DNA of 64,000 nucleotides. Origin: Burkholderiales bacterium. GTDB taxonomy: Bacteria; Pseudomonadota; Gammaproteobacteria; Burkholderiales; UBA11063. How positions within the stretch are numbered: position 1 is the stretch's first letter; every line of letters starts with the position of its first letter. A program made the position numbers and the translations under genes. The notes beneath the pieces were generated by a model. That model was not told where the DNA came from. It saw only the letters and a list, made by a program, of their open reading frames with translations, and ran no database searches. The DNA lies in NCBI GenBank assembly GCA_019748155.1, contig JAIEPY010000021.1, positions 2,958 through 66,957 of the forward strand. The letters are read 5' to 3'. Below are positions 1 through 64,000 of this stretch, piece after piece.

Positions 1-189
1 GTGTAATGCAGTTTGGTGTTACTACGAAATAGAATCCCCACCAACAATTACAGTTATACCTTGATAGTTGTGGGCGCTAGCTGGTTCACAAGAAATTGCA
101 GTATTAGGGTAAGTAATTTCTTTATTATGACAGTAATAGTGACACTCAGTTAAACACTCGATGGGCAAAACGACAGAACGCTTATCAAA

Positions 190-1029
190 TCACGAGAGAG
201 TAAACGTTGCTACGCCATAAATCATGCTACTTTCAATGATAGTTGCCTTATTTAGAGACATTCGTGCATTGATAGAAGTTTGTTGCATTCGTAAGAATTC
301 CATCAACACCAAAGCGCTTGGATTAATTTCTGGCACATCTAAAAAGATATGCGCTTGCGGGTCGGCTTTTTGTATTAGGTTGGCAAATAATATTTGCGCA
401 ATTTCGCGGTTTTCTGCAAGCAGAGGCCCAACCTGATAACCATCCTTACATTGACGAATAGTTCCATAGCCACGAACATAGTTATGATCATAATAAACCA
501 GCGTATGATGATGTTGTAACCATTTATGCATGAAATCACGACGTTCAGTGGTAACGACTTTACTATCAAAATCTAATAGTTGGGAAAAGTCAATTTGATC
601 AAGAGGTTTAATTGCAAGATCTTCAATTAACTCAAAGTCATTGCGGCGCAATTTATAACGGATATTGCGATGGGCTAATTTAAAACCAGATTGTTTAAAC
701 CAATCAAGCTGTTCAACTTTACAATCTAGAGTGCAGGCTGAATCACCAACATATTTCATTACTGCATCCCATAGCTGATGTCCATAGCCTAGATGGCGGA
801 ACTCTTGGTCAACATAATAAAGCCCGACGAAGCATTTTTTAGCTACTGGGCGGATTATAGCTGCCATACTAATTGGAGTACCATCAAGACATCCAACTAA
901 AAAACCGTCCGGGAATCTTTTTAAAATCATACTTACATCATCTAAACCTAGATTTTGGCTATCATCTCTAGCTTTTTGTATTAGTGGTGTGAGTAACTCC
1001 AGCGATGCTGCCTGAATAGTGAATACCAT
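190..1029 (-). CDS. GNAT-family N-acetyltransferase (two-domain architecture)
   Basis: 279-aa ORF. The N-terminal half shows a GNAT acetyl-CoA-pocket-like pattern (..YYVDQEFRHLGYGHQLWDAVM..). No closer assignment is possible by eye. Confidence 0.55.
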   Translation of the reverse strand: MVFTIQAASLELLTPLIQKARDDSQNLGLDDVSMILKRFPDGFLVGCLDGTPISMAAIIRPVAKKCFVGLYYVDQEFRHLGYGHQLWDAVMKYVGDSACTLDCKVEQLDWFKQSGFKLAHRNIRYKLRRNDFELIEDLAIKPLDQIDFSQLLDFDSKVVTTERRDFMHKWLQHHHTLVYYDHNYVRGYGTIRQCKDGYQVGPLLAENREIAQILFANLIQKADPQAHIFLDVPEINPSALVLMEFLRMQQTSINARMSLNKATIIESSMIYGVATFTLS

Positions 1030-1329
1030 TATTCTCTCTCCTCGTGTATGATTTTACTTAAAATATAATACAATATTATACTCGAACTACAGTTATTGCC
1101 TCTGAGTCTTGTATTTTTTATAACTGTTTTGAGTTGCAAGAGCTAAGTATAGCGAGCAGATATTTTTATACATTGGAACAGATGCATCATCCTAGATCCC
1201 GTGTTATGTCTCATTTATTGGTATAAAACAATAAAGTTGCTTAACTTAGGTGCGCTGCATATAGGTATTTAATTGAAAATTAAGGTATAATCAGCCTATC
1301 AAATAATTTAACCTTACCAAGGGGGGATA

Positions 1330-2526
1330 ATGAATAAACAATATAGTCAACATGTTAGCCAGCAATTACAGGAAATTATCGACAATAAACTTTATAAGAG
1401 TGAGCGGATTATTGTTAACCCGCAAAATCCTAGAGTAATATTAAAAGATGGTAGCGAATTAATTAATTTTTGTGCTAATAATTATCTGGGTTTAGCTGAT
1501 GATGCTGAAGTGATCGAAAGCGCTAAAAATGCCTTGGATAAATACGGTTATGGTATGGCATCAGTGCGCTTCATTTGTGGAACTAATCAGATTCATAAAG
1601 ACCTTGAGCAAGCAATTAGCAAATTTTTAGGCTATGAAGATACGATTTTATTTAGCTCATGCTATGATGCTAATGGTGGCGTATTTGAAACCTTACTTGG
1701 TGAACAAGATGCGATTATTTCTGATGAATTAAACCATGCTTCAATTATTGATGGTGTTCGTTTATGCAAAGCTAAACGCTTCCGTTACAAAAACAATAAT
1801 ATGCAAGATTTAGAAGAGCAGCTAAAAGCAGCCGATGCTGCTGGTGCGCGGTTTAAAATGATTGCAACTGATGGCGTATTTTCGATGGATGGAATTATCG
1901 CTAATCTTAAAGGTATTTGTGATTTAGCTGATAAATATAATGCGCTGGTGATGGTTGATGATTCTCATGCGACAGGATTTACGGGTAAACATGGGCGTGG
2001 TACACCGGAGTATTGTGGTGTTGAAGGACGAATTGATGTAATGACCAGCACGCTTGGTAAAGCTCTTGGTGGTGCATCTGGTGGCTATATTTCTGCCAAT
2101 AAAAATATTATTGATTTACTGCGTAACCGTGCACGGACATACTTATTTTCCAATGCCTTAGCTCCGGTAATTACGGCTGCTACCTTGACCGTACTGAAAA
2201 AAGTTACAGCGGCGGATAGCTTACGTGAACAACTAGAACGCAACAAAAAACAATTCCGTGATGGTATGGCAGCAGCTGGGTTTGATTTGGTTCCCGGTGA
2301 GCACCCGATTATTCCTGTAATGCTTTATGATGAAAAATTGGCGGTTGATTTTGCACAAAAATTATTAGCGCATGGTATTTATGTAATTCCATTCTCCTTC
2401 CCGGTAGTGCCAAAAGGTAAAGCGCGGATTCGTACCCAAATGTCAGCTAAGCATACCCCTGAGCAGATTGATAAAGCCATCGCTGCATTCATCGTGGTTG
2501 GTAAAGAATTAAACGTTATTAAGTAA
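1330..2526 (+). CDS. kbl: glycine C-acetyltransferase (2-amino-3-ketobutyrate CoA ligase)
   Basis: 398-aa ORF with alpha-oxoamine synthase features, including the PLP-lysine region [20 protein letters not shown] Shine-Dalgarno upstream. Followed directly by tdh, as in the conserved kbl-tdh operon. Confidence 0.93.
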
Positions 2527-2538
2527 AGAGAAAATACT

Positions 2539-3615
2539 ATGACTAAAATGAAAGCACTAATTAAAGAACGCGCAGAACCCGGGATTTGGATGGGTGAAGT
2601 TGATAAACCAACGATTAAAGATGATGAGGTTCTAATTAAGATTAAAAAAACCGCTATTTGTGGCACTGATTTGCATATTTATAAATGGGATGCTTGGGCG
2701 CAGGCAACTATTCCTGTTCCAATGCATGTCGGACACGAGTTTGTTGGTGAAGTGGTTGAGGTTGGCAAAAACGTTAAGCAAAAAAATCTGGCAATCGGGG
2801 ACCGGGTTTCTGGTGAAGGACACATTGTCTGTGGAACGTGCCGTAATTGTCGTGCTGGACATTTTCATCTGTGTCCAAACACTGTTGGGGTTGGCGTAAA
2901 TCGCCCGGGATGCTTCGCTGAATATTTAGCAATCCCTGCATTTAACGTATTTAAATTGCCAGAATATGTTTCTGATGACATTGCAAGTATGTTAGATCCG
3001 TTTGGTAATGCTGCACATACAGCTTTATCATTTGATTTGATTGGTGAAGATGTTTTGATTACTGGTGCAGGTCCGATTGGCTGTATGGCGGTTGCAATTT
3101 GTAAAAAAGTTGGTGCTAAAAATGTCATTATTACCGATGTAAACGACTATCGTTTGGGTCTTGCAAAACAAATGGGGGCTGACGCTGCAGTTAATGTAAG
3201 TGATTGCAAAAATGCTGAGCAAATTGATGCCAAGTTGCGTCAGGTTATGGCTGAACTTGATATGGAAGAAGGCTTTGATGTTGGGCTTGAAATGTCTGGG
3301 ATTGAAGATGCTATTCATTCGATGATTGACCTGATGATTAACGGCGGTAAGATTGCCATGCTGGGTATTTCTGCCAGACCTGTGGCGTTAGATTGGAATA
3401 AAGTCGTCTTTAAAAGCCTCTATCTTAAAGGTGTTTATGGGCGCGAAATGTTTGAAACCTGGTACAAAATGGTTTCATTGGTTAAATCAGGTTTGGATGT
3501 TAATCCTGTTATTACCCATGTTTTACCGGTGCAAAATTACCTTGAAGGATTTGAATTAATGAAATCAGGTAGTTGCGGTAAAGTGATTTTGGACTGGACT
3601 ACCTTACATGGATAG
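2539..3615 (+). CDS. tdh: L-threonine 3-dehydrogenase
   Basis: Zn-dependent medium-chain dehydrogenase motifs [22 protein letters not shown] and the structural-Zn Cys cluster [15 protein letters not shown]. Colinear with Tdh as I recall it. The start may be the ATG at 2548 (MKALIKE..). Confidence 0.93.
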
Positions 3616-3667
3616 TTGATATTCTCTGCAGAATTTTCTGTGGCGAGACTTTTAGAGGACGAAGATC

Positions 3668-4039
3668 ATGGATTTATTAGAAACTGCTAAGCAGAAATTA
3701 GAATACGCGCTGTCTACGCTTGAGAAGTCTGACGACTATACTCAGCATATTAAGTTGGTTTTGGCAGCGTTAGATGACGGGCTTCAATTTACCAAGAAGC
3801 ATTATAGCGAATTAAACTCTTTAACGATGGCTAAGACAAACACCTTAAAGGGTTCTGATATATATTTCTTTTTTATGCGGTTTACACATCAGTTTTTTAA
3901 TGTGATGAATATTATTCAAACGCTGCCTAATGCCGGCTATTATGAGAAGTTTTTGTTTTTACTTGAAGCAAGACAGCAACGATTTGATGAGCTACGTCTG
4001 GATGCAGTTAGTAAAGGTAAAGAAATTATTTCTAAATAA
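3668..4039 (+). CDS. hypothetical protein (123 aa)
   Basis: Intact ORF with no recognisable motif, lying at the left border of the R-M island. Confidence 0.35.
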   Translation: MDLLETAKQKLEYALSTLEKSDDYTQHIKLVLAALDDGLQFTKKHYSELNSLTMAKTNTLKGSDIYFFFMRFTHQFFNVMNIIQTLPNAGYYEKFLFLLEARQQRFDELRLDAVSKGKEIISK

Positions 4040-4246
4040 TTCAATGCTAAACAACCCCTAAATTTTACCAGTTAGTTTTCACTATCTGGTAATTTCTTTG
4101 GATATTTTGCAAAAATAATCTTAATGTACTCATCATTTGGGAAATGTACGTTATTATTTTTTGATTATTTATTAGTTAAATTTAGTGATTACATCATTGA
4201 TGATATTGAGCCACCACAAGAAATAACTAGATAAATAGGTTATAAA

Positions 4247-4906
4247 TTAATGATTTTCAAGTTTTAATTTTCGGGCTTGCCAATCAGGCATGTGAGTTGT
4301 CAGATAGTTATAAAAATTTTTGTCGTGATTATAATGAAGCAAATGCACTAGTTCATGAAAAATAACATATTCGATAGCAAATACATGTTTTTTAATCAAA
4401 TCCAAATTTAAGTTAATATAAGATTTTTTGGGGTTACAAGAACCCCAACGAGTCTTCATCTTCCGGATCGATACTTTAGCTACTTCTTTTTTAACTATTT
4501 TAGTGTATTTGGCAATAATTTTTTTAAAATAATCCTCAGCTTTTTCTTTATACCATGTATCAATTAGCTGTATTTTTTTGTCATAGTTGGTTTTGTTGGT
4601 TAACTTGACATGAAGATAGCCGCCAATTAATTTAACGGACTCGTTGCTTGCAGTAGAGACCTTTAAACGATAATTTCGCCCCAAATATGCAAAGCTTTCC
4701 CCACTAACTAGCTCTTTTTGCGGTTGCTGAAATTTTCTAAAATAGTTTAATTGTACTAAAATCCAGTCATGGCGCTTTTTTAATACCTGATTAATTTTCT
4801 CCTGTGTGGTATTCGCTGGCACGGTCAATACCACTTCGAGCGTAGGCTTCACCTTTAGGCTAATAGTCTTTACTGACTTGTAAATAATCTGTAGATTATC
4901 GAGCAT
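4247..4906 (-). CDS. DUF45/YgjP-like M48-family metallopeptidase
   Basis: HExxH motif in FHELVHLLHYNH near the C-terminus, and typical YgjP-like length. The track ORF starts at a TTG (4960) inside hsdR. The ATG at 4906 (MLDNLQIIYKS..) is more plausible and overlaps the hsdR stop by about 11 nt. Confidence 0.75.
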   Translation of the reverse strand: MLDNLQIIYKSVKTISLKVKPTLEVVLTVPANTTQEKINQVLKKRHDWILVQLNYFRKFQQPQKELVSGESFAYLGRNYRLKVSTASNESVKLIGGYLHVKLTNKTNYDKKIQLIDTWYKEKAEDYFKKIIAKYTKIVKKEVAKVSIRKMKTRWGSCNPKKSYINLNLDLIKKHVFAIEYVIFHELVHLLHYNHDKNFYNYLTTHMPDWQARKLKLENH

Positions 4907-7900
4907 AGTTATTGATTCCGATTGAGCGAGTCGCTGCAATAACTTCAGTTGGATTGTCAAGGTGCAGAGTGAACTGTTTTTCTAAATCGTACAGAATATC
5001 ATCAATTGACTGATCAATTTGATTTCTGACATCACTATTGTGCTGCCAGTCGGGTTTTTTGGAAGCTGTTTTAAATATTTCATCAATTTGCAGGATAGTT
5101 TTAATGAACTCTTTAGGTGCTAATGTGTCCATTACTTCCTGAAGATTGTCGTAGAGTGCCTTAGCACAGCTCTTGTCGCTGATTTCGATGGGATAGCGCG
5201 AGACCTCGTCAATTTGCTTGGACATTAGCATTGTGCGAATATCTTTAGCATGTTTAAGCTTATCTTCTTCACTCATGCGCCCTTCGCGATATTCCTGAAT
5301 AATTTGCTCGATTTTTTGCGAAAGCTTGTCGTAAAAATTAGGGTTCTGCTCGTGATTTTCACGGGCAATTTTTGCAGTAGCGCTAAGAATGGTATCTGCT
5401 TTGGCATTATCTCCAACTAGCCTTTGCAGTTCCTTATCAAAATCCTCTTCAAAGATATTTACTAGCTTGGTCAGTTGATTAACCTCATTGGCGCTGATAA
5501 ATGTGTCGAGAAGCTTTTGCATTTCCCTCTCATATTTACCAAAATTAACCTCTTCCTGATAACGGATTTTGATTGCACGGCGCAGCTCACTATAAAATTT
5601 CATGGAACGCTTATATTGGTTGATTTCCTGTTCAGTTAGCACTTCATCGCTCTTATCACTGGATAACGTTAGCTTCAAAGCTCGTGCAAACAGTGAAAGG
5701 TACTCATAGAAGTTTTTACGTTTATTTTCATCAGCCAGAAATATCTGATAACTTTCCTGATCATTTTTATTGGCTACGGGTTTAAATAAATCTTGTAAAT
5801 GTGAATAGAAAGTTTTGACTTCACCAATTTCAGCCTTAATATCAATTACTGCTCCAGTTAAATCTTCTTCATCAAAGCCAGCCAAGGCGCTATATGAGGT
5901 TAAGGCTTGATCCAGATTACCCAATAAGCCACGATAATCAACGATAAAGCCATATTCTTTGCCCTCATAAAGGCGATTAATCCGTGCGATTGCTTGGAGT
6001 AAATTATGTTCTTTGAGTTCTTTATCAATATAAAGTACCGCAGCACGCGGAGCATCAAAACCAGTTAATAATTTATCCACCACAATCAATAACTCAATCT
6101 CATCGCCATCAATGAACTGACTCTTTACAGAATCTAAAAAGCTTTCTTCATCGCCGTAGCGACGTAATAACTTAGCCCATGCTTCCGTAACATAAAGTTT
6201 GTTATTTTCATCGACTTCCTCGTGCCCTTCTCGAGTATCAGAGGCAGAAATAACAAAAGCGGTTTTAATATTTCCATACATGGCAAATAATTCATGGTAT
6301 TTGATAGCTTCATATTTGCTACTGGTAGCAAGCATGGCTTTAAAACCAGTACCTTGAAAATTTTTAGTAAAGTGCTCATTGATATCCAGAGCAATCATTT
6401 CTAAGCGGCGCTCACTCGATGCAACCCGACTAAAACGTGCCCACTTTCGCTTTAAATCTGCCTTTTGTTCCGTATTTAAATCACGCGAGATCATTTCAAA
6501 ACGACGATCCAATCCAGCTTTATCACTAATCCATTGGTCAACTAAGCGCCCTTCATAGAGCAGCGGTAAAACAGCTTTATCTTTAACCGCCTGATCAATA
6601 GTGTAGCGGTGAATTAATCCGCCAAACTTTAGGATAGAGCCTTTTTCGCGTTTAAGTAGAGGGGTTCCAGTAAATCCCAGGTAACAAGCGAGAGGGAAGA
6701 CTTTTTTCATGGCTTTATGCAAATCACCACCTTGGGTACGGTGTGACTCATCAACCAGTACAAATATATTGGGGTCGCTTATCACCCATTTTTCATTTTT
6801 AACGGTATCAAATTTATGAATTAAGGTAGTTATTACGCTTAGTCCAGATTGTAGTTTCTCAATCAAATCATGCCCACTATTGGCCCGCCCAGCTTTTATT
6901 TCGCTGTTTTGAAAAGTAGTGTGGATTTGACTATCCAAGTCTTTTCTGTCGGTTACGACAATGATACGTGAACCAACAATTTCCCGTTTGAGTAATTTGG
7001 TCAGCATTGCCATTGTCAAAGATTTACCGCTGCCTTGGGTATGCCAGACTAAACCTCCGGCACGGCTACCATCCGGCGCAAAATTTTCAATTTTATGAAA
7101 GATTTCTTTAATTGCAAAATATTGCTGATAACGTGCTATTTTTTTAACGCGCTTATCAAAAAGAATGAATGAATGCAATAATTCCAGAACACGGGTTTTA
7201 CTAAATAGGCTAAATATGGTTTGATCTAGTTTGCTTGTCATACGATTGGATACTAAACCAGCTAATTGTTCCTGATTATCTTCTTCCCATACCGCATAAA
7301 ACTTGGCTGGTGTTCCTGTTGTCGCATATTGTGGATGAGAATTATTTCCAGCTAAAGTTAACTGTACATATTTAAATAGCTGTGGTATTTCGTCGTTGCC
7401 TTGATTACGGATCATTTGTGAAATACCTTGTTCGGCATTAATGCTGGATTTTTTGAGTTCAATTACCGCAAAAGGGATACCATTTATAAACAGCACCAGA
7501 TCAGGACGCCGAGTTTTATCAAATTCGCTGGTAACTTGGCGGATAACGCTATATTCTTCGGTAACATGGAAGACATTATTTTCAAAATTATCAAAATCAA
7601 TGTAACGCAAAGAGAAGCTTTTTCTATCACCATCAGCTAGTTCTTCATCATAGCTAGTACCTAAGGTCAATTTATCGCTGATTTTTTGATTAGCCGCGTT
7701 TAAACCCTCATTAAGCGGTATATTTAACTCTTCGACTGCCCGCGAGATATTTTTGGGTGAAAACTTATAATTAACTCCTTTGTATTCAAAAGAATTAATT
7801 TTTTGCAATTGGGCTAACAAAATATCTTTCAACACTACTTCATGTAAACGGTTATCGCGTAGCACAATATTGTCTTCGCGGCTAATATAAACATAGCCCA

Positions 7901-7964
7901 TTGATTTTAATAACTCTACTGTATTTTGTTGAATTGCTGATTCGTTTAAAATATTTGGATTCAC
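4896..7964 (-). CDS. hsdR: Type I restriction enzyme, R subunit
   Basis: N-terminal PD-(D/E)xK-like segment PDLVLFINGIPFAVIELKK; SF2 helicase motifs HTQGSGKSLTM (Walker A), VLVDESHRTQ (DEAH-type) and QAIARINR (motif VI). The likely start is the GTG at 7964, preceded by GGAGGTGG and overlapping the upstream stop (GTGA). The track start at 7979 is a TTG. Confidence 0.95.
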   Translation of the reverse strand: MNPNILNESAIQQNTVELLKSMGYVYISREDNIVLRDNRLHEVVLKDILLAQLQKINSFEYKGVNYKFSPKNISRAVEELNIPLNEGLNAANQKISDKLTLGTSYDEELADGDRKSFSLRYIDFDNFENNVFHVTEEYSVIRQVTSEFDKTRRPDLVLFINGIPFAVIELKKSSINAEQGISQMIRNQGNDEIPQLFKYVQLTLAGNNSHPQYATTGTPAKFYAVWEEDNQEQLAGLVSNRMTSKLDQTIFSLFSKTRVLELLHSFILFDKRVKKIARYQQYFAIKEIFHKIENFAPDGSRAGGLVWHTQGSGKSLTMAMLTKLLKREIVGSRIIVVTDRKDLDSQIHTTFQNSEIKAGRANSGHDLIEKLQSGLSVITTLIHKFDTVKNEKWVISDPNIFVLVDESHRTQGGDLHKAMKKVFPLACYLGFTGTPLLKREKGSILKFGGLIHRYTIDQAVKDKAVLPLLYEGRLVDQWISDKAGLDRRFEMISRDLNTEQKADLKRKWARFSRVASSERRLEMIALDINEHFTKNFQGTGFKAMLATSSKYEAIKYHELFAMYGNIKTAFVISASDTREGHEEVDENNKLYVTEAWAKLLRRYGDEESFLDSVKSQFIDGDEIELLIVVDKLLTGFDAPRAAVLYIDKELKEHNLLQAIARINRLYEGKEYGFIVDYRGLLGNLDQALTSYSALAGFDEEDLTGAVIDIKAEIGEVKTFYSHLQDLFKPVANKNDQESYQIFLADENKRKNFYEYLSLFARALKLTLSSDKSDEVLTEQEINQYKRSMKFYSELRRAIKIRYQEEVNFGKYEREMQKLLDTFISANEVNQLTKLVNIFEEDFDKELQRLVGDNAKADTILSATAKIARENHEQNPNFYDKLSQKIEQIIQEYREGRMSEEDKLKHAKDIRTMLMSKQIDEVSRYPIEISDKSCAKALYDNLQEVMDTLAPKEFIKTILQIDEIFKTASKKPDWQHNSDVRNQIDQSIDDILYDLEKQFTLHLDNPTEVIAATRSIGINNYAR

Positions 7965-9319
7965 TTTACCACCTCCCAATAACCACCTTTAGCACTACCA
8001 ACCCGACGGAGTAGGCCAAGTTCTTTTAGTTTCTTGATATTATTTCTGATGTTCTTCTCATTTATTTGGATAATTTCAGATAGTTGCAGCTGTGTTATAT
8101 GTGAATTTTCAGCGATTAACTCAAGTATTTTTAGCTGATTTGAATTTAAATGTTTTTCTAGGTCTTTTTCTAGGTCTTTTTCTAGGTCTGCATTAAAATA
8201 AAACTCAACCCACAAGCCATTAAGCCATCTAAACTTTGGAACTATTTCGTTAAATTTTTGTGACTCTGCCACAATTTTTTCTATCCCGCGCCCCCATGAT
8301 TCTATATAACCAGCGAGAAAGAACGGATAAGCAAGAGCCGGATTAAATGGTTCAGAATTATGTTTTTGTAAAAGTGTGTCAACTGTCCAATGTGCTGGCA
8401 ATTCGCCGGGATTCCACATTAATAGCTTGTCATCATATACGCTTATTTGTATCGTATGTTGTGAAGCATAATCTTTATGAACGACAGCATTAATTAGCGC
8501 TTCTCTAAATGCTAGCTCGGAGATTGGAAAGCTCTCAACTCTTTGAATACCATCATACGTAATTAATGCTTTGAGATATTTGCTAAAAATAAGCTCGAGC
8601 GTTTTATCAACTTGTTCAAAAAGGTTACCTGTAACTACATCTTGATAGATTAAATCGCTATTTGATTTAAAATAGCCAATTTTAATTGAGCTTCCCGTCA
8701 CATAGCGCTCGGGATCTTTGGCAAAAAGTAAAGTTGCGGCACGTTTAAAATAATTGCCTTCTTTTAAATGCAGCTTGTCGATCAGGATATGATCATCCTC
8801 ATTTAAGAGATTGGCATCAATTCTTTTCTTTTTGGTAGCTTTGGCGCGGAAAAGCTTAAATGCAAATGGATCTAAATCCTCATCACCAAAATATGGCACG
8901 GGTACACCATCCCATTTTTTACCTTGGCGCGACAACAAAAATTTATCCAGTGCTGCCCCTTTAAACTCATGGGTACTACTTCCACTGCGATAATAATATG
9001 AACCTTTATAACTTACTGGATATGGATAAGCCTCAACACTGATTTCAAGATAATTCTTATTTTCAGCGATTTTCAGCTTAACTTCGACCATAATCCCTAA
9101 AATATCACGGACTTTATTCGGAATATCTGCTAATAGTTTAGCGGTGTTTTCAATGCCAACGATGATACCATTATCGGCAATACCAATATAAAGCGTTCCA
9201 CCTGCGCTATTCGCAAATGCACTTATCCACTTGATATACTCATCTTTCCATAGTTGCTTAAACTCGATGTTTTGTGATTCGTTTTGTTGAATTACTAATT
9301 TGTTAGTGCTCGGTGTCAT
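7961..9319 (-). CDS. AlbA_2 (Schlafen-type divergent AAA) + HATPase_c_4-like + C-terminal winged-HTH protein
   Basis: 452 aa. N-terminus ESQNIEFKQLW..ISAFANSAGGTLYIGI is typical of AlbA_2. The central REALINAVVHKDY..GRGIEKI resembles HATPase_c_4. The C-terminal LKILELIAENSHITQLQLSEII..LKELGLLRRVG looks like a wHTH. The stop overlaps the hsdR start. Confidence 0.7.
   Translation of the reverse strand: MTPSTNKLVIQQNESQNIEFKQLWKDEYIKWISAFANSAGGTLYIGIADNGIIVGIENTAKLLADIPNKVRDILGIMVEVKLKIAENKNYLEISVEAYPYPVSYKGSYYYRSGSSTHEFKGAALDKFLLSRQGKKWDGVPVPYFGDEDLDPFAFKLFRAKATKKKRIDANLLNEDDHILIDKLHLKEGNYFKRAATLLFAKDPERYVTGSSIKIGYFKSNSDLIYQDVVTGNLFEQVDKTLELIFSKYLKALITYDGIQRVESFPISELAFREALINAVVHKDYASQHTIQISVYDDKLLMWNPGELPAHWTVDTLLQKHNSEPFNPALAYPFFLAGYIESWGRGIEKIVAESQKFNEIVPKFRWLNGLWVEFYFNADLEKDLEKDLEKHLNSNQLKILELIAENSHITQLQLSEIIQINEKNIRNNIKKLKELGLLRRVGSAKGGYWEVVK
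8152..8187. repeat. 3 x 12-bp perfect tandem repeat (TTTTTCTAGGTC) encoding (DLEK)3 in a linker
   Basis: Read directly from the sequence. It lies in frame inside the 452-aa gene, between the ATPase-like region and the wHTH. Confidence 0.9.
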
Positions 9320-9337
9320 AAAATAAACTTTATAAAA

Positions 9338-9946
9338 TTATTGTAATTTACGAATCGCTTCATTATACGCATTATTCATTTCAAGAAGTCCGTCATTCAA
9401 AAAATAAATTACGTTATCACTCAAGAGTTTACTTGCTTTATTACGTTCATTACGATAACCTTCTTGATCATAGATATAGTACGTTGATAACGCTTCTTGA
9501 GATTTAAGAAATTTGTTCCAAAAAGTTTGCATCGCCATACTTATCTCTGTTGCTCCAAATTTATCAGCTCTAAGTTTTAAAATCATTAATTTACCTTTTA
9601 GCTCTAGATAATTTGGGATGATATCTTCAATCTTTTCATTATTGTTTTTCATTATTCCAAGATATTTGGGAAAAGGAAAACTATTTTGATATTTAGTCCA
9701 AGTATCAAAGAAATCTTCCATGTGTTCAGTATATTGTCTAATTATCATTTGGTGAGTTTGCTTTTTACTTATTTTATATGTAAAATATGCAAATATGCTT
9801 GCAGGGATTGCAACTAGAGTTGTTGAGTCAATATCTTTAACAAAACTAAAGTTATAAAGCTTAGCAATAATCAGAATAATTGATGACGTAGCAAACATAA
9901 TGACTAGTATATCTGCCGTATCATACAACAATGTTTTAACTTTCAT
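9338..9946 (-). CDS. hypothetical membrane protein: N-terminal 2-TM hairpin plus helical soluble tail
   Basis: 202 aa. Hydrophobic segments at about residues 12-31 and 42-59, then about 140 aa rich in K/E/N/Y with no motif I recognise. Gaps of 15 and 18 nt to its neighbours inside the R-M operon. Confidence 0.6.
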   Translation of the reverse strand: MKVKTLLYDTADILVIMFATSSIILIIAKLYNFSFVKDIDSTTLVAIPASIFAYFTYKISKKQTHQMIIRQYTEHMEDFFDTWTKYQNSFPFPKYLGIMKNNNEKIEDIIPNYLELKGKLMILKLRADKFGATEISMAMQTFWNKFLKSQEALSTYYIYDQEGYRNERNKASKLLSDNVIYFLNDGLLEMNNAYNEAIRKLQ

Positions 9947-9961
9947 TTTTTCAATATCTCT

Positions 9962-10867
9962 TTATGCGGCAATTATCTTGCTTGAATTACTTTCTCGCTG
10001 TTTACCAGTAAGTTCCCCAGTATAAAAAGCCTCATTTAATACTTTAATTAATACTGTAATATCTTTATTTTTCTTAACCTGATATTTATCGTTGTCTTTT
10101 TCCAATGTTACAACATTCTGATATCTATTAATATATTCGATTAGTCTCTGGTTTTCTATTTCAAAATTTTGCTCAATAAGAAATCTAATATGCTTTAGAT
10201 TAGATGGTTCTATTTTTATGGTTAGATCTATGTTGAATATTTCAGAGTTATTAATTTTATCTATAAATAAACTTTGTTGCTCTTTACTTGCTTCTTTATA
10301 TAGTTCAGTAAATTCGCTATGTATATTTTTTAAGTGTGCAAAGCTTTTGAAGTATATTTTATGGTCTGCTTTGTTTATACAAATATCAACCCGATTATAT
10401 ACCTCTAAGCGATTACTTTCTTCTTGATAGATTACGTGATCATTTATGCAACTAAGGAAATGAGTGTTTTCAACATATTTTGCTTTTGTAATATGCTGTA
10501 AATTCATGATAGTTTGCTCGTGCTCATTAACCAAATAACTACAAATCCATAACACCGAAGATAATTCTGTTTTGCTTATGTTACTAATAGTTGCGGTTTG
10601 ATCTGTAATATTATATATATTATCGATGGATTGTTGGATTTTTACTTTAATTTGTGGATCAATATTATCATCATCATAGCTTATATAGAAAAACTGATTA
10701 TTATCTAATTTGTACGAAGGATTATCTAGAAAATTAATGCTCTCAATGTCTTCATTTATAGGATAAATAAATAGTTGCTGATTCGAATTTTTAAATTTTT
10801 CTATATCATCTGTTCTGTCTAGTAGCTTTCTAAACTGTTGGTTTTTTAACTGAGCAATAATTGTCAT
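9962..10867 (-). CDS. soluble 301-aa protein, candidate KwaB-like (DUF4868) Kiwa component
   Basis: ATG preceded by AGGAGA and overlapping the upstream stop (TAATG). Size and position after a small 4-TM protein match KwaB. The C-terminal ..VLIKVLNEAFYTGELTGKQRESNSSK.. resembles my recollection of DUF4868 C-termini. Not verified by any profile search. Confidence 0.45.
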   Translation of the reverse strand: MTIIAQLKNQQFRKLLDRTDDIEKFKNSNQQLFIYPINEDIESINFLDNPSYKLDNNQFFYISYDDDNIDPQIKVKIQQSIDNIYNITDQTATISNISKTELSSVLWICSYLVNEHEQTIMNLQHITKAKYVENTHFLSCINDHVIYQEESNRLEVYNRVDICINKADHKIYFKSFAHLKNIHSEFTELYKEASKEQQSLFIDKINNSEIFNIDLTIKIEPSNLKHIRFLIEQNFEIENQRLIEYINRYQNVVTLEKDNDKYQVKKNKDITVLIKVLNEAFYTGELTGKQRESNSSKIIAA

Positions 10868-11430
10868 TATTCATTATCTCCTGTATCTATAAAAAGGTAT
10901 TCATCTAATTTTTTGATTAAAATGGCTGTTGGTTGTGCTAGTTTTATGTTTTTACGTTTACTTAATAATAAAAAACCTGCATAGTCAGTTTCAATTTTAT
11001 ACATCCGCCAGCCCAGTACGTATGCAATTGGATTTAAGAATGCTATATTACACATATAAAACAATATAAATAAAAAAGCGAGCAGAATAATTGACAATGT
11101 TGTTGTACTTGTATTTATTGATAATGCTACAAAAATGATACCTAAATACGATGGCATATATTCCGTATATACGGGATATATTTTTGTTACTATGATATTA
11201 TCGGTGCTTAACCAATTATATATATTAGGCAACCAAGTATAAAAAATAATACTTACAACTAGCCAAGTCAATAGAATGCTTACAATAATCCAATGTTTTA
11301 TAGAATAATTTATCAATTCAGCCCAAGAGCTATAGTTAAAATGAGAATTATTGGCAAAGTATAATAAAATTATCCAAAAAAATGATAATATAGTAACAAA
11401 AGTCTTTAGCGATATTTCCTTTAAGTTCAT
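10867..11430 (-). CDS. small 4-TM membrane protein, candidate KwaA-like Kiwa component
   Basis: 187 aa. Hydrophobic helices at about residues 9-26, 46-66, 92-105 and 110-131, plus a soluble tail of about 55 aa. The ATG overlaps the hsdS stop (ATGA). Confidence 0.45.
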   Translation of the reverse strand: MNLKEISLKTFVTILSFFWIILLYFANNSHFNYSSWAELINYSIKHWIIVSILLTWLVVSIIFYTWLPNIYNWLSTDNIIVTKIYPVYTEYMPSYLGIIFVALSINTSTTTLSIILLAFLFILFYMCNIAFLNPIAYVLGWRMYKIETDYAGFLLLSKRKNIKLAQPTAILIKKLDEYLFIDTGDNE

Positions 11431-12656
11431 ACCCGAACTTGCCCTGTTAATAGTTTTTGCACTAGCGATTGTTTTTGTAGTTTTAGTTGGTTTAATATTT
11501 CAGTTTGCTTGGTAGTTTCATCATCAATGCGGGTTAAAAAATCTGCGATTTTGGTTTGCTCGTCCAAATAACAACTAACAGTTATAAGAAATTTTTCTAA
11601 AGTAGATTTTTGAATATTTGGTAATCCTGATCCAACTCTTAGCAGCATAATTTTGGACTCTTGGTATTTTAATAAATAAAATAAATATTCATTTTGCACT
11701 GCTTTTGTAGCAACAGTATAGCAATGACCACCAGCCCAAAATTTATTTTTTACAAAACTAACATAACCGCAAGAGTTACCACCTTCGCTAACCGTTATAG
11801 AATTCTCAGTGTTATATTTATCTGTAAGACCAGAGTAATCAGTTCCTCCATTTAATACAGGATATATTCCATCATCAAGCATGTGTACTTTATTAAGTTG
11901 TTCACCTTTTTTAATTATACAAATATCACCAAGTTTTTTGGTTTGCCAAGCGGGGTAATCATTGCCATTATCGTCTTTGAAGCGGATTTTCTGGCTGAAA
12001 ATCTGCTGCATGACACCTTTTTTGAAAACTTGCTTTTGCTTAATTAATTGCTCTTGTTTGGCAATAGCATCATCCCAAGTTGATAACATCTCAGCAATTT
12101 TTTCTTGTTCTTTCAGTGGTGGTAATATAAAAGGTAAACTCCTTTGCTCAGTTATACCTATATAAGCTCTAGTTCCTCCACCTGCTATTTCTTGTAACTT
12201 TTGTTGAAATATTTTGCTCAAAAAATATTGAAAAATATAATGGCGATTAAGTTGTGAGTGATCTTTTACTCGGTAGTATGTTACTTGTGGTGTTAACATA
12301 ATATAATCAGTGTATAAATTTTTCACCATAACTACATTTCCTACTGTACCCTTATGTGTTAATAGTACATCTCCAGTGATTGAAAAACCTTTTTGTAATC
12401 TATCTGCTTGCTTTTTTGTTATAAAAGCACAGTTTTCTAAATCTAAAATACCATTTCTAACATTATTTGCCATAATAAATGGTATTCCACTAGCCACAAA
12501 ATCACTACTTTTAGGATGTATGTCACCATGATTTCCATCTAACGGCTTATATAAATAGCTCATATTCACCAGTTGATTAATCGTCAGTACATCCCAATCC
12601 TCAGGAATAATCCCAAGCTTAGTTTGCTTATATCCTTGTGGTATCTGCTTAGTCAT
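11427..12656 (-). CDS. hsdS: Type I restriction enzyme, S (specificity) subunit, full length with two target-recognition domains
   Basis: 409 aa with the two conserved coiled-coil spacers: LPPLKEQEKIAEMLSTWDDAIAKQEQLIKQKQ in the middle and LDEQTKIADFLTRIDDETTKQTEILNQLKLQKQSLVQKLLTGQVRV at the C-terminus. Confidence 0.9.
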   Translation of the reverse strand: MTKQIPQGYKQTKLGIIPEDWDVLTINQLVNMSYLYKPLDGNHGDIHPKSSDFVASGIPFIMANNVRNGILDLENCAFITKKQADRLQKGFSITGDVLLTHKGTVGNVVMVKNLYTDYIMLTPQVTYYRVKDHSQLNRHYIFQYFLSKIFQQKLQEIAGGGTRAYIGITEQRSLPFILPPLKEQEKIAEMLSTWDDAIAKQEQLIKQKQVFKKGVMQQIFSQKIRFKDDNGNDYPAWQTKKLGDICIIKKGEQLNKVHMLDDGIYPVLNGGTDYSGLTDKYNTENSITVSEGGNSCGYVSFVKNKFWAGGHCYTVATKAVQNEYLFYLLKYQESKIMLLRVGSGLPNIQKSTLEKFLITVSCYLDEQTKIADFLTRIDDETTKQTEILNQLKLQKQSLVQKLLTGQVRV

Positions 12657-13515
12657 TCAATTTCTCCAATATTGCCACGCTGGCATTATCCATCTTGCTA
12701 AAAGCAAACCATTTTTTGCCAAGATCTTTAAGACTTGCGCCAATGTGATAAACCTCATTATCAATTAGCAAAAATCTATCATGTGATAAATCAAACTCTT
12801 TAATCGTGAGGTTATTATATTGAGCTTTATATTTTTGTACATCTAAAGCTAGTTGTTTGCTAATAGTTTTGGTATAGATTGTAATTGTTATATTTGGGTT
12901 TTTGCTAAATAGGGTTAATACCGTGTCATCAATGTAGTTGTCTAGTAATATAATTGACTGGCGAGCACGTTTAATTAAATCACTAACAAAAGCATAAGCA
13001 TCGTAAATCTGCCCCTCAAAAAATATCCCTTGTGAGGGTTGTATTTCTTTTGACTCAAGTGCTTCAAAAATTTTACTAAAGTGATCATCATGTTTAAGTA
13101 ATTTCATCTCTATATTTTCAAGTCGTTGAAATATTCCCGTATTTTGAGCGATAAACTTCCGCATAGTAACAAATGCTCGAATAATTTTTATACTCATGTT
13201 TACCGCTGAATCTGTCTTTAAGACAGAAGCTAACATTGACACACCTTGCTCGGTGAATACTAGTGGCGAACTACCGCCTAAATGCTGCTTGGAAGGTATC
13301 GCATTTTGCGATACCATAAAATCAACCTCACTATCGTTTAGCACAAACATAAAATCTTCAGGGAATCTATCAATATTTCTTTTTACCTGCTCCCTAAGCC
13401 TTATCGGTTTTACCCCATAAAGCACCGCTATATCTTTATCGAGCATAACTTGCAAGTTTCTAATCGTGTAAATTTTATTTTGAATGTTCTGTTCATCGAT
13501 AATTAGCTCATTCAT
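12649..13515 (-). CDS. ORF6N (KilA-N-like) domain protein with conserved C-terminal HDRF..GASLKDLGKKWF module
   Basis: The N-terminus IYTIRNLQVMLDKDIAVLYGV..LREQVKRNIDRFPEDFMF is typical ORF6N. The C-terminal SHDRFLLIDNEVYHIGASLKDLGKKWFAFSKM block recurs in R-M-associated ORF6N proteins. Confidence 0.7.
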   Translation of the reverse strand: MNELIIDEQNIQNKIYTIRNLQVMLDKDIAVLYGVKPIRLREQVKRNIDRFPEDFMFVLNDSEVDFMVSQNAIPSKQHLGGSSPLVFTEQGVSMLASVLKTDSAVNMSIKIIRAFVTMRKFIAQNTGIFQRLENIEMKLLKHDDHFSKIFEALESKEIQPSQGIFFEGQIYDAYAFVSDLIKRARQSIILLDNYIDDTVLTLFSKNPNITITIYTKTISKQLALDVQKYKAQYNNLTIKEFDLSHDRFLLIDNEVYHIGASLKDLGKKWFAFSKMDNASVAILEKLND

Positions 13516-13832
13516 TATTTAACCCCAATATTATCTAACTTCACACCACCACACGCATAGCGTGTTAGCATAATATCTTGAATCGGACGTTCTGCACCAG
13601 AACCAAGCGCTACCATTTTCGTGACGTCACGAAAATGGTCTGCACAATTTGATCCAGCTGTTTCGCAGCTATTTTTTGCTTTAGTGATGACGTTCTCAAA
13701 ATTCTCCCACCGCTCATAATCCAAGATCTTTTGCAAATCACGTGCATACCAATATTCAATCGCACTGTTTTCTACTTGATGTGCCAACGAATTAAAGCTA
13801 GCTTGTAATTGTGTGATTAGTTCAGCATTCAT
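13515..13832 (-). CDS. DinD (DNA-damage-inducible protein D) N-terminal fragment, probably a gene remnant
   Basis: 105 aa. The segment ..YWYARDLQKILDYERWENFENVITKAKNSCETAG..HFRDVTKMV..IQDIMLTRYAC matches the N-terminal third of E. coli DinD as I recall it. It then ends abruptly. Confidence 0.55.
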   Translation of the reverse strand: MNAELITQLQASFNSLAHQVENSAIEYWYARDLQKILDYERWENFENVITKAKNSCETAGSNCADHFRDVTKMVALGSGAERPIQDIMLTRYACGGVKLDNIGVK

Positions 13833-13834
13833 GA

Positions 13835-15175
13835 TTACACCTTTATTTTTTTTGATAATGGAGTTTTTGTGGTCAACTTTTTCTCACTGGATTTTGCTTT
13901 ACGCTCAAGTTTTTGGATATCTTCTACTGTCGGCAAATCTTCGGGCATTGTTCCGCCTAATTCCTGAATAGTTTCACGTACTTTTTTGCCAACTTCATAA
14001 TAGGTTTGATTAGCCTGTACCTTGTTTTGTATTTCATCACGTTTTAGTTTTTCTTCGGTTTGAGTGGCTCGGAATAAATTAGCAGCCAATTCAGTACTAT
14101 TCATATGATCTAAGATCTTTTGAGATTTTTGTAATCCCTTATGCTTATGTATGCTTTTTGCATCTAATCCGCCATATAAGCCTTTATCGCCTCCATTTAT
14201 TTGCTTGGCTATTTGCTCTAATTCTGCTATATCATCTTCATTGGCTTGTTCTAGTTCTTGAGTTTGACGGTGTTTATCAAATAAAGCATAACGCTCTTCG
14301 GCTAATTGTTTGGCTACGCTTGCTCTTATTGTTCCAGCATGAGTTAGTAATTCGCGCTCGTTAAAGCTCAGGAAGGCATCAACTTTTTGTTCCCATTCCG
14401 CCATAGTTATAGCTTTGCGTTTTTTTGCCTGATCTTCGGCATAGTCCAGATACATGGTTACAATCCGGTTAAGCTCGTCAACTTCTTGTTGTGAAAGATA
14501 GTTTTTAGCAGTATCGACATCCATTTTTCTAACTTTTGAACCTATCCATGAGGTTAAGCCCATATTGGTTAATTCTGGATTGCTCCGGTTAGCAATAATT
14601 TCGGCAGCAGTATGACCAGTTACCGCCCACAGCATTCTATTTTGAACTTTTTTAAAGAATAATTTAGCCTGATCATCGTCTTTGTTGTAATCAATTGCGG
14701 TAATATAGAGGTCTTTAATTTTCTGGTAAAAGCGCTTTTCCGATGCTCTAATTTCACGGATGCGGGCTAACCATTCATCGAAGTAATCCCACCGTGTAGC
14801 TTGTTTGAGGCGAGCATCGTCCATAGCAAAACCTTTGATAAGGTACTCTTTGAGGATAGTGGTAGCCCAGATTCTAAAGTGAGTAGCGCTATTACTATTA
14901 ACTCGATAACCTATAGAGATGATAGCATCAAGATTATAGTGCTTTGTTTTATATTTTTTACCATCCGTCGCAGTTGTCAAGAAATCCTTGACAACTGAAT
15001 TTTCATCCAGTTCGCCACTTTCAAAGATATTTTTTACATGCAAACTAATATTCTGCTTGGTGGTATCAAATAACTCAGCAATTTTTTGCTGCGAAAGCCA
15101 AATAGTCTCATTTTCCAGTAAAATTTCTACTTTTATGTCTTTATTTGGTGTTTTATATAAAATGATTTCACTCAT
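13835..15175 (-). CDS. RhuM-family protein fused to a DinD C-terminal domain (chimera)
   Basis: Residues 1 to about 325 are a classic RhuM core (IWLSQQKIAELF..YNLDAIISIGYRVNS..HFRIWATTILKEYLIKGF..IRASEKRFYQK..RIVTMYLDYAE). From GLYGGLDAKSIHKHKGLQKSQKILDHMNSTELAANLFRATQTEEKLKRD..QELGGTMPEDLP it matches the DinD C-terminus. Confidence 0.75.
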   Translation of the reverse strand: MSEIILYKTPNKDIKVEILLENETIWLSQQKIAELFDTTKQNISLHVKNIFESGELDENSVVKDFLTTATDGKKYKTKHYNLDAIISIGYRVNSNSATHFRIWATTILKEYLIKGFAMDDARLKQATRWDYFDEWLARIREIRASEKRFYQKIKDLYITAIDYNKDDDQAKLFFKKVQNRMLWAVTGHTAAEIIANRSNPELTNMGLTSWIGSKVRKMDVDTAKNYLSQQEVDELNRIVTMYLDYAEDQAKKRKAITMAEWEQKVDAFLSFNERELLTHAGTIRASVAKQLAEERYALFDKHRQTQELEQANEDDIAELEQIAKQINGGDKGLYGGLDAKSIHKHKGLQKSQKILDHMNSTELAANLFRATQTEEKLKRDEIQNKVQANQTYYEVGKKVRETIQELGGTMPEDLPTVEDIQKLERKAKSSEKKLTTKTPLSKKIKV

Positions 15176-15176
15176 C

Positions 15177-16664
15177 TTATAACCCCAGCTCTTTGAGATA
15201 GTTATTCATCTTGATTTTTATTTCAGCCAATTCCACCTCTAATTGTACAATTTTAGTCTTTGTTGCATCCAGATCAATAGGCTCTTCTTCCTCAAAGGTA
15301 TCAACATAGCGAGGAATATTTAGATTATAGTCATTTTCTTTGATTTCTTCAATTGTTGCAATATGTGAATATTTCTCAATTTCTTCGCGATTATGATAAG
15401 TCTCTAAGATTTTAGCTAATTGTGTATCGTTAAGACTGTTTTGATTTTTAGCTTTATCAAAGTCATTACTGGCATCAATAAATAGTATCTCTTGATGTTG
15501 ACGGTTCTTTTTGAACACTAAAATACAGGCTGGAATACTTGTTCCAAAGAATAAATTAGCTGGTAAGCCAATCACCGCATCGAGTAAATTTTCATCAATA
15601 AGTTTTTGGCGGATTTTACCCTCGCTAGAACCACGGAATAAAACGCCATGCGGTAAAACTACACTCATGCGCCCATTTTCATTTAGACTTTGGATCATAT
15701 GAATAACAAAAGCATAGTCTCCTTTGCTTTTAGGTGGTACAGCAAAATTTGTAAAGCGCTTAAATGGGTCTTTCTCGACATTATCCGCGCCCCATTTATC
15801 AAGACTGAATGGTGGATTTGCCACGATAACATCAAACTTCATTAAGTGATCATTTTCTAAATGCAGCGGGTTGCCAATTGTGTCACCCCATGCAATTTTG
15901 GCATCATTTATCTCATGCAAATACATATTCATTCGACATAATGCTTGAGTTTGTCCGTTGCGCTCTTGTCCATAAATCGCAAAATTGTTATTGCCAACTT
16001 CTTTAGCGGCTTTAATTAATAACGAGCCAGATCCACAAGTTGGGTCATAGATGCGATCTCCTTCTTTGGCGGCTACTAATTTAGCAAGCAAGGTTGAAAC
16101 TTCGCTGGGAGTAAAAAATTCACCGCCTTTTTTGCCTGCATCGCTAGCAAAATGAGAGATTAAGTACTCGTAACTATTACCGATAATATCCATATTGTCT
16201 AGGCATGAAGGTCTTAAATCCAGTCGAGTATCGCTAAAATCCTCAAGTAAATTTTTTAATATGCTATTACGTTCTTTGGTATCACCTAACATCTGACGGT
16301 TATTAAAATCAACATTTCTAAAAATGCCTTCGAGTTTTTCAATATTATCTTCTTCAATTCTGGCGAGGGCTTTATTAATTATTTCGCCAAGGTTATCAGC
16401 TTCTTTATTTTTTAATAAATATTCAAAAGTGCAAGAGTTATCAAGAATAAATTTTTCTCGTTCCAGTGCCCGTTTAATGCGTTCTACATCGCCATCATAT
16501 CTAGCGCTAATTTGCTCTAGCTTTTCTTTATAAAAATCAGAAAGATACTTTACAAATAACATACTTAGAATGTAATCTTTATATTGTGAGCTATCCATTG
16601 TTCCACGAAAAGTATCACAGGCTTTCCATACGACATTATTAATAATATCTTGAGTTGTCTTCAT
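15177..16664 (-). CDS. hsdM: Type I restriction enzyme, M subunit (N6-adenine DNA methyltransferase)
   Basis: SAM-binding motif I DPTCGSGSLL, catalytic motif IV VANPPFS and an N-terminal HsdM_N-like region. AAGGA Shine-Dalgarno upstream. Confidence 0.95.
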   Translation of the reverse strand: MKTTQDIINNVVWKACDTFRGTMDSSQYKDYILSMLFVKYLSDFYKEKLEQISARYDGDVERIKRALEREKFILDNSCTFEYLLKNKEADNLGEIINKALARIEEDNIEKLEGIFRNVDFNNRQMLGDTKERNSILKNLLEDFSDTRLDLRPSCLDNMDIIGNSYEYLISHFASDAGKKGGEFFTPSEVSTLLAKLVAAKEGDRIYDPTCGSGSLLIKAAKEVGNNNFAIYGQERNGQTQALCRMNMYLHEINDAKIAWGDTIGNPLHLENDHLMKFDVIVANPPFSLDKWGADNVEKDPFKRFTNFAVPPKSKGDYAFVIHMIQSLNENGRMSVVLPHGVLFRGSSEGKIRQKLIDENLLDAVIGLPANLFFGTSIPACILVFKKNRQHQEILFIDASNDFDKAKNQNSLNDTQLAKILETYHNREEIEKYSHIATIEEIKENDYNLNIPRYVDTFEEEEPIDLDATKTKIVQLEVELAEIKIKMNNYLKELGL

Positions 16665-16682
16665 CTTTATATATCCTTGCCT

Positions 16683-17252
16683 TTATTTGATAAGAGTTTC
16701 AAAAATTTCAGTTTTAAGTTGGTTTTTTTCATTAATAAGTTTATTGAGTAAATCAATTTCCTGATTCGCAGCATCTATGTAATTGACTATTTTTTGTTGC
16801 TTCTCAAGCGGTGGCAGATTAATCTCCAACTCCATTAAATCAGCCGTTTTTATCATTGGGATTGCGGTACCTTGAGTTACTAATTTATTTTGAGTAAACT
16901 GCAAATTTAAATAGTATGTCAAATATTTACTATCCAGTAGGTTAGGGAAGATATTAGTTATAATTGCCATTAGTGATGATACCATTAGCCCTGTGTTGTT
17001 ATCATTTATAAAAATTGCGTGATTTGGTGAACGTAACCGGACAATAACATCATTTTCTTTGGTTAAATATTGTGTACCAATTTTGGTGCTTGCCGTAAAG
17101 TGTTCATATGGTAGTTCTCCTAAATCATTTGAGCTCACAAATGATTTTAGGGTTAAAGCCTTGTAGTCAATTGTATTTGTGCTTGCCAAATTAGCCTTTT
17201 TACGTTCAAGTGATAGACCAATTCTTACATCTGTTAATTCTTTAAGCTTCAT
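16683..17252 (-). CDS. hsdS: half-size Type I S subunit (single target-recognition domain plus one conserved helix)
   Basis: One variable domain followed by LPPLEKQQKIVNYIDAANQEIDLLNKLINEKNQLKTEIFETLIK. The probable start is the ATG at 17252 (MKLKELTD..), preceded by GAGAGG. The track start at 17282 is less likely. Confidence 0.75.
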   Translation of the reverse strand: MKLKELTDVRIGLSLERKKANLASTNTIDYKALTLKSFVSSNDLGELPYEHFTASTKIGTQYLTKENDVIVRLRSPNHAIFINDNNTGLMVSSLMAIITNIFPNLLDSKYLTYYLNLQFTQNKLVTQGTAIPMIKTADLMELEINLPPLEKQQKIVNYIDAANQEIDLLNKLINEKNQLKTEIFETLIK

Positions 17253-17510
17253 TTTTTTACCTCTCATGGCGTAGTTTAACATAAACTATGTGCTATAAGT
17301 TTAAATATAGCAATAATTTTATGAGAAGGCTATATTGGTGAGTTTAATGATTAGTTTACGCTGGCTACGGACAGCGCTCATTTAGAAGGTGTATGTCGAC
17401 TGTTAGCCCTTGATAGGAATAAATAAGTCTATGCAAGAGCGTCCACCGTGAGGGATAGTCTGAAGGGAGTAAATGGCGTAGTTTGCGTGATGAACAGGAA
17501 TTAGATAGAA

Positions 17511-17530
17511 AGTGCATAAAAATATGCACT
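17511..17530 (-). terminator. candidate terminator hairpin downstream of tdk
   Basis: Perfect 8-bp stem AGTGCATA/TATGCACT with a 4-nt loop, about 75 nt after the tdk stop. It is followed on the minus strand by a moderately T-rich run (TTCTATCT). Confidence 0.35.
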
Positions 17531-17603
17531 CTCAAATACATTAATCTAGGTGGTTATTATATTAATAAATTTTATAACACATTGATATGCAAATATTACC
17601 TTA

Positions 17604-18197
17604 CTACTTCCAAACTCCCTCTTTCCAGTGTCTTCTGCACACCGAAACATATTTAGTGTCGATCTTCTTGAGATTTTCATCATCAACCACTACTGGCGCA
17701 CCTTGTTTAACTGCTACGCCATCGCGAACCAGCATATTAAAATTGGCTTTACGCCCACAGTGGCAAATTGTTTTAACTTCTTCCAAGGTATCTGCGATTG
17801 CGAGTAAGGTAGTAGCAGCAGGAAAGGGTTCACCACGATAATCACTGCGTAAGCCATAGCAAATTACCGGGATATTGAGATAATCAACTACATCTGAAAG
17901 CTGAATAATTTGCTCTGAGCTAAAAAAGTGAATTTCATCGATAAGAACACAAGCGATTTTTTGCTGTTCGTTTTGCGTTTTGATCAAGTCAAACAAATTA
18001 TCCTCAATCGTGGTTGAGATTGCCTCTTTATCAAAACCAATACGTGAACGGACTTTATTATCACCCGCACGCCGATCAACCGCAGAGGTGACTACCAAAG
18101 TATGTTGCCCACGATCTTCGTAGTTATAGGCAACTTTTAACAAATCAAGCGTTTTTCCTGCATCCATAGCAGAATAGCGAAAAAATAATTTAGCCAT
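17604..18197 (-). CDS. tdk: thymidine kinase
   Basis: MAKLFFRYSAMDAGKT P-loop start, as in Tdk. C-terminal Zn-ribbon cysteines (CHCGRKA .. CRRH). Confidence 0.92.
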   Translation of the reverse strand: MAKLFFRYSAMDAGKTLDLLKVAYNYEDRGQHTLVVTSAVDRRAGDNKVRSRIGFDKEAISTTIEDNLFDLIKTQNEQQKIACVLIDEIHFFSSEQIIQLSDVVDYLNIPVICYGLRSDYRGEPFPAATTLLAIADTLEEVKTICHCGRKANFNMLVRDGVAVKQGAPVVVDDENLKKIDTKYVSVCRRHWKEGVWK

Positions 18198-18199
18198 GA

Positions 18200-18829
18200 C
18201 TATTTAGTGCCAAAAATACGATCGCCAGCATCACCAAGCCCAGGAATGATATAGTCGTGATCATTTAATCCTTCATCAATCGAACCAGTGTAAATTTCAA
18301 CATCTGGGTGCGCTTGGCGAATTTTATCAACTCCTTCGGGAGCCGAGAGAATACAGACAAATTTAATATTGCTTGCGCCATACTGTTTGAGTAAATCAAT
18401 TGCCGCAATTGCCGAACCACCAGTTGCCAGCATTGGATCTAACAGGAAAACATCACGGTTTTCAATATCGCTGGGTAATTTGCAATAATATTCTACTGGT
18501 AGATGAGTGTTTGGATCGCGATACATTCCGATATGTCCAATTTTGGCATTTGGGACAAAATCCGCGATTGCATCTGCCATTGCTAAGCCAGCACGCAGAA
18601 TCGGGATTAATGCTAATTTACGCCCAGCCAGCACGGGTGCTTTAGTTTTAACCAGAGGTGTTTCAATTTCAACTAATTCAGTTTTGATATTGCGCATCGC
18701 TTCATAGCCAATCAACTGAGATAATTCATGAGTCAGTTCGCGAAATTCTTTAGTCCCGGTATTTTTATCGCGCATTATGGTTAATTTATGTTGAACTAAA
18801 GGGTGGGTGATAGTATGAACTTTTGTCAC
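18200..18829 (-). CDS. upp: uracil phosphoribosyltransferase
   Basis: Colinear with Upp (..PILRAGL.., [25 protein letters not shown]). The best start is the GTG at 18829, preceded by AGGAGCATAATC. The longer track ORF (to 18868) would overlap the upstream gene. Confidence 0.92.
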
Positions 18830-18831
18830 GA

Positions 18832-19641
18832 TTATGCTCCTGTTGATTCGTCGATTAGTGTAGTACAAGTAAGTTTTTGTTGATTGTCAGTATCTAAATA
18901 TGCGCTATCCAGACAATTATTCTGTAGTGAAACCAAGCCATAATGGTTTTGCCCATCTTGATAGCAGTCGATAATAACTCCGACTTCCTGGTTATCCATT
19001 AGTGGGCTGACTACGCTTTGTCCAACCTGTGGCTGTGTGTTGGTGGTGAATTTTGCCATGCGCCGTTTTACTTTACCCAGATAATGGGTACGGGCAACAA
19101 TTTCCTGACCAGTATAGCAGCCTTTTTTGAAATTAATTCCGCCAATTAAATCATAATTAATTTGCTGCGGTATAATTTTTTCAATTGACTCCAGATAAAT
19201 CATGGGCAATGTGTTTTCGACTAGAAATTTATGCCACGCGTTACTATCTATAGTGCTCTCTTGTGGGTTCTCGCTGATAGTAAGGTATTTATCGGCGCTT
19301 AATTGCAGATTGTGACCACCATCAATCTGGGTGTCATTTAGGTAAATTGATTTAGCGCTGATAGCTAGGGTAACTTTACTGCGTAAAATATACATTTTAA
19401 GGCGCGGTAAAATTTTATCAGCTACATCTTTGTTGGTGATTAAATAATAGCTATTTTCTTGATGTTGAGTAATGATGAAAGTGGCGAGAGTGCGCCCTTT
19501 ATTGCTTAGATGGGCGGAAAACTGCCAGGGTTTATTGTTTAGTTCACGAATATCGTTGCTAAGCTGCCCTTGCAGGTAGGTTGCGGCATCGCTGCCGCTG
19601 CATTCTAGGATGGCTAATTCTGAGTTAAGGTTTAAGGTCAT
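18832..19641 (-). CDS. ygfZ: folate-binding protein YgfZ (GcvT-like, Fe-S cluster repair / tRNA modification)
   Basis: Signature [24 protein letters not shown] near the C-terminal third. AAGGAG Shine-Dalgarno upstream. Confidence 0.75.
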
Positions 19642-19691
19642 GTTATTGTACTCCTTAACCCGTTATTTTAACACTTGTGGCTCTGCTTTAC

Positions 19692-20660
19692 TCAAGCTTT
19701 AAAACAAGTTACAAAATGTTCCTGAATAATTTTACCTTTTGGGCGTGATGCACGACATACATCATCTGCTTGTGGACAACGGGTACTAAACACACAGCCC
19801 TTGGGCGGATTAACCGGTGATGGTAAGTCGCCTTCGAGCAGCTGGATTTGCTTGGTTTTTTCCAGAGTTGGATTAGCAACTGGTACGGCTGACAGCAAAG
19901 CTTTAGTGTATGGATGCAAAGTGTTACTATAAATAGCTTGTTTATTACCTAGTTCCATAATATTACCCAGATACATTACCAGGATGCGGTTACAAATATG
20001 TTTTACTACGCCCAGATCATGCGAAATAAATAAAATGGTTAATTTAAGCTGCTGTTGTAATTCCTGCAATAGATTGATAATCTGCGCTTTAATTGACACA
20101 TCCAGCGCACTTACCGATTCATCACAAATCAATATCTTGGGTTCAAGAATCAATGCGCGCGCAATTCCAATCCGCTGGCATTGTCCACCGGAAAATTCTT
20201 GAGGATAGCGATTTACCTGATTTTGGGTCAAACCAACCAGCTTCATGGTTGCTAATACTTTTTGTAAAACCTGATCTTTTTTCATATCCGGATAAAGTGT
20301 TATCAGTGGCTCGGAGATGATTTCAGCAACGGTCATGCGTGGATCAAGTGCTGCAACTGGGTCTTGAAAGATAAACTGCATTTGTTTATGAACTTCATTC
20401 CATTCTTTGGAGGATGCTTTAGCCAGATCAATTTTGCCAGCAAAGAGGGCGCTACCAGAGGTGATTTTATTTAATCCACACAAAGCGCGTGCCAGAGAAG
20501 ATTTACCGCAGCCGGATTCACCAACGATACCTAAGGTTTCACCTTCAAAAACATCAAAATCAATACCATCAACCGCATGCACTACACGTTTGGCTTTGAA
20601 CATGCCACCACCTAGCTCAAAATGAACTTTGAGGTTTTTTACTTCGAGAATTTTTTTCAT
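19692..20660 (-). CDS. oppF: oligopeptide ABC transporter ATP-binding protein
   Basis: Walker A GESGCGKS, signature FSGGQCQR, Walker B ILICDE and a C-terminal oligopeptide-type Cys motif. The probable start is the ATG at 20660 ([10 protein letters not shown]), preceded by GGAGG and overlapping the oppD stop (ATGA). Confidence 0.85.
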   Translation of the reverse strand: MKKILEVKNLKVHFELGGGMFKAKRVVHAVDGIDFDVFEGETLGIVGESGCGKSSLARALCGLNKITSGSALFAGKIDLAKASSKEWNEVHKQMQFIFQDPVAALDPRMTVAEIISEPLITLYPDMKKDQVLQKVLATMKLVGLTQNQVNRYPQEFSGGQCQRIGIARALILEPKILICDESVSALDVSIKAQIINLLQELQQQLKLTILFISHDLGVVKHICNRILVMYLGNIMELGNKQAIYSNTLHPYTKALLSAVPVANPTLEKTKQIQLLEGDLPSPVNPPKGCVFSTRCPQADDVCRASRPKGKIIQEHFVTCFKA

Positions 20661-21631
20661 TGAGCTACCTCCACAGTACATTTCATAACATGCCGCGGTG
20701 CAATTTTACGTAGCGGAATCTGTCCGCTACAAGCTGGGCTTACTTTGCTGCAACGTGGTTGAAACGGGCAGCCTTGTGGTAAATGCAATAAGTTAGGTGG
20801 CTCTCCCGGAATGGTTTTGAGTTTATCCACATCATGTTCAATGTTTGGGATTGTTTCCAGTAAAGCACTGGTATAAGGATGGTAAGGAGTGGCAAAGACT
20901 TGTTCAATTGTTGCAGTTTCCATTAGCCAGCCACCATACATGACATTAACCCGGTCACAGATATTCGCTACTACACCCATATCATGGGTGATGAAGATAA
21001 TTGACATATTCATTTCTTGTTTCAGCTCTTTGAGTAGCTCCAGAATTTGTGCTTGCACCGTTACATCGAGTGCGGTAGTTGGTTCATCAGCAATAAGCAG
21101 CTTGGGCTTAGTTAATAATGACATCGCAATCATTACCCGTTGACGCATCCCACCGGAAAACTCATGTGGGTAGAGGTGAATCCGGTTTTTTGCATCAGGA
21201 ATTTTAACCTTGTCCAACATTCTGATGGCCTCATCCAAGGCTTGTTTGTAAGGCATATTTTTATGCAGCATCAAAACCTCAGTCATTTGTGAGCTGATTT
21301 TGAGGTATGGATTTAAAGATGTCATTGGGTCTTGGAAAATCATGGCAATTTGATCACCACGGAGCTTATTTAGCTTGCCAGTTGACATGCCAACCAGTTC
21401 TTGCCCGTTAAATTTTACTGAACCTTTAACCTTACCATTGCCAGCCAGTAAACCCATTAATGCCAGCATGGTTTGGCTTTTGCCCGAACCAGATTCACCG
21501 ACAATTCCGATAATTTCACTGTCATAGACTTTAAATGACAAACCGTTGACTGCGCGAACCAAGCCATCTTGAACTTTGAATTCGACTACTAAATCACGAG
21601 CTTCTAAAAGAGGAGGTTTTTTATTATCCAT
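20657..21631 (-). CDS. oppD: oligopeptide ABC transporter ATP-binding protein
   Basis: Walker A GESGSGKS, signature FSGGMRQR and Walker [13 protein letters not shown]. Confidence 0.85.
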
Positions 21632-21640
21632 CTGTCGCTC

Positions 21641-22513
21641 CTAGCGAGGATCTAATGCATCACGTAAGCCATTGGCAAAGAATGCAAAAGAAAGTAAAGT
21701 TATAATCATCAGACCAGCCGGGAAGAGTAATAGCCACCATGCTTGCATGTTCTGCGCCCCATCCGAAATTAATAATCCCCATGAAGTCATTGGTTCAGTC
21801 ACGCCCAAGCCAAAGAAACTTAGCACGGCCGAGAGTACAATCATATTCGGTACGGTCAATGCTGCATAAACAATCACCACACCAAGTAAATTAGGGATTA
21901 CGTGACGGGTGATGATTTTGAAATTACTCACGCCTGAAACCATCGCTGCTTCAACATATTCTTTGTGTTTGATGCTCAGGGTTTGCCCACGGACAATCCG
22001 TGACATATCGAGCCAGGAAATTGCAGCAATTGCGACAAATGACAGCGCCATACTGTTACCAAAGAGAGTAATTAATAAAATACAGAAGAACAAAAATGGG
22101 ATTCCATAGAGTATATCCACAATTCGCATCATAACGGTGTCAACTTTACCACCCACATAACCTGCAATTGCACCATAGAAGATTCCGACCAATAGCACAA
22201 CAAATGCTGCAGCAAAAGCGATTTCAAAGGTTATTCGTCCGCCAATAAAAGAACGAACGAATAAATCGCGTCCTAGGCTATCGGTACCAAACCAGTGTAC
22301 CATGTTTGGCGATTGCATAATTTCGCCCCAGTTGGTCTTATCATAGCTGACACCACTAAATATTGGCACCACGATACACATTAAAGTTAAGGTAACAATT
22401 ATCAAACCGCTAGTCATTGCTAGTTTATTACGTGATAAGCGGCTGAAAACACTCCGCCAGAACCCCTTAGTTGCCGGCGCATCTATATCCAAGTTTTTAG
22501 TTTTAAAAATCAT
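21641..22513 (-). CDS. oppC: oligopeptide ABC transporter permease
   Basis: Multi-TM BPD-transport permease. The probable start is the ATG at 22513 (MIFKTKNL..), preceded by AAGGAAA. The first 19 codons of the track ORF run into the repeat element. Confidence 0.85.
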   Translation of the reverse strand: MIFKTKNLDIDAPATKGFWRSVFSRLSRNKLAMTSGLIIVTLTLMCIVVPIFSGVSYDKTNWGEIMQSPNMVHWFGTDSLGRDLFVRSFIGGRITFEIAFAAAFVVLLVGIFYGAIAGYVGGKVDTVMMRIVDILYGIPFLFFCILLITLFGNSMALSFVAIAAISWLDMSRIVRGQTLSIKHKEYVEAAMVSGVSNFKIITRHVIPNLLGVVIVYAALTVPNMIVLSAVLSFFGLGVTEPMTSWGLLISDGAQNMQAWWLLLFPAGLMIITLLSFAFFANGLRDALDPR

Positions 22514-22554
22514 GCAATAGTTTCCTTGTCTATAATGATTATTAAGATGAATTG

Positions 22555-22652
22555 TCGTAATGTGACGCAATAGCTAGGCGCAAGGCGACGAAGTGTACAT
22601 GAGAAACGTACATGAGGAGCCTTGCAACGACGTCTAGTGTGATACATTACGA
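22555..22652. repeat. palindromic intercistronic repeat element, copy 1 (oppB/oppC spacer)
   Basis: The core GCAAGGCGACGAAGTGTACATGAGAAACGTACATGAGGAGCCTTGCAACGACG is shared with the copies at 32225-32325 and 48204-48311. The outer arms TCGTAATGT / ACATTACGA are self-complementary. Confidence 0.85.
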
Positions 22653-22659
22653 ACAATTA

Positions 22660-23592
22660 TTATTGTTTAATTTTAGGATCAAGCACCATATACAATAAAT
22701 CAACAACAATATTAAACACTATCGTCAAAATACTTCCCAAAATGGTGATCGCCATAATCATATTATAATCACGATTAGTTGCGGCATTGGTCGTAAGGAC
22801 ACCCAAGCCGGGTAAAGTGAAAATTTGTTCGGTAACAACTGCACCAACTAAAATCCCGGCAAACATTGGACCAAGCAAGGATATAACGGGTAATAGTGTT
22901 GGGCGAATTGCGTGTTTGAATAGGATTTTTTTGGTTGGTAAGCCTTTAGCGCGCGCTGTGCGAATATAATTGGAATTTAGCACATCAATAATACTGCCAC
23001 GGGTAACAAAGGCAATTGTTGGCGTATAAGCTAAGATTAGCACCAGCACCGGCAAAAATAGATGAGCAATATCGCCATCACCCCAGCCACCAGCTGGTAA
23101 TAAGCGGAAAGTTACGGCAAATACCAAGACACACAAAGGTCCAGTTACCATGGTAGGTACTGCAGTGAAGAAAATATTACTCGATACGACTAATTTATCA
23201 AACCAAGAGTTTTTGTGTAATCCGGCATACGCACCGCAGATTATCCCAAAGGGTACCGCGATAACCATCGTATAGATGCTTAGGCGTAGAGTTACCCAGA
23301 AGCCACCCATATTATCTGGGAAGAGCAAATGATTGATCGGTTGCCCGAGGTATTTCATTGAGATTCCAAAACTACCATGGATAAAATCATTAAGGTAAAG
23401 CAGATATTGTTGCCACATCGGCAAATCCAGACGGTATTGCGCCATCAATGACTTAAGGGCTTCGGGAGAAAGCGCACGCTCTCCATCAAAAGGATTACCA
23501 GGTGTGATATGTACCAGAAAAAATACTAGCGTAATAATTGCCAATAAGGTTGGAATGGATACTAAAATCCGTTTAATTGCAAATTTCAACAT
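22660..23592 (-). CDS. oppB: oligopeptide ABC transporter permease
   Basis: 310-aa multi-TM permease with the N-terminal MLKFAIKRIL pattern typical of OppB/DppB. Confidence 0.85.
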   Translation of the reverse strand: MLKFAIKRILVSIPTLLAIITLVFFLVHITPGNPFDGERALSPEALKSLMAQYRLDLPMWQQYLLYLNDFIHGSFGISMKYLGQPINHLLFPDNMGGFWVTLRLSIYTMVIAVPFGIICGAYAGLHKNSWFDKLVVSSNIFFTAVPTMVTGPLCVLVFAVTFRLLPAGGWGDGDIAHLFLPVLVLILAYTPTIAFVTRGSIIDVLNSNYIRTARAKGLPTKKILFKHAIRPTLLPVISLLGPMFAGILVGAVVTEQIFTLPGLGVLTTNAATNRDYNMIMAITILGSILTIVFNIVVDLLYMVLDPKIKQ

Positions 23593-23603
23593 ATAGCGTT
23601 CCC

Positions 23604-25235
23604 TTAGTTTAATTTATACCATTTACTCATTACGTGATTAAAGTGATTATTGTCCATATCATAACCACTAACCCGCGGGCTTACCAAACGATAATAAGTG
23701 TATTGATAAAGGGGAATTATAACATAAGCATCTTGTGCAATTTTTAGCGCTTGTTTAATTAACGTAGCTCGCTTGTCTGGATCAGGAGTATTTTGAGCTT
23801 GCTGAATCAGTTGATCATAAGCAGGATTACAGTATTTAGATTTATTCAGCGGATCTTTACATAAGAATAGATTAGTATAGGCATCGACACTATCATAATC
23901 GGCAATCCAGCCATCACGAGCTACATCATAGTTAGCGGTATTGCGTGCTTGAATAAAGCTTTTCCATTCCTGATTGGCCGCAGCAGTCTTGATGCTATCT
24001 GCACCAAACACTTGTTGCCACATTGAAGCAATTGCCATCGCAATTTTTTTATGAGAGTCCATTGTGTTGTAACTAATGCTAATTTCTAGTGGGTGATTAG
24101 AACCATAACCAGCTTCTTTGAATAATTTTTTGGCTTCATTAATTTGATTAGCGTGGCTCCAACTACCCCATGCATAGTGATTATCAGCAAACTTACCATT
24201 TTCAATCGTGGAAGTAACGTAGCTATAAGATGGAACTTGGTCTTGTCCTAACACATTCTTCACTAAGGTATCACGATCAACTGCCATGGATAGAGCTTGA
24301 CGTAGTTTTGGATTATCGCGGAATTTAGGCAAGGTCATATTGAGGTCATAATAATAAAGACCTTCCATTGTAACGGTGTGCTCTTGCGTTGGATAATCTT
24401 GGCGGATGCCTTTGTATTGATCAATTGGCAAACTAGAGGTAATATCAATTTCACCAGTTTTATAACGATTGAAAGATGCATTAAAATCAACAATCGGGAG
24501 AATCTTTACTTGCTTAACGCTGACATTTTTGGCATCATAATAATTAGGATTTTTATTAAGCAACATATGCCCTTTGATTACCCATTCAGCGACGCTGTAA
24601 GCACCAGAAGTTACCATCGTTTTAGAATCAGCCCATGTCTGTCCATATTTAGTTACATTAGTTTTGGATACGGTGGCGGTATTTGGCATCGCGCAAATTT
24701 GTAAAAAGGCTGCATCAGGATGAATTAAGGTGACTTGTACTGTTTTAGCATCGAGGGCTTTAACTCCTAGTTGCTTTAGAGGTAGTTTACCTGCTCTAAT
24801 TGCGTTACCATTTACAATATTGGCTGCTAAATTAATATATGGTGAAGCAATTTTAGGGTCTGCCAGCCGTTGCCACGAAAATACCACATCATCGGCAGTA
24901 ATCGGACTGCCATCAGAGAATTTGAGTCCATCGCGTAGATGGAATGTATATATCTTACCATCGGCTGAAACATCCCATTTCTCAGCTAAGCCAGGGATAG
25001 AGTGATTGTTTTGATCAAACGAGGTTAATCCTTCAAATAAATCAAATAAAACTCTGGCGCTGGTTGTATCTTGTGCCATTACTGGGTCGATAGTTGGTGC
25101 ATCTTCGCCATTGTCAACCGTAATCAGGTTTTTATCTTTATTTGCGCTGGAACTTGTGTTATCTTTGGAGCAGGCACTCAGACTGCTTATGCTGGCAATT
25201 AGAAGTAACGCAGTCAATTTTTTGATATTTAGCAT
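23604..25235 (-). CDS. oppA: oligopeptide-binding lipoprotein (family 5 SBP), proximal copy
   Basis: 543 aa with lipobox LSAC after the signal peptide. Family-5 SBP blocks (FEGLTSFD, YTFHLRDGLKFSDG) are colinear with the adjacent paralogue. Confidence 0.85.
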   Translation of the reverse strand: MLNIKKLTALLLIASISSLSACSKDNTSSSANKDKNLITVDNGEDAPTIDPVMAQDTTSARVLFDLFEGLTSFDQNNHSIPGLAEKWDVSADGKIYTFHLRDGLKFSDGSPITADDVVFSWQRLADPKIASPYINLAANIVNGNAIRAGKLPLKQLGVKALDAKTVQVTLIHPDAAFLQICAMPNTATVSKTNVTKYGQTWADSKTMVTSGAYSVAEWVIKGHMLLNKNPNYYDAKNVSVKQVKILPIVDFNASFNRYKTGEIDITSSLPIDQYKGIRQDYPTQEHTVTMEGLYYYDLNMTLPKFRDNPKLRQALSMAVDRDTLVKNVLGQDQVPSYSYVTSTIENGKFADNHYAWGSWSHANQINEAKKLFKEAGYGSNHPLEISISYNTMDSHKKIAMAIASMWQQVFGADSIKTAAANQEWKSFIQARNTANYDVARDGWIADYDSVDAYTNLFLCKDPLNKSKYCNPAYDQLIQQAQNTPDPDKRATLIKQALKIAQDAYVIIPLYQYTYYRLVSPRVSGYDMDNNHFNHVMSKWYKLN

Positions 25236-25236
25236 A

Positions 25237-26886
25237 CTAATTGATTCCTTTTTGATTGAAATTATACCATTTACTCATTACATGATCCAAATGATTAGTC
25301 TCAGGCGTGTAGCCGCCAATATTGGGTTTGATTAGGCGAAAATAGGTATATTGATACAATGGGATGACTGCATAATCTTGCATAGCCGCTTGGAGTGCTT
25401 GACGAGTTAAATCTTCACGTTGAGCTGCATTAGGTGTATTTTGTGCTTGAAGTAAAAGCTTATCAAATGCTGGGGTGCAGGAATGTGAGTTATTTTGCGG
25501 ATTATTGCATTGATAAAGATTAGTATAACTATCGATGCTATTATAATCGGCAATCCATGCATCTCTGGCAATATCATAATCACCTTTATGGCGCGCTTGA
25601 AGGAAAGTTTTCCATTCTTGGTTGCTGGCGGCAACGGTTATACTTTTATCACCAAAAACCTGTTGCCACATTGAAGCAATTGCCAGAGCCACTTTTTTAT
25701 GCATATCGTTGGTGTTGTAACTAATTTTAATTTCTAACGGGTGCTGTTCACTATAGCCAGATTGTTTGAATAGTTCACGAGCTGTCGCGAGTTGCTGCTC
25801 ACGTGGCCACTGCGACCACTCATAGTCTAGTCCAGCATACTTACCATCGTCAATCGTATCGGTAGCGTAGGAATACAGCGGAACTTGATTCTGACCTAAA
25901 ATATCCTTGACTAATAAATGGCGATCAACTGCCATCGACAGTGCTTGACGTAGTTTAGGGTTGTTTTTGAATTTATCTGAAGTCATGTTGAAATCATAAT
26001 AGTACATACCCTCCAGTGAAACAGTATGTTCCTGATCTCCCAAAGAGGTTTTAATTGTTTTGTATTGATCTAAGGGTAATGAATAGGTAATATCTAAATC
26101 TCCAGATTTATATTGACTTAACGATGAATTATTATCTTCAATCGGCATGAATTTAATTTGATCAATTGCTACGTTTGGAGCACCATAATAATGCGGATTT
26201 TTACTTTCTAAAATATAACCTTTAACGACGTGTTCATCAAGTTTATATGCACCGGAAGTAACCATGTTTTTAGGATCTGTCCAATTAGTGGACTTATTAA
26301 CATTTGCCTGAGATACGATCCCCAGATTCCACAACGAAGCGATAGCTAGAAACGAATTGTCCGGGCGATTGAGTGAAATTTGTACCGTGTTTTTGTCTAG
26401 TGCTTTAACCCCCAATGCGCTCAGCGGTTTTTTACCTTTTATGACATCATCTGCATTGGTTAGGTTATTGATTAGAATGTTATATTTTGAAGCAACCTTT
26501 GGATCAGCAAGGCGTTGATAAGTAAAAACTACGTCATTCGCGGTAATTGGCGTACCATCAGAGAATTTAATTCCAGGTCGTAGATGAAAAGTATAAGTTT
26601 TTCCGTTTTCGCTAATATCCCATTTATCTGCTAGTCCCGGGATGATTTTATTACTTTGATCGTAGGAAGTTAAGCCTTCAAATAAATCATTCATCAAACG
26701 ATGGCTTTGGCTATCTTCTGACATTTGTGGATCCAAAGTAGCTGCATCTGCACCAAGATCTACTACAATTTTGTTTTGTGTAGCGCTGCTGTTAGCTGCA
26801 TTGTTGGTGTCTTTTTTTGACTGTTGCGAGCAGGCGGCAATTAATGAAGCCGAGCTTAATAGTAATATTAATGATTTTAATTGCAT
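25237..26886 (-). CDS. oppA: oligopeptide-binding lipoprotein (family 5 SBP), distal paralogue
   Basis: 549 aa with lipobox IAAC. It shares long identical blocks with the 543-aa copy (LRQALSMAVDR, IASMWQQVFG, VMSKWY). Confidence 0.85.
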   Translation of the reverse strand: MQLKSLILLLSSASLIAACSQQSKKDTNNAANSSATQNKIVVDLGADAATLDPQMSEDSQSHRLMNDLFEGLTSYDQSNKIIPGLADKWDISENGKTYTFHLRPGIKFSDGTPITANDVVFTYQRLADPKVASKYNILINNLTNADDVIKGKKPLSALGVKALDKNTVQISLNRPDNSFLAIASLWNLGIVSQANVNKSTNWTDPKNMVTSGAYKLDEHVVKGYILESKNPHYYGAPNVAIDQIKFMPIEDNNSSLSQYKSGDLDITYSLPLDQYKTIKTSLGDQEHTVSLEGMYYYDFNMTSDKFKNNPKLRQALSMAVDRHLLVKDILGQNQVPLYSYATDTIDDGKYAGLDYEWSQWPREQQLATARELFKQSGYSEQHPLEIKISYNTNDMHKKVALAIASMWQQVFGDKSITVAASNQEWKTFLQARHKGDYDIARDAWIADYNSIDSYTNLYQCNNPQNNSHSCTPAFDKLLLQAQNTPNAAQREDLTRQALQAAMQDYAVIPLYQYTYFRLIKPNIGGYTPETNHLDHVMSKWYNFNQKGIN

Positions 26887-27418
26887 AGTTGTGAATACTC
26901 TAAAATTTATTTAGTGATAAATTAGTACAGACAAGGGGAAAATCCTGCCGACTAAATATACTCTTCGTCTTTGAATCTTGAACTTTGTTGGATTTCAAAA
27001 AAGATTCCTTGTGTAGTTCTGACTACACCGCGGTAACACGAGTGTTCGTCTTTTTTATCAATCCTTCGCGCCCGAGAATCAAATACTGTGAGTATAGGTT
27101 TAACACTCTGGAGGTTATACTGGCAAAAACGTGAAACGTATAACTAGTCAAAAATATTGACCTACATTATATCATCTGTTGCGGATACGTAGCTCTCGAT
27201 TGTGCTTGAAATACTTGTGCATATGCTAATAAAATAAAGCAGCCATTAATAACTGATATTAAAGATTGTTGATTTTATCTGGATTTTAATTTGCTTTGGT
27301 ATATAATATCCTCTTAGTTTCTTTGCCGATTAATTAACCTTGGCAAAGTAAATGATATGTTGCATAATGCTTCATATTCTATGTGGCGTCAGTTCTAATA
27401 TAGCAATAAAGGTAAATC

Positions 27419-28771
27419 ATGGATAGTATTTTGGCAATCAGCCCTTTGGATGGTCGTTATCGGGATAAAGTTAGTGCACTAAATTCATTAGTTTCAGAGT
27501 TTGGTTTAATTAAGTTTCGTGTACAGGTTGAGGTGGAGTGGTTTAAGTTTTTGTTTAGTAAAGCAGAGTTTAATTTACCCAAATTGGGCAGCGCAGATAT
27601 TAAATTACTGGATGAGATTATTGCTAATTTTGATAGCGTGGCGGCGGCCAGGGTAAAAGAGATTGAAGCAACGACTAACCATGATGTTAAAGCTGTGGAA
27701 TACTATATCAAAGAACAGATTGCCGATAATCAATTACTTTTTGCCTATCGTGAGTTTATTCATTTTGCCTGCACTTCCGAAGATATTAATAATACCAGTT
27801 ATGCACTGATGCTAAAGGCAATAACTGAGCAAGTTTTAGTGCCGCAAGTACGTGCGATTACCGAGAAATTGACGACTCAAGCTAATGAATATCGCGATAT
27901 TGCGATGATGTGTCGTACACATGGACAAGCTGCAACGCCATCAACCATGGGAAAAGAATTTTATAATGTTGCGTATCGTCTACAACGTCAATTAACCCAA
28001 TTAACTAAACAGGAGTTTTTGGCAAAAATAAATGGCGCAGTGGGTAATTATAATGCGCATTTAGTTGCCTATCCTGAGATTAAATGGGATAAACTAGCTG
28101 AAGAGTTTGTGACACAAAGATTAGGTTTAAGCTTCAATCCATTTACCACCCAGATTGAACCACATGATTACCAAGCTGAGTTATACGATAATTTGCGCCG
28201 AATTAATATCATTTTAATTGATTTATCACGTGATTTGTGGGGTTATATTTCGTTGAATTATTTCAAGCAAAAAGTTAAAACTGGCGAAGTTGGTAGTTCG
28301 ACTATGCCACATAAAGTTAATCCAATTGATTTTGAAAATGCCGAAGGAAATTTTGGTCTGGCCAATAGTGTGCTTGGACATCTGGCAGAGAAACTTCCGC
28401 TGTCGCGCTGGCAGCGTGATTTGACTGATTCAACCGTGCAGCGTAATATCGGTGTGGGGGTTGGCTATATGGTTTTGGCGTTGAGTTCACTGGCTAAAGG
28501 TCTTGGTAAACTAGAAATCAATCAAGCGGTAATTAGTGCTGATCTGGATAATAATTGGGAGCTTTTGGCAGAGCCAATTCAGACTGTTATGCGTAAATGT
28601 GGTGTCGAAAATGCTTATGAAAAGCTGAAAGATTTGACCCGCGGTAAAAAAGTTGATGCTGAAGGTATCAAACAATTTGTGGCGTCTTTAGAGCTACCTG
28701 AAGCAGAAAAAGCTAAATTAGCCCAACTAACGCCGCATAATTATATTGGTTTAGCAGACAAGTTATTCTAA
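27419..28771 (+). CDS. purB: adenylosuccinate lyase
   Basis: 450 aa. N-terminal SPLDGRY and the fumarate-lyase signature GSSTMPHKVNP. Confidence 0.93.
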   Translation: MDSILAISPLDGRYRDKVSALNSLVSEFGLIKFRVQVEVEWFKFLFSKAEFNLPKLGSADIKLLDEIIANFDSVAAARVKEIEATTNHDVKAVEYYIKEQIADNQLLFAYREFIHFACTSEDINNTSYALMLKAITEQVLVPQVRAITEKLTTQANEYRDIAMMCRTHGQAATPSTMGKEFYNVAYRLQRQLTQLTKQEFLAKINGAVGNYNAHLVAYPEIKWDKLAEEFVTQRLGLSFNPFTTQIEPHDYQAELYDNLRRINIILIDLSRDLWGYISLNYFKQKVKTGEVGSSTMPHKVNPIDFENAEGNFGLANSVLGHLAEKLPLSRWQRDLTDSTVQRNIGVGVGYMVLALSSLAKGLGKLEINQAVISADLDNNWELLAEPIQTVMRKCGVENAYEKLKDLTRGKKVDAEGIKQFVASLELPEAEKAKLAQLTPHNYIGLADKLF

Positions 28772-28789
28772 TTTCTGAGGATAAAGAAG

Positions 28790-30076
28790 ATGCAGACAGA
28801 TCGTAAAATTATTAAATGGATTAGCGCCGAGCTATTTTTTATAGTTAGTGTTATTTCTAGTGTGATGTTTGGAGTTTTTAGTGCTGCCATATCACATGAT
28901 TTTCATTTGTCACCCAGTACCTTAGGGTGGCTCTCTGGCATCTTTTTTATTGTTTATGCGCTAGCTCAGTTTTACTCTGGGCGGCTATTTGTCTTGTTTC
29001 CTGCCTGGATTATTATGAGTAGCAGTGCTTTAATCGCTGCTCTTGGTGCATTAATTTTTGCGAATTGTTCTTCGATTGGACTGGTTTTTTTAGCGCGGAT
29101 TTTATTGGGGATTGGTCTGGCTTCAACTTTTGTTGGCGTACTCTATATAGTGCAGAAAAACTTTGCGGCTGCCTCATTTCCGATGATGTCTTCACTTAGC
29201 CAAAGTTCAGCTAATTTTTGTGCCGCTATTTTTGGTTTTTTTGCGGGTTCGGTGCATAATTATCATGCCTCATTTAACTTTCTGGCGCTGTTGCTGTTAG
29301 TTTGCAGTTTATTATCCTTTCTCTTTATTCGCGAGAAATCTAGTTCTGCTTTATCAGCAGAGCAGCCACAAGCTACACCGCAGCTAAGTATGTTGAATAC
29401 CGTGAGCTTGATTATCCGTAATCCGCAAGTTTGGTTGGCAGCCTTATATTTCTCAGGCTTATTTGGTGCGGTTTTGACCTTTGCCGATTTATTTAATGTT
29501 GCTTATCAAGTGCAAGCATTTCACCTTAATTTTAATACTGCGTCAATAATTAACTCGATGATACCACTTGGCTTAACTTGTGGTGGCTTACTTTGCGGAT
29601 ATTGGGCACAGAAGATCAAAAACTATGTTTTTCCAGCGCGTATTATGGGAGCATTAACTGTTGCTATGTTTAGCTTGATTCTTTTTGTTAAATTTGAGTC
29701 ACAATTTGCTCATGTTATTATTGCTGTTGTGAGTTTCTTGTTTGGTATTGGCTGCAGTGGTTCAATTTTAGCCTTTCAATGCTTGCAAGAAAACATCAGT
29801 GATGAACGGCTTAAGCCGATGGCAACTTCATTTGTTTTGACGTTTACTTACATTATGTCAGGAATGGTTGAACAACCAACGGTTGGTGATTTTATTGCGC
29901 GTACCCAGCTTAAAGTGATGAATCATAATGCAGGATTAAGTGCTGTACAAAGTTGGTTTTTTGATGCTGCAGATCAAGATAGCTGGCATAAATATAATTC
30001 GGGTTTATATGTGATTTTTGGCTTTCTCATTGTGAGTTTTATCACTAGCTGGTTTTTTAAACGTAAGCAAAATTAA
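28790..30076 (+). CDS. MFS-type transporter (about 12 TM)
   Basis: 428-aa polytopic membrane protein with two six-helix halves separated by a hydrophilic loop (REKSSSALSAEQPQ). Substrate unknown. Confidence 0.5.
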   Translation: MQTDRKIIKWISAELFFIVSVISSVMFGVFSAAISHDFHLSPSTLGWLSGIFFIVYALAQFYSGRLFVLFPAWIIMSSSALIAALGALIFANCSSIGLVFLARILLGIGLASTFVGVLYIVQKNFAAASFPMMSSLSQSSANFCAAIFGFFAGSVHNYHASFNFLALLLLVCSLLSFLFIREKSSSALSAEQPQATPQLSMLNTVSLIIRNPQVWLAALYFSGLFGAVLTFADLFNVAYQVQAFHLNFNTASIINSMIPLGLTCGGLLCGYWAQKIKNYVFPARIMGALTVAMFSLILFVKFESQFAHVIIAVVSFLFGIGCSGSILAFQCLQENISDERLKPMATSFVLTFTYIMSGMVEQPTVGDFIARTQLKVMNHNAGLSAVQSWFFDAADQDSWHKYNSGLYVIFGFLIVSFITSWFFKRKQN

Positions 30077-30077
30077 C

Positions 30078-30112
30078 AAAAAGCTGTTTGGAATATTTCA
30101 AACAGCTTTTTT
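30078..30112. terminator. bidirectional rho-independent terminator
   Basis: AAAAAGCTGTTTG-gaatattt-CAAACAGCTTTTTT: a perfect stem flanked by A and T tracts, between convergent genes. Confidence 0.85.
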
Positions 30113-31094
30113 AGATTAGTATCAAGATATTATGAAGCTGTTTTAGCTCAGTTGTAAAATGCTGCATGGTTTTGCGAAGCGTTGGTGCTTTAACCTGAGT
30201 AATTAATTCATTTAGCTCCAGATAATCTATTGCTAAAGAATAACTCTGGTTTTTATCGCTGATATTCTGAATTACCTGCAGAATTTTGAATAAAATTTGA
30301 CTGATTTGCGGGTTATTAAGACTGTCATTTTCTAGTTCATAGTAAAAAATAACAATAACTAAACGGTAAAGGCACCTGATTTGTAACACGCATTTATTGT
30401 AATTTTCGATTAGTTGTGGGTTCTTTTTACCTGCCAGTTCGTGTTTAGCTTCATCAATAGTTTTATTAAAATTAATCACATCATTGAGAAATTTAGTTTC
30501 AATGGTTAGGATATGCTGTCGAACTTGTTCGATATTATCTTGATTTTGAATATTCCTAATTAAATTGGTTATATCATCCAATGCGCTGAAGATTAGCTGG
30601 TGAGACTTCTTAATCGCATATTGCGGGAAGAACAGCAACATTGAAAGTAGAGCAAAGCTAATCCCAATGACAATGTCCATGATCCGATACATTGCATGCT
30701 CTAAGCTTGTACTCCCACTACTACCAAAAATTAAAATTGCCATAGTGGCGATACCGAGAACTCCGATATAGCTTTTTTTACTTCCCATAAAGATATAGGC
30801 ATAAACGAAACAAGATATACTCAATAGACTCCAGATAATTAGCCAATTATCATGAAAAAATAAAATACAAATTAAAGCAATGAATGAGCCAAATAAAGTG
30901 GCTAAAAAACGGAGTTTGCTACGATTAATTGTGCCACCTATCGTTTCCTGATCGAATAAAACGACTGTTGTTGTAACCGTAATCCAACCTGACATTGGAA
31001 TATTGATTAAATGTGCAGTAACTATTCCAGCCGCCAGTGCGAGAATCAAGCGCAGTGCCCGAATCATCCGGTTTTTATCCAACGTTAAATTCAT
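30111..31094 (-). CDS. FUSC/aromatic-acid-exporter-like membrane protein
   Basis: 327 aa. The N-terminal half has about 5-6 TM helices (RALRLILALAAGIVTAHL..). The C-terminal half is a helical soluble region. The start overlaps the murB stop (ATGA). Confidence 0.45.
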   Translation of the reverse strand: MNLTLDKNRMIRALRLILALAAGIVTAHLINIPMSGWITVTTTVVLFDQETIGGTINRSKLRFLATLFGSFIALICILFFHDNWLIIWSLLSISCFVYAYIFMGSKKSYIGVLGIATMAILIFGSSGSTSLEHAMYRIMDIVIGISFALLSMLLFFPQYAIKKSHQLIFSALDDITNLIRNIQNQDNIEQVRQHILTIETKFLNDVINFNKTIDEAKHELAGKKNPQLIENYNKCVLQIRCLYRLVIVIFYYELENDSLNNPQISQILFKILQVIQNISDKNQSYSLAIDYLELNELITQVKAPTLRKTMQHFTTELKQLHNILILI

Positions 31095-32098
31095 AATATA
31101 ATCGGTTCGATATTTAGTTGAATCTGATAATGCGCGTAAACTTTAGTCTGAATTTCTCTGGCAAAAGTCAGTAATTCATCTTTGCTTGCTATTGCATAAT
31201 TAACTAAAACTAAAGCTTGTTTAGGATAAACACCAATATTGCCGCTGCGAGTTCCTTTTAGTCCTAGATTATCAATCAGCCATCCCGCCGAGACTTTAAT
31301 TTGTTCTGCGTTTGCGCTAGGATATATTGGCAAATTTGGAAAACGTTGTTTTAGCTTTTGCGCTTGAGCTGCTGCAATAATCGGATTATGAAAGAAGCTT
31401 CCGGCATTGCCGATTTCTGCCGGATCAGGTAATTTACTCCGCCGGGTATTTATGATACACGCTCGTAAATCATTTGCTGTTGGATTATCAATCTCTGCCA
31501 TTTGTTTGGCAATATCGCCGTAGCTAATCATTAGCTTAGCAGTTGTCGGTAGTTTAAACGTAACGCTAACTACCAGATATTGTGGTTTATTTTTGAGATA
31601 ACTATTGCGATAGCTAAATTGACACTCGGCATTACTTAGTTTAGTTAATTGACGGAGGTTAAAATCATAAACCGTGACATAATCAATAAAATCCTTAACT
31701 TCAACCCCATAAGCACCGATATTTTGTACCGGAGAAGCACCAACGGTTCCCGGAATCAGGCTCAGATTCTCTAAGCCATAGGCTTGATTTGCAAGACAGT
31801 TTGCAACAAAATCATCCCAGATTTCACCAGCAGCTGCGGTTACTAATTTATAAGCAGACTTATCGCTGTTGAAAGTGATGCCTTTTAACTGATTATGAAT
31901 TACTAGCCCGTCATAGTTTTCTGGCAGAATTAGGTTGCTCCCACCGCCTAACACAAAATAGCGTGGATAATCAGCGATAATTGCAGCAATTTCGTCAAGC
32001 TGTTCTAAAGATGCTAACTGGATATAGTGATTAGTAACTGAATTAAGGCGAAGTGTATTAAGCTGTGTTAAGTTGATTGAATTCTGAATGGTTAACAT
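31091..32098 (-). CDS. murB: UDP-N-acetylenolpyruvoylglucosamine reductase
   Basis: 335 aa with LNTLRLNS.., the FAD-binding GGGSNLIL motif, and the C-terminal AGWLID..GLKG block. Confidence 0.9.
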   Translation of the reverse strand: MLTIQNSINLTQLNTLRLNSVTNHYIQLASLEQLDEIAAIIADYPRYFVLGGGSNLILPENYDGLVIHNQLKGITFNSDKSAYKLVTAAAGEIWDDFVANCLANQAYGLENLSLIPGTVGASPVQNIGAYGVEVKDFIDYVTVYDFNLRQLTKLSNAECQFSYRNSYLKNKPQYLVVSVTFKLPTTAKLMISYGDIAKQMAEIDNPTANDLRACIINTRRSKLPDPAEIGNAGSFFHNPIIAAAQAQKLKQRFPNLPIYPSANAEQIKVSAGWLIDNLGLKGTRSGNIGVYPKQALVLVNYAIASKDELLTFAREIQTKVYAHYQIQLNIEPIIL

Positions 32099-32116
32099 AT
32101 TAAAACCAGTCCTAAG

Positions 32117-32191
32117 TGGTGCCCCCGACAGGAATCGAACCTGTAACTGCCCCTTAGGAGGGGGCCGTTATATCCATTTAACTACGAGGAC
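32117..32191 (-). tRNA. tRNA-Arg (anticodon CCU)
   Basis: Hand-folded cloverleaf. Acceptor GTCCTCG/CGGGGGC (two G-U pairs); D stem GTTA/TAAC; anticodon stem GCCCC/GGGGC with loop CTCCTAA; T arm ACAGG-TTCGATT-CCTGT; encoded CCA. 75 nt. Confidence 0.88.
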
Positions 32192-32224
32192 GGTATGTTT
32201 TGAGTGGTAAATACTCACCCATAG

Positions 32225-32325
32225 CTGCCACAATATGCTGTAAGAGTTAGGAACAAGGCGACGTAGTGTACATCAGAAGTACATGAGGAGCCTTGTGACG
32301 ACGCTATTACTGCATAGGGTGGCAG
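32225..32325. repeat. palindromic intercistronic repeat element, copy 2 (ruvA/tRNA-Arg spacer)
   Basis: Diverged core ACAAGGCGACGTAGTGTACATCAGAAGTACATGAGGAGCCTTGTGACGACG. The outer arms CTGCCAC / GTGGCAG are self-complementary. Confidence 0.8.
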
Positions 32326-32332
32326 TTAAGTA

Positions 32333-32938
32333 TTAATGTTTACTAAGCAATTTCAATGACTCTTTAATTCCCTGGCTGAGATCATTTAACTCGGGTAATT
32401 GCTTGATAACTTGGCTGATTTCCTTGTTATTATAGCCAAGGCTTTCCAGCGCATTAGCAATATCTTTGCGAATATTGGTGTCTTGATTTTGCGCGCTACC
32501 GGCAAACAAACCTGTTGCAGTTAACACCCCCGAGGTATTGCTTAATTTACCTTTGAGCTCCAATAGCATGCGCTCTGCCATTTTTTTACCTACGCCAGGA
32601 GTTAGACATAAGGTATTAGCATCATCTTCTTCAATCGCGACGTAAAGCTGTTGGCTATTCATCGTTGAGAGCAAGGCTAAGGCAATTCGTGGACCTATTC
32701 CAGATATTTTTATTAATTGGCGAAAGCAATTGCGCTCAGCGCGATCAACAAAACCAAAGAGTAAATGTGCATCTTCCCGAACCACCTGATGGGTAAACAA
32801 AGTAACTTCGTTGCCTAGCGGGGGTAATTGTGCCAGATGTGAGATTGGCAAGTCAAGTTCATAACCAACCCCACCAGCAAGAATGATCACTTGTGGCGGG
32901 CTTAGTTCAACTAATTTTCCAGTGATTAATGCTATCAT
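32333..32938 (-). CDS. ruvA: Holliday junction branch-migration complex subunit RuvA
   Basis: MIALITGKLVE..GGVGYELDLP start, the HhH region ISGIGPRIALALLS, and a C-terminal domain III. Confidence 0.92.
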   Translation of the reverse strand: MIALITGKLVELSPPQVIILAGGVGYELDLPISHLAQLPPLGNEVTLFTHQVVREDAHLLFGFVDRAERNCFRQLIKISGIGPRIALALLSTMNSQQLYVAIEEDDANTLCLTPGVGKKMAERMLLELKGKLSNTSGVLTATGLFAGSAQNQDTNIRKDIANALESLGYNNKEISQVIKQLPELNDLSQGIKESLKLLSKH

Positions 32939-32940
32939 AA

Positions 32941-33744
32941 TCAGAATGAAGGAACGATTGCACCGTTATATTTTTGCTCAATAAATTTCTTCATTTCTGG
33001 TGAAGTCATCGCTTTAGCTAGCGCTTTCATTTTAGGCTGATTTAACTCATCCGGGCGAACCGCGATAATATTCGTAAATGGGCTGTTCTTGCTTTCTAAG
33101 ATTACGGCATCACGAGTTGGTTTTAAGTTAGCCGATAACGCATAGTTTGAGTTAATCAGAGCTAAATCAAGCTGTTTTCCCGCAAGTGAGCGTGGTAACA
33201 TTGCTGGATCTAGTTCTACGATTTGAACATTGTATGGGTTAGCTATAATATCTCGTTTAGTCGGATAAGCAATACCAGCTTTAAGTTTTAAAATTCCGTT
33301 AGCTTGCAGAATATTAACTGCACGTCCTTCGTTAGTTGGATCATTGGGTACACCGATTTTACTTTTTGGGGCTACATCAACAGCTTTTTTAGTTTTGATA
33401 AATTTAGCTTCACTGTCTGCATTGGCATAGACACCCATCGGCTCAAGGTGTACTCTTACTAAACTTACCAAGTCAGTTTTATGATCTTTATTATATTGAT
33501 CCAAGTATGGCTGGTGCTGGAAAAAATTGGCATCAATCTGCTTTTGTGATAGAGCTAGATTTGGCGTAATATAATCCGAAAACTCAATCACTTTTAGCGT
33601 ATAGCCTTGTTTGGCTAATTCTGGTTGCACAAATTTTAACATTTCAGCATGTGGAACTGGTGATGCGCCTACGGTAATGGTTTCTGCAGCGAATGAACTA
33701 ACCCCGGTAGCTAGTCCTGCCAAAATTAATAATGTTTTTTTCAT
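32941..33744 (-). CDS. metQ: methionine ABC transporter substrate-binding protein (NlpA/MetQ family)
   Basis: 267 aa with a signal peptide. MetQ blocks ITVGASPVPHAE, QIDANFFQHQPYL and NDPTNEGRA. Confidence 0.85.
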   Translation of the reverse strand: MKKTLLILAGLATGVSSFAAETITVGASPVPHAEMLKFVQPELAKQGYTLKVIEFSDYITPNLALSQKQIDANFFQHQPYLDQYNKDHKTDLVSLVRVHLEPMGVYANADSEAKFIKTKKAVDVAPKSKIGVPNDPTNEGRAVNILQANGILKLKAGIAYPTKRDIIANPYNVQIVELDPAMLPRSLAGKQLDLALINSNYALSANLKPTRDAVILESKNSPFTNIIAVRPDELNQPKMKALAKAMTSPEMKKFIEQKYNGAIVPSF

Positions 33745-33805
33745 TCAAATTCTCCCTTTTATAATTATTGATTATATTTTTAAATTTTAAAAACCTAGGA
33801 TACGG

Positions 33806-34483
33806 TTATTTACGTAATATACGTACTAAAAAATCTCCAACGACCTGAATAAGCTGTACCATGACTACCATCAATACTACGGTAATTAACATGACATCAG
33901 TTTGAAAGCGTTGATAGCCATAGCGAATTGCCAGATCACCCAATCCACCACCACCAACAGTTCCCGCCATTGCCGTATAAGAAACCAGCGCGATCGCGGT
34001 CACGGTGATACTGGCAATCAGGCTGGGCATAATTTCTGGTAGTAAGATATGCCAGACAATTTGCCAGGTACTGGCACCACATGACTCTGCCATATGGAAG
34101 ATTCCATCGTCAATTTCTTTGAGTGCATTTTCAACTAAGCGGGCAAAGAATGGAAAAGCACCAACTACTAATGGTGGAATTGTTCCTTTAGCACCCAGTG
34201 AAGTTCCTACCAACATCGTGGTCGTAGGAATCATAACAATTAATAAAATGATGAAGGGTACCGAACGCAAGACATTGATGATAAATGAGAGGATATTATA
34301 AACCCATTTATTTTGTAATAAACGTCCTTTGCTACTTAGAAATAGAATCAGACCAACCGGAATACCAATCAGGGTACTAAATAAGACCGCAAAACCGAGC
34401 ATAAACAATGTATCTAAGGTTGCCTGATTAATCTCGCTCCAGTCAACATTAGTAGTTAAATCATTAATAATTGCAAACGACAT
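33806..34483 (-). CDS. metI: methionine ABC transporter permease
   Basis: 225-aa five-TM permease with an EAA-like loop (MAESCGASTWQIVWHILLPE). Confidence 0.85.
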   Translation of the reverse strand: MSFAIINDLTTNVDWSEINQATLDTLFMLGFAVLFSTLIGIPVGLILFLSSKGRLLQNKWVYNILSFIINVLRSVPFIILLIVMIPTTTMLVGTSLGAKGTIPPLVVGAFPFFARLVENALKEIDDGIFHMAESCGASTWQIVWHILLPEIMPSLIASITVTAIALVSYTAMAGTVGGGGLGDLAIRYGYQRFQTDVMLITVVLMVVMVQLIQVVGDFLVRILRK

Positions 34484-34540
34484 TTTCTTCTACCCAAAAG
34501 AAATTAATATATTTATATATAGCTAACTGCCGGAATATGA

Positions 34541-35566
34541 TTAGTGGACTATTTCAAAATGAACCTTCATTGAGCGCATGATGCTACAGGCTTTTTCCAA
34601 GCTACCTTCGTCACCGTCAAATTCAATCAGTAGCTGTCCAAAAGGCATATGTTTAATTCGGTCTAGTTCGCCACGCAAGATACTAAAATTAGCATTAGTT
34701 TCATTGCTAATTATATTTAGAATCGGCTGGTAAGTTGCTTCACCAACAAATGATAACAGCAGTATATGTTTATTAGGGTGTTTTTCAAACTGGTAGAAGT
34801 GTTTTACCTTCTCAAGGTATTTATCTGATTCTTCCTCAATGATTAACTTGCGTGTCAGAGGCTCTTTAGGGTGCAATAAGATATCGAAAGCATTACCTTG
34901 TTCGATAATTTTACCCTTGTCAATCACTGCAACTTTATCACAGATTTTGCGTACAACTTCCAGTTCATGGGTAATCAAAACTACGGTAATACCAAGTCGT
35001 TGATTAATTTCGAGTAATAACTCCAAGATATCATTGGTAGTTTGTGGATCCAAGGCTGAAGTGGCTTCATCACTGAGTAGCAACTTTGGCTTAGTAATCA
35101 ATGCGCGCGCAATTCCGACCCGTTGTTTTTGTCCGCCGGACAAACTTGCTGGGTATTTATTGGCAAACTGGCTTAAACCAACTAAAGACAGCATTTCATC
35201 AACAGCCGTTTTGATTTCTGCTTTGTTGTGTTTACCTTGTAACGTCAGTGGTAGAGCAACATTTGCAAAAATTGTTTTGGAACTTAGTAGATTGAAATGC
35301 TGAAAAATTACGCCAATTTGTTGACGTTGTATCCGTAACTCATTGACCGAAATTGCGGTTAGATCCACTCCATCCACAATTATCTTGCCGCTATCCGGGC
35401 GTTCCAATAAATTTAAGCACTTAATCAGAGTTGATTTACCAGCACCGGACTTACCGATGATTCCAAATACCTCACCTTTGGCGACCTCAAGGTTAATATC
35501 ATCAATAACCTTGATCTGACCTTTTTTCTGCTTATAGCTTTTGCTTAAATTTTGGATCGTTATCAT
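34541..35566 (-). CDS. metN: methionine ABC transporter ATP-binding protein
   Basis: Walker A GKSGAGKS, signature LSGGQKQR, Walker B LLLSDEATSALD and a C-terminal NIL-like domain. Confidence 0.88.
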   Translation of the reverse strand: MITIQNLSKSYKQKKGQIKVIDDINLEVAKGEVFGIIGKSGAGKSTLIKCLNLLERPDSGKIIVDGVDLTAISVNELRIQRQQIGVIFQHFNLLSSKTIFANVALPLTLQGKHNKAEIKTAVDEMLSLVGLSQFANKYPASLSGGQKQRVGIARALITKPKLLLSDEATSALDPQTTNDILELLLEINQRLGITVVLITHELEVVRKICDKVAVIDKGKIIEQGNAFDILLHPKEPLTRKLIIEEESDKYLEKVKHFYQFEKHPNKHILLLSFVGEATYQPILNIISNETNANFSILRGELDRIKHMPFGQLLIEFDGDEGSLEKACSIMRSMKVHFEIVH

Positions 35567-35571
35567 TGTAT

Positions 35572-36057
35572 TTAGTCGCGGAAATTAATAAACTGCAATG
35601 GCAGTTCCGTAATATCTTTTTTAAGCAGGGCAATTGCATCTTGCAAGTCATCACGTTTAGTGCCTGTTACTCGTACAGTTTCACCTTGAATTGAGGCCTG
35701 AACTTTTAATTTGCTGTCTTTGATATGTTTGGTAATTTTTTTACCTTGTTCTTGCTCAATCCCATTTCTAACTTTGATAAGTTCTTTTAGCTTGTTACCG
35801 CTAACTTTTTCAATTTTACCTTCGCTTAGCGAACGGGTGTCAACTCCGCGTTTGGTAAGTTTACCAACTAGAATGTCTTTGACCTGACCTAACTGAAAAT
35901 CATTGTCAGCATAGATGGTTAGATCTAGTTCTTTAAGTTCAATCTTACAGTCAGAGCCCTTAAAATCAAAGCGGTTCGCAATTTCTTTGTTGGATTGATC
36001 GATGGCATTAGTTAATTCAACTTTATTTACTTCAGATACTACGTCAAATGATGGCAT
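35572..36057 (-). CDS. yajQ: YajQ-family nucleotide (c-di-GMP)-binding protein
   Basis: 161 aa. [29 protein letters not shown] is the typical UPF0234/YajQ N-terminus. Confidence 0.88.
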
Positions 36058-36315
36058 AAATGTTACTCCTAGCGATAATTTTTTTGAATTTTTGATTATA
36101 GCATAAATACGGCAAATATCATAAAGATTTTGTGCGCTGCATCAAATAAAATATATCTCTATTTATAAGAGTAGTGTACATTTATTTGGGTGTTACTATC
36201 TGGATTAGCGCTATTTATTTGCTTAGCAGAGCTTGGTAATCGTTGACTAAAGTGGAAGGTTTTTATATGTGGTATAATCAGCACCTGAAATTATACAGTC
36301 AAGGAATAGATTAAA

Positions 36316-36651
36316 ATGCCTATAATTAAAGTGTTACCACATGAGGAAGTTTGCCCTAACGGTGCTGAGTTTCAGGTTGAAAGTACTAAAAATTTATGTA
36401 AAAGTTTGCTAGAACATGGAATTGAGATTGAGCATGCCTGTGAAATGGCACGCGCTTGTACCACCTGTCATGTGATTATTCGCCAAGGGTTTAATTCACT
36501 GAATGAACTGGATGAGCGAGAGGAGGATTTATTGGATATGGCATGGGGGCTCACTTCGCTCTCGCGTTTATCATGTCAAGCTTTAACTGGTAATGAAGAT
36601 TTAGTGGTTGAGATTCCCAAATATACGATTAATCACGCCAAAGAAGGCTAG
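36316..36651 (+). CDS. fdx: 2Fe-2S ferredoxin, ISC/adrenodoxin type
   Basis: 111 aa. Cluster ligands appear in HACEMARACTTCH and ..SRLSCQA.. It is colinear with E. coli Fdx, including the C-terminal VVEIPKYTINHAKE. Confidence 0.88.
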   Translation: MPIIKVLPHEEVCPNGAEFQVESTKNLCKSLLEHGIEIEHACEMARACTTCHVIIRQGFNSLNELDEREEDLLDMAWGLTSLSRLSCQALTGNEDLVVEIPKYTINHAKEG

Positions 36652-36656
36652 AAAAT

Positions 36657-37691
36657 ATGAACCAGCAAGACGAAAAACATAGCAAATTTTTAGCTCATGA
36701 TGATTCGGGTAGTCATGTGCACGGTGATGACAGTCATAACAATATCGCGCATAACCACAATCGTAGTAGCGCTCATGAGCACGATCATGCTGAACATAGT
36801 CATAATCATGGTAATATGATCCGTGAAACCAGTGGTCGGATATTATTTTGGTGCTTGATTGCGACTTTTACCTTTTCACTGGTTGAAGGAATTGCGGGAT
36901 ATTTAATTCATTCGATAGCCTTACAATCTGACGCGGTACATATGATGACTGACGCTGCGGGACTAATGATTGCTTATTTTGCTAATGTTATCAGTAAACG
37001 CCCGGCAACAGTTAATCTTACCTTTGGTTATGGTAAAGCTGAGGTCTTAGGCGCACTGATTAATTGTATGTTTACTACTGTGCTCACGCTATGGTTACTA
37101 TTTGAAGTAGTTCAACGTTTTATGCAGCCTGTTGCAGTTCATGGGGCTAGTTTATTCGTTGTTGCCGCATTAGGCTTCTTGGTTAATGGCGTAATTGTCT
37201 GGGTTTTATCTAAAAACTCGCACTCATTGAATACTAAGGCTGCGATGATACATGCAATGGGGGATCTATTTGGCTCTTTGGTTGCGATTGTTGCCGGAGC
37301 AATTATTTACTTTACCAACTGGTCGATTGTTGATCCGCTACTGTCTTTAGTCGTAATTATTTTATTGATTGTTTCTAATTTTAATTTAATGAAAAAATCT
37401 GCCATAATTCTGATGGCTGGAGTTCCGGATAATGTAAATTATGAGCAGGTTGGTAAAGATTTATTGGCAATTGAGGGTTTACTAGAGGTGCATGACCTTC
37501 ATGTGTGGTATATCTCAGCTAACCAAGCCGCCTTATCTGCTCATGTGGTTGCATGTAATCCAGAAGGCTGGCCACAAATCTTAAAAGATTGCCAGAATAT
37601 GCTATTGAGTAAACATAAAATTGACCATGTAACTTTACAATATGAATTTGATGACCTCAAATGTAAAGAAGTTGCTTGTTGTCCTGAGTAG
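36657..37691 (+). CDS. czcD: cation diffusion facilitator (Zn/Co/Cd efflux, CzcD/ZitB-like)
   Basis: His-rich N-terminus (HVHGDDSHNNIAHNHNRSSAHEHDHAEHSHNHG), six TM helices, metal-site motifs HMMTDAAG and HAMGDLFGS, and a C-terminal cytoplasmic domain. Confidence 0.85.
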   Translation: MNQQDEKHSKFLAHDDSGSHVHGDDSHNNIAHNHNRSSAHEHDHAEHSHNHGNMIRETSGRILFWCLIATFTFSLVEGIAGYLIHSIALQSDAVHMMTDAAGLMIAYFANVISKRPATVNLTFGYGKAEVLGALINCMFTTVLTLWLLFEVVQRFMQPVAVHGASLFVVAALGFLVNGVIVWVLSKNSHSLNTKAAMIHAMGDLFGSLVAIVAGAIIYFTNWSIVDPLLSLVVIILLIVSNFNLMKKSAIILMAGVPDNVNYEQVGKDLLAIEGLLEVHDLHVWYISANQAALSAHVVACNPEGWPQILKDCQNMLLSKHKIDHVTLQYEFDDLKCKEVACCPE

Positions 37692-37729
37692 TTTTAAAAT
37701 AATAATCTAGGGTATAACTATTAATTAGC

Positions 37730-37762
37730 AAAACCAGTTAATTTATTGTTAACTGGTTTTTT
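37730..37762. terminator. bidirectional rho-independent terminator
   Basis: AAAACCAGTTAA-tttattg-TTAACTGGTTTTTT between the convergent czcD and ppa. Confidence 0.85.
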
Positions 37763-37781
37763 GGAATCATAAAGATGGAGT

Positions 37782-38300
37782 TTATTTATAACGCTCAATC
37801 GAATCCTGAACTTCTTTAATCGCAGCCTTAGCATCTTCAATACCAGATAATTTTACCCATTTACCTTTTTCAAGTTTTTTGTAATTTTCAAAAAAGTGAA
37901 CGATTTGTTGGATTTGTAGAGCTGGTAAATCTTCAATTTTGTCAACTTCCGCATACATTGCGCAAACTTTTTTAGTGGGAACTGCGATAATTTTTGCATC
38001 AATCCCACTTTCATCTTCCATGCGTAATACGCCTAATGGACGACATTTAATCATGCTACCATGTGCTACTGGGTAAGGGGTGATTACTACCACATCGGCT
38101 GGATCACCATCTTCAGATAATGTATTTGGAATAAAACCATAGTTAGCAGGGTAAGACATCGCAGTACTGACAAAACGATCCACAAAAAGCACGCCAGCTT
38201 CTTTATTCATTTCATATTTTACCGGTGGAGCACCAGCAGGAATTTCAATAATAACGTTAAATTCTTCAGCAGAACCGATTTCAATATTTTTTAAATTCAT
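37782..38300 (-). CDS. ppa: inorganic pyrophosphatase (family I)
   Basis: 172 aa. VIIEIP.., YPANYGFIP and [10 protein letters not shown] motifs. AGGAG Shine-Dalgarno upstream. Confidence 0.93.
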
Positions 38301-38381
38301 TAAGAACTCCTAAAAAAGTTTGTAAGATGTATAATTATACCTTGGAATTATCCATAAAAGCAAATAAAGAGTAGGTGTGAA

Positions 38382-39002
38382 ATGTTAGATCGTGCAATTG
38401 TAGAAGTCGATAAAATTTTTAAGAATTTATTCCATAAGCCTTTATCTAAACGCCCTCATCCCGATAATAGTATTCAGGATGGTGAATTTAGTGAGGCAGA
38501 ACGCAAACACATTATTGGTTTAATGCGAATCAATCATTGCGGTGAAATTTGTGCTCAAGGGCTCTATCAGGGGCAGGCAATTACCGCACGCGATAAAACT
38601 AATAAGGATGCTTTTGCCCATGCAGCTTATGAAGAAGTTGAACATTTGGCATGGACAGAGCAGCGAATTCATGAGCTGGGTGGTAAAACCAGCCTGCTTA
38701 ATCCTTTATTTTATGCAGGAAGTTTAGCGATTGGAATCAGTGCTGGGCTTTTGGGTGATAAATGGAACCTGGGATTTCTCGAGGAAACCGAAAAGCAGGT
38801 TGAGGGGCACTTGGTGGATCATTTGGAGAAATTACCAGTGCATGATAACAAAAGTCGGGCGATTTTGGAGCAGATGAAAGAAGATGAAATCAAGCATGCA
38901 CATATGGCGCACGATTTTGGTGCGGCTGAATTACCCGAAATAGTCAAGAAAACTATGACACTAAGTTCTAAAATTATGACCAAGGCTGCATACCATATCT
39001 AG
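38382..39002 (+). CDS. coq7: demethoxyubiquinone hydroxylase (di-iron Coq7 type)
   Basis: 206 aa. MRINHCGEICAQGLYQGQ plus repeated ExxH di-iron motifs (EEVEHL, EDEIKH). Confidence 0.88.
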   Translation: MLDRAIVEVDKIFKNLFHKPLSKRPHPDNSIQDGEFSEAERKHIIGLMRINHCGEICAQGLYQGQAITARDKTNKDAFAHAAYEEVEHLAWTEQRIHELGGKTSLLNPLFYAGSLAIGISAGLLGDKWNLGFLEETEKQVEGHLVDHLEKLPVHDNKSRAILEQMKEDEIKHAHMAHDFGAAELPEIVKKTMTLSSKIMTKAAYHI

Positions 39003-39040
39003 GCAAGTAAATTATGCTTAAATATATTGAGGAGTAGATA

Positions 39041-39487
39041 TTGAGAAATATGCTTAAATTACTTGTATTACTATCCGCCGTAGTTCCATTTTTATCCGGG
39101 TGTAATAGTGGTGCAGATCAGTTTGTGCTTCAGTCTGGCTCCACATTAGATAATTATCCAGCAGCTGCTATATACCGTGGAGATATTCAATCCAGTGACG
39201 GTATGGGTAATGGTATGATTTATACTAAATTTGATATTAATGGTGCGGCCCAAATATATTTTAGCTTAGGTAGTGGAGAATCATCATCACTTGCGATGAG
39301 TTCTGGTTTTTTAAAACTAAATGCTCCCACTTGTTACATTGCGCAAAGCACGCTGACTCACGGGGAACATGGTAAATTTATTCTCAGAGACTGTAGTTAT
39401 CAAAACGGTAGCTTGCACGCTAGCTATACCACGGTAGGCAATGATTCAGGAACTGATTCTGGGAGCGTCGTTTTAAGGGCTAAATAA
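39041..39487 (+). CDS. small lipoprotein of unknown function
   Basis: Signal peptide with lipobox FLSGC. TTG start 6-7 nt after GAGGAG (alternative ATG at 39050). Confidence 0.5.
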   Translation: MRNMLKLLVLLSAVVPFLSGCNSGADQFVLQSGSTLDNYPAAAIYRGDIQSSDGMGNGMIYTKFDINGAAQIYFSLGSGESSSLAMSSGFLKLNAPTCYIAQSTLTHGEHGKFILRDCSYQNGSLHASYTTVGNDSGTDSGSVVLRAK

Positions 39488-39491
39488 AATT

Positions 39492-39980
39492 TTAGCGTTC
39501 AACAATATAGAGTGTACCAAGAATACAGATGATTAGAAACATGATAGCGGACACCGAATGCCAAAAGCTAAATTCACTGGTATGTTGAATCACATGATTG
39601 GCAACATCAGCTAATTTGCTTCTCAATTCGACAATAATTGGAAAAACAGTAAAATAATTAATAATTAATAATCCTTCCATTACAATAATGTACCAGAATT
39701 TACGCGATTTTAATAATGATAATCGCGCTTGGAAGCACACGTCGCATAGGGCAAGGACTAAGGAGATGATTCCAATATAGGCATTGATGTTAAGAATTTG
39801 ACCTGCAAGCCCTGCGGCAGTGATTTCATCAAGTGTTTTAAATAGCAATGGGATAATCACAATTCCAATGGTTAAAGTGCCACCAACCCAGAAAGTCATA
39901 GCAAGTTTGCTAAATTGATAGAGCGAAATTATTTCAAACTTTTGATTTACCGTTGCAAGTGTTTTAGTTTTTTTCTTCAT
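39492..39980 (-). CDS. DUF4149-like four-TM membrane protein
   Basis: The topology and the FWVGGTLTIGIVIIPLLF segment resemble the DUF4149/TMEM205 family. The ATG at 39980 is preferred over the TTG at 40016. Confidence 0.4.
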   Translation of the reverse strand: MKKKTKTLATVNQKFEIISLYQFSKLAMTFWVGGTLTIGIVIIPLLFKTLDEITAAGLAGQILNINAYIGIISLVLALCDVCFQARLSLLKSRKFWYIIVMEGLLIINYFTVFPIIVELRSKLADVANHVIQHTSEFSFWHSVSAIMFLIICILGTLYIVER

Positions 39981-40071
39981 AGGTTTATTTCTATTGTGAT
40001 TGTAAAGACAACTCAATTATAGCATATTTGTTATAATACAGCGTTTGCTAACCGTTTAAATTGGGTATAAA

Positions 40072-41172
40072 TTGAAGAAAGTGTTCTCTAAAAAAGTTCT
40101 GCTGGTATTAACTGCAATTATAATCTTATTAGTCATTGTGAACGTGGTGACTAAGGAAGAGCATGCTAAAGTAACTAAGAGTGAGGTTAGTTTGTTAAAT
40201 CAGGCTGATATTACAACAGTTAAGCAAGAGTCGATTAGTGCAATAGTGAATTTTACTGGTGATTTATCTCCTAAAGCGCAGACGATTATTTCTTCTGAGG
40301 TTGATGCTAAAATTCTCAAGGTTATGGTCGAAGAAGGGCAATTGGTTAAAGCTGGGCAAGCTTTGGCAGAACTAGACACCTTGGATTTGGCGCAGGCGGT
40401 ATCACAACAAGATGCGCAAGTAGCCGCAGCTAAAGCTAAACTTGAACTTGATAAACAAAAAATGGATAAACAAGAGCAGCTATTAAAGCAAGGCTTTATT
40501 TCACAGATTGCGTTTGATGAGCTTATAAATAATTATCAGGCATCGCTACAAAATTATAAAGCTCAATTGGCAATGTTAACTAGAAGTAAAAAACAACTGG
40601 CAAACACACATATTACGGCACCATTTGCAGGGGTGATCTATCAAAAAAGCATTGAACCTGGGCAGCTGGCGCTTAAAAATACTAAACTTTTTGCTTTGGC
40701 TAACCTAGATACGATGGAAATTAAGGCTGCAATTCCTAGTGATCAGATAAATGCGGTTTCTTTGGGGCAGTCTGTAGTATTTAAGGTTGAAACTGATGCT
40801 CGTGAATATTTGGGTACGGTTGCACGTATAAATCAGGTAGCTGTTGCGGGAACAAGATCATATACGGTATATATTGAATTTAATAATAAGAATAGTGTAT
40901 TAAAAGCTGGACAATTTATAAAAGGACAAATAGTTCTAAAAAGTTTGCCTGCTCAGTCAATAGTAAGCTGTGATGCCCTACGTAGTGTTGCTAATGATAA
41001 ATATGTCCTGGTGTTAAAAGATGGCGTGGTGGTTCAAAAGCCAGTAAAACTTATTTTAGAAAATCAACAGAATTTAAAATGTGCAGTCAGTGGATTGCTT
41101 ACTGGCGAAAAGGTTTTAGCCGGCAATGTTCTTACGGTTAAAGCTGGTGATAAAGTACGGGTGGTTGATTAG
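40072..41172 (+). CDS. efflux periplasmic adaptor (membrane fusion protein, HlyD/RND-MFP family)
   Basis: N-terminal anchor helix, a lipoyl-like segment (VDAKILKVMVEEGQLVKAGQALAELD), a coiled-coil hairpin, ITAPFAGVI and a beta-barrel tail. No pump gene is adjacent. Confidence 0.75.
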   Translation: MKKVFSKKVLLVLTAIIILLVIVNVVTKEEHAKVTKSEVSLLNQADITTVKQESISAIVNFTGDLSPKAQTIISSEVDAKILKVMVEEGQLVKAGQALAELDTLDLAQAVSQQDAQVAAAKAKLELDKQKMDKQEQLLKQGFISQIAFDELINNYQASLQNYKAQLAMLTRSKKQLANTHITAPFAGVIYQKSIEPGQLALKNTKLFALANLDTMEIKAAIPSDQINAVSLGQSVVFKVETDAREYLGTVARINQVAVAGTRSYTVYIEFNNKNSVLKAGQFIKGQIVLKSLPAQSIVSCDALRSVANDKYVLVLKDGVVVQKPVKLILENQQNLKCAVSGLLTGEKVLAGNVLTVKAGDKVRVVD

Positions 41173-41198
41173 ATTTGTAGCAAATCTACTACTTGTAA

Positions 41199-41230
41199 GG
41201 TGAGAAACGGTTAGTTTTCCGCCTTTTTAT
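41199..41230 (+). terminator. candidate rho-independent terminator after the adaptor gene
   Basis: Imperfect 9-bp stem GGTGAGAAA/TTTTCCGCC (one mismatch, two G-U pairs) followed by TTTTTATTT. Confidence 0.45.
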
Positions 41231-41346
41231 TTGCGTGTATCTTATTGATTGTGTTATAATTGCAAGCTCAAAAATTCATAATAACCGGGGAGCAAGCATA
41301 AGTTACTCTTTTGCAAGCGTTTTACCCATTTTAAAGGTCTCGATAG

Positions 41347-41781
41347 ATGGCAAAAAAAGTCATAGGCTTCATCAAGCTACAAATCGGTGCTGGTAAAGCA
41401 AATCCATCACCTCCAGTTGGTCCAGCTCTTGGTCAACGTGGTTTAAATATCATGGAATTCTGTAAAGCATTTAATGCAAAAACTGGCTCAATGGAGCCAG
41501 GTTTGCCTGTGCCTGTAGTTATTACAGCGTATTCAGATAAAAGCTTCACATTTATATTAAAAACGCCTCCTGCTTCAATTTTATTGAAAAGAGCTGCTGG
41601 AATTAAGAGTGGAAGTGCTCGTCCAAATGCGGATAAAGTTGGTAAGGTTACTCGTGCGCAATTAGAAGAAATTGCTAAGACTAAAGAACCTGATTTAACC
41701 GCAGCGGATTTAGATGCTGCCGTACGTACTATCGCAGGATCTGCGCGTAGTATGGGTTTAGAAGTTGAAGGGGTTAAATAA
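41347..41781 (+). CDS. rplK: 50S ribosomal protein L11
   Basis: 144 aa. The [32 protein letters not shown] start is near-universal for L11. Confidence 0.97.
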
Positions 41782-42473
41782 TGGCTAAATTAACGAAAAA
41801 ACAAAAAGCTGTTGCAAGTTTTGATAATGCAAAATTATTTGCAGCAAGCGAAGCGATTGAAATGGTTAAAAAAGCTGCTACAGCTAAATTTGACGAATCA
41901 GTTGACGTTGCTATTAATCTAGGTGTTGATCCGCGTAAAAGCGATCAAATGATCCGTGGTTCAATCGTATTACCTAATGGTACTGGTAAAACTGTGCGTG
42001 TTGCAGTTTTCGCACAAGGTCCTCAAGCTGAAGCGGCTAAAGCTGCTGGTGCTGACATCGTTGGTCTGGAAGAGCTAGCTGATGATGTTAAAAAAGGTAT
42101 CATGAATTTTGATTTGGTTATCGCTACGCCTGATACTATGCGTGTAGTTGGTACTCTTGGTCAAATCTTGGGTCCACGTGGTTTAATGCCAAATCCTAAA
42201 GTTGGTACAGTTACGGCTGATGTTGCGACTGCAGTTAAAAATGCTAAAGCTGGTCAAGTTCAATACCGTACTGACAAAAATGGTATTATCCATTCAACAA
42301 TCGGTCGTGCTTCATTTGCCGCTGATAAATTGCAAGAAAATATGGCCGCTTTGGTTGATGTTTTGCAAAAAGCAAAACCTGCATCATCTAAAGGTCAATA
42401 CATGAAACGTGTAACCGTATCCAGTACTATGGGTATTGGCGTTAAGGTTGAGCTAAGTTCTGTTGCTAAATAA
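41781..42473 (+). CDS. rplA: 50S ribosomal protein L1
   Basis: 230 aa. MAKLTKKQK.., [12 protein letters not shown] and [19 protein letters not shown] coupling with rplK. Confidence 0.97.
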
Positions 42474-42797
42474 ATATAATTGTGAGATGTTACAGCAATA
42501 ATATCGCTGTAACATCTCGCGATTTATTGTAAATAATGGCTATTTTTGGTCATATTTGCAGAGGGGGTAAGGCGGTTAATTCTGCTTTATCATTATCATA
42601 GACCGCGGGAGTTTATCTGACTTAGTGTCGCATAAACTTAAATGTTGCAAAACAGTCCTGCGCAGATAGTGGCGATCTCGTAAAAAGACAAAAGTTATTT
42701 TAAATAATTTGACTCAATAAATCGAATTGAAACCACTATTACTCGGGCATATCTTTGAGTTATTAAAGATAAATGAGTAAAGTTTAGGAGTTAAGCT
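42474..42797 (+). promoter_or_regulatory. rplJL leader region (expected L10-(L7/L12) autoregulatory leader and promoter), with a strong hairpin at 42482-42520
   Basis: 324-nt untranslated spacer in the position of the long rplJ leader of gammaproteobacteria. It carries a 15-bp stem GTGAGATGTTACAGC/GCTGTAACATCTCGC just after the rplA stop. Confidence 0.45.
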
Positions 42798-43295
42798 TTG
42801 AGTTTAAACTTACAAAACAAAAAAGCCGTTGTTGCCGAGGTCTCTGAAACGCTAAGTACTGCTCAAACAGTTGTAATCGCACAATATGCGGGTGTAACTG
42901 TTGAGTCAATGACAGCTATTCGTGCACAAGCGCGTAAAGCGAATGTATATTTACACGTAGTAAAAAATACATTAGCTCGTAAAGCTACAGAAGGTACGAA
43001 ATTTGCTCCTTTGGCAGACCAAATGGTCGGTCAATTGATCTATGCGGCTTCAGCTGATCCGATCGCTGCAGCGAAAATTATCAGTGACTTCACAAAAGCA
43101 AACGATAAAGTAAAAATCGTTGCTGGTATGTATAACGAACAAATGCTTGACGTCGCTGGCGTTAAACAATTGGCTTCTATCCCTAGCCGTGATGAATTAT
43201 TGGCTATGGTTATGGGTGTTATGCAACAAATTCCAGCTAGCTTTGTTCGTCTTGTGTCTGCACTTAAAGACAAGAAAGAACAAGAAGCTGCTTAA
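42798..43295 (+). CDS. rplJ: 50S ribosomal protein L10
   Basis: 165 aa. The start (TTG, 7 nt after AGGAG) reads MSLNLQNKKAVVAEVSE, colinear with L10. Confidence 0.95.
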   Translation: MSLNLQNKKAVVAEVSETLSTAQTVVIAQYAGVTVESMTAIRAQARKANVYLHVVKNTLARKATEGTKFAPLADQMVGQLIYAASADPIAAAKIISDFTKANDKVKIVAGMYNEQMLDVAGVKQLASIPSRDELLAMVMGVMQQIPASFVRLVSALKDKKEQEAA

Positions 43296-43364
43296 TTATA
43301 AGTTGCTGTAATTCAGTAACATTGGTTAAATATTATTAATTTTAAGATTTATTAGGAGTCTATA

Positions 43365-43733
43365 ATGGCTATTTCTAAAGTAGAAATCATTGAAGCAATT
43401 GGTAGCATGACAGTTATGGAATTGTCAGATTTAGTTAAAGAAATGGAAACAACTTTCGGTGTTTCTGCTGCTGCGGTTGCAGTTGCAGGTCCTGCTGCTG
43501 GCGCTGCTGCTGCAGAAGAAAAAACTGAATTTGACGTAATTTTAACTGGCGCTGGCGCTAATAAAGTTGCTGCAATTAAAGTTGTACGTGAAATCACTGG
43601 TTTAGGTCTTGCTGAAGCTAAAGGTTTAGTTGAAGCTGCACCAAAAGCAGTTAAAGAAGGCATCTCTAAAGCTGATGCTGAAGCTCTAGTTAAGAAAATT
43701 ACTGAAGCTGGTGCAACTGCAGAAATGAAATAA
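43365..43733 (+). CDS. rplL: 50S ribosomal protein L7/L12
   Basis: 122 aa. Ala-rich hinge and the C-terminal domain ..[23 protein letters not shown].. Confidence 0.97.
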
Positions 43734-43767
43734 TTGATTAGCAAAATAATCAAAAACTCATAAATGG

Positions 43768-43794
43768 AGAGGTAACAAAACTGTTGCCTCTTTT
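43768..43794 (+). terminator. rplL-rpoB attenuator / partial terminator hairpin
   Basis: 9-bp stem AGAGGTAAC/GTTGCCTCT (one G-U pair) followed by TTT. It lies in the position of the known rplL-rpoB attenuator. Confidence 0.55.
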
Positions 43795-44062
43795 GCCGTA
43801 TTAATTATATTTGCCCTTAAAGTGTTTAAAAATAATTATTTATGCTAGTATACTTTAAATGCTCATTAGTGAGCGTTTATGTATCTACTCTAAGTGATCG
43901 CAATTCTAGCTAGGAGTATTGATAAAAAAGGTGAGGCCATGTACTATTGTACATAACAAACCTTTTTGGCTGTACGACAATGCTAAAATTGTGAGCGCGA
44001 CGAGGATAAGTGGTTATTTTTGTTCTCTTTTCTTTTACCCATAGTCTTCGGAGCTTTACTAT

Positions 44063-47000
44063 ATGAGCTATTCTTTCACAGAAAAAAAACGTATCCGTAA
44101 AAGCTTTGCCAAGCAACCGGCTTCATTAAAGGTACCTTACCTTTTGGCAATGCAAAAAAATTCTTATGAAGAATTTTTACAACATAAAGTACAACCAGCT
44201 AAGCGCAGTAACATCGGTTTACAAAAAGCATTTAGCGATATTTTCCCAATTATTTCCAATAATGGTGCAACTCGTTTAGATTTTATCAGCTATAGCATTA
44301 ATAATCCGCTTTTTGATGTTCACGAATGTTTATTACGTGGCGTTTCTTATGCTGGAAAACTTCATGCCAAGATTCGTTTGACGGTTTTTGATCGTGAAAC
44401 TGATTTCAAAACTATCTTGCATAGTACCGAAGAAGAAGTTTATATGGGTGAAATTCCCTTTATGACTGACACTGCATCATTCATTATCAATGGTAATGAA
44501 CGTGTGGTAGTTGCTCAGTTACATCGTTCTCCGGGTGTTTATTTTGAACATGATCATGGTAAAAACCATTCAGCAAATAAATTACTTTATTCAGCACGGA
44601 TTATCCCTTACCGTGGTAGCTGGCTGGATTTGGAATTTGATGCTAAAGATTTGATTTATTTCCGGATTGATAAACGCCGTAAGATGACAATTAGCTTATT
44701 GTTAAAAGCTATTGGCTATACACGTGATGATATCGTAGATTTATTCTATGATAAAGATGTTTATCTAATCAAACGTGGACGCATTTACAAACAAGTTATT
44801 GCTGAACGTCTAAAAGGCGAAACTTCGCGTTTTGATATTGTCGATAATGAAGGCAAATTAATTGTTGCTAAAGACAAAAAAATTACGACTAAACATATTC
44901 GTGATCTAGAAAAAGCTGGATTATCTGAAATCGAAGTTCCAATTGAAGATCTTGAGGGTCGCATTTTAGGTGCTGATCTGATTGAAATGGATACTGGTGA
45001 AGTTTTAGCTAAGTCAAATACAATTGTTACTGAAGAATTGGTAAATCAAGTATTGATTAGTTCAATTAATGAAATTAAAACTCTATATGTAAATGATTTA
45101 GAGCATGGTTCATATTTAGCTGATACCTTACGTGATGAGGAAGCTTCTAAAGAAACTGCTGAAAATCAAACTGAAGCGATTCATCAAATCTATAAAATGA
45201 TGCGTCCTGGTGAACCATATTCAGAAGAGATTGCACATACTGTATTTGTACGTACATTCTTTAATCCTGAAACTTATGATTTATCACAAGTTGGTCGTTT
45301 CAAATTTAATTCGCGTACTTATTTGAATGAAAAAGATCCTAAGACTCCACAATGGTTCAGACGCCTAGTAAGTGCAATGGATAAACCTGATAATTCAGAA
45401 ATTTTATTGACCAGTCAGGATATCTTATTATCACTTGCGATTTTGATTGAGCTACGCAATGGTCGTGGCGTGATTGATGATATTGATCATTTAGGTAATC
45501 GCCGGATTCGTGGTGTGGGTGAATTGGTAGAAAATCAATTCCGTATCGGTTTATCAAGAATCGATAAAGCAGTTAAAGATAAATTAACTCAGCCACTTGA
45601 AGAAAAAGATTTATTACCAAATAAATTAATTAGTGCCAAACCAATTACTTCTAGCTTGAAAGATTTCTTCTCAACTAGTCAGTTATCACAATTCATGGAT
45701 CATACCAATCCATTGTCTGAAATTACGCACAAACGTCGTATTTCAGCTTTAGGTCCTGGTGGTTTGACTCGTGATCGTGCTGGTTTTGAAGTACGTGATG
45801 TCCACGTGACGCATTATGGACGGTTATGTCCGATTGAGACACCTGAGGGACAAAATATTGGTTTGATTAACTCATTGTCAGTATATGCGCGTCCAAATCA
45901 ACATGGCTTCTTAGAAACGCCGTATCGTAAAGTTAAAGAAAACAAAGTTACCGATACGATGGAATATTTATCAGCGATTGATGAAGATAAAATTATTATT
46001 GCTCAAGCCAATGCGCGCTTAAATGACGATGGTAGCTTTGCTGATGATTTGGTTTTCGCCCGTAAAAAAGGTGAAACAACGCTAGTTCCACGCGATGATA
46101 TTGATTATATGGATGTGGCGACCAATCAAGTGGTATCGGTAGCAGCTTCATTGATTCCATTCCTGGAACATGATGATGCCAATCGTGCATTGATGGGTTC
46201 AAACATGCAACGTCAGGGTGTACCTTGTGTTCGTGCGGATAAACCATTAGTTGGTACTGGTATGGAGCGGGTTGCTGCGATTGATTCTGGTACGCTTATC
46301 ACGGCTAAACGTGGTGGTGTGGTAGATTATGTTGATGGTAATCGGATTATTATCAAAGTAAACGAAAGCGAAATTATTGGTAATGATCTTGGGGTAGATA
46401 TTTATAATTTAATTAAATATCAACGTTCAAATCAAAACACTTGCTTAAATCAAAAACCAATCGTAAAAGCTGGTGACGTAGTTGCGGCTGAAGATGTGTT
46501 AGCTGATGGTTCTGCGACTGACTTGGGTGAATTGGCAGTTGGGCAAAATATTCTAGTTGCCTTCATGCCGTGGAATGGTTATAACTTTGAGGATTCGATT
46601 TTAGTTTCTGAGAAGTTAGTTGCTGCAGATAAATATACTTCAGTACATATTGAGGAATTATCAGTAGTATCACGTGAAACTAAACAAGGCGATGAAGAAA
46701 TTACCCGTGATATTCCTAATTTATCACAAGGTCAATTAGCTCGTTTAGATGAAAGTGGAATTATTCATGTTGGTGCAGAAGTTAATCCTGGAGATGTGTT
46801 AGTAGGTAAAGTAACCCCTAAAGGTGAAATTCAATTAACGCCTGAAGAGAAATTGCTTCGTGCTATTTTTGGTGAAAAAGCTTCTGATGTTAAAGATACT
46901 TCGTTACGTGTGCCAGTTGGAATTAACGGTACAGTAATTGACGTTCAAGTGTTTAACCGTGATGGCAGCAAGCATGATCAACGTGGATTAGAGAATATTG

Positions 47001-48193
47001 AGATTGAGCTTAATCGCCTACGTCAGGATATTCGTGATCAAATGTTGATTATTGAAGAAGATGCGGCAGAACGGGTTAAATCAACGCTACTTGGTCAAGA
47101 GCTAAAAGCTAAAAAAGTTAAGATTACTCAGGAAGTTCTTGATGGCTATAAAGCTAAACGTGATTGGTTAACGATTGAAGTTAAAGACGAAACGGTTAAT
47201 GAGCAATTAACCATGTTGGTGAAAGCAATTGACGAAAAACGTGCTGAATTAGATGCGCGCTTTAAAGTTCAAAAAGACAAACTTTACCAAGGTGTTGATT
47301 TACCAAATGGCGTAATCAAAATGGTTAAAGTCTTTGTTGCCGTTAAACGTCGTTTACAGCCTGGGGATAAAATGGCTGGTCGTCATGGTAATAAAGGGGT
47401 GGTATCTAAGGTATTGCCAGTTGAAGATATGCCATATATGGAAGATGGACGCACCGTTGATGTCGTTCTTAATCCACTTGGGGTACCTTCACGGATGAAT
47501 ATCGGTCAGATTCTCGAGGTTCATCTGGGCTTGGCGGCTAAAGGTCTTGGACATAAAATTGATAAAATGTTACGCGAACAACGTAATTTAGCTGAAGTTA
47601 AAGATTTTGTTAATACTATCTATACTTCATCAGGTCGTTCTGAAGACGTCAAATCATTGAGTGAACCAGAATTCTTGGAATTAGCCCATAATTTATGTGA
47701 CGGTGTGCCATTTGCAACTCCGGTATTTGATGGTGCTAAAGAAGAAGAAATCAAAAATATGTTAAAACTTGCTGATTTACCAGAATCAGGACAAGTAACC
47801 TTGTACGACGGTCGTACTGGTTTGGCTTTTGATCGACCGGTAACGATTGGTTATATGTATGTACTTCGTCTGCATCATTTGGTTGATGAAAAAGTCCATG
47901 CTCGTTCAACTGGCCCATACTCATTAGTAACGCAACAACCATTGGGTGGTAAAGCTCAATTTGGTGGACAACGTTTCGGTGAGATGGAGGTGTGGGCACT
48001 GGAAGCATACGGTGCGGCATATATCCTGCAAGAAATGTTAACCGTGAAATCGGATGACGTTGAAGGTCGTACTGAGATGTACGAACGCTTGCTTGAGGGT
48101 GATCATCGTATTTCTGCGAAAATGCCGGAAGCCTTCCGTGTATTGACGCGAGAAGTTAGAGCTCTAGCCTTAGATATGGAACTCGAAGAGTAA
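44063..48193 (+). CDS. rpoB: DNA-directed RNA polymerase beta subunit
   Basis: 1376 aa. [15 protein letters not shown] start and conserved blocks ([51 protein letters not shown]). Confidence 0.99.
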
Positions 48194-48203
48194 ACATTCT
48201 TCT

Positions 48204-48311
48204 AACTGCTCGGACTATTTCGCAATAGCGTCGTTGCAAGGCTCCTCATGTACGTTTCTCATGTACACGTCGTCGCCTTGCGCCTAGCTCTTGCTTCATA
48301 TTCCGGCAGTT
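48204..48311. repeat. palindromic intercistronic repeat element, copy 3 (rpoB/rpoC spacer)
   Basis: The reverse complement of the copy-1 core, differing at one position. The outer arms AACTGC / GCAGTT are self-complementary. Confidence 0.85.
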
Positions 48312-48360
48312 ACGTTCGTTATAGATATGAGTAGTTACAAAAATTTTTGGAGTAAAGCAG

Positions 48361-51300
48361 ATGTTTGATTTTAACAATCTCTTTAATGGTAATAAAAACG
48401 GCAATGAACATTATGGCTATATCCGCATTGGATTAGCTTCGCCAGATAAAATTCGTTCATGGTCATATGGTGAAATTAAAAAACCTGAAACGATTAATTA
48501 TCGTACTCTACGTCCTGAGCGGGATGGTTTGTTCTGTGCCCGGATTTTCGGACCAGTAAAAGATTACGAGTGTTTATGTGGTAAATATAAACGGATTAAA
48601 CATCGTGGTGTGATTTGTGAAAAATGTGGTGTTGAAGTTACTTTGGCTAAAGTTCGCCGTGAGCGGATGGGTCATATTGAATTAGCTTCGCCGGTTGCGC
48701 ATATTTGGTTCTTGAAATCACTTCCATCTCGTATGGGGATGGTTTTGGATATGCCACTACGCGATATCGAACACGTATTGTATTTTGAAGCCTATGCGGT
48801 AATTGCGGTACTAGATCGTGTCGATCCACCGATGCATCCTAAAGATGGTAAAACACCAATCAAAAAAGGTGATATTTTATCGCCAGAGCAATACAACTTC
48901 ATCGTCGAAAATAATGAAGATGATAAATTAGATGTTGGTATTGGTGCTGAAGCCGTTCGTAAGATGTTAATGGCGATTGATATTGAAAACGAAGTTATCT
49001 CTATCAAAGAAGATATGGCAACTACAAAATCTGAAACTAATTTGAAAAAATTAGCTAAACGTCTAAAAGTATTGGAAGGCTTCAAACGTTCTGAAATGAA
49101 ACCCGAGTGGATGATTATGGATGCGATTCCAGTATTACCACCTGAATTACGTCCATTGGTAGCATTGGATGGCGGACGCTTTGCAACTTCGGATTTGAAT
49201 GATCTATATCGCCGCGTAATTAACCGTAACAATCGTTTACGTAAATTGATTCAATTACGTGCGCCTGAGATTATCTTGCGTAATGAACGTCGGATGTTAC
49301 AAGAAGCGGTAGATTCATTATTTGATAATGGTAAGCGCGGTAAAGTGATTACTGGTGCCAATAAACGTCCATTAAAATCTTTAGCTGAGATGATTAAAGG
49401 TAAATCTGGTCGTTTCCGTCAAAATCTATTGGGTAAACGGGTCGATTATTCCGGCCGTTCAGTAATTACGGTAGGTCCTACATTGCGTTTATATCAATGT
49501 GGTTTACCAAAAATTATGGCATTAGAATTATTTAAACCATTTGTTTATCATAAATTACAAATTTTAGGCTTAGCATCATCAATCAAATACGCTAAACGGA
49601 TGGTAGAACAAGAGCATCCACAAGTTTGGGATATCTTGGAAGATGTAATTCGTGAGCATCCAGTACTATTAAACCGTGCACCAACCTTACATAGACTGGG
49701 GATTCAAGCGTTTGAACCAATTTTGGTGGAAGGTAAAGCCCTTCAATTACATCCATTAGTCTGTTCTGCATTCAATGCCGATTTCGATGGAGATCAAATG
49801 GCGGTTCACGTTCCGTTGAGCTTAGAAGCGCAAATGGAAGCACGCACTTTGATGTTGGCATCCAACAATGTATTGTCGCCAGCGCACGGTGAGCCGATTA
49901 TTGTACCGTCACAAGATATTATTCTTGGTCTCTACTATATGACGCGTGAAAAAATTAATGATAAAGGTGAGGGCGCAATTTTTGCTAACTTTAAAGAGTT
50001 AGAGCGTGCTTATCAAACAGGACAGGTTGGTTTACATGCGATTGTAACCGTTCGTCTTGAGGAGTGGTATAAAGATGGTAATGGTGAATTTATGAGCCAT
50101 ACTGTACGTCGGACTACTACCGTTGGACGTGCGATTCTGGCACAAATTTTACCTAAAGGCTTGGATTTCGAATTAATTAACAAACCACTTAAGAAAAAAG
50201 AAGTGGCTAAATTAATTAATGTATCATTCCGTAAATGTGGAATTAAAGATACGGTAATTTTGGCTGATAGATTAATGTATACTGGATTCCAGTATTCAAC
50301 GCGTGGTGGTATCTCGGTATGTGTGAATGATATGCACGTACCACAAGCTAAATATACTAAAGTTGAAAAAGCGCAAGCTGAAGTTGATGCAATTACCGTT
50401 CAGTATAATGAAGGTTTGGTAACTCAAGGTGAGCGTTATAATAAAGTGATTGATATTTGGGGTCGTTGTGGTGATGATATCGCTAAGACTTTGATGAGTG
50501 AACTATCTAAAGAGACGGTCTTGGACAAAGACGGTAATGAAGTTGAGCAAGATTCATTCAACTCAATCTATATGATGGCTGATTCTGGTGCCCGTGGATC
50601 TATTGCGCAGATTAAACAGTTATCTGGTATGCGTGGCTTGATGGCTAAACCATCGGGTGAAATTATGGAGACGCCGATTACTGCCAATTTCCGTGAAGGT
50701 TTGACCGTATCACAGTACTTTATTTCAACCCATGGAGCGCGTAAAGGATTGTCAGATACCGCCTTGAAAACAGCTAACTCGGGTTATTTGACTCGTCGTT
50801 TGGTAGATGTAACGCAAGATTTGGTAATTATCGAAGATGATTGCGGAACTAGCAATGGTGTGGTTATGCGTTCAATTATCCAAGGTGGTGATGTAATTGA
50901 ATCACTGAAAGATCGGATTTTAGGTCGGGTGATTGCTGAAGATGTAATTGATCCTGATACGCAAAAAATTGTAATTGAAGCTGGTCAGTTAGTTGATGAA
51001 GATATGGTTGAAACCATTGAAAAAACTAATATTGATGAAGTTAAAGTTCGTACGCCATTAACTTGTGAAACGCGCTATGGTTTATGTGCTAAATGTTACG
51101 GTCGTGACTTGGCTCGTGGTTATATGGTGAATATCGGTGAAGCGGTGGGGATTGTGGCAGCACAGTCAATCGGTGAGCCGGGTACTCAGTTAACCATGCG
51201 TACCTTCCATATCGGGGGTGCGGCATCACGTGCGGCGGCAGTTAGTCAGGTTGAAGCTAAATCATCTGGGGTAGTTGGTTATAAAGATTTACGTTATGTA

Positions 51301-52548
51301 ACCAAGCCGAATGGTGAGAAAGTTATTGTATCGCGCTCTGCGGAATTAGTGATCCTAGATCAGCATAACCGTGAACGTGAACAGCATAAGATTCCATATG
51401 GTTCAATCTTAGCGGTGGCTCCAGAAACCAAAATTGAAGCTGGTGCAAAATTAGCTAGTTGGGATCCACATGCACGTCCGGTAATTTCTGAGCACACCGG
51501 TGTGATTATGCTCGAAAATGTTGAAGAAGGTTTGACGGTCGTTAAAGAAACTGATGATGTAACTGGTTTGACTGCACTTAAAGTAATTGATCCGGCAAAA
51601 GTAAAAGGTGCTAAAACGAAAGATAAAAACTTACGCCCAATCGCGCGTCTATTTGATGAAGATGGTAAAGAAGTTAAAATTTTTGGTACTGATGCGCCGG
51701 TTATTATTTCATTCCAGATTGGTGATATTATTGCGGTACGTGATGGTCAAAGCGTTAGCGCGGGTGATGTGCTGGCTAAAAAACCACAAGAATCACTTAA
51801 AACCCGTGATATTACCGGTGGTTTACCACGGGTGGCGGAATTGTTTGAAGCTCGGATTCCTAAAGCTGCAGGTATGTTGGCACCATTATCAGGTACAATT
51901 AGTTTCCTAAAAGAAACTAAAGGTAAACATAAGGTTAAGATTATCTCTGTTCAGGGTGAAGAAGTTGATTTATCAATTCCTAAAGATAAACATATTCTGG
52001 TAAATGATGGTGAGTATGTTGAACGTGGACAAGCGATTGTTGATGGACCAGTTGATCCACATGAATTGCTAGAAATGAAAGGTATTGAGGAATTATCCAA
52101 ATATATCGCGCATGAGGTACAGGAAGTGTATCGCTTGCAAGGGGTGAAAATCAGTGATAAACATATCGAAACGGTTGTTCGTCAAATGTTACGTCGCGTT
52201 GTGATTATTAATCCAGGTGATAGCAATATCTATCTTGAAGGTGAACAAGTTGAACGTTCAGCATTATTAGATGAAAATGATCGTTTGGTTGCCGACGGTA
52301 AAGAGCCTGTAGAATACAAAAATATTCTGCTTGGTATTACTCGTGCATCATTGAATACTGACTCGTTTATTTCTGCGGCATCATTCCAAGAAACTACGCG
52401 TGTATTGACTGAATCCGCGGTTGCGGGTCGTGTCGATTATTTACGTGGTCTAAAAGAAAACGTAATTATGGGGCGCTTGATTCCTGCGGGTACTGGTTTG
52501 GCTTATCACCGGGCTAAACATAATCAATACCCGGTTGTTGAAGAGTAA
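48361..52548 (+). CDS. rpoC: DNA-directed RNA polymerase beta-prime subunit
   Basis: 1395 aa. Zn-finger [23 protein letters not shown], catalytic [12 protein letters not shown] and the trigger-loop region. Confidence 0.99.
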
Positions 52549-52572
52549 ATAATCATACTCTACTAGTCTTAT

Positions 52573-52607
52573 AAAAAACGCTATCAGCAAATCTGGTAGC
52601 GTTTTTT
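52573..52607 (+). terminator. rho-independent terminator of the rplKAJL-rpoBC cluster
   Basis: AAAAAACGCTATCAG-caaat-CTGGTAGCGTTTTTT: a 10-bp stem followed by a T6 tract. Confidence 0.85.
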
Positions 52608-52683
52608 CTAACAAAATAACATTTAAAATAGATTTTTGAGGCACGACAAAGCCTAATAAGCACATAGGTAAAGGAAAGAGTAG

Positions 52684-53238
52684 ATGGAAAATACATCACA
52701 CAACTATCAAGAAGTAATCAGCTTTTGGTTTGAGGAGGTTAGTCCCAAGCAATGGTGGGTGAAAGATCAAGAGTTTGATAATTTGATTCGTCAGCGTTTT
52801 GAAAAATTGCATAGTGCTGCGCTCAAGGGAGAATTATGGGCTTGGCGAAACACTGCACTTGGTGCATTGGCGGAAATAATTGTGATTGACCAATTCTCGC
52901 GTAATATTTATCGGAATATGCCACAATCATTTGTATATGATCCGATCGCATTGATACTGGCGCAAAATACGATTTCACAAAAATTTGATCAGGAATTAGC
53001 ACCGACTATGCGTGGATTTGTTTATTTGCCATTTATGCATAGCGAGTCAGCGCTGATTCACCAAGAAGCGGTTAAGCTTTATCAACAAGATGGCATGAAT
53101 GGTAATCTTGATTTTGAACTCAAGCATAAAGTTATTATTGATCGCTTTGGGCGTTATCCTCATCGGAATATTATCCTTGGACGCGAGTCAACTTTGGAAG
53201 AAGTAGAATTTTTAAAAACTGATGGTTCTTCGTTTTAA
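52684..53238 (+). CDS. DUF924-family protein
   Basis: 184 aa. VISFWFEE..WW..D.EFD..IRQRF .. IIVIDQFSRNIYR is the characteristic DUF924 pattern. Confidence 0.75.
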   Translation: MENTSHNYQEVISFWFEEVSPKQWWVKDQEFDNLIRQRFEKLHSAALKGELWAWRNTALGALAEIIVIDQFSRNIYRNMPQSFVYDPIALILAQNTISQKFDQELAPTMRGFVYLPFMHSESALIHQEAVKLYQQDGMNGNLDFELKHKVIIDRFGRYPHRNIILGRESTLEEVEFLKTDGSSF

Positions 53239-53558
53239 CTCTCTTGAAGGTATATTCTCCATCGCTTTACTGCAGTAACTTAGTGTGGTAAAGCTACTCA
53301 TTAATGTGTGTTATTTATCGTTATGGGTGTACTTAAAAATATCCGATGATCCTACCGTAGTAAGTTTTACTTAAATTTATGCCAAAATTTTTTGCGATAC
53401 TCTCCAATAGTAAATTGTTTTATAATGTTATTATTTTTTAACAGCCCATTCAAGTATAATTCACAGTTCCCTATTTTGTCATAATGCTAATATCCAGCCC
53501 TAAGATAGCCTGCTCTAGTTAAGAATATATTGCAAATTATTTTGGGAGATTTTAGTAA

Positions 53559-54782
53559 ATGCAAAGCTCAAAGCTATATTACCAAATATTAATTGTTGTA
53601 GCCTTAGGTCTGTTTACAGATGGCTATTTTTTATATATGACATCTTGTACGGAACCTTTGATTAAATTATCATTACACTTATCAGAATTTCAAGTTGGAA
53701 TCATGCAATCAATCGCTCCTGTTGGGGCTGTCATTGGTGCAATCTGCTCCGGACCATTGACTGATAAGCATGGACGTAAACCAATGTTAGCCATCGATCT
53801 AACTCTGTTTTTAGTGGTGTCAATATTATTATTCTTTGCCCATAGTTATTCTGAAATAGTTGTTGAACGTTTTGTCATTGGTGTAGGTGTGGGTGTAGGA
53901 TATCCTATCTATGCCGCTTACCTTGCTGAATCAACTGCAGAAAGAGAGCACGGAAATATTGTTGCAATTTCAATGTTTGTTAATGTACTTGCAATGCCTG
54001 CTGTTGCAGTAGTAGGATATTTTTTATATCGATATTTTGCCAATGACTCATGGCGGTATATATTTCTATCTGCAGTGATACCTACCATACTGTGTTTTAT
54101 TTCTCGCAACAAACTTCCTGAGAGTAAGGTATGGCAGAAACTAGATAAAAGTAAAGTAAACGAAGGGTTTTTTAGTAAATATGCTCATTTATTTTCTACA
54201 GAATATAGGTTGCAAACTATTATTTTAGCAAGTTGCTGGTTTATAATGGACATCTCTTATTATGGCATTGGTTTGTTTACTACAGATATTGTACATATGT
54301 TTAAACATTCTAGTGGATTGGAGAATAATTTTCTAAATGATTTATATGATAGTGCAATTATAAATTCGTTTGCAGCACTTGGTGCTTTTATTGGAATTTG
54401 GTCCATAAAATACTTCTCTAAAAAGAAATTACAAAAGTATGGATTTTACTTATCTGGAGTCGGTTTATGTTTACTCTCGCAGCATGAGAGTATAAGCTCT
54501 TCCGGAATTTTTTTGATTGCTGCATTTTCATTATATAATATAGCAATTAATGTGGGACCGGATATTACAACTTACTTATTACCCTCGGAGTCATATCCGC
54601 CTGAATTTAAGGCGACAGGACATGCTTTCTCAACGGCTATGGCAAAAACCGGAGCTGTAGTTGGTAGTATGGGGATGCCGATAGTTCAAAGTCTAGTTGG
54701 TATTCATGGAGTATTATTGTTTTTAGGTGTATCTTTGTTTGTTGGTGGTTATGTTACTAATTTTATTAAGAAGGAAAATTAA
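53559..54782 (+). CDS. MFS transporter (sugar-porter-like), candidate 2-aminoethylphosphonate importer
   Basis: 407 aa, about 12 TM, MFS motif A GPLTDKHGRKP. The stop lies 2 nt before phnX, so the two are probably co-transcribed. Confidence 0.6.
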   Translation: MQSSKLYYQILIVVALGLFTDGYFLYMTSCTEPLIKLSLHLSEFQVGIMQSIAPVGAVIGAICSGPLTDKHGRKPMLAIDLTLFLVVSILLFFAHSYSEIVVERFVIGVGVGVGYPIYAAYLAESTAEREHGNIVAISMFVNVLAMPAVAVVGYFLYRYFANDSWRYIFLSAVIPTILCFISRNKLPESKVWQKLDKSKVNEGFFSKYAHLFSTEYRLQTIILASCWFIMDISYYGIGLFTTDIVHMFKHSSGLENNFLNDLYDSAIINSFAALGAFIGIWSIKYFSKKKLQKYGFYLSGVGLCLLSQHESISSSGIFLIAAFSLYNIAINVGPDITTYLLPSESYPPEFKATGHAFSTAMAKTGAVVGSMGMPIVQSLVGIHGVLLFLGVSLFVGGYVTNFIKKEN

Positions 54783-54784
54783 TT

Positions 54785-55582
54785 ATGAATGTTCAGGCAG
54801 TTATTTTTGATTGGGCTGGAACTACAATTGACTATGGTTGTTTTTCACCCTTGGCTCCTTTTATAAGTGCATTTGCTAAGTATGATCTAACTGTTAGTTT
54901 AGATGAGGCACGTGGTCCAATGGGGAAATTAAAAATTGAACATGTGCGTGATTTGCTTAATCTAGACACGGTAAAAGAGCAATTTTATAAAAATAATAAA
55001 CGTGTGGCTAATGAAGATGACACGGTTGCTATATATAAAGAATTTGAAAAACAGGTTTTTGAGGGGCTAGCAGATTTTGTGGTGTTAATACCTAATGTTG
55101 CTGAAACAGTTAATACATTGCGTCAAATGGGTTTAAAGATTGGTTCTACCACTGGTTATACCAAAGAGATGATGGATATTATACTTCCATTGGCTAAAGA
55201 GCAGGGTTATGCACCGGATTATTGTGTTTCCTCAACTGAAGTATTACGAGGGCGTCCATACCCATATATGATATATCAAAATGTGCTCGCATTGGATATA
55301 ACTGATATTAACGCAGTAATAAAAGTTGGGGATACTGTCTCAGATATATTAGAAGGAGTTAATGCCAAATGTATCTCAGTTGGGGTAGTTCAAGGTAGTA
55401 GTGAGCTGGGATTATCTTTAACTGAATTTATGAAGCTTGATATAGAGCAACAAAAAATAAGAAGCAATATAGTTCGTTATAAAATGTATGCAGCTGGCGC
55501 ACATTATGTTTTAGATTCAATTAGTGAGCTTCCTGATCTAATCAATGCAATTAACCAGAATTTTTCAAACCGTAAATTTTAA
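54785..55582 (+). CDS. phnX: phosphonoacetaldehyde hydrolase (phosphonatase)
   Basis: HAD-superfamily start VIFDWAGTTIDYGCF..ARGPMGKLKIEHV, matching PhnX including the Schiff-base lysine region. Confidence 0.88.
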   Translation: MNVQAVIFDWAGTTIDYGCFSPLAPFISAFAKYDLTVSLDEARGPMGKLKIEHVRDLLNLDTVKEQFYKNNKRVANEDDTVAIYKEFEKQVFEGLADFVVLIPNVAETVNTLRQMGLKIGSTTGYTKEMMDIILPLAKEQGYAPDYCVSSTEVLRGRPYPYMIYQNVLALDITDINAVIKVGDTVSDILEGVNAKCISVGVVQGSSELGLSLTEFMKLDIEQQKIRSNIVRYKMYAAGAHYVLDSISELPDLINAINQNFSNRKF

Positions 55583-55594
55583 GGATAGCAAAAG

Positions 55595-56749
55595 ATGAAT
55601 TATGTAGAGATGATTCCAGAAAATGATTACTTACTCCTAACGCCAGGACCATTGAGTACGTCTAAGTCAGTACGTGCCGCATTATTAAAAGATTTATGTA
55701 CTTGGGATGATGATTATAAAAACCTAGTTCAAGATGTTAGATTAAGATTAAGACAACAATTATTTGCCAATGATAATGAAAATAAATATACTTCTGTATT
55801 AATGCAAGGTAGTGGTACATTTGTCGTAGAATCAGTAATTGGAAGTGTAATTGGCGAAAATGATAAACTATTAGTATTATCTAATGGTGTCTATGGTCGA
55901 CGTATTTATGAAATTGCAAAAGTTCTTAAATTAAATGTGATTGAACATAATGTTGGAGAACAAGGCGATTTAAACAATGATGATATTGCAAAGTATCTTG
56001 AACAGGATAAATCAATTACGCATGTAGCGTTTGTACATTGCGAAACTACCACTGGTGCTTTGAATGATTTGCAATCATTGGCAGACTTAATTAAAAAAAC
56101 ATATAACAAGAAGCTTATTGTTGATGCAATGAGCAGTTTAGGTGGTATCCAAATTGATATTGTAGGTTTAGATATTGATTTTATTATTAGCTCTGCCAAC
56201 AAATGTATTCAGGGAATTCCAGGTTTTGGCTTTGTAATTGCAAAAACACAAGAGTTAGTGCAGTGCAAGGGCGTAGCAAGATCACTATCTCTTGACCTAT
56301 ATGAACAATGGTTTAATATGGAAAAGCAAGACCCTGGTAAATGGCGCTTTACTTCTCCGACACACGCAGTTAAAGCATTTCATCAAGCCTTAATTGAATT
56401 GGAAGTTGAGGGTGGTGTAGATGCTCGTGAAGCTCGTTATCGTTCCAATCATAAAGTATTATTAGATGGGATGCAGAAATTAGGTTTTAAACCTTTAATA
56501 GAAAGTTTTCGGCAATCGCCAATTATTACAACCTTTCTTTATCCAGAACAGTTTAGTTTTAAAGAGTTTTACTTTAAAGTTAAAGAGCACGGCTTCGTTA
56601 TTTATCCCGGAAAAGTTACGAATTTAGATACTTTCAGAATTGGTAATATTGGCCATATTTTCCCAGAAGATATTGAGCGACTAATAAAAATAATTTCTAA
56701 AGAAATAGGCTCAGATTTAAATTTAAATAATGAGCCAAATTTAAGTTAA
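55595..56749 (+). CDS. phnW: 2-aminoethylphosphonate--pyruvate transaminase
   Basis: Class V aminotransferase. LLTPGPLSTSKSVRAALLKDLCTWDDDY start and the PLP-lysine region SSANKCIQG. Adjacent to phnX. Confidence 0.88.
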   Translation: MNYVEMIPENDYLLLTPGPLSTSKSVRAALLKDLCTWDDDYKNLVQDVRLRLRQQLFANDNENKYTSVLMQGSGTFVVESVIGSVIGENDKLLVLSNGVYGRRIYEIAKVLKLNVIEHNVGEQGDLNNDDIAKYLEQDKSITHVAFVHCETTTGALNDLQSLADLIKKTYNKKLIVDAMSSLGGIQIDIVGLDIDFIISSANKCIQGIPGFGFVIAKTQELVQCKGVARSLSLDLYEQWFNMEKQDPGKWRFTSPTHAVKAFHQALIELEVEGGVDAREARYRSNHKVLLDGMQKLGFKPLIESFRQSPIITTFLYPEQFSFKEFYFKVKEHGFVIYPGKVTNLDTFRIGNIGHIFPEDIERLIKIISKEIGSDLNLNNEPNLS

Positions 56750-56767
56750 AAATTTGCTGGGTAAATA

Positions 56768-56796
56768 GAAAAGCGCTACCATAAGGCAGCGCTTTC
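56768..56796 (+). terminator. candidate terminator after phnW
   Basis: GC-rich hairpin GAAAAGCGCTACC-ataa-GGCAGCGCTTTC followed by a short T run. Confidence 0.5.
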
Positions 56797-56860
56797 AGAT
56801 TTAGTCAGCAGTTTTAACTAGCTGACTTGCTTTAGCGGTATAACTTAACCGCGTAAAAGA

Positions 56861-57886
56861 TTATAAAGATTTACTGATAAAGTGATGAAACTCAGGACTC
56901 GGTAATTTATCAATAGTATAAAATCCAGCTGGTGCATCTAAAACATGTGGTATTCTATTTACAATAGTTGCACAAGTTAGTTGTGGCGTTGCTGGCGATG
57001 AAATATTTACCGTAGTAGTTGGTTCACCCTCAAGACTCCAATTAGTTACATCAATCTCACCTGGCTCATACACTTTACCTACAGTGTCAAACTCGATTAC
57101 CGTACCTTGATAAGTCGTGATAAAAACTGATGATTTCATACCTGCGGCTTGATTTGTACCTAAGGTAGTACCCATTGTTTTAGAGTAGACATCTTGCTTA
57201 TTGTAGACTGGAACTTTTTTCTCATGGATTGACTTGATAGTCATTCCTAATCTTGAAGCAAGAGCTTCACCAGCATTCCAGCCAAATGATGGAGCCGTGT
57301 CACTAGATATGTCTTGTTTAAATTGTTCTTCAGATAAACCAACTCCATGAACCTGAGCTAAAGCTTGTCCATAATCATCAACGTTATAAGTGCTAAGACC
57401 ATAGATTCGATCTATTTTTTGTGTAGAAGATGCAATAATGGCGGCTAGATTAACATAATAAATATCTTGAATACCAGAAGCCGTCACGGTACAATTATTT
57501 TTTCTTGCTAGCGCATTTAACTTGTTGCTTAGTTCTGGGTTAGTATTCCATGAATAAAATGCTTTTTCACAGATAGTTAATACATTGATTCCATGATTAA
57601 CTACTGCCTTTAGCTGTGGATAAACATCTTCCATTGTACTACGCGTTCCAACAATACATAAATCTGCGGCACTTGAGCTTAGTACTGCTTCATGATCACT
57701 ACTAATTTTAATATTTAATTTATAACCAAGATTAGCAACATCACCAAGATCTTTGCCAACTCGAGCAGGATTTCTATCAATAGCGCCGATAATCTGAACA
57801 TTTTTTTGTAACAAATAATTAACCATTATTTGTCCCATATTGCCACAGCCCCATAAAATAACCTTAACTTTTTGTGTATTAGACAT
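56861..57886 (-). CDS. NAD(P)-binding DapB-N-like dehydrogenase (amine-dehydrogenase / diaminopentanoate-dehydrogenase-like family)
   Basis: 341 aa. N-terminal Rossmann motif VILWGCGNMGQ and an overall DapB-like two-domain layout. Substrate unknown. Confidence 0.45.
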   Translation of the reverse strand: MSNTQKVKVILWGCGNMGQIMVNYLLQKNVQIIGAIDRNPARVGKDLGDVANLGYKLNIKISSDHEAVLSSSAADLCIVGTRSTMEDVYPQLKAVVNHGINVLTICEKAFYSWNTNPELSNKLNALARKNNCTVTASGIQDIYYVNLAAIIASSTQKIDRIYGLSTYNVDDYGQALAQVHGVGLSEEQFKQDISSDTAPSFGWNAGEALASRLGMTIKSIHEKKVPVYNKQDVYSKTMGTTLGTNQAAGMKSSVFITTYQGTVIEFDTVGKVYEPGEIDVTNWSLEGEPTTTVNISSPATPQLTCATIVNRIPHVLDAPAGFYTIDKLPSPEFHHFISKSL

Positions 57887-58182
57887 AATACTTCCTTTTT
57901 AAATAAAATATATTAAAATAATAAAAACACTCTTAATTTATTTAACTATTTTTGCAGTAGCAAAATAATCACCATGGCGCTATTATATTTCGCTATTTAC
58001 ATTTATAGCAAGTACGCATATAAATAGCACATAGTATACAATTATGCACAAATGTGCTTATATAAGGGGTTGTGTAAAATATTAAATTTTAATTAATTTT
58101 GAATATCTAATATTTAGTAGCATATGTACATAAATATGCTATACTCCATGATTAGATAATTATGGATAGAAAGGTATAAAAG

Positions 58183-58524
58183 ATGGAAGAAAAAGTAACT
58201 TGTGACAAATATGATGACCATCCAACCATAATGTTTGTTCAATTATTGGGTGGGAAATGGAAAATTTGTATCCTTGGTACCTTATTAAAGGGTACTACAC
58301 GATTTGGTGAATTACTCAGGATACTTGAGCCAGTTACGCGACGAATGCTGGTCAATCAACTTAGAGAGCTCGAAGTAGATGGGCTGGTTGAACGAAAAGT
58401 ATATGCCCAAGTCCCTCCTAAAGTAGAATATTCACTTACTCCGTTGGGACAGGAACTTGGACCAATTTTGAGATTATTGGAAGATTGGGGCAAGCACTAT
58501 CTGGAAGTAACTAGTAATAAATAA
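58183..58524 (+). CDS. HxlR-family winged-helix transcriptional regulator
   Basis: 113 aa. LLGGKWKICILGTLLKGTTRFGELLR..RMLVNQLRELEVDGLVERKVY..PPKVEYSLTPLG is a canonical HxlR pattern. Confidence 0.85.
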   Translation: MEEKVTCDKYDDHPTIMFVQLLGGKWKICILGTLLKGTTRFGELLRILEPVTRRMLVNQLRELEVDGLVERKVYAQVPPKVEYSLTPLGQELGPILRLLEDWGKHYLEVTSNK

Positions 58525-58593
58525 GCTGCTTATAAATTGTGACAAAGGCTGTAGAGTTAAACCTCTACAGCCTTTTTATGTGAGATTGGAGTA

Positions 58594-59757
58594 TTAATTT
58601 AGTTCAAAGATAGCTTGGATTTCTACTGGAGAATTAAGCGGTAATGAACTTGCGCCAAAAGTTCCTCGGGTGTGAACGCCTTTATCACCAAAAATATCTA
58701 CAACCAAGTTGGAGGCTGAATTCATTAACCCTGCATGATTGGTAAAATTAGGTAATGTATTGAAAGTTCCTGATAATTGAACAACTTGTTTTACATTGTC
58801 TAAATTACCATCTGCTGCAACTTTCAAAACCGCTAAGACATTGAGCATAGTTTGCTGGGTTGCTTGTTTGGCTTGCTCTTGAGTAACACCACTTTCAATT
58901 ATACCAGGATAAAGAATTTTGCCATCTTTAAGTGCTACCTGATTGATATAAACTAAGTTGCCAACTCTTTTAAATGGAACATATTTACCAACTGGTTGAG
59001 GCGCTATCGGTAGGCTAAGACCTAGTTTTTGTAATTTAGTTTCAACCGTATTAGTGGTGGCTTTTTCACTTGCTACAGGGATTATGATTTTTTGATCAAG
59101 ACTAGTATGGGTGATTGCATTGGCAAATTTTTGTCCCTGAAAATAAGCGTACTTAAGCTCATCTTTTGATGGACGGTTATCACCGGGTAAGCATGAACGA
59201 GTTGTAGTTCCATATGGTGTATTACCTTGAGGAATAGCTTTATTAACCCCGTCGATACTAGAATTACCTAGGGTAACAATGGTCATCCCGTGACTGGCTA
59301 AAATATTCCAGAACGAAGTAATTGAAGTTTCATTGCCGCTGCCACTACAGCCAGACATAAACACCGTTGTCGGAACATTCGCTAGCTCTTGCTTTTTCCA
59401 AATTGCCAATGTTTGGGTCATAAAAGCTGACATATTGGTGCTGATATTGCCAAAATATATCGGAGAACCAAAGGCGATTCCACTATATTTGACTAACTCA
59501 TCGGTTGAAGCAACTGGAACTTTATCGAGGTCATTAGTTGTGTGTTCTTGATTTGGTACTTTTTTAATTACTGCATGAAGCCCTTTGTTTTCTATCCCAG
59601 CTTTGATTGATTCTGCTAGTTTATACGTATTACCACCACTAGAATCAATCAGGACTAAGACATCTTTATTATTTATATCTGCTGCAAAAACCTTGCTTAA
59701 GCTAGCTAGAGCCAGAATAAAACCAAAAATAAATTTTAAATAGAAAGAAATTCGCAT
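58594..59757 (-). CDS. signal-peptide-bearing fusion of a flavodoxin-like (WrbA/NAD(P)H-quinone-oxidoreductase-type) domain and a RidA/YjgF-like domain
   Basis: 387 aa. Hydrophobic N-terminus ending ..SLSKVFA-AD; flavodoxin-like VLVLIDSSGGNTYKLAE..GSPIYFGNIS..; C-terminal half VGKYVPFKRVGNLVYINQVA..HTRGTFGASSLPLNSPVEIQAIFE typical of RidA-family proteins. Confidence 0.6.
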   Translation of the reverse strand: MRISFYLKFIFGFILALASLSKVFAADINNKDVLVLIDSSGGNTYKLAESIKAGIENKGLHAVIKKVPNQEHTTNDLDKVPVASTDELVKYSGIAFGSPIYFGNISTNMSAFMTQTLAIWKKQELANVPTTVFMSGCSGSGNETSITSFWNILASHGMTIVTLGNSSIDGVNKAIPQGNTPYGTTTRSCLPGDNRPSKDELKYAYFQGQKFANAITHTSLDQKIIIPVASEKATTNTVETKLQKLGLSLPIAPQPVGKYVPFKRVGNLVYINQVALKDGKILYPGIIESGVTQEQAKQATQQTMLNVLAVLKVAADGNLDNVKQVVQLSGTFNTLPNFTNHAGLMNSASNLVVDIFGDKGVHTRGTFGASSLPLNSPVEIQAIFELN

Positions 59758-59846
59758 AAATTATCACCTTAAATAGTTAATGCCGTGATTATAGTTCAAC
59801 TATCCAGATTTTAATACCTTGCTTTTGCCAGGGTAAAAACCGCAAA

Positions 59847-60539
59847 TTAATTTACGCTTGATGATTTATGTACATAAGCTAACAGTAAATCTAGTGGGAT
59901 ATTTTTATACATCCCAGTCTCAATTAATAATTGTCGATAACGAGTAGCAGCACCAGCTTTCCAAAATCTATATCGACAGATTCGCGCAAAAATTTGATTT
60001 AGGCGTGATTTAGAAATCCCCAAATGAGTAGCAATTGCTATGGCATTCCAATCTAGAAGTAAGAGTAATCCAATCAGCCATTCACGATGGCTTAATTGGG
60101 GATGCTCAGGAGTAGATTCAGTCTGCAAATAATGAGAAATTTCACTTGCGCTAGGATTATTTTTCTCTGATAATGGCTCAGCTACAACCCCTAATGCCAC
60201 TACTTGTTGATCTACAATCAGCGGATAGCGATAAACTTCAAGCACCACTAAGCGATTATTAATGATAAATGTTTCAAGCGCAAGAGTAGGGCTAGCTTGA
60301 GTTAGTGCTTGTTGATCTTTGGCTAAAATACTCTGTTGGCTGGGAAGATCAAAGGCAAAATTATCCAGTGACTGCAGTATATCAGCCCGTGACTCTTCAG
60401 GTGCAAAATAATCTAAGTATTTGGGTGAAGTGCTCAAATAGCTAGCCTGAGTATTGCGGATTGCATATACCGGATCTGGGCTATGCCGCTGTAAGTATGG
60501 TTGAAATCGTCGCCAAATTAAATTTGTATTAATATTCAT
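59847..60539 (-). CDS. atypical LuxR/GerE-type HTH regulator with PAS-like N-terminal domain
   Basis: 230 aa. The C-terminal LSHREWLIGLLLLLDWNAIAIATHLGISKSRLNQIFARI fits a LuxR-type HTH loosely. The N-terminal region is paralogous to the 257-aa ORF at 62922-63695. Confidence 0.5.
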   Translation of the reverse strand: MNINTNLIWRRFQPYLQRHSPDPVYAIRNTQASYLSTSPKYLDYFAPEESRADILQSLDNFAFDLPSQQSILAKDQQALTQASPTLALETFIINNRLVVLEVYRYPLIVDQQVVALGVVAEPLSEKNNPSASEISHYLQTESTPEHPQLSHREWLIGLLLLLDWNAIAIATHLGISKSRLNQIFARICRYRFWKAGAATRYRQLLIETGMYKNIPLDLLLAYVHKSSSVN

Positions 60540-60949
60540 AATAATAAAAAATCCTAAATAAAAGAACTCTATCGTGATAGAGCTTTGTTGTTATCTCATA
60601 TGTTAGCAAACTTTATAAATCTAATTTTTTTAGCTAAATTTTGGATTTTACAACATTCTTGACTGATTACAGAAGTGGAAAATATTTTCCATAAAGACTA
60701 AAGCCTTAACTTATATTCAAAACTTATTACACCTAAAATATTACGGTATATTCTCAATTCACCCGCTTAAAAATTAGTAGTTTAGAATATAGATGACACC
60801 TAAAAATCTAGGGGTTGTAAATACTGGAGCGTAGATTATGGGAAAAATTCCGCGCTGTTGCGAAAGTGAATACTTAGCATATAATGCGGTGTTCTATAAG
60901 CCGATTTGGTTTATAAGGTTAAAAAATTTAAATTCTTAAAAGGATTCTT

Positions 60950-61921
60950 ATGGAAAACAAAATTAAATTAATACCTTTAGTTCTTGTTTCGGCTGTCTTA
61001 GTCGCATGTGGTAGTGGTGGTAGTAGTGTAAATGGCAATCCTATTGATGTAGTTACACCTCCCGGTGAAATAGTTACACCTATTGATAAAGAAACCAAGA
61101 TTAAGGCTACTCCAGATTCGCCGGCAGAGATTATGCAGAGCGAAAGCTTTAACTTTAGTGTAACAAGGGATAGTGGTTCAGCTGATTCTATCGTTGTTAT
61201 GGCTAACTTTGTTAGTGGAGCATATTCTGGTGATTGGGTGATAATATCTGAACCATCACCTTGTAACTTAAGCCTTGCTGGTACAACAAGTTGTCATTTT
61301 AGTGCTTTTTCTAGTAGCCAGTTGAGATTTGATGCCAGCCTAGCCAAGGTACTCCCGCTTTCATATGCGGTGGTTAATAATAGCAGTTATGAAATTAAGG
61401 TTACTGCAAGAACAAGTAATAATGTCCAAGTGGAGTCCTCCCCGGTATTAGACTTCACTTTATATACACCAGTCACTAATCTTGGAGCTGTAGTTGACCA
61501 GCGATTTACTGTGGGAGAAGGTGTTGAGAGTGAGTGTATAACTGATAATTTAACTGGTTTAATGTGGCCTAAGAATGGGCGTTTATTTAATCCAAGGAAT
61601 TTGGATGATGCACTGTCTCTAGTGGATAATATGAATAAGATAAGCGGAGCAATTGCTTATGGGCTTTGTGGACATAAAGACTGGCATTTATCAACGGTTA
61701 ATGAATTGGCAAGTTTGTTAAATCATGGTGAAAAAGATCCAGTATCTTGGCTAAATGATCCAAAACAAGGCTTTATTAATGTGCAAGGCTCATATAAATC
61801 GTCCACTAGCTACGTGTCAAGGAGTGATTATGTGTGGTATGTTTATTTGTATAATGGTGATATAAAACCGTTCAATAAGAATAACGATCGCTCTGTTTGG
61901 CCAGTGCGTCGGATCAAGTGA
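60950..61921 (+). CDS. lipoprotein with C-terminal DUF1566 (Lcl C-terminal-type) domain
   Basis: Lipobox LVACGSGG. C-terminal CITDNLTGLMWPKNG..CGHKDWHLSTVNELASL..VWPVRR is the DUF1566 pattern. Confidence 0.8.
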   Translation: MENKIKLIPLVLVSAVLVACGSGGSSVNGNPIDVVTPPGEIVTPIDKETKIKATPDSPAEIMQSESFNFSVTRDSGSADSIVVMANFVSGAYSGDWVIISEPSPCNLSLAGTTSCHFSAFSSSQLRFDASLAKVLPLSYAVVNNSSYEIKVTARTSNNVQVESSPVLDFTLYTPVTNLGAVVDQRFTVGEGVESECITDNLTGLMWPKNGRLFNPRNLDDALSLVDNMNKISGAIAYGLCGHKDWHLSTVNELASLLNHGEKDPVSWLNDPKQGFINVQGSYKSSTSYVSRSDYVWYVYLYNGDIKPFNKNNDRSVWPVRRIK

Positions 61922-62109
61922 TTGATTCTTGGGTAATTTGATCATTTACTGGTGCGCTATACGTACCAGCGCTTGGGGTAAACAAAATGGTAAGTACGTA
62001 TTTACCGATTTATAAATAGGCATGGAATGTTAATTAACCGAACGTTATATCGGGCAATTCAAAGAATGGCTGCCCAAAAAATTATTATTTAAACAAGAAA
62101 GGACTCAAG

Positions 62110-62697
62110 ATGAGCAATATACCTAAAATTGCTTTATTAATGCTTTTGTTATCAAAATTTAGCCTAAGCTTTGCTGTGGCAAAAGACTCGCCCCCGGCAC
62201 CTATACCTGTGACGGGTGAATCCAGTGTTGTTGGCTCAACGAGTGGGGCTGCCTGGCCAGAAAAACGCTTTGTAGCAGGGCGTGGTGCCACAGAAAGTTG
62301 TATCACCGATAAACTAACTGGTTTAATGTGGTCTAAGGATGGGAATTTGTTTGGTGAGAAAAATTGGAAGGATGCATTGTCTGTAGTATCGAGTATGAAT
62401 AATGATAAAGGAGCAACTACTTATAAACTTTGTGGCTATACCGACTGGCGCTTACCAACTATAACTGAGCTAAAAAGCCTGGTGAATTATGGTAAAGAAA
62501 TTCCATCTGAATGGCTAAATGATCCAGTTCAAGGGTTTAATAAAGTACTAGCCAATAACTATTGGTCGTCTACTAGCTACGGGGCAGATTCTACTCAGGC
62601 CTGGATCGTGGGTTTCAATAATGGCATGTTGAGTATTTATGGCAAGAGTAGCAGCTACAGTCGTCCCTATGTTTGGCCAGTGCGTGGCGGCAAGTGA
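62110..62697 (+). CDS. secreted DUF1566-domain protein (short paralogue)
   Basis: Signal peptide, then CITDKLTGLMWSKDG..CGYTDWRLPTITELKSL..YWSSTSY..VWPVRGG. It is paralogous to the C-terminus of the preceding gene. Confidence 0.8.
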   Translation: MSNIPKIALLMLLLSKFSLSFAVAKDSPPAPIPVTGESSVVGSTSGAAWPEKRFVAGRGATESCITDKLTGLMWSKDGNLFGEKNWKDALSVVSSMNNDKGATTYKLCGYTDWRLPTITELKSLVNYGKEIPSEWLNDPVQGFNKVLANNYWSSTSYGADSTQAWIVGFNNGMLSIYGKSSSYSRPYVWPVRGGK

Positions 62698-62921
62698 TCG
62701 GTTCTTGGATAATTTGATTATTTATTAACTGTAGAACTAGCATATGTGGTTTATAAGTTAAGTCTAATGCTTAATTTGCTTGTGGCTAACCCGAATAAAG
62801 ACTATTATATTCGGGTTAGTTGCGGTATATACTACGAGGATATAAAGATATAGAGTTTTACCAGCTAAATAATTTAAGTGGGTATTACTCATTCGTAGGA
62901 CGCTGAACTAGCAGGGATTTT

Positions 62922-63695
62922 CTATATAATACTAATAGCTTCATCTAAAGGATAGCTGCCTTCTTTGAGCAGTGCCCGTGGAATCAATAAATCATAATCC
63001 ATCGCCAGAGCTTTCTCAATTAGTTGATCTTTAGTTTTAACCCGAAAAATAAACTTTAGGGCTTCCAGATGATCGTTGATTCGTGAGTTGGACATTTTAT
63101 AATCTAAAGTTCCCAAGATCGAGGCTATTTCTGCTGCCGAATAACGATGCAAATATAAAAAAAGAACGATATGCTGTCTCTCGGTAAGATTATATTCTAA
63201 ATGGTTATAATTTGAATCATTGTTGATGATATAGCTTGATTTTCGATTAACTTTTAGCAGCGTTTTCAAAATATTAGGCATTGCCAGAGTGCTGAAATGA
63301 GTCATAATTCCAACAAAATTATCACTAGCTGGATTTATTATTGGGCGCTTAAATACTACACAGACTTGAGGGTAATTAGCAACAGCTTGTACCAGCCTAG
63401 TACTTTTACGTGTAGATTTAATCTCTTCTTCTTGTTTAGTAAGATCTTCATATAAATTTCTCTTGTTTAGTCCAAAGCGATCAATAACCTCTTTTAAAGT
63501 CTGTCCGAGGAGATCTTCCGCTTGTTTTTCAAAGCCATAAATTTTATTAAAGAACGTGAGGTAGCTTGGCGAAGCGTACTTGTATTTGAACTCATGGTCT
63601 TTGATATGAACATTATCCCCTATATAGTCAAATACGGTTTTTGAACTAGCAACAAAATTGTAAAAAAATTCTTGATCTGATTGTATCGTACTCAT
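62922..63695 (-). CDS. LuxR/GerE-type HTH regulator with PAS-like N-terminal domain
   Basis: 257 aa. C-terminal LTERQHIVLFLYLHRYSAAEIASILG..INDHLEALKFIFRVKTKDQLIEKA fits a LuxR-type HTH with an insertion. Confidence 0.55.
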   Translation of the reverse strand: MSTIQSDQEFFYNFVASSKTVFDYIGDNVHIKDHEFKYKYASPSYLTFFNKIYGFEKQAEDLLGQTLKEVIDRFGLNKRNLYEDLTKQEEEIKSTRKSTRLVQAVANYPQVCVVFKRPIINPASDNFVGIMTHFSTLAMPNILKTLLKVNRKSSYIINNDSNYNHLEYNLTERQHIVLFLYLHRYSAAEIASILGTLDYKMSNSRINDHLEALKFIFRVKTKDQLIEKALAMDYDLLIPRALLKEGSYPLDEAISII

Positions 63696-63713
63696 ATAAA
63701 TTGCTCTCTCTAT

Positions 63714-64000
63714 CTATTTATGGTTACTGGAGCTTCCGCTCTCATTGCTAAAGCTAACTACTGCGGAAGTAGCTGGTTTTTTGGCGCTAGCAGATGCTTT
63801 ACAGGACTGTAATTGTGTTCCAACATAAGCACACTTCATGCCACTGCCATCATCGGCATTAAAAGTTATTGTTTCGATAATCTGGCTTGGCGGTGCGCTG
63901 ACATCCAGCGCATCACTATCGGCAATTCGAGAGTCAATTGCCGAGGGTGCTTCACCACTGAGGATTTCTTTGGCAAACTTAGTCCTAATATTCTGGCAGT
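63714..64000 (-). CDS. partial ORF (C-terminal 95 codons; continues beyond the window)
   Basis: Hand translation of the minus strand gives an open frame from the window edge to a TAG at 63714-63716 (..ITFNADDGSGMKCAYVGTQLQSCKASASAKKPATSAVVSFSNESGSSSNHK*). No function recognised. Confidence 0.35.
   Translation of the reverse strand, partial: CQNIRTKFAKEILSGEAPSAIDSRIADSDALDVSAPPSQIIETITFNADDGSGMKCAYVGTQLQSCKASASAKKPATSAVVSFSNESGSSSNHK

What the first reader, a model, noticed from the sequence alone, without database searches (positions are those of the whole stretch)
4247..17282. 13-kb co-directional Type I R-M operon interleaved with eight passenger genes (defence-island architecture without mobility genes)
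Seen: twelve minus-strand ORFs from about 17252 down to 4247 are separated by 18 nt or less, or overlap. Overlaps are ATGA at 11427-11430, TAATG at 10865-10869 and 13513-17, GTGA at 7961-7964, and an 8-nt overlap at 12649-12656. The gene order is half-hsdS, hsdM, RhuM-DinD chimera, DinD fragment, ORF6N protein, full hsdS, 4-TM protein, 301-aa protein, 2-TM protein, AlbA_2/ATPase-like/wHTH protein, hsdR, DUF45 peptidase. The flanks are core metabolism (kbl-tdh on the left, upp-tdk on the right). No integrase, transposase, tRNA or obvious direct repeat marks either border. The 9.3-11.4 kb stretch is visibly more AT-rich than the flanks. Knowledge: the slots between Type I hsd genes are known to host anti-phage passengers, PrrC being the classical example. 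Inference: the passengers are likely defence or regulatory modules that ride on R-M transcription. At least the 9338-11430 block has no established function here.
Basis: partly seen in the sequence, partly recalled or inferred. Interest (0 to 1): 0.75.

Follow-up and report, generated by a model that had tools for sequence, protein, structure and literature searches.

The report
Restriction operon carrying swappable defence genes
This is a bacterial restriction-modification operon with other anti-virus genes slotted between its own genes, including a hard-to-recognise copy of the known Kiwa system; the layout is a known one, but a sister strain shows the cargo being exchanged.

Summary
Twelve tightly packed minus-strand genes (17282 to 4247) form a Type I R-M backbone, half-hsdS, hsdM, hsdS, hsdR and ygjP/DUF45, with two cargo slots.

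- **Slot 1** holds a rare RhuM–DinD-C chimera, a DinD-N fragment and an ORF6N protein. These are PADLOC candidate families PDC-S05 and PDC-S13.
- **Slot 2**, the AT-rich "no function" block, starts with a divergent Kiwa system. The 4-TM protein is KwaA-like. The 301-aa protein has the KwaB fold (Foldseek E 2e-10, KwaB structures only) and joins the KwaB family by profile (hhalign E 2.5e-49), although curated HMMs miss it.
- **After Kiwa** come an orphan membrane protein and a Schlafen–GHKL–wHTH protein.

A sister strain (L048, 95–97% identical, same tdk…tdh site) carries AbiP2 in place of Kiwa plus the orphan, and different HsdS recognition domains. Other relatives carry Avs2, Fic or PDC-S60 in this slot. 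In 7 of 8 loci this Kiwa subclade sits directly after hsdS.

Defence genes embedded in Type I R-M operons are already described (Payne 2024). I file this as a new member of a known kind, of moderate interest. No function was tested experimentally.

The parts
16683..17282 (-). Half-size HsdS with a single target-recognition domain. It is the first gene of the operon. The start is probably ATG 17252.
   Evidence: Pfam Methylase_S 2.9e-15 and PADLOC Specificity_I. Conserved at the same position in L001, L004 and L048. dN/dS 0.135 against L001.
15177..16664 (-). HsdM, the N6-adenine methyltransferase subunit.
   Evidence: Pfam N6_Mtase 1.2e-114 plus HsdM_N. The NPPF motif is readable in the translation. 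96.6% identical to the L048 protein.
13835..15175 (-). Slot 1 cargo: a RhuM core (residues ~2-327) fused to a DinD C-terminal domain (~290-440).
   Evidence: Pfam Virulence_RhuM 2.5e-106. PADLOC PDC-S05 7e-138 and PDC-S13 5e-45. NCBIfam DinD positions 130-283. Among the 120 best of 8000 RhuM matches only two span the full length. The gene is absent from L001.
13515..13832 (-). Slot 1 cargo: a stand-alone DinD N-terminal (Bro-N-like) domain of 105 aa.
   Evidence: NCBIfam DinD positions 2-93, 3.5e-36, and PADLOC PDC-S13 1.3e-37. Conserved in L001 and L048. dN/dS 0.127.
12649..13515 (-). Slot 1 cargo: an ORF6N (KilA-N-like) DNA-binding domain with an uncharacterised C-terminal domain.
   Evidence: Pfam ORF6N 4.3e-30. 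PADLOC PDC-S05 model PDLC04869, full length, 2.7e-114. PHROG anti-repressor families. dN/dS 0.064.
11427..12656 (-). Full-length HsdS with two target-recognition domains.
   Evidence: Pfam Methylase_S, two stretches, 9.7e-44. Both recognition domains differ from L048, while the N-terminal, central and C-terminal conserved regions match.
10867..11430 (-). Slot 2 cargo: a divergent KwaA, the four-TM Kiwa membrane subunit.
   Evidence: PADLOC KwaA, four models, best 1.3e-7. NCBIfam KwaA full length 3.9e-6, below its cut-off. The only two PDB sequence matches (E 0.19 and 0.21) are KwaA chains (9mrg, 9o0i). Four hydrophobic segments. Homologues at 27-36% identity precede every KwaB-like relative, and several are annotated Pfam PF28043.
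9962..10867 (-). Slot 2 cargo: a divergent KwaB (DUF4868 fold).
   Evidence: No direct Pfam, PADLOC or NCBIfam hit. 118 relatives in the representative library. 59 of 80 relatives hit PADLOC KwaB, best 6.8e-57. hhalign of the subclade against the rest of the family gives probability 100% and E 2.5e-49. The AF2 model has pLDDT 95. The six best Foldseek PDB hits are all KwaB, E 2e-10, TM about 0.6, and the next hit has E 0.1. dN/dS 0.098.
9338..9946 (-). Slot 2 cargo: an orphan membrane-anchored helical-bundle protein of 202 aa.
   Evidence: No meaningful hit in Pfam (weak chance-level matches only, all below curated cut-offs), and none in PADLOC, NCBIfam or PHROGs. AF2 pLDDT 84: a TM hairpin followed by a helical bundle. 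No significant Foldseek hit against PDB or BFVD. Only six homologue clusters were found, and every one with readable context lies between hsdS and hsdR. dN/dS 0.17-0.21.
7961..9319 (-). Schlafen/AlbA_2 plus GHKL-type ATPase (HATPase_c_4) plus C-terminal winged HTH.
   Evidence: Pfam SLFN_AlbA_2 6e-18, HATPase_c_4 2.8e-16 and HTH_24 2.4e-7. PADLOC matches the SLFN-GHKL part of a pAgo model. phrog_12156 4.9e-77. An E14-x4-E19-x-K21 motif is readable in the translation. 97.8% identical in L048.
4896..7979 (-). HsdR, the restriction/translocase subunit. An alternative start is GTG 7964.
   Evidence: NCBIfam hsdR 9e-147. Pfam HSDR_N, SWI2_SNF2 and T1R_D3-like. PD...ELK, GSGKS and DESH motifs are readable in the translation.
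4247..4906 (-). YgjP-like/DUF45 (SprT/WLM-like) metallopeptidase, a conserved partner of hsdR.
   Evidence: Pfam YgjP-like 4.5e-60, with an HELVH motif in the translation. Overlaps hsdR in L004, L006 and L048. dN/dS 0.11.
9284..12589 (.). Recombination-exchanged block: the HsdS recognition domains plus Kiwa plus the orphan gene. It coincides with the AT-rich stretch.
   Evidence: L048 matches the window at 95.6% down to 12589 and at 97.0% from 9283 onward. Between those points it carries a different hsdS and AbiP2. GC of the block is 28.9%.
17283..17603 (-). Intergenic region of 320 nt between tdk and the first hsd gene. This is the presumed promoter region, and synteny with the nearest species ends here.
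   Evidence: Synteny with L007-L010 stops at the tdk stop codon, 17604/17605. The promoter itself was not demonstrated.

Best explanation
The region is a chromosomal Type I restriction-modification operon. Its backbone is half-hsdS, hsdM, [slot 1], hsdS, [slot 2], hsdR, ygjP. The two internal slots act as exchange points for other anti-phage genes.

Slot 1 carries Bro-N/KilA-N-type candidate defence genes: a RhuM-DinD-C chimera, a DinD-N fragment and an ORF6N protein.

Slot 2 carries three things. First, a divergent two-gene Kiwa system: KwaA, a four-TM membrane protein, and KwaB, a DUF4868-fold DNA-binding protein. Second, an orphan membrane-anchored helical protein. Third, a Schlafen-GHKL-wHTH protein.

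By analogy with characterised relatives, the layers would work as follows. HsdM2S methylates host DNA and HsdR2M2S cuts unmodified incoming DNA. Kiwa senses membrane perturbation at phage entry and KwaB binds the entering DNA, blocking replication and late transcription. The Schlafen-type protein is a candidate tRNA-cleaving abortive-infection effector.

The tight or overlapping junctions suggest one transcript with translational coupling, so every layer would be expressed together.

Cargo is renewed by homologous recombination between conserved backbone segments. This swaps the HsdS recognition domains and the downstream cassette in one step.

Shown here: gene identities, folds, purifying selection, the allelic swap and the recurrent hsdS-kwaAB linkage. 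Inferred: co-transcription, all biochemical activities and anti-phage function.
For: - **Backbone identities:**
- **KwaB identity:** 118 relatives. 59 of 80 relatives hit PADLOC KwaB and 23 of 80 hit Pfam KwaB. 3 of 9 closest relatives hit KwaB at 1e-9 to 1e-11. hhalign gives probability 100% and E 2.5e-49. The AF2 model has pLDDT 95, and Foldseek finds only KwaB structures at E 2e-10 or so.
- **KwaA identity:**
- **Purifying selection:** dN/dS is 0.04-0.21 for all shared genes.
- **Allelic swap:** L048 lies at the same tdk...tdh site with 95-97% identical flanks and carries AbiP2 (PADLOC 6.9e-190) in place of Kiwa plus the orphan, with both HsdS recognition domains different.
- **Slot 2 cargo in homologous operons:** Avs2 (E = 0), PDC-S60, Fic/PDC-S04 and a small unannotated protein.
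- **Linkage:** this KwaB subclade follows hsdS directly in 7 of 8 independent loci.
- **Island distribution:** it is absent downstream of tdk in the four nearest species.
- **Published framework:** embedded defence genes in Type I R-M operons (10.1101/2024.01.29.577857; PMC11411939; PMC12255303). Kiwa mechanism (PMC11785009). R-M-associated Schlafen-ATPase proteins and tRNA cleavage.
Against: - No experiment supports activity of any gene here.
- The window's KwaB is only 12-14% identical to solved KwaB structures. It fails every curated HMM directly, and KwaA is below NCBIfam's cut-off, so the pair could have a modified function.
- RhuM, DinD and ORF6N families are only defence candidates. ORF6N also matches phage anti-repressor families.
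- Co-transcription is untested. The AT-rich cassette contains promoter-like hexamers, although no more than shuffled sequence does.
- The sample of subclade loci is small (8) and comes mostly from short metagenomic contigs.
Confidence: 0.78

Rival explanations
1. The Kiwa-like pair is not an autonomous defence system here. It has been recruited as an accessory of the Type I enzyme, for example by localising or licensing restriction at the membrane entry site, or by soaking up DNA-mimic anti-restriction proteins. On this view its linkage to hsdS reflects functional dependence.
For: The subclade follows hsdS directly in 7 of 8 loci, often with overlapping stop and start codons. The HsdS recognition domains and the Kiwa cassette were exchanged together relative to L048. 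Canonical Kiwa cooperates with RecBCD through partitioning of the DNA mimic Gam (PMC11785009).
Against: One subclade member (L040/L041) lies outside any hsd context. The sister strain keeps the same backbone without Kiwa, so the R-M system does not need it. Canonical Kiwa works alone when cloned, and Ocr was tested but only Gam was reported as inhibitory. The co-swap with hsdS could simply reflect where homology for recombination exists.
Confidence: 0.12
2. Some passengers, especially RhuM-DinD-C, DinD-N and ORF6N in slot 1, are not defence effectors. They would be phage-derived DNA-binding regulators or decaying recombination debris that hitch-hikes in a recombination-prone spot.
For: ORF6N matches PHROG anti-repressor families. 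DinD is split, with its C-terminal domain fused upstream to RhuM and its N-terminal domain left as a 105-aa ORF. The chimera is rare. L001 lacks the RhuM gene entirely. A divergent patch at 14800-15600 shows ongoing recombination.
Against: All slot 1 genes shared with relatives are under purifying selection: DinD-N 0.13 and ORF6N 0.06. These families are among the commonest genes embedded in Type I R-M, and they form PADLOC candidates PDC-S05 and PDC-S13. RhuM is strongly enriched next to hsdS genes, and a fused dinD-plus-RhuM CDS has been seen elsewhere (PMC9881135).
Confidence: 0.15
3. The twelve genes are several independent transcription units that merely share orientation. The low-GC Kiwa/orphan cassette would bring its own promoter.
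For: The cassette is a recent import with different composition, 27% GC. Promoter-like hexamers occur at 11243-11215 and 10994-10965 on the minus strand. The 15- and 18-nt gaps flank the orphan gene.
Against: Promoter-like sites are no more frequent than in shuffled sequence (57 against 61 ± 10), and no terminator-like structure lies in any junction. Seven junctions overlap or are 2 nt or less apart. Internal promoters would not exclude read-through from the hsd promoter.
Confidence: 0.2

Closest known systems
Defence genes embedded in Type I R-M operons ('guilt-by-embedding', Payne et al. 2024, bioRxiv 10.1101/2024.01.29.577857). Worked examples are PrrC in EcoprrI, TgvAB in V. cholerae VPI-2 (PMC11411939) and DarTG2 between hsdS and hsdR in EPEC (PMC12255303).
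   Same: Foreign defence genes sit between hsdM, hsdS and hsdR in the same orientation. The hsdS-hsdR gap is used as the insertion slot. RhuM (PDC-S05) and DinD (PDC-S13) are families defined by that approach.
   Different: Here two slots are filled at once with seven genes. One cargo is a Kiwa system that current HMMs do not call. No RptR-like regulator gene precedes the operon. A natural sister allele shows the exchange directly.
Kiwa (KwaA/KwaB) of E. coli (Doron 2018; Zhang, Todeschini et al., PMC11785009; PDB 9mrx, 9mtn, 9nyu)
   Same: A two-gene kwaA-kwaB order with overlapping stop and start codons. KwaA has four hydrophobic helices and is about 190 aa long. KwaB is about 300 aa with the same fold over its full length.
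   Different: KwaB is 12-14% identical to the solved KwaB structures, with TM about 0.6. It is not detected by Pfam PF16162, PADLOC or NCBIfam. The subclade is usually placed directly after hsdS, whereas published Kiwa loci are described mainly on prophages, plasmids and genomic islands.
Prokaryotic Schlafen-GHKL ('Schlatpase') proteins associated with R-M systems (bioRxiv 10.64898/2026.05.29.728809; PMC13462974, cluster 7)
   Same: AlbA_2/Schlafen domain plus PF13749 ATPase plus an HTH, encoded next to restriction genes. The E-x4-E/D-x-K spacing of the catalytic triad is present.
   Different: No member of this short HTH-bearing, R-M-linked group has a demonstrated trigger or activity. tRNA cleavage is known only for the Cash and SLFN-pAgo relatives.
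PrrC anticodon nuclease guarded by a Type I R-M enzyme
   Same: A latent RNA-cleaving suicide effector is encoded inside an hsd operon, and the Schlafen-type gene overlapping hsdR could play a similar role.
   Different: No gene here matches PrrC: PADLOC gave no PrrC hit. The analogy is functional speculation only.

Membership tests
Type I restriction-modification system | HsdM with an N6-adenine methyltransferase domain and an NPPF motif | tested here: met
   Pfam N6_Mtase 1.2e-114 plus HsdM_N 2e-29. 'ANPPFS' is readable in the translation.
Type I restriction-modification system | HsdS with two target-recognition domains separated by conserved helical regions | tested here: met
   Pfam Methylase_S, two stretches, 9.7e-44. 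Alignment with L048 shows two variable domains between conserved N-terminal, central and C-terminal regions.
Type I restriction-modification system | HsdR with an N-terminal PD-(D/E)xK nuclease and an SF2 translocase | tested here: met
   NCBIfam hsdR 9e-147. Pfam HSDR_N, SWI2_SNF2 and T1R_D3-like. PD...ELK, GSGKS and DESH motifs are readable in the translation.
Type I restriction-modification system | Sequence-specific methylation and ATP-dependent restriction activity | not testable with these tools
   Requires a methylome or restriction assays.
Kiwa (KwaA/KwaB) | KwaA: a small integral membrane protein with four TM helices, homologous to KwaA | tested here: met
   Four hydrophobic segments. 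PADLOC KwaA, four models, best 1.3e-7. NCBIfam KwaA 3.9e-6 over the full length but below the curated cut-off (26.8 against 100 bits). The only two PDB sequence matches are KwaA chains, at E 0.19 and 0.21. Orthologues next to related KwaB genes carry Pfam PF28043.
Kiwa (KwaA/KwaB) | KwaB: a DUF4868-domain protein passing the curated family HMMs | tested here: not met
   No Pfam PF16162, PADLOC KwaB or NCBIfam hit at E <= 0.01 for the window protein itself.
Kiwa (KwaA/KwaB) | KwaB: homology and fold of DUF4868/KwaB by profile and structure | tested here: met
   59 of 80 relatives hit PADLOC KwaB. 3 of 9 closest relatives hit it. hhalign gives probability 100% and E 2.5e-49. Foldseek top six hits are all KwaB at E 2e-10 to 7.5e-9, and nothing else falls below E 0.1.
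Kiwa (KwaA/KwaB) | kwaA immediately upstream of kwaB in one operon | tested here: met
   A 1-nt overlap, TAATG. The same pairing occurs in all 8 subclade loci.
Kiwa (KwaA/KwaB) | KwaA4-KwaB2 supercomplex, DNA binding by KwaB, anti-phage and anti-conjugation activity | not testable with these tools
PADLOC PDC-S05 / PDC-S13 (RhuM- and DinD-type embedded candidates) | A match to the family HMMs and a position embedded in a multi-gene defence system | tested here: met
   PDC-S05 7e-138 (RhuM) and 2.7e-114 (ORF6N protein). PDC-S13 1.3e-37 and 5e-45. All lie between hsdM and hsdS.
Schlafen-GHKL ('Schlatpase') proteins | AlbA_2/Schlafen domain followed by a PF13749 GHKL-type ATPase | tested here: met
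   Pfam SLFN_AlbA_2 6.2e-18 (residues 14-118) and HATPase_c_4 2.8e-16 (residues 289-364).
Schlafen-GHKL ('Schlatpase') proteins | Catalytic E-D/E-K triad of active Schlafen nucleases | tested here: inconclusive
   E14-x4-E19-x-K21 has the same spacing as CbCash E17-D22-K24. This was judged by eye only, not by structural alignment.
PrrC-type R-M-guarded anticodon nuclease | A PrrC homologue (ABC-ATPase plus anticodon nuclease domain) between hsd genes | tested here: not met
   None of the twelve proteins matched a PrrC model in the PADLOC tables. Those tables show only the best 25 families for five of the proteins, all of which have clear other identities.

The most novel reading that the evidence does not exclude
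The hsdS-linked Kiwa subclade may be a specialised partner of Type I R-M enzymes rather than a random passenger. Its near-obligatory position directly after hsdS, and its co-exchange with the HsdS recognition domains, could reflect functional coupling. One possibility is membrane-site sensing that hands incoming DNA to the restriction complex. Another is partitioning of anti-restriction DNA mimics between KwaB and the M2S complex. Separately, the orphan 202-aa membrane protein is so far found only between hsdS and hsdR, next to Kiwa, Avs2 or a small unannotated protein. It could be a new single-gene membrane defence or sensor module.
Probability: 0.15. Interest if true: 0.65.

Novelty: new member of a known kind. 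Interest (0 to 1): 0.4.

Why it matters
The locus shows directly how a Type I R-M operon serves as a docking frame for other immune systems. Two near-identical strains differ by a single recombination tract. That tract replaces Kiwa plus an orphan gene with the AbiP2 reverse transcriptase and changes the restriction specificity at the same time.

It also exposes a blind spot in current tools. A whole Kiwa subclade lies at or below the detection limit of PADLOC, Pfam and NCBIfam, so Kiwa and 'embedded known systems' are under-counted in censuses.

The recurrent hsdS-kwaAB linkage and the slot-restricted orphan membrane protein give two concrete, cheap targets for phage-challenge experiments.

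Tried and rejected
- **Word-index search for the 301-aa protein:** it found only two near-identical proteins. The exhaustive HMMER scan was needed.
- **PDB sequence searches with the 301-aa protein and its 80-sequence profile:** both found nothing. Only the fold comparison linked it to KwaB.
- **The search for related loci with KwaB alignments A1 and A2:** I could therefore not run a genome-wide census of hsdS adjacency. I used eight look-ups by exact protein instead.
- **An 'empty site' between tdh and tdk in the nearest species:** not found. Synteny ends at the tdk stop codon and each species differs downstream. The insertion could only be framed by the sister allele L048.
- **Border repeats, tRNA and integrase as island markers:** none found.
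- **The orphan 202-aa protein:** Pfam even at E <= 1, PADLOC, NCBIfam, PHROGs, and Foldseek against PDB and BFVD gave no significant relative. The four-helix-bundle resemblance to chemoreceptor ligand-binding domains (E 0.12) was rejected as generic.
- **The orphan as a third Kiwa component:** rejected. It occurs without Kiwa in L004 and L006, and Kiwa occurs without it in L002, L040, L043 and L045.
- **PDB sequence searches for the RhuM and ORF6N proteins:** no informative hits.

Full report
**1. Observation**

The twelve minus-strand ORFs between 17282 and 4247 exist as described. The junctions, in transcription order, are +18, +1, +2, -1, -8, -4, -1, +15 and +18 nt. The last two are overlaps: GTGA if hsdR starts at GTG 7964, and 11 nt if DUF45 starts at ATG 4906.

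No terminator-like hairpin lies in a junction. Promoter-like and terminator-like sites are no more frequent than in shuffled sequence.

The flanks are kbl-tdh on the left and tdk-upp on the right. The only tRNA is at 32117, and no direct or inverted repeat marks the borders.

GC content is 27.3% over 9338-11430, against 34.3% for the island and 37.2% for the window.

The window comes from a Burkholderiales/Neisseriaceae-like MAG. The 202-aa protein is 100% identical to NCBI 'K2X04_02830, Burkholderiales bacterium'.

**2. Backbone**

Four genes are a complete Type I R-M set:

| Gene | Coordinates | Main evidence |
|---|---|---|
| HsdM | 15177-16664 | N6_Mtase 1.2e-114 |
| HsdS, two recognition domains | 11427-12656 | Methylase_S 9.7e-44 |
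| HsdR | 4896-7979 | NCBIfam hsdR 9e-147 |
| Half-size HsdS | 16683-17282 | Methylase_S 2.9e-15 |

The YgjP/DUF45 metallopeptidase (4247-4906) overlaps hsdR here and in every homologous operon I retrieved: L004, L006 and L048. The half-hsdS precedes hsdM in L001, L004 and L048. I therefore read the backbone as half-hsdS, hsdM, [slot 1], hsdS, [slot 2], hsdR, ygjP. That leaves seven passengers rather than eight.

**3. Slot 1 (12649-15175)**

- The 446-aa protein is a RhuM core (Pfam 2.5e-106; PADLOC PDC-S05 7e-138) fused to the C-terminal half of DinD (NCBIfam DinD positions 130-283; PDC-S13).
- The next ORF is the N-terminal, Bro-N-like part of DinD (DinD positions 2-93).
- The third ORF is an ORF6N/KilA-N-type protein. 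It matches a PDC-S05 model over its full length, at 2.7e-114.

The chimera is real and rare. Among the 120 best of 8000 RhuM matches, only an identical protein and one 86% relative span the full length. The rest are about 335 aa. L001 lacks the gene altogether.

RhuM-family genes are known to be enriched next to hsdS, and a CDS combining dinD and RhuM domains between hsd core genes has been noted before (PMC9881135). RhuM is also one of the most abundant embedded families in Payne et al..

**4. Slot 2: the 'no function' block contains Kiwa**

*KwaA-like protein (187 aa).* It has four hydrophobic segments. It matches four PADLOC KwaA models (best 1.3e-7). It matches NCBIfam KwaA over its full length at 3.9e-6, below the curated cut-off. 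Its only two PDB sequence matches, at E 0.19 and 0.21, are KwaA chains.

*KwaB-like protein (301 aa).* It hits nothing directly. The evidence for KwaB is indirect but consistent:

- An exhaustive HMMER scan found 118 relatives.
- Of 80 aligned relatives, 59 match PADLOC KwaB (best 6.8e-57) and 23 match Pfam KwaB.
- Three of its nine closest relatives match KwaB at 1e-9 to 1e-11.
- A profile of the subclade aligns to a profile of the rest of the family with probability 100% and E 2.5e-49 over 275 columns.
- The AlphaFold2 model has pLDDT 95.
- Foldseek against the PDB returns only KwaB entries (9mrx_D, 9mtn, 9nyu) at E 2e-10 to 7.5e-9 and TM about 0.6 over the full length. The next hit has E 0.1.

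Every related KwaB gene is preceded by a homologue of the window's KwaA at 27-36% identity. Several of these carry Pfam PF28043 KwaA in the precomputed annotation. The pair is thus a divergent Kiwa that PADLOC-style rules would not call.

**5. The other two slot 2 genes**

*The 202-aa orphan.* It has no meaningful relative in any family library. Its model (pLDDT 84) is a membrane hairpin followed by a helical bundle. It has no significant structural neighbour in PDB or BFVD. Only six homologue clusters were found. Where context is readable, the gene lies between hsdS and hsdR:

- after Kiwa (window, L001);
- after a 165-aa protein with no family match, which I suspect only by eye to be PIN-like (L004);
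- directly after hsdS and before Avs2 (L006).

It is therefore not a Kiwa component.

*The 452-aa protein.* It combines Schlafen/AlbA_2, a GHKL-type ATPase (PF13749) and a winged HTH. This is the 'Schlatpase' architecture. A 2026 preprint reports that most such proteins are small, with or without an HTH. A 2026 paper reports Schlafen-ATPase-DNA-binding proteins as tightly associated with R-M systems and shows tRNA cleavage by a related Schlafen. An E14-x4-E19-x-K21 motif has the spacing of the published E17-D22-K24 catalytic triad. I checked this by eye only.

**6. Comparative evidence for cargo exchange**

L048 is a 60-kb metagenomic contig with the same chromosomal neighbourhood. Upstream are the oligopeptide-type ABC transporter genes, a GCV_T-like gene, upp and tdk. 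Downstream are a 123-aa ORF and tdh.

It matches the window at 95.6% from 25172 down to 12589, and at 97.0% from 9283 down to 3181. Between those points it differs in two ways:

- HsdS has both recognition domains different, with 46% overall identity. The N-terminal, central and C-terminal regions are conserved.
- It carries a 503-aa reverse transcriptase that matches PADLOC AbiP2 at 6.9e-190, in place of KwaA, KwaB and the orphan.

The exchanged tract, 9284-12589, coincides with the AT-rich stretch (28.9% GC). A second divergent patch, at 69-88% identity, lies at 14800-15600 on the hsdM/RhuM junction.

Slot 2 cargo in homologous or related hsd operons:

| Locus | Slot 2 cargo |
|---|---|
| L006 | orphan + Avs2 |
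| L004 | 165-aa unannotated protein + orphan |
| L043 | Kiwa + PDC-S60 |
| L045 | Kiwa + Fic/PDC-S04 |
| L002 | Kiwa alone |

Counting independent loci of this KwaB subclade, 7 of 8 place kwaAB directly after hsdS. These are the window, L001, L002, L042, L043, L045/46 and L047. The exception is L040/41.

All genes shared with L001 or L006 are under purifying selection, with dN/dS 0.04-0.21.

**7. Island borders**

In the four nearest species (Tdk 95-97% identical), synteny runs from about 26.9 kb to the tdk stop codon and then stops. Each species has different genes downstream:

- L007: housekeeping genes;
- L008: an integrase, a phage replisome organiser and a T4SS coupling protein;
- L009 and L010: hydrolases followed by yidC, with rnpA also seen in L010.

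None has hsd, kbl or tdh within 10 kb. The 3' side of tdk is thus a variable spot. The hsd island is confined to the window/L048 lineage at this position.

The same backbone occurs in other contexts. In L004 it lies between RND efflux genes, and in L006 it lies close to an integrase gene.

**8. Mechanism: shown and inferred**

Shown: gene identities, folds, selection, the allelic swap and the linkage statistics.

Inferred from characterised relatives:

- Methylation and restriction by the hsd enzyme.
- Kiwa sensing membrane disturbance through KwaA, with KwaB binding entering DNA to block replication and late transcription (PMC11785009).
- A possible tRNA-cleaving abortive role for the Schlafen-type protein.

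Inferred from spacing: co-transcription and translational coupling.

**9. Relation to what is known**

Embedding of defence genes in Type I R-M, BREX and DISARM operons is established. It is the basis of 'guilt-by-embedding' and of the PDC families (10.1101/2024.01.29.577857). Experimental cases include TgvAB and DarTG2.

The new points here are three:

- a near-undetectable Kiwa subclade that is usually hsdS-linked;
- a natural pair of alleles documenting a one-step swap of specificity and cargo;
- an orphan membrane protein restricted to this slot.

I file the locus as a new member of a known kind, with moderate interest (0.40).

Noticed in passing
window 12649-13515 (C-terminal half, about residues 157-287): The C-terminal domain of the ORF6N protein contains 'HDRFLLIDNEVYHIGASLKDLG'. 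By eye this resembles a single HxK(x)4D...GSxN phospholipase-D/Nuc-type motif with K replaced by R. NCBIfam gives a weak VPA1262_N-domain hit (8.7e-9, below cut-off). It may be a PLD-like nuclease effector.
   Followed up: partly
L008:10683-16764: In a close relative (Tdk 95% identical), a tyrosine integrase lies immediately downstream of tdk, followed by a phage replisome organiser and a T4SS coupling-protein-like gene. The 3' side of tdk is therefore also used by an integrative element in this lineage.
   Followed up: partly
window 14800-15600: This patch is only 69-88% identical to L048, while the surroundings are 94-99% identical. It spans the hsdM 3' end and the RhuM 5' end, which suggests a separate recombination tract in slot 1.
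   Followed up: partly
window 19678-19696, compared with L007:7171-8520 (also L008-L010): The four nearest species carry about 1.3 kb of extra sequence between the ABC-transporter ATPase gene and the GCV_T-like gene. The window and L048 lack it.
   Followed up: no
L004:3817-4311 and L004:7890-8354: The homologous operon in GCA_947446595.1 is preceded by a small PLDc_2 protein. It has a full-length DinD (281 aa) followed by a second, free-standing DinD-C-like 154-aa ORF. This is another sign that DinD modules are shuffled in slot 1.
   Followed up: partly
window 3668-4039 (+): A 123-aa ORF lies between tdh and the island. It has no family match but is conserved in L048. I could not decide whether it belongs to the flank or to the island.
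   Followed up: no
window 16683-17282: A half-size hsdS upstream of hsdM is conserved alongside a full-length hsdS in all homologous operons, with dN/dS 0.135. It may provide a second, palindromic specificity as a homodimer.
   Followed up: no

What the first reader, a model, noticed from the sequence alone, without database searches (positions are those of the whole stretch)
9962..11430. Kiwa-like two-gene cassette (4-TM protein + 301-aa soluble protein) inserted between hsdS and hsdR
Seen: the 187-aa ORF has four hydrophobic helices and a soluble tail. Its ATG overlaps the hsdS stop (ATGA), and its TAA overlaps the ATG of the 301-aa ORF (TAATG, with AGGAGA upstream). Both genes are very AT-rich. 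Knowledge: Kiwa consists of a small multi-TM KwaA followed by a DUF4868 KwaB of about 300 aa, which matches this order, size and topology. The C-terminal ..VLIKVLNEAFYTGELTGKQRESNSSK.. resembles the conserved DUF4868 C-terminus as I recall it, and this recollection needs checking. Inference: this is either a divergent Kiwa embedded in a Type I R-M operon and translationally chained to hsdS, or an unrelated and uncharacterised TM+soluble pair.
Basis: partly seen in the sequence, partly recalled or inferred. Interest (0 to 1): 0.75.

Follow-up and report, generated by a model that had tools for sequence, protein, structure and literature searches.

The report
Divergent Kiwa inside Type I restriction operon
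The two genes are a very divergent copy of the known Kiwa anti-phage system (membrane sensor KwaA plus DNA-binding KwaB) that standard KwaB profiles miss, sitting inside a Type I restriction-modification operon, an arrangement that turns out to be common for this branch of Kiwa.

Summary

- **KwaA (187 aa, 10867-11430, minus strand).** It has four hydrophobic segments. It matches KwaA profiles over nearly full length: PADLOC E 1.3e-7, and NCBIfam KwaA E 3.9e-6, which is below the curated cut-off. A family profile hits solved KwaA 9mrg at E 1.7e-4.
- **KwaB (301 aa, 9962-10867, minus strand).** It hits no KwaB/DUF4868 profile directly.
  - An exhaustive HMMER search found 109 relatives. Of 90 scanned, 70 are PADLOC KwaB.
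  - Its AlphaFold model (pLDDT 94.6) matches only solved KwaB structures (E 4.6e-10, TM about 0.6, full length).
- **Purifying selection.** dN/dS against the orthologous locus L001 is 0.18 for kwaA and 0.10 for kwaB.
- **Context.** In 63 related loci a kwaA homologue sits directly upstream of kwaB wherever the contig allows. In 17 of 27 informative clusters the pair directly abuts hsdS or hsdR on the same strand.
- **The downstream 202-aa gene** is not a conserved partner.

This is a new, divergent member of a known system. Embedding of defence genes in Type I R-M operons is already described, so interest is moderate.

The parts
10867..11430 (-). kwaA-like gene: 187 aa, four predicted TM segments plus a cytoplasmic tail
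   Evidence: PADLOC KwaA PDLC00216, E 1.3e-7, residues 45-182 on profile positions 31-170 of 173. NCBIfam NF041622 KwaA, E 3.9e-6, positions 5-181 of 182, 26.8 bits against a cut-off of 100. The only PDB sequence hits are KwaA 9mrg/9o0i. A family profile hits 9mrg_A at E 1.7e-4 over full length. Hydropathy gives four segments. dN/dS 0.18.
9962..10867 (-). kwaB-like gene: 301 aa, soluble, with the two-domain KwaB fold (N-terminal alpha/beta domain plus DUF4868)
   Evidence: No direct Pfam, PADLOC, NCBIfam or PDB sequence hit. The exhaustive HMMER search gave 109 relatives, and 70 of 90 scanned hit PADLOC KwaB. Relatives at 27-35% identity hit KwaB models over full length, E 1e-8 to 1e-11. AF2 model pLDDT 94.6. 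The top six Foldseek PDB hits are all KwaB, E 4.6e-10 to 2.7e-8, TM 0.55-0.61; the next hit is E 0.17. dN/dS 0.10.
11427..11430 (-). ATGA overlap of the hsdS stop and the kwaA start (translational coupling)
   Evidence: Read from the sequence. The same kind of hsdS-stop/kwaA-start overlap or abutment recurs in L001, L010, L019, L023, L027, L033, L047 and L059.
10865..10882 (-). TAATG overlap of the kwaA stop and the kwaB start, with an AGGAGA Shine-Dalgarno 9 nt upstream
   Evidence: Read from the sequence.
11427..12656 (-). hsdS (409 aa), directly upstream of kwaA
   Evidence: NCBIfam type I specificity subunit; ORF list.
15177..16664 (-). hsdM (495 aa) of the host operon
   Evidence: TIGR00497 hsdM, E 6e-104.
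4896..7979 (-). hsdR (1027 aa) of the host operon, downstream of the cassette
   Evidence: TIGR00348 hsdR, E 9e-147.
9338..9946 (-). 202-aa orphan gene with an N-terminal hydrophobic segment, 15 nt downstream of kwaB. It is a neighbouring cargo gene and not a conserved Kiwa component.
   Evidence: No family hits and no plasmid match. An orthologue exists only in L001, out of 63 related loci. GC 0.286; dN/dS 0.17.
7961..9319 (-). 452-aa Schlafen AlbA_2 / HATPase_c_4 / winged-HTH protein, further cargo between kwaB and hsdR
   Evidence: Pfam PF04326 6e-18, PF13749 3e-16, PF13412 2e-7.

Best explanation
The cassette is a highly divergent Kiwa anti-phage system.

Mechanism, inferred by homology with the characterised E. 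coli system (PMC11785009):
- The 4-TM KwaA oligomerises in the inner membrane and docks KwaB through its cytoplasmic loop and C-terminal domain.
- Membrane perturbation at a phage attachment or DNA-entry site activates the complex.
- KwaB dimers then bind the incoming DNA non-specifically through the DUF4868 domain. This stalls replication and late transcription without cleaving DNA.

Shown here: the homology and fold of both proteins, their conserved pairing and co-diversification, purifying selection, and their operonic position.

Inferred: the biochemical mechanism and the anti-phage phenotype.

The pair is a self-contained module that has been captured, probably horizontally given its GC of 27% against 33-38% for the hsd genes, at the 3' end of hsdS in a 12-gene Type I R-M operon. 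It is co-transcribed and translationally coupled with hsdS. The cell therefore expresses a methylation-dependent nuclease and a methylation-independent DNA-trapping system together as layered defence.
For: KwaA identity:
- Searches match KwaA profiles and solved KwaA over near full length.
- One search shows four hydrophobic segments.

KwaB identity:
- One search found 109 relatives, 20 at E<=1e-10.
- In one search, 70 of 90 scanned are PADLOC KwaB (best E 3e-33). In one search, 29 of 90 hit Pfam PF16162.
- In one search, relatives at 27-35% identity (P0006, P0008, P0010, P0012, P0015) hit KwaB models end to end.
- Searches give a pLDDT 94.6 model whose only significant PDB matches are KwaB (9mrx_D, 9nyu_A, 9mtn).

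Pairing:
- A kwaA homologue lies directly upstream of kwaB in 58 of 63 loci. Four of the other five have fewer than 110 nt upstream, and the fifth holds only a kwaB fragment.
- KwaA and KwaB pairwise identities co-vary, Spearman 0.89.

Autonomy:
- The same clade occurs without hsd genes in L002, L016/17, L028, L032, L043, L050-53 and a Roseivivax plasmid.
- KwaB and HsdM identities barely co-vary: r 0.29, and 70 of 2000 permutations reach that value.

Operon and composition: gene junctions range from -65 to +18 nt across 12 co-oriented genes, with no terminator signal above the shuffled expectation.

Mechanism of canonical Kiwa: PMC11785009.
Against: - The window KwaB itself matches no KwaB/DUF4868 profile, even at E<=1. 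A 90-sequence family profile does not hit the PDB KwaB sequence.
- hhalign against an E. coli-type KwaB is colinear but weak (E 0.009, probability 4.5%).
- Identity to solved KwaB in the structural alignment is only 12-14%, with rmsd about 6 A. Conservation of the DNA-binding residues and of the KwaA-KwaB interface could not be checked.
- The KwaA hit is below NCBIfam's curated cut-off (26.8 against 100 bits).
- The KwaA model was too poor (pLDDT 53) to confirm the cytoplasmic beta-barrel.
- No phenotype is available.
Confidence: 0.85

Rival explanations
1. The pair is a functional accessory of the Type I R-M enzyme and not an autonomous system. It could act as a back-up that fires when the R-M complex is inhibited, as PrrC does with EcoprrI. 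Alternatively it could be a membrane tether that holds incoming DNA for HsdR.
For: - In 17 of 27 informative KwaB clusters, kwaA directly abuts hsdS or hsdR on the same strand, often with overlapping stop and start codons.
- The arrangements hsdR-M-S-kwaAB, hsdM-S-R-kwaAB and hsdM-S-kwaAB-...-hsdR recur over KwaB identities down to about 20%.
- L040/L041 carry an hsd-coupled Kiwa and a canonical Kiwa side by side.
- PrrC sets a precedent for an hsdS-hsdR embedded gene controlled by the R-M complex (cited in 10.1101/2024.01.29.577857).
Against: - The same clade also occurs with no hsd gene nearby.
- KwaB and HsdM identities are only weakly correlated (r 0.29). The window's HsdM is closest to that of L063 (49%), whose KwaB is only 27% identical. 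This points to repeated capture, not co-evolution.
- Canonical Kiwa works alone in E. coli (PMC11785009).
- Type I R-M operons embed many unrelated defence genes (10.1101/2024.01.29.577857). Here they also carry RhuM, ORF6N and a Schlafen-like gene.
Confidence: 0.12
2. The unit is a three-gene system in which the 202-aa membrane protein (9338-9946) is an obligatory third component of a Kiwa variant.
For: - The gene starts 15 nt after kwaB on the same strand and has the same unusually low GC (0.286 against 0.266/0.270).
- It is conserved with the pair in L001 and is under purifying selection (dN/dS 0.17).
Against: It is absent from the other 62 related loci, including the next-closest ones (L002-L010). 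There, the gene after kwaB is unrelated (a 309-aa unknown, KilA-N, RhuM or hsdR) or absent.
Confidence: 0.08
3. This is an unrelated, uncharacterised TM+soluble pair that only mimics Kiwa in size and order.
For: No direct profile hit for the 301-aa protein.
Against: KwaA profile hits, transitive KwaB homology and an exclusive structural match to KwaB.
Confidence: 0.02

Closest known systems
Kiwa (KwaA/KwaB) of E. coli O55:H7 RM12579; structures 9mrg, 9mrx, 9mtn, 9nyu; PMC11785009
   Same: - Two co-oriented, overlapping genes in the order kwaA then kwaB.
- KwaA is about 190 aa with four TM helices and a C-terminal 'DE[YF]xFI' tail, plus the 'NP...G..Y' motif after TM4.
- KwaB is about 300 aa with the same full-length fold and a conserved C-terminal motif.
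   Different: - Only 12-14% identity to solved KwaB in the structural alignment.
- No KwaB Pfam, PADLOC or NCBIfam profile detects the window protein, so profile-based detection that needs a KwaB hit would be expected to miss the system.
- The system lies inside a Type I R-M operon and is translationally coupled to hsdS.
- The DNA-binding and interface residues are unverified.
The 270-300 aa PADLOC-recognisable KwaB clade (models PDLC00222/225/234) paired with about 180-aa KwaA, e.g. loci L011, L027, L039, L057, L063
   Same: These are the nearest recognised relatives: E 1e-10 to 1e-40 to the window protein, with the same pairing and the same habit of abutting hsdS or hsdR.
   Different: The window subclade (window, L001-L010, P0005-P0012) is longer (about 300 aa) and 20-27% identical to the main clade. 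It is mostly embedded between hsdS and hsdR, whereas the main clade is mostly appended after the last hsd gene.
Defence genes embedded in Type I R-M operons: PrrC in EcoprrI, and 'guilt-by-embedding' (Payne et al., bioRxiv 10.1101/2024.01.29.577857)
   Same: The cargo sits between hsdS and hsdR in the same orientation. The operon also carries PDC-S05/RhuM-type cargo.
   Different: That paper does not mention Kiwa in its text or held supplements. No evidence here shows that the R-M complex regulates the cargo, as it does PrrC.

Membership tests
Kiwa (KwaA component) | Sequence membership in the KwaA family | tested here: met
   - PADLOC: five KwaA models, best E 1.3e-7 over positions 31-170 of 173.
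- NCBIfam NF041622: E 3.9e-6 over positions 5-181 of 182, but 26.8 bits is below the curated cut-off of 100.
- A profile of 38 orthologues hits PDB KwaA 9mrg_A at E 1.7e-4 over full length.
Kiwa (KwaA component) | Four transmembrane helices | tested here: met
   The Kyte-Doolittle scan gives four hydrophobic segments at about 8-28, 47-70, 95-116 and 114-132. They are colinear with the KwaA alignment.
Kiwa (KwaA component) | Cytoplasmic beta-barrel formed by ICL1 and the C-terminus, which docks KwaB | tested here: inconclusive
The C-terminal 'DEYLFI' aligns with 'DEFVFI' of 9mrg.
Kiwa (KwaB component) | Direct match to DUF4868/KwaB profiles (Pfam PF16162, PADLOC KwaB) | tested here: not met
   No KwaB hit in PADLOC or Pfam at E<=1, and nothing KwaB-like in NCBIfam. 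No PDB sequence hit at E<=10.
Kiwa (KwaB component) | Homology to KwaB by iterated or transitive search | tested here: met
   Full-length relatives at E 1e-22 to 1e-40 themselves hit KwaB models end to end at E 1e-8 to 1e-11. 70 of 90 family members are PADLOC KwaB and 29 of 90 hit PF16162.
Kiwa (KwaB component) | Two-domain KwaB fold (N-terminal Rossmann-like domain plus DUF4868) | tested here: met
   The pLDDT 94.6 model gives six top Foldseek PDB hits, all KwaB: E 4.6e-10 to 2.7e-8, probability 1.00, TM 0.55-0.61 over about 325 columns. The next hit is E 0.17.
Kiwa (system) | kwaA immediately upstream of kwaB, co-oriented, as a conserved pair | tested here: met
   There is a 1-nt overlap in the window. 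The pair is conserved in 58 of 63 related loci, and the two proteins co-vary with r 0.89.
Kiwa (system) | KwaB binds DNA through a positively charged DUF4868 channel; KwaA4-KwaB2 supercomplex; anti-phage and anti-conjugation phenotype | not testable with these tools
   This needs multimer modelling or cryo-EM, EMSA and plaque assays. The properties are described for E. coli Kiwa in PMC11785009.
PrrC-like guard of a Type I R-M enzyme | Embedded between hsdS and hsdR | tested here: met
   Gene order hsdS-kwaA-kwaB-202aa-452aa-hsdR.
PrrC-like guard of a Type I R-M enzyme | Near-exclusive association with Type I R-M, and co-evolution with it | tested here: not met
   10 of 27 informative clusters lack an adjacent hsd gene. 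The KwaB-HsdM identity correlation is only 0.29.
PrrC-like guard of a Type I R-M enzyme | ABC-ATPase / anticodon-nuclease domains | tested here: not met
   No such domains in either protein.

The most novel reading that the evidence does not exclude
A whole lineage of Kiwa has become a standing module of Type I R-M operons. It is translationally coupled to hsdS or hsdR because the two systems cooperate mechanistically. One possibility is that membrane-anchored KwaAB traps entering DNA at the injection site and so hands it to, or buys time for, the translocating Type I enzyme. Another is that it takes over when DNA-mimic anti-restriction proteins disable the enzyme. On this reading the window cassette would be an extreme, profile-invisible member of that cooperative lineage.
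Probability: 0.12. Interest if true: 0.7.

Novelty: new member of a known kind. Interest (0 to 1): 0.4.

Why it matters
**Detection gap.** A complete Kiwa system can lie beyond the reach of the KwaB profiles tested here. The window KwaB matches no KwaB profile in Pfam, PADLOC 2.0 or NCBIfam. A related pair on a RefSeq plasmid is annotated only as 'hypothetical protein'. Adding this subclade (window, P0002, P0005-P0012, L002-L010) to the profiles would recover missed systems.

**Linkage to Type I R-M.** About 60% of informative clusters in this Kiwa branch are joined stop-to-start to Type I hsd genes. The searched literature mentions this link only incidentally, in a Vibrio co-occurrence table in PMC12409351. 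It gives a concrete, testable pairing for studying synergy between a methylation-dependent nuclease and a membrane-triggered DNA-trapping system.

**Limits.** Neither Kiwa nor embedding of defence genes in Type I R-M operons is new.

Tried and rejected
- **Direct profile and PDB sequence searches of the 301-aa protein** gave nothing. The word-indexed protein search found only two near-identical proteins. Even with a 90-sequence profile it returned only five.
- **A2 profile against PDB sequences** gave no hit. hhalign of A2 against an E. coli-type KwaB was colinear but not significant on its own (probability 4.5%).
- **KwaA structure.** The two-sequence run gave pLDDT 53, so no fold search was attempted on it.
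- **The 202-aa gene as a third component** was rejected. It is not homologous to the gene following kwaB in L003, has no hit in plasmids, and is present only in L001.
- **Promoter and terminator scan of the operon** found nothing above the shuffled expectation, so no internal transcription unit can be claimed or excluded.
- **First genome contigs attempt** with a 14-sequence alignment failed for lack of a conserved stretch. It was repeated with six sequences.
- **Literature.** No statement that Kiwa is preferentially linked to Type I R-M was found, apart from a table entry in PMC12409351.

Full report
**1. Observation**

All relevant genes are on the minus strand. The 187-aa ORF is at 10867-11430 and the 301-aa ORF at 9962-10867. 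They lie between hsdS (11427-12656) and hsdR (4896-7979). hsdR matches TIGR00348 at E 9e-147 and hsdM (15177-16664) matches TIGR00497 at E 6e-104.

- ATGA at 11427-11430, where the hsdS stop overlaps the kwaA start.
- TAATG at 10865-10869, where the kwaA stop overlaps the kwaB start.
- AGGAGA at 10877-10882, 9 nt upstream of the kwaB ATG.

A hydropathy scan gives four hydrophobic segments in the 187-aa protein and none in the 301-aa protein. GC is 0.266 and 0.270 for the two genes, against 0.33-0.38 for the hsd genes and 0.372 for the window. Given how frequent stop codons are in this composition, open frames of this length are not chance (about 5e-13 and 2e-8). Against the orthologous locus L001, dN/dS is 0.18 for kwaA and 0.10 for kwaB.

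**2. The 187-aa protein is KwaA**

- It hits five PADLOC KwaA models, the best at E 1.3e-7 and nearly end to end.
- It hits NCBIfam's KwaA equivalog over positions 5-181 of 182 at E 3.9e-6, although the score is far below the curated cut-off.
- Its only PDB sequence matches are the solved KwaA chains.
- A profile of 38 orthologues taken from related loci hits 9mrg_A at E 1.7e-4 over full length. The 'NP...G..Y' motif after TM4 and the C-terminal 'DE[YF]xFI' are shared.

A structure prediction was possible only with two sequences. It was too poor to use (pLDDT 53), so the cytoplasmic beta-barrel of KwaA remains unverified.

**3. The 301-aa protein is KwaB, but only by indirect evidence**

Directly it matches nothing. 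Pfam, PADLOC, NCBIfam, PHROGs and PDB sequences all give no KwaB hit. The word-indexed search of 5.8 billion proteins found only two near-identical proteins.

The exhaustive HMMER search of 1.84 billion cluster representatives found 109 relatives. Twenty have E<=1e-10, and most are 270-300 aa and aligned end to end. Ninety full-length relatives were scanned one by one:
- 70 hit PADLOC KwaB (best E 3e-33).
- 29 hit Pfam PF16162.

The relatives at 27-35% identity to the window protein hit KwaB models over their whole length (P0006, P0008, P0010, P0012 and P0015; E 1e-8 to 1e-11).

With this alignment, AlphaFold2 gave a pLDDT 94.6, pTM 0.86 model. Foldseek against the PDB returned six significant hits. 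All are KwaB: 9mrx_D, 9nyu_A and four 9mtn chains, at E 4.6e-10 to 2.7e-8 and TM 0.55-0.61 over about 325 columns. Nothing else scored better than E 0.17.

It aligns with 'FIKVLMDDFLTSQLTQ' of an E. coli-type KwaB found by chance in L040. That protein is itself E 4e-36 to the solved KwaB.

**4. Context**

- **Close orthologue.** L001 is an ENA contig with 80-84% identical proteins and the same architecture, minus RhuM.
- **Genome scan.** This gave L002, a defence island with the order MmeI-type R-M, an OLD-family AAA/TOPRIM protein, a UvrD-like helicase, a phosphatase, kwaA, kwaB, KilA-N, PDC-S05 and PDC-S02. It also gave L003, a Campylobacterota MAG with the order hsdM, hsdS, Lamassu LmuA-C-B, kwaA, kwaB, unknown, RhuM and hsdR.
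- **Metagenome scan.** This gave 60 more loci.

Across the 63 loci, a kwaA homologue lies directly upstream of kwaB in 58. Of the other five, four have fewer than 110 nt upstream and one holds only a kwaB fragment. No third gene is conserved; the 202-aa gene of the window recurs only in L001.

After collapsing to 41 clusters at 90% KwaB identity, 27 have at least 1.3 kb upstream of kwaA. In 17 of these, hsdS or hsdR ends at or overlaps the kwaA start on the same strand, and 19 have some hsd gene in the locus. Three architectures recur:
- hsdR-M-S-kwaAB
- hsdM-S-R-kwaAB
- hsdM-S-kwaAB-...-hsdR, which is the arrangement of the window's own subclade

Representative hsd-coupled pairs hit both the KwaA and KwaB PADLOC models.

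In L003, a frameshifted remnant of an hsdS 3' end sits directly upstream of kwaA, behind the inserted Lamassu genes. This suggests cassette exchange by recombination at the hsdS 3' end.

KwaA and KwaB identities co-vary strongly (Spearman 0.89). KwaB and HsdM identities co-vary only weakly (0.29; 70 of 2000 permutations reach this value). The pair therefore co-diversifies as a unit but has been joined to different Type I systems repeatedly.

**5. Mechanism**

Shown: both proteins belong to the Kiwa families, are an obligate pair, are under purifying selection, and sit in a 12-gene, about 13-kb run of co-oriented genes with junctions from -65 to +18 nt.

Inferred from the characterised E. coli system (PMC11785009):
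- KwaA tetramers in the membrane dock KwaB dimers.
- Phage-induced membrane perturbation activates the complex.
- KwaB binds the entering DNA through DUF4868 without cutting it. Replication forks stall and late transcription fails.

Co-expression with the Type I enzyme would give layered defence, one layer dependent on methylation and one independent of it. Whether there is direct cooperation is open. The strong linkage argues for it. The weak co-evolution, the hsd-free occurrences and the general promiscuity of Type I operons as landing sites argue against it (10.1101/2024.01.29.577857).

**6. Comparison and novelty**

This is Kiwa by architecture, fold and transitive homology. It fails only the direct-profile criterion for KwaB. 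It is best filed as a new, very divergent member (subclade) of a known system.

Embedding of defence genes between hsdS and hsdR is established, by PrrC/EcoprrI and by Payne et al.'s 'guilt-by-embedding'. That paper and its held supplements do not mention Kiwa. The only precedent I found for a Kiwa-Type I link is a row in a Vibrio co-occurrence table (PMC12409351).

**7. Verdict**

Confidence that this is a Kiwa homologue pair is about 0.85, with the mechanism inferred by homology. Interest is moderate (0.4). The result adds a detection-gap example and a quantified, apparently under-reported coupling between one Kiwa branch and Type I R-M operons. It does not add a new kind of system.

Noticed in passing
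window 4247-17282 (minus strand): The Type I R-M operon is packed with cargo. Twelve co-oriented genes have junctions of -65 to +18 nt. In order they are: a half-size hsdS (199 aa), hsdM, RhuM (PDC-S05-like), a Bro-N-like 105-aa gene, an ORF6N 288-aa gene, hsdS, kwaA, kwaB, a 202-aa orphan, a 452-aa Schlafen-AlbA_2/HATPase_c_4/wHTH gene, hsdR, and a YgjP-like metallopeptidase.
   Followed up: partly
window 9338-9946 (minus strand): This 202-aa orphan has an N-terminal hydrophobic segment and no family, plasmid or PDB-level annotation. It is as AT-rich as kwaAB (GC 0.286), is under purifying selection (dN/dS 0.17), and is conserved only in L001 (where it carries an internal insertion). Its function is unknown; it may be an independent embedded defence candidate.
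   Followed up: partly
L003 about 9380-9450: A frameshifted remnant of an hsdS 3' end ('...ELKEILLSK / MSTIEG*') lies directly upstream of kwaA and downstream of an inserted Lamassu (LmuA-LmuC-LmuB). It looks like a footprint of cassette exchange at the hsdS 3' end.
   Followed up: partly
L040 12422-14023 and L041 15442-18381 (minus strand): These contigs carry two Kiwa systems. One is an hsdM-S-R-coupled kwaAB followed by RhuM. The other is an E. coli-type Kiwa (KwaA 202 aa; KwaB 327 aa, E 4e-36 to solved KwaB). In L041 the second kwaB is split, with transposase-like ORFs lying between the two pieces.
   Followed up: partly
L004-L063 (metagenome loci): RhuM/PDC-S05-family genes repeatedly follow kwaB directly (L009, L029, L039-L045, L054) or sit just before hsdR (L003, L010). 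In the window, RhuM lies between hsdM and hsdS. This is a recurrent companion of the hsd-Kiwa arrangement.
   Followed up: no
L064 (Roseivivax marinus plasmid NZ_CP090156.1, record 407-1789): A kwaA-like (181 aa) and kwaB-like (277 aa) pair is annotated only as 'hypothetical protein' in RefSeq. It lies next to a restriction endonuclease, a methyltransferase, an HNH gene and a recombinase.
   Followed up: no
window 17604-18197 and 44063-52548: The flanks look chromosomal. There is a thymidine-kinase-like ORF directly beside the operon, two very long ORFs (1376 and 1395 aa) of rpoB/rpoC size, and one tRNA-Arg(CCT) at 32117-32191. An identical KwaA protein is recorded in NCBI from a 'Burkholderiales bacterium' MAG.
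   Followed up: no
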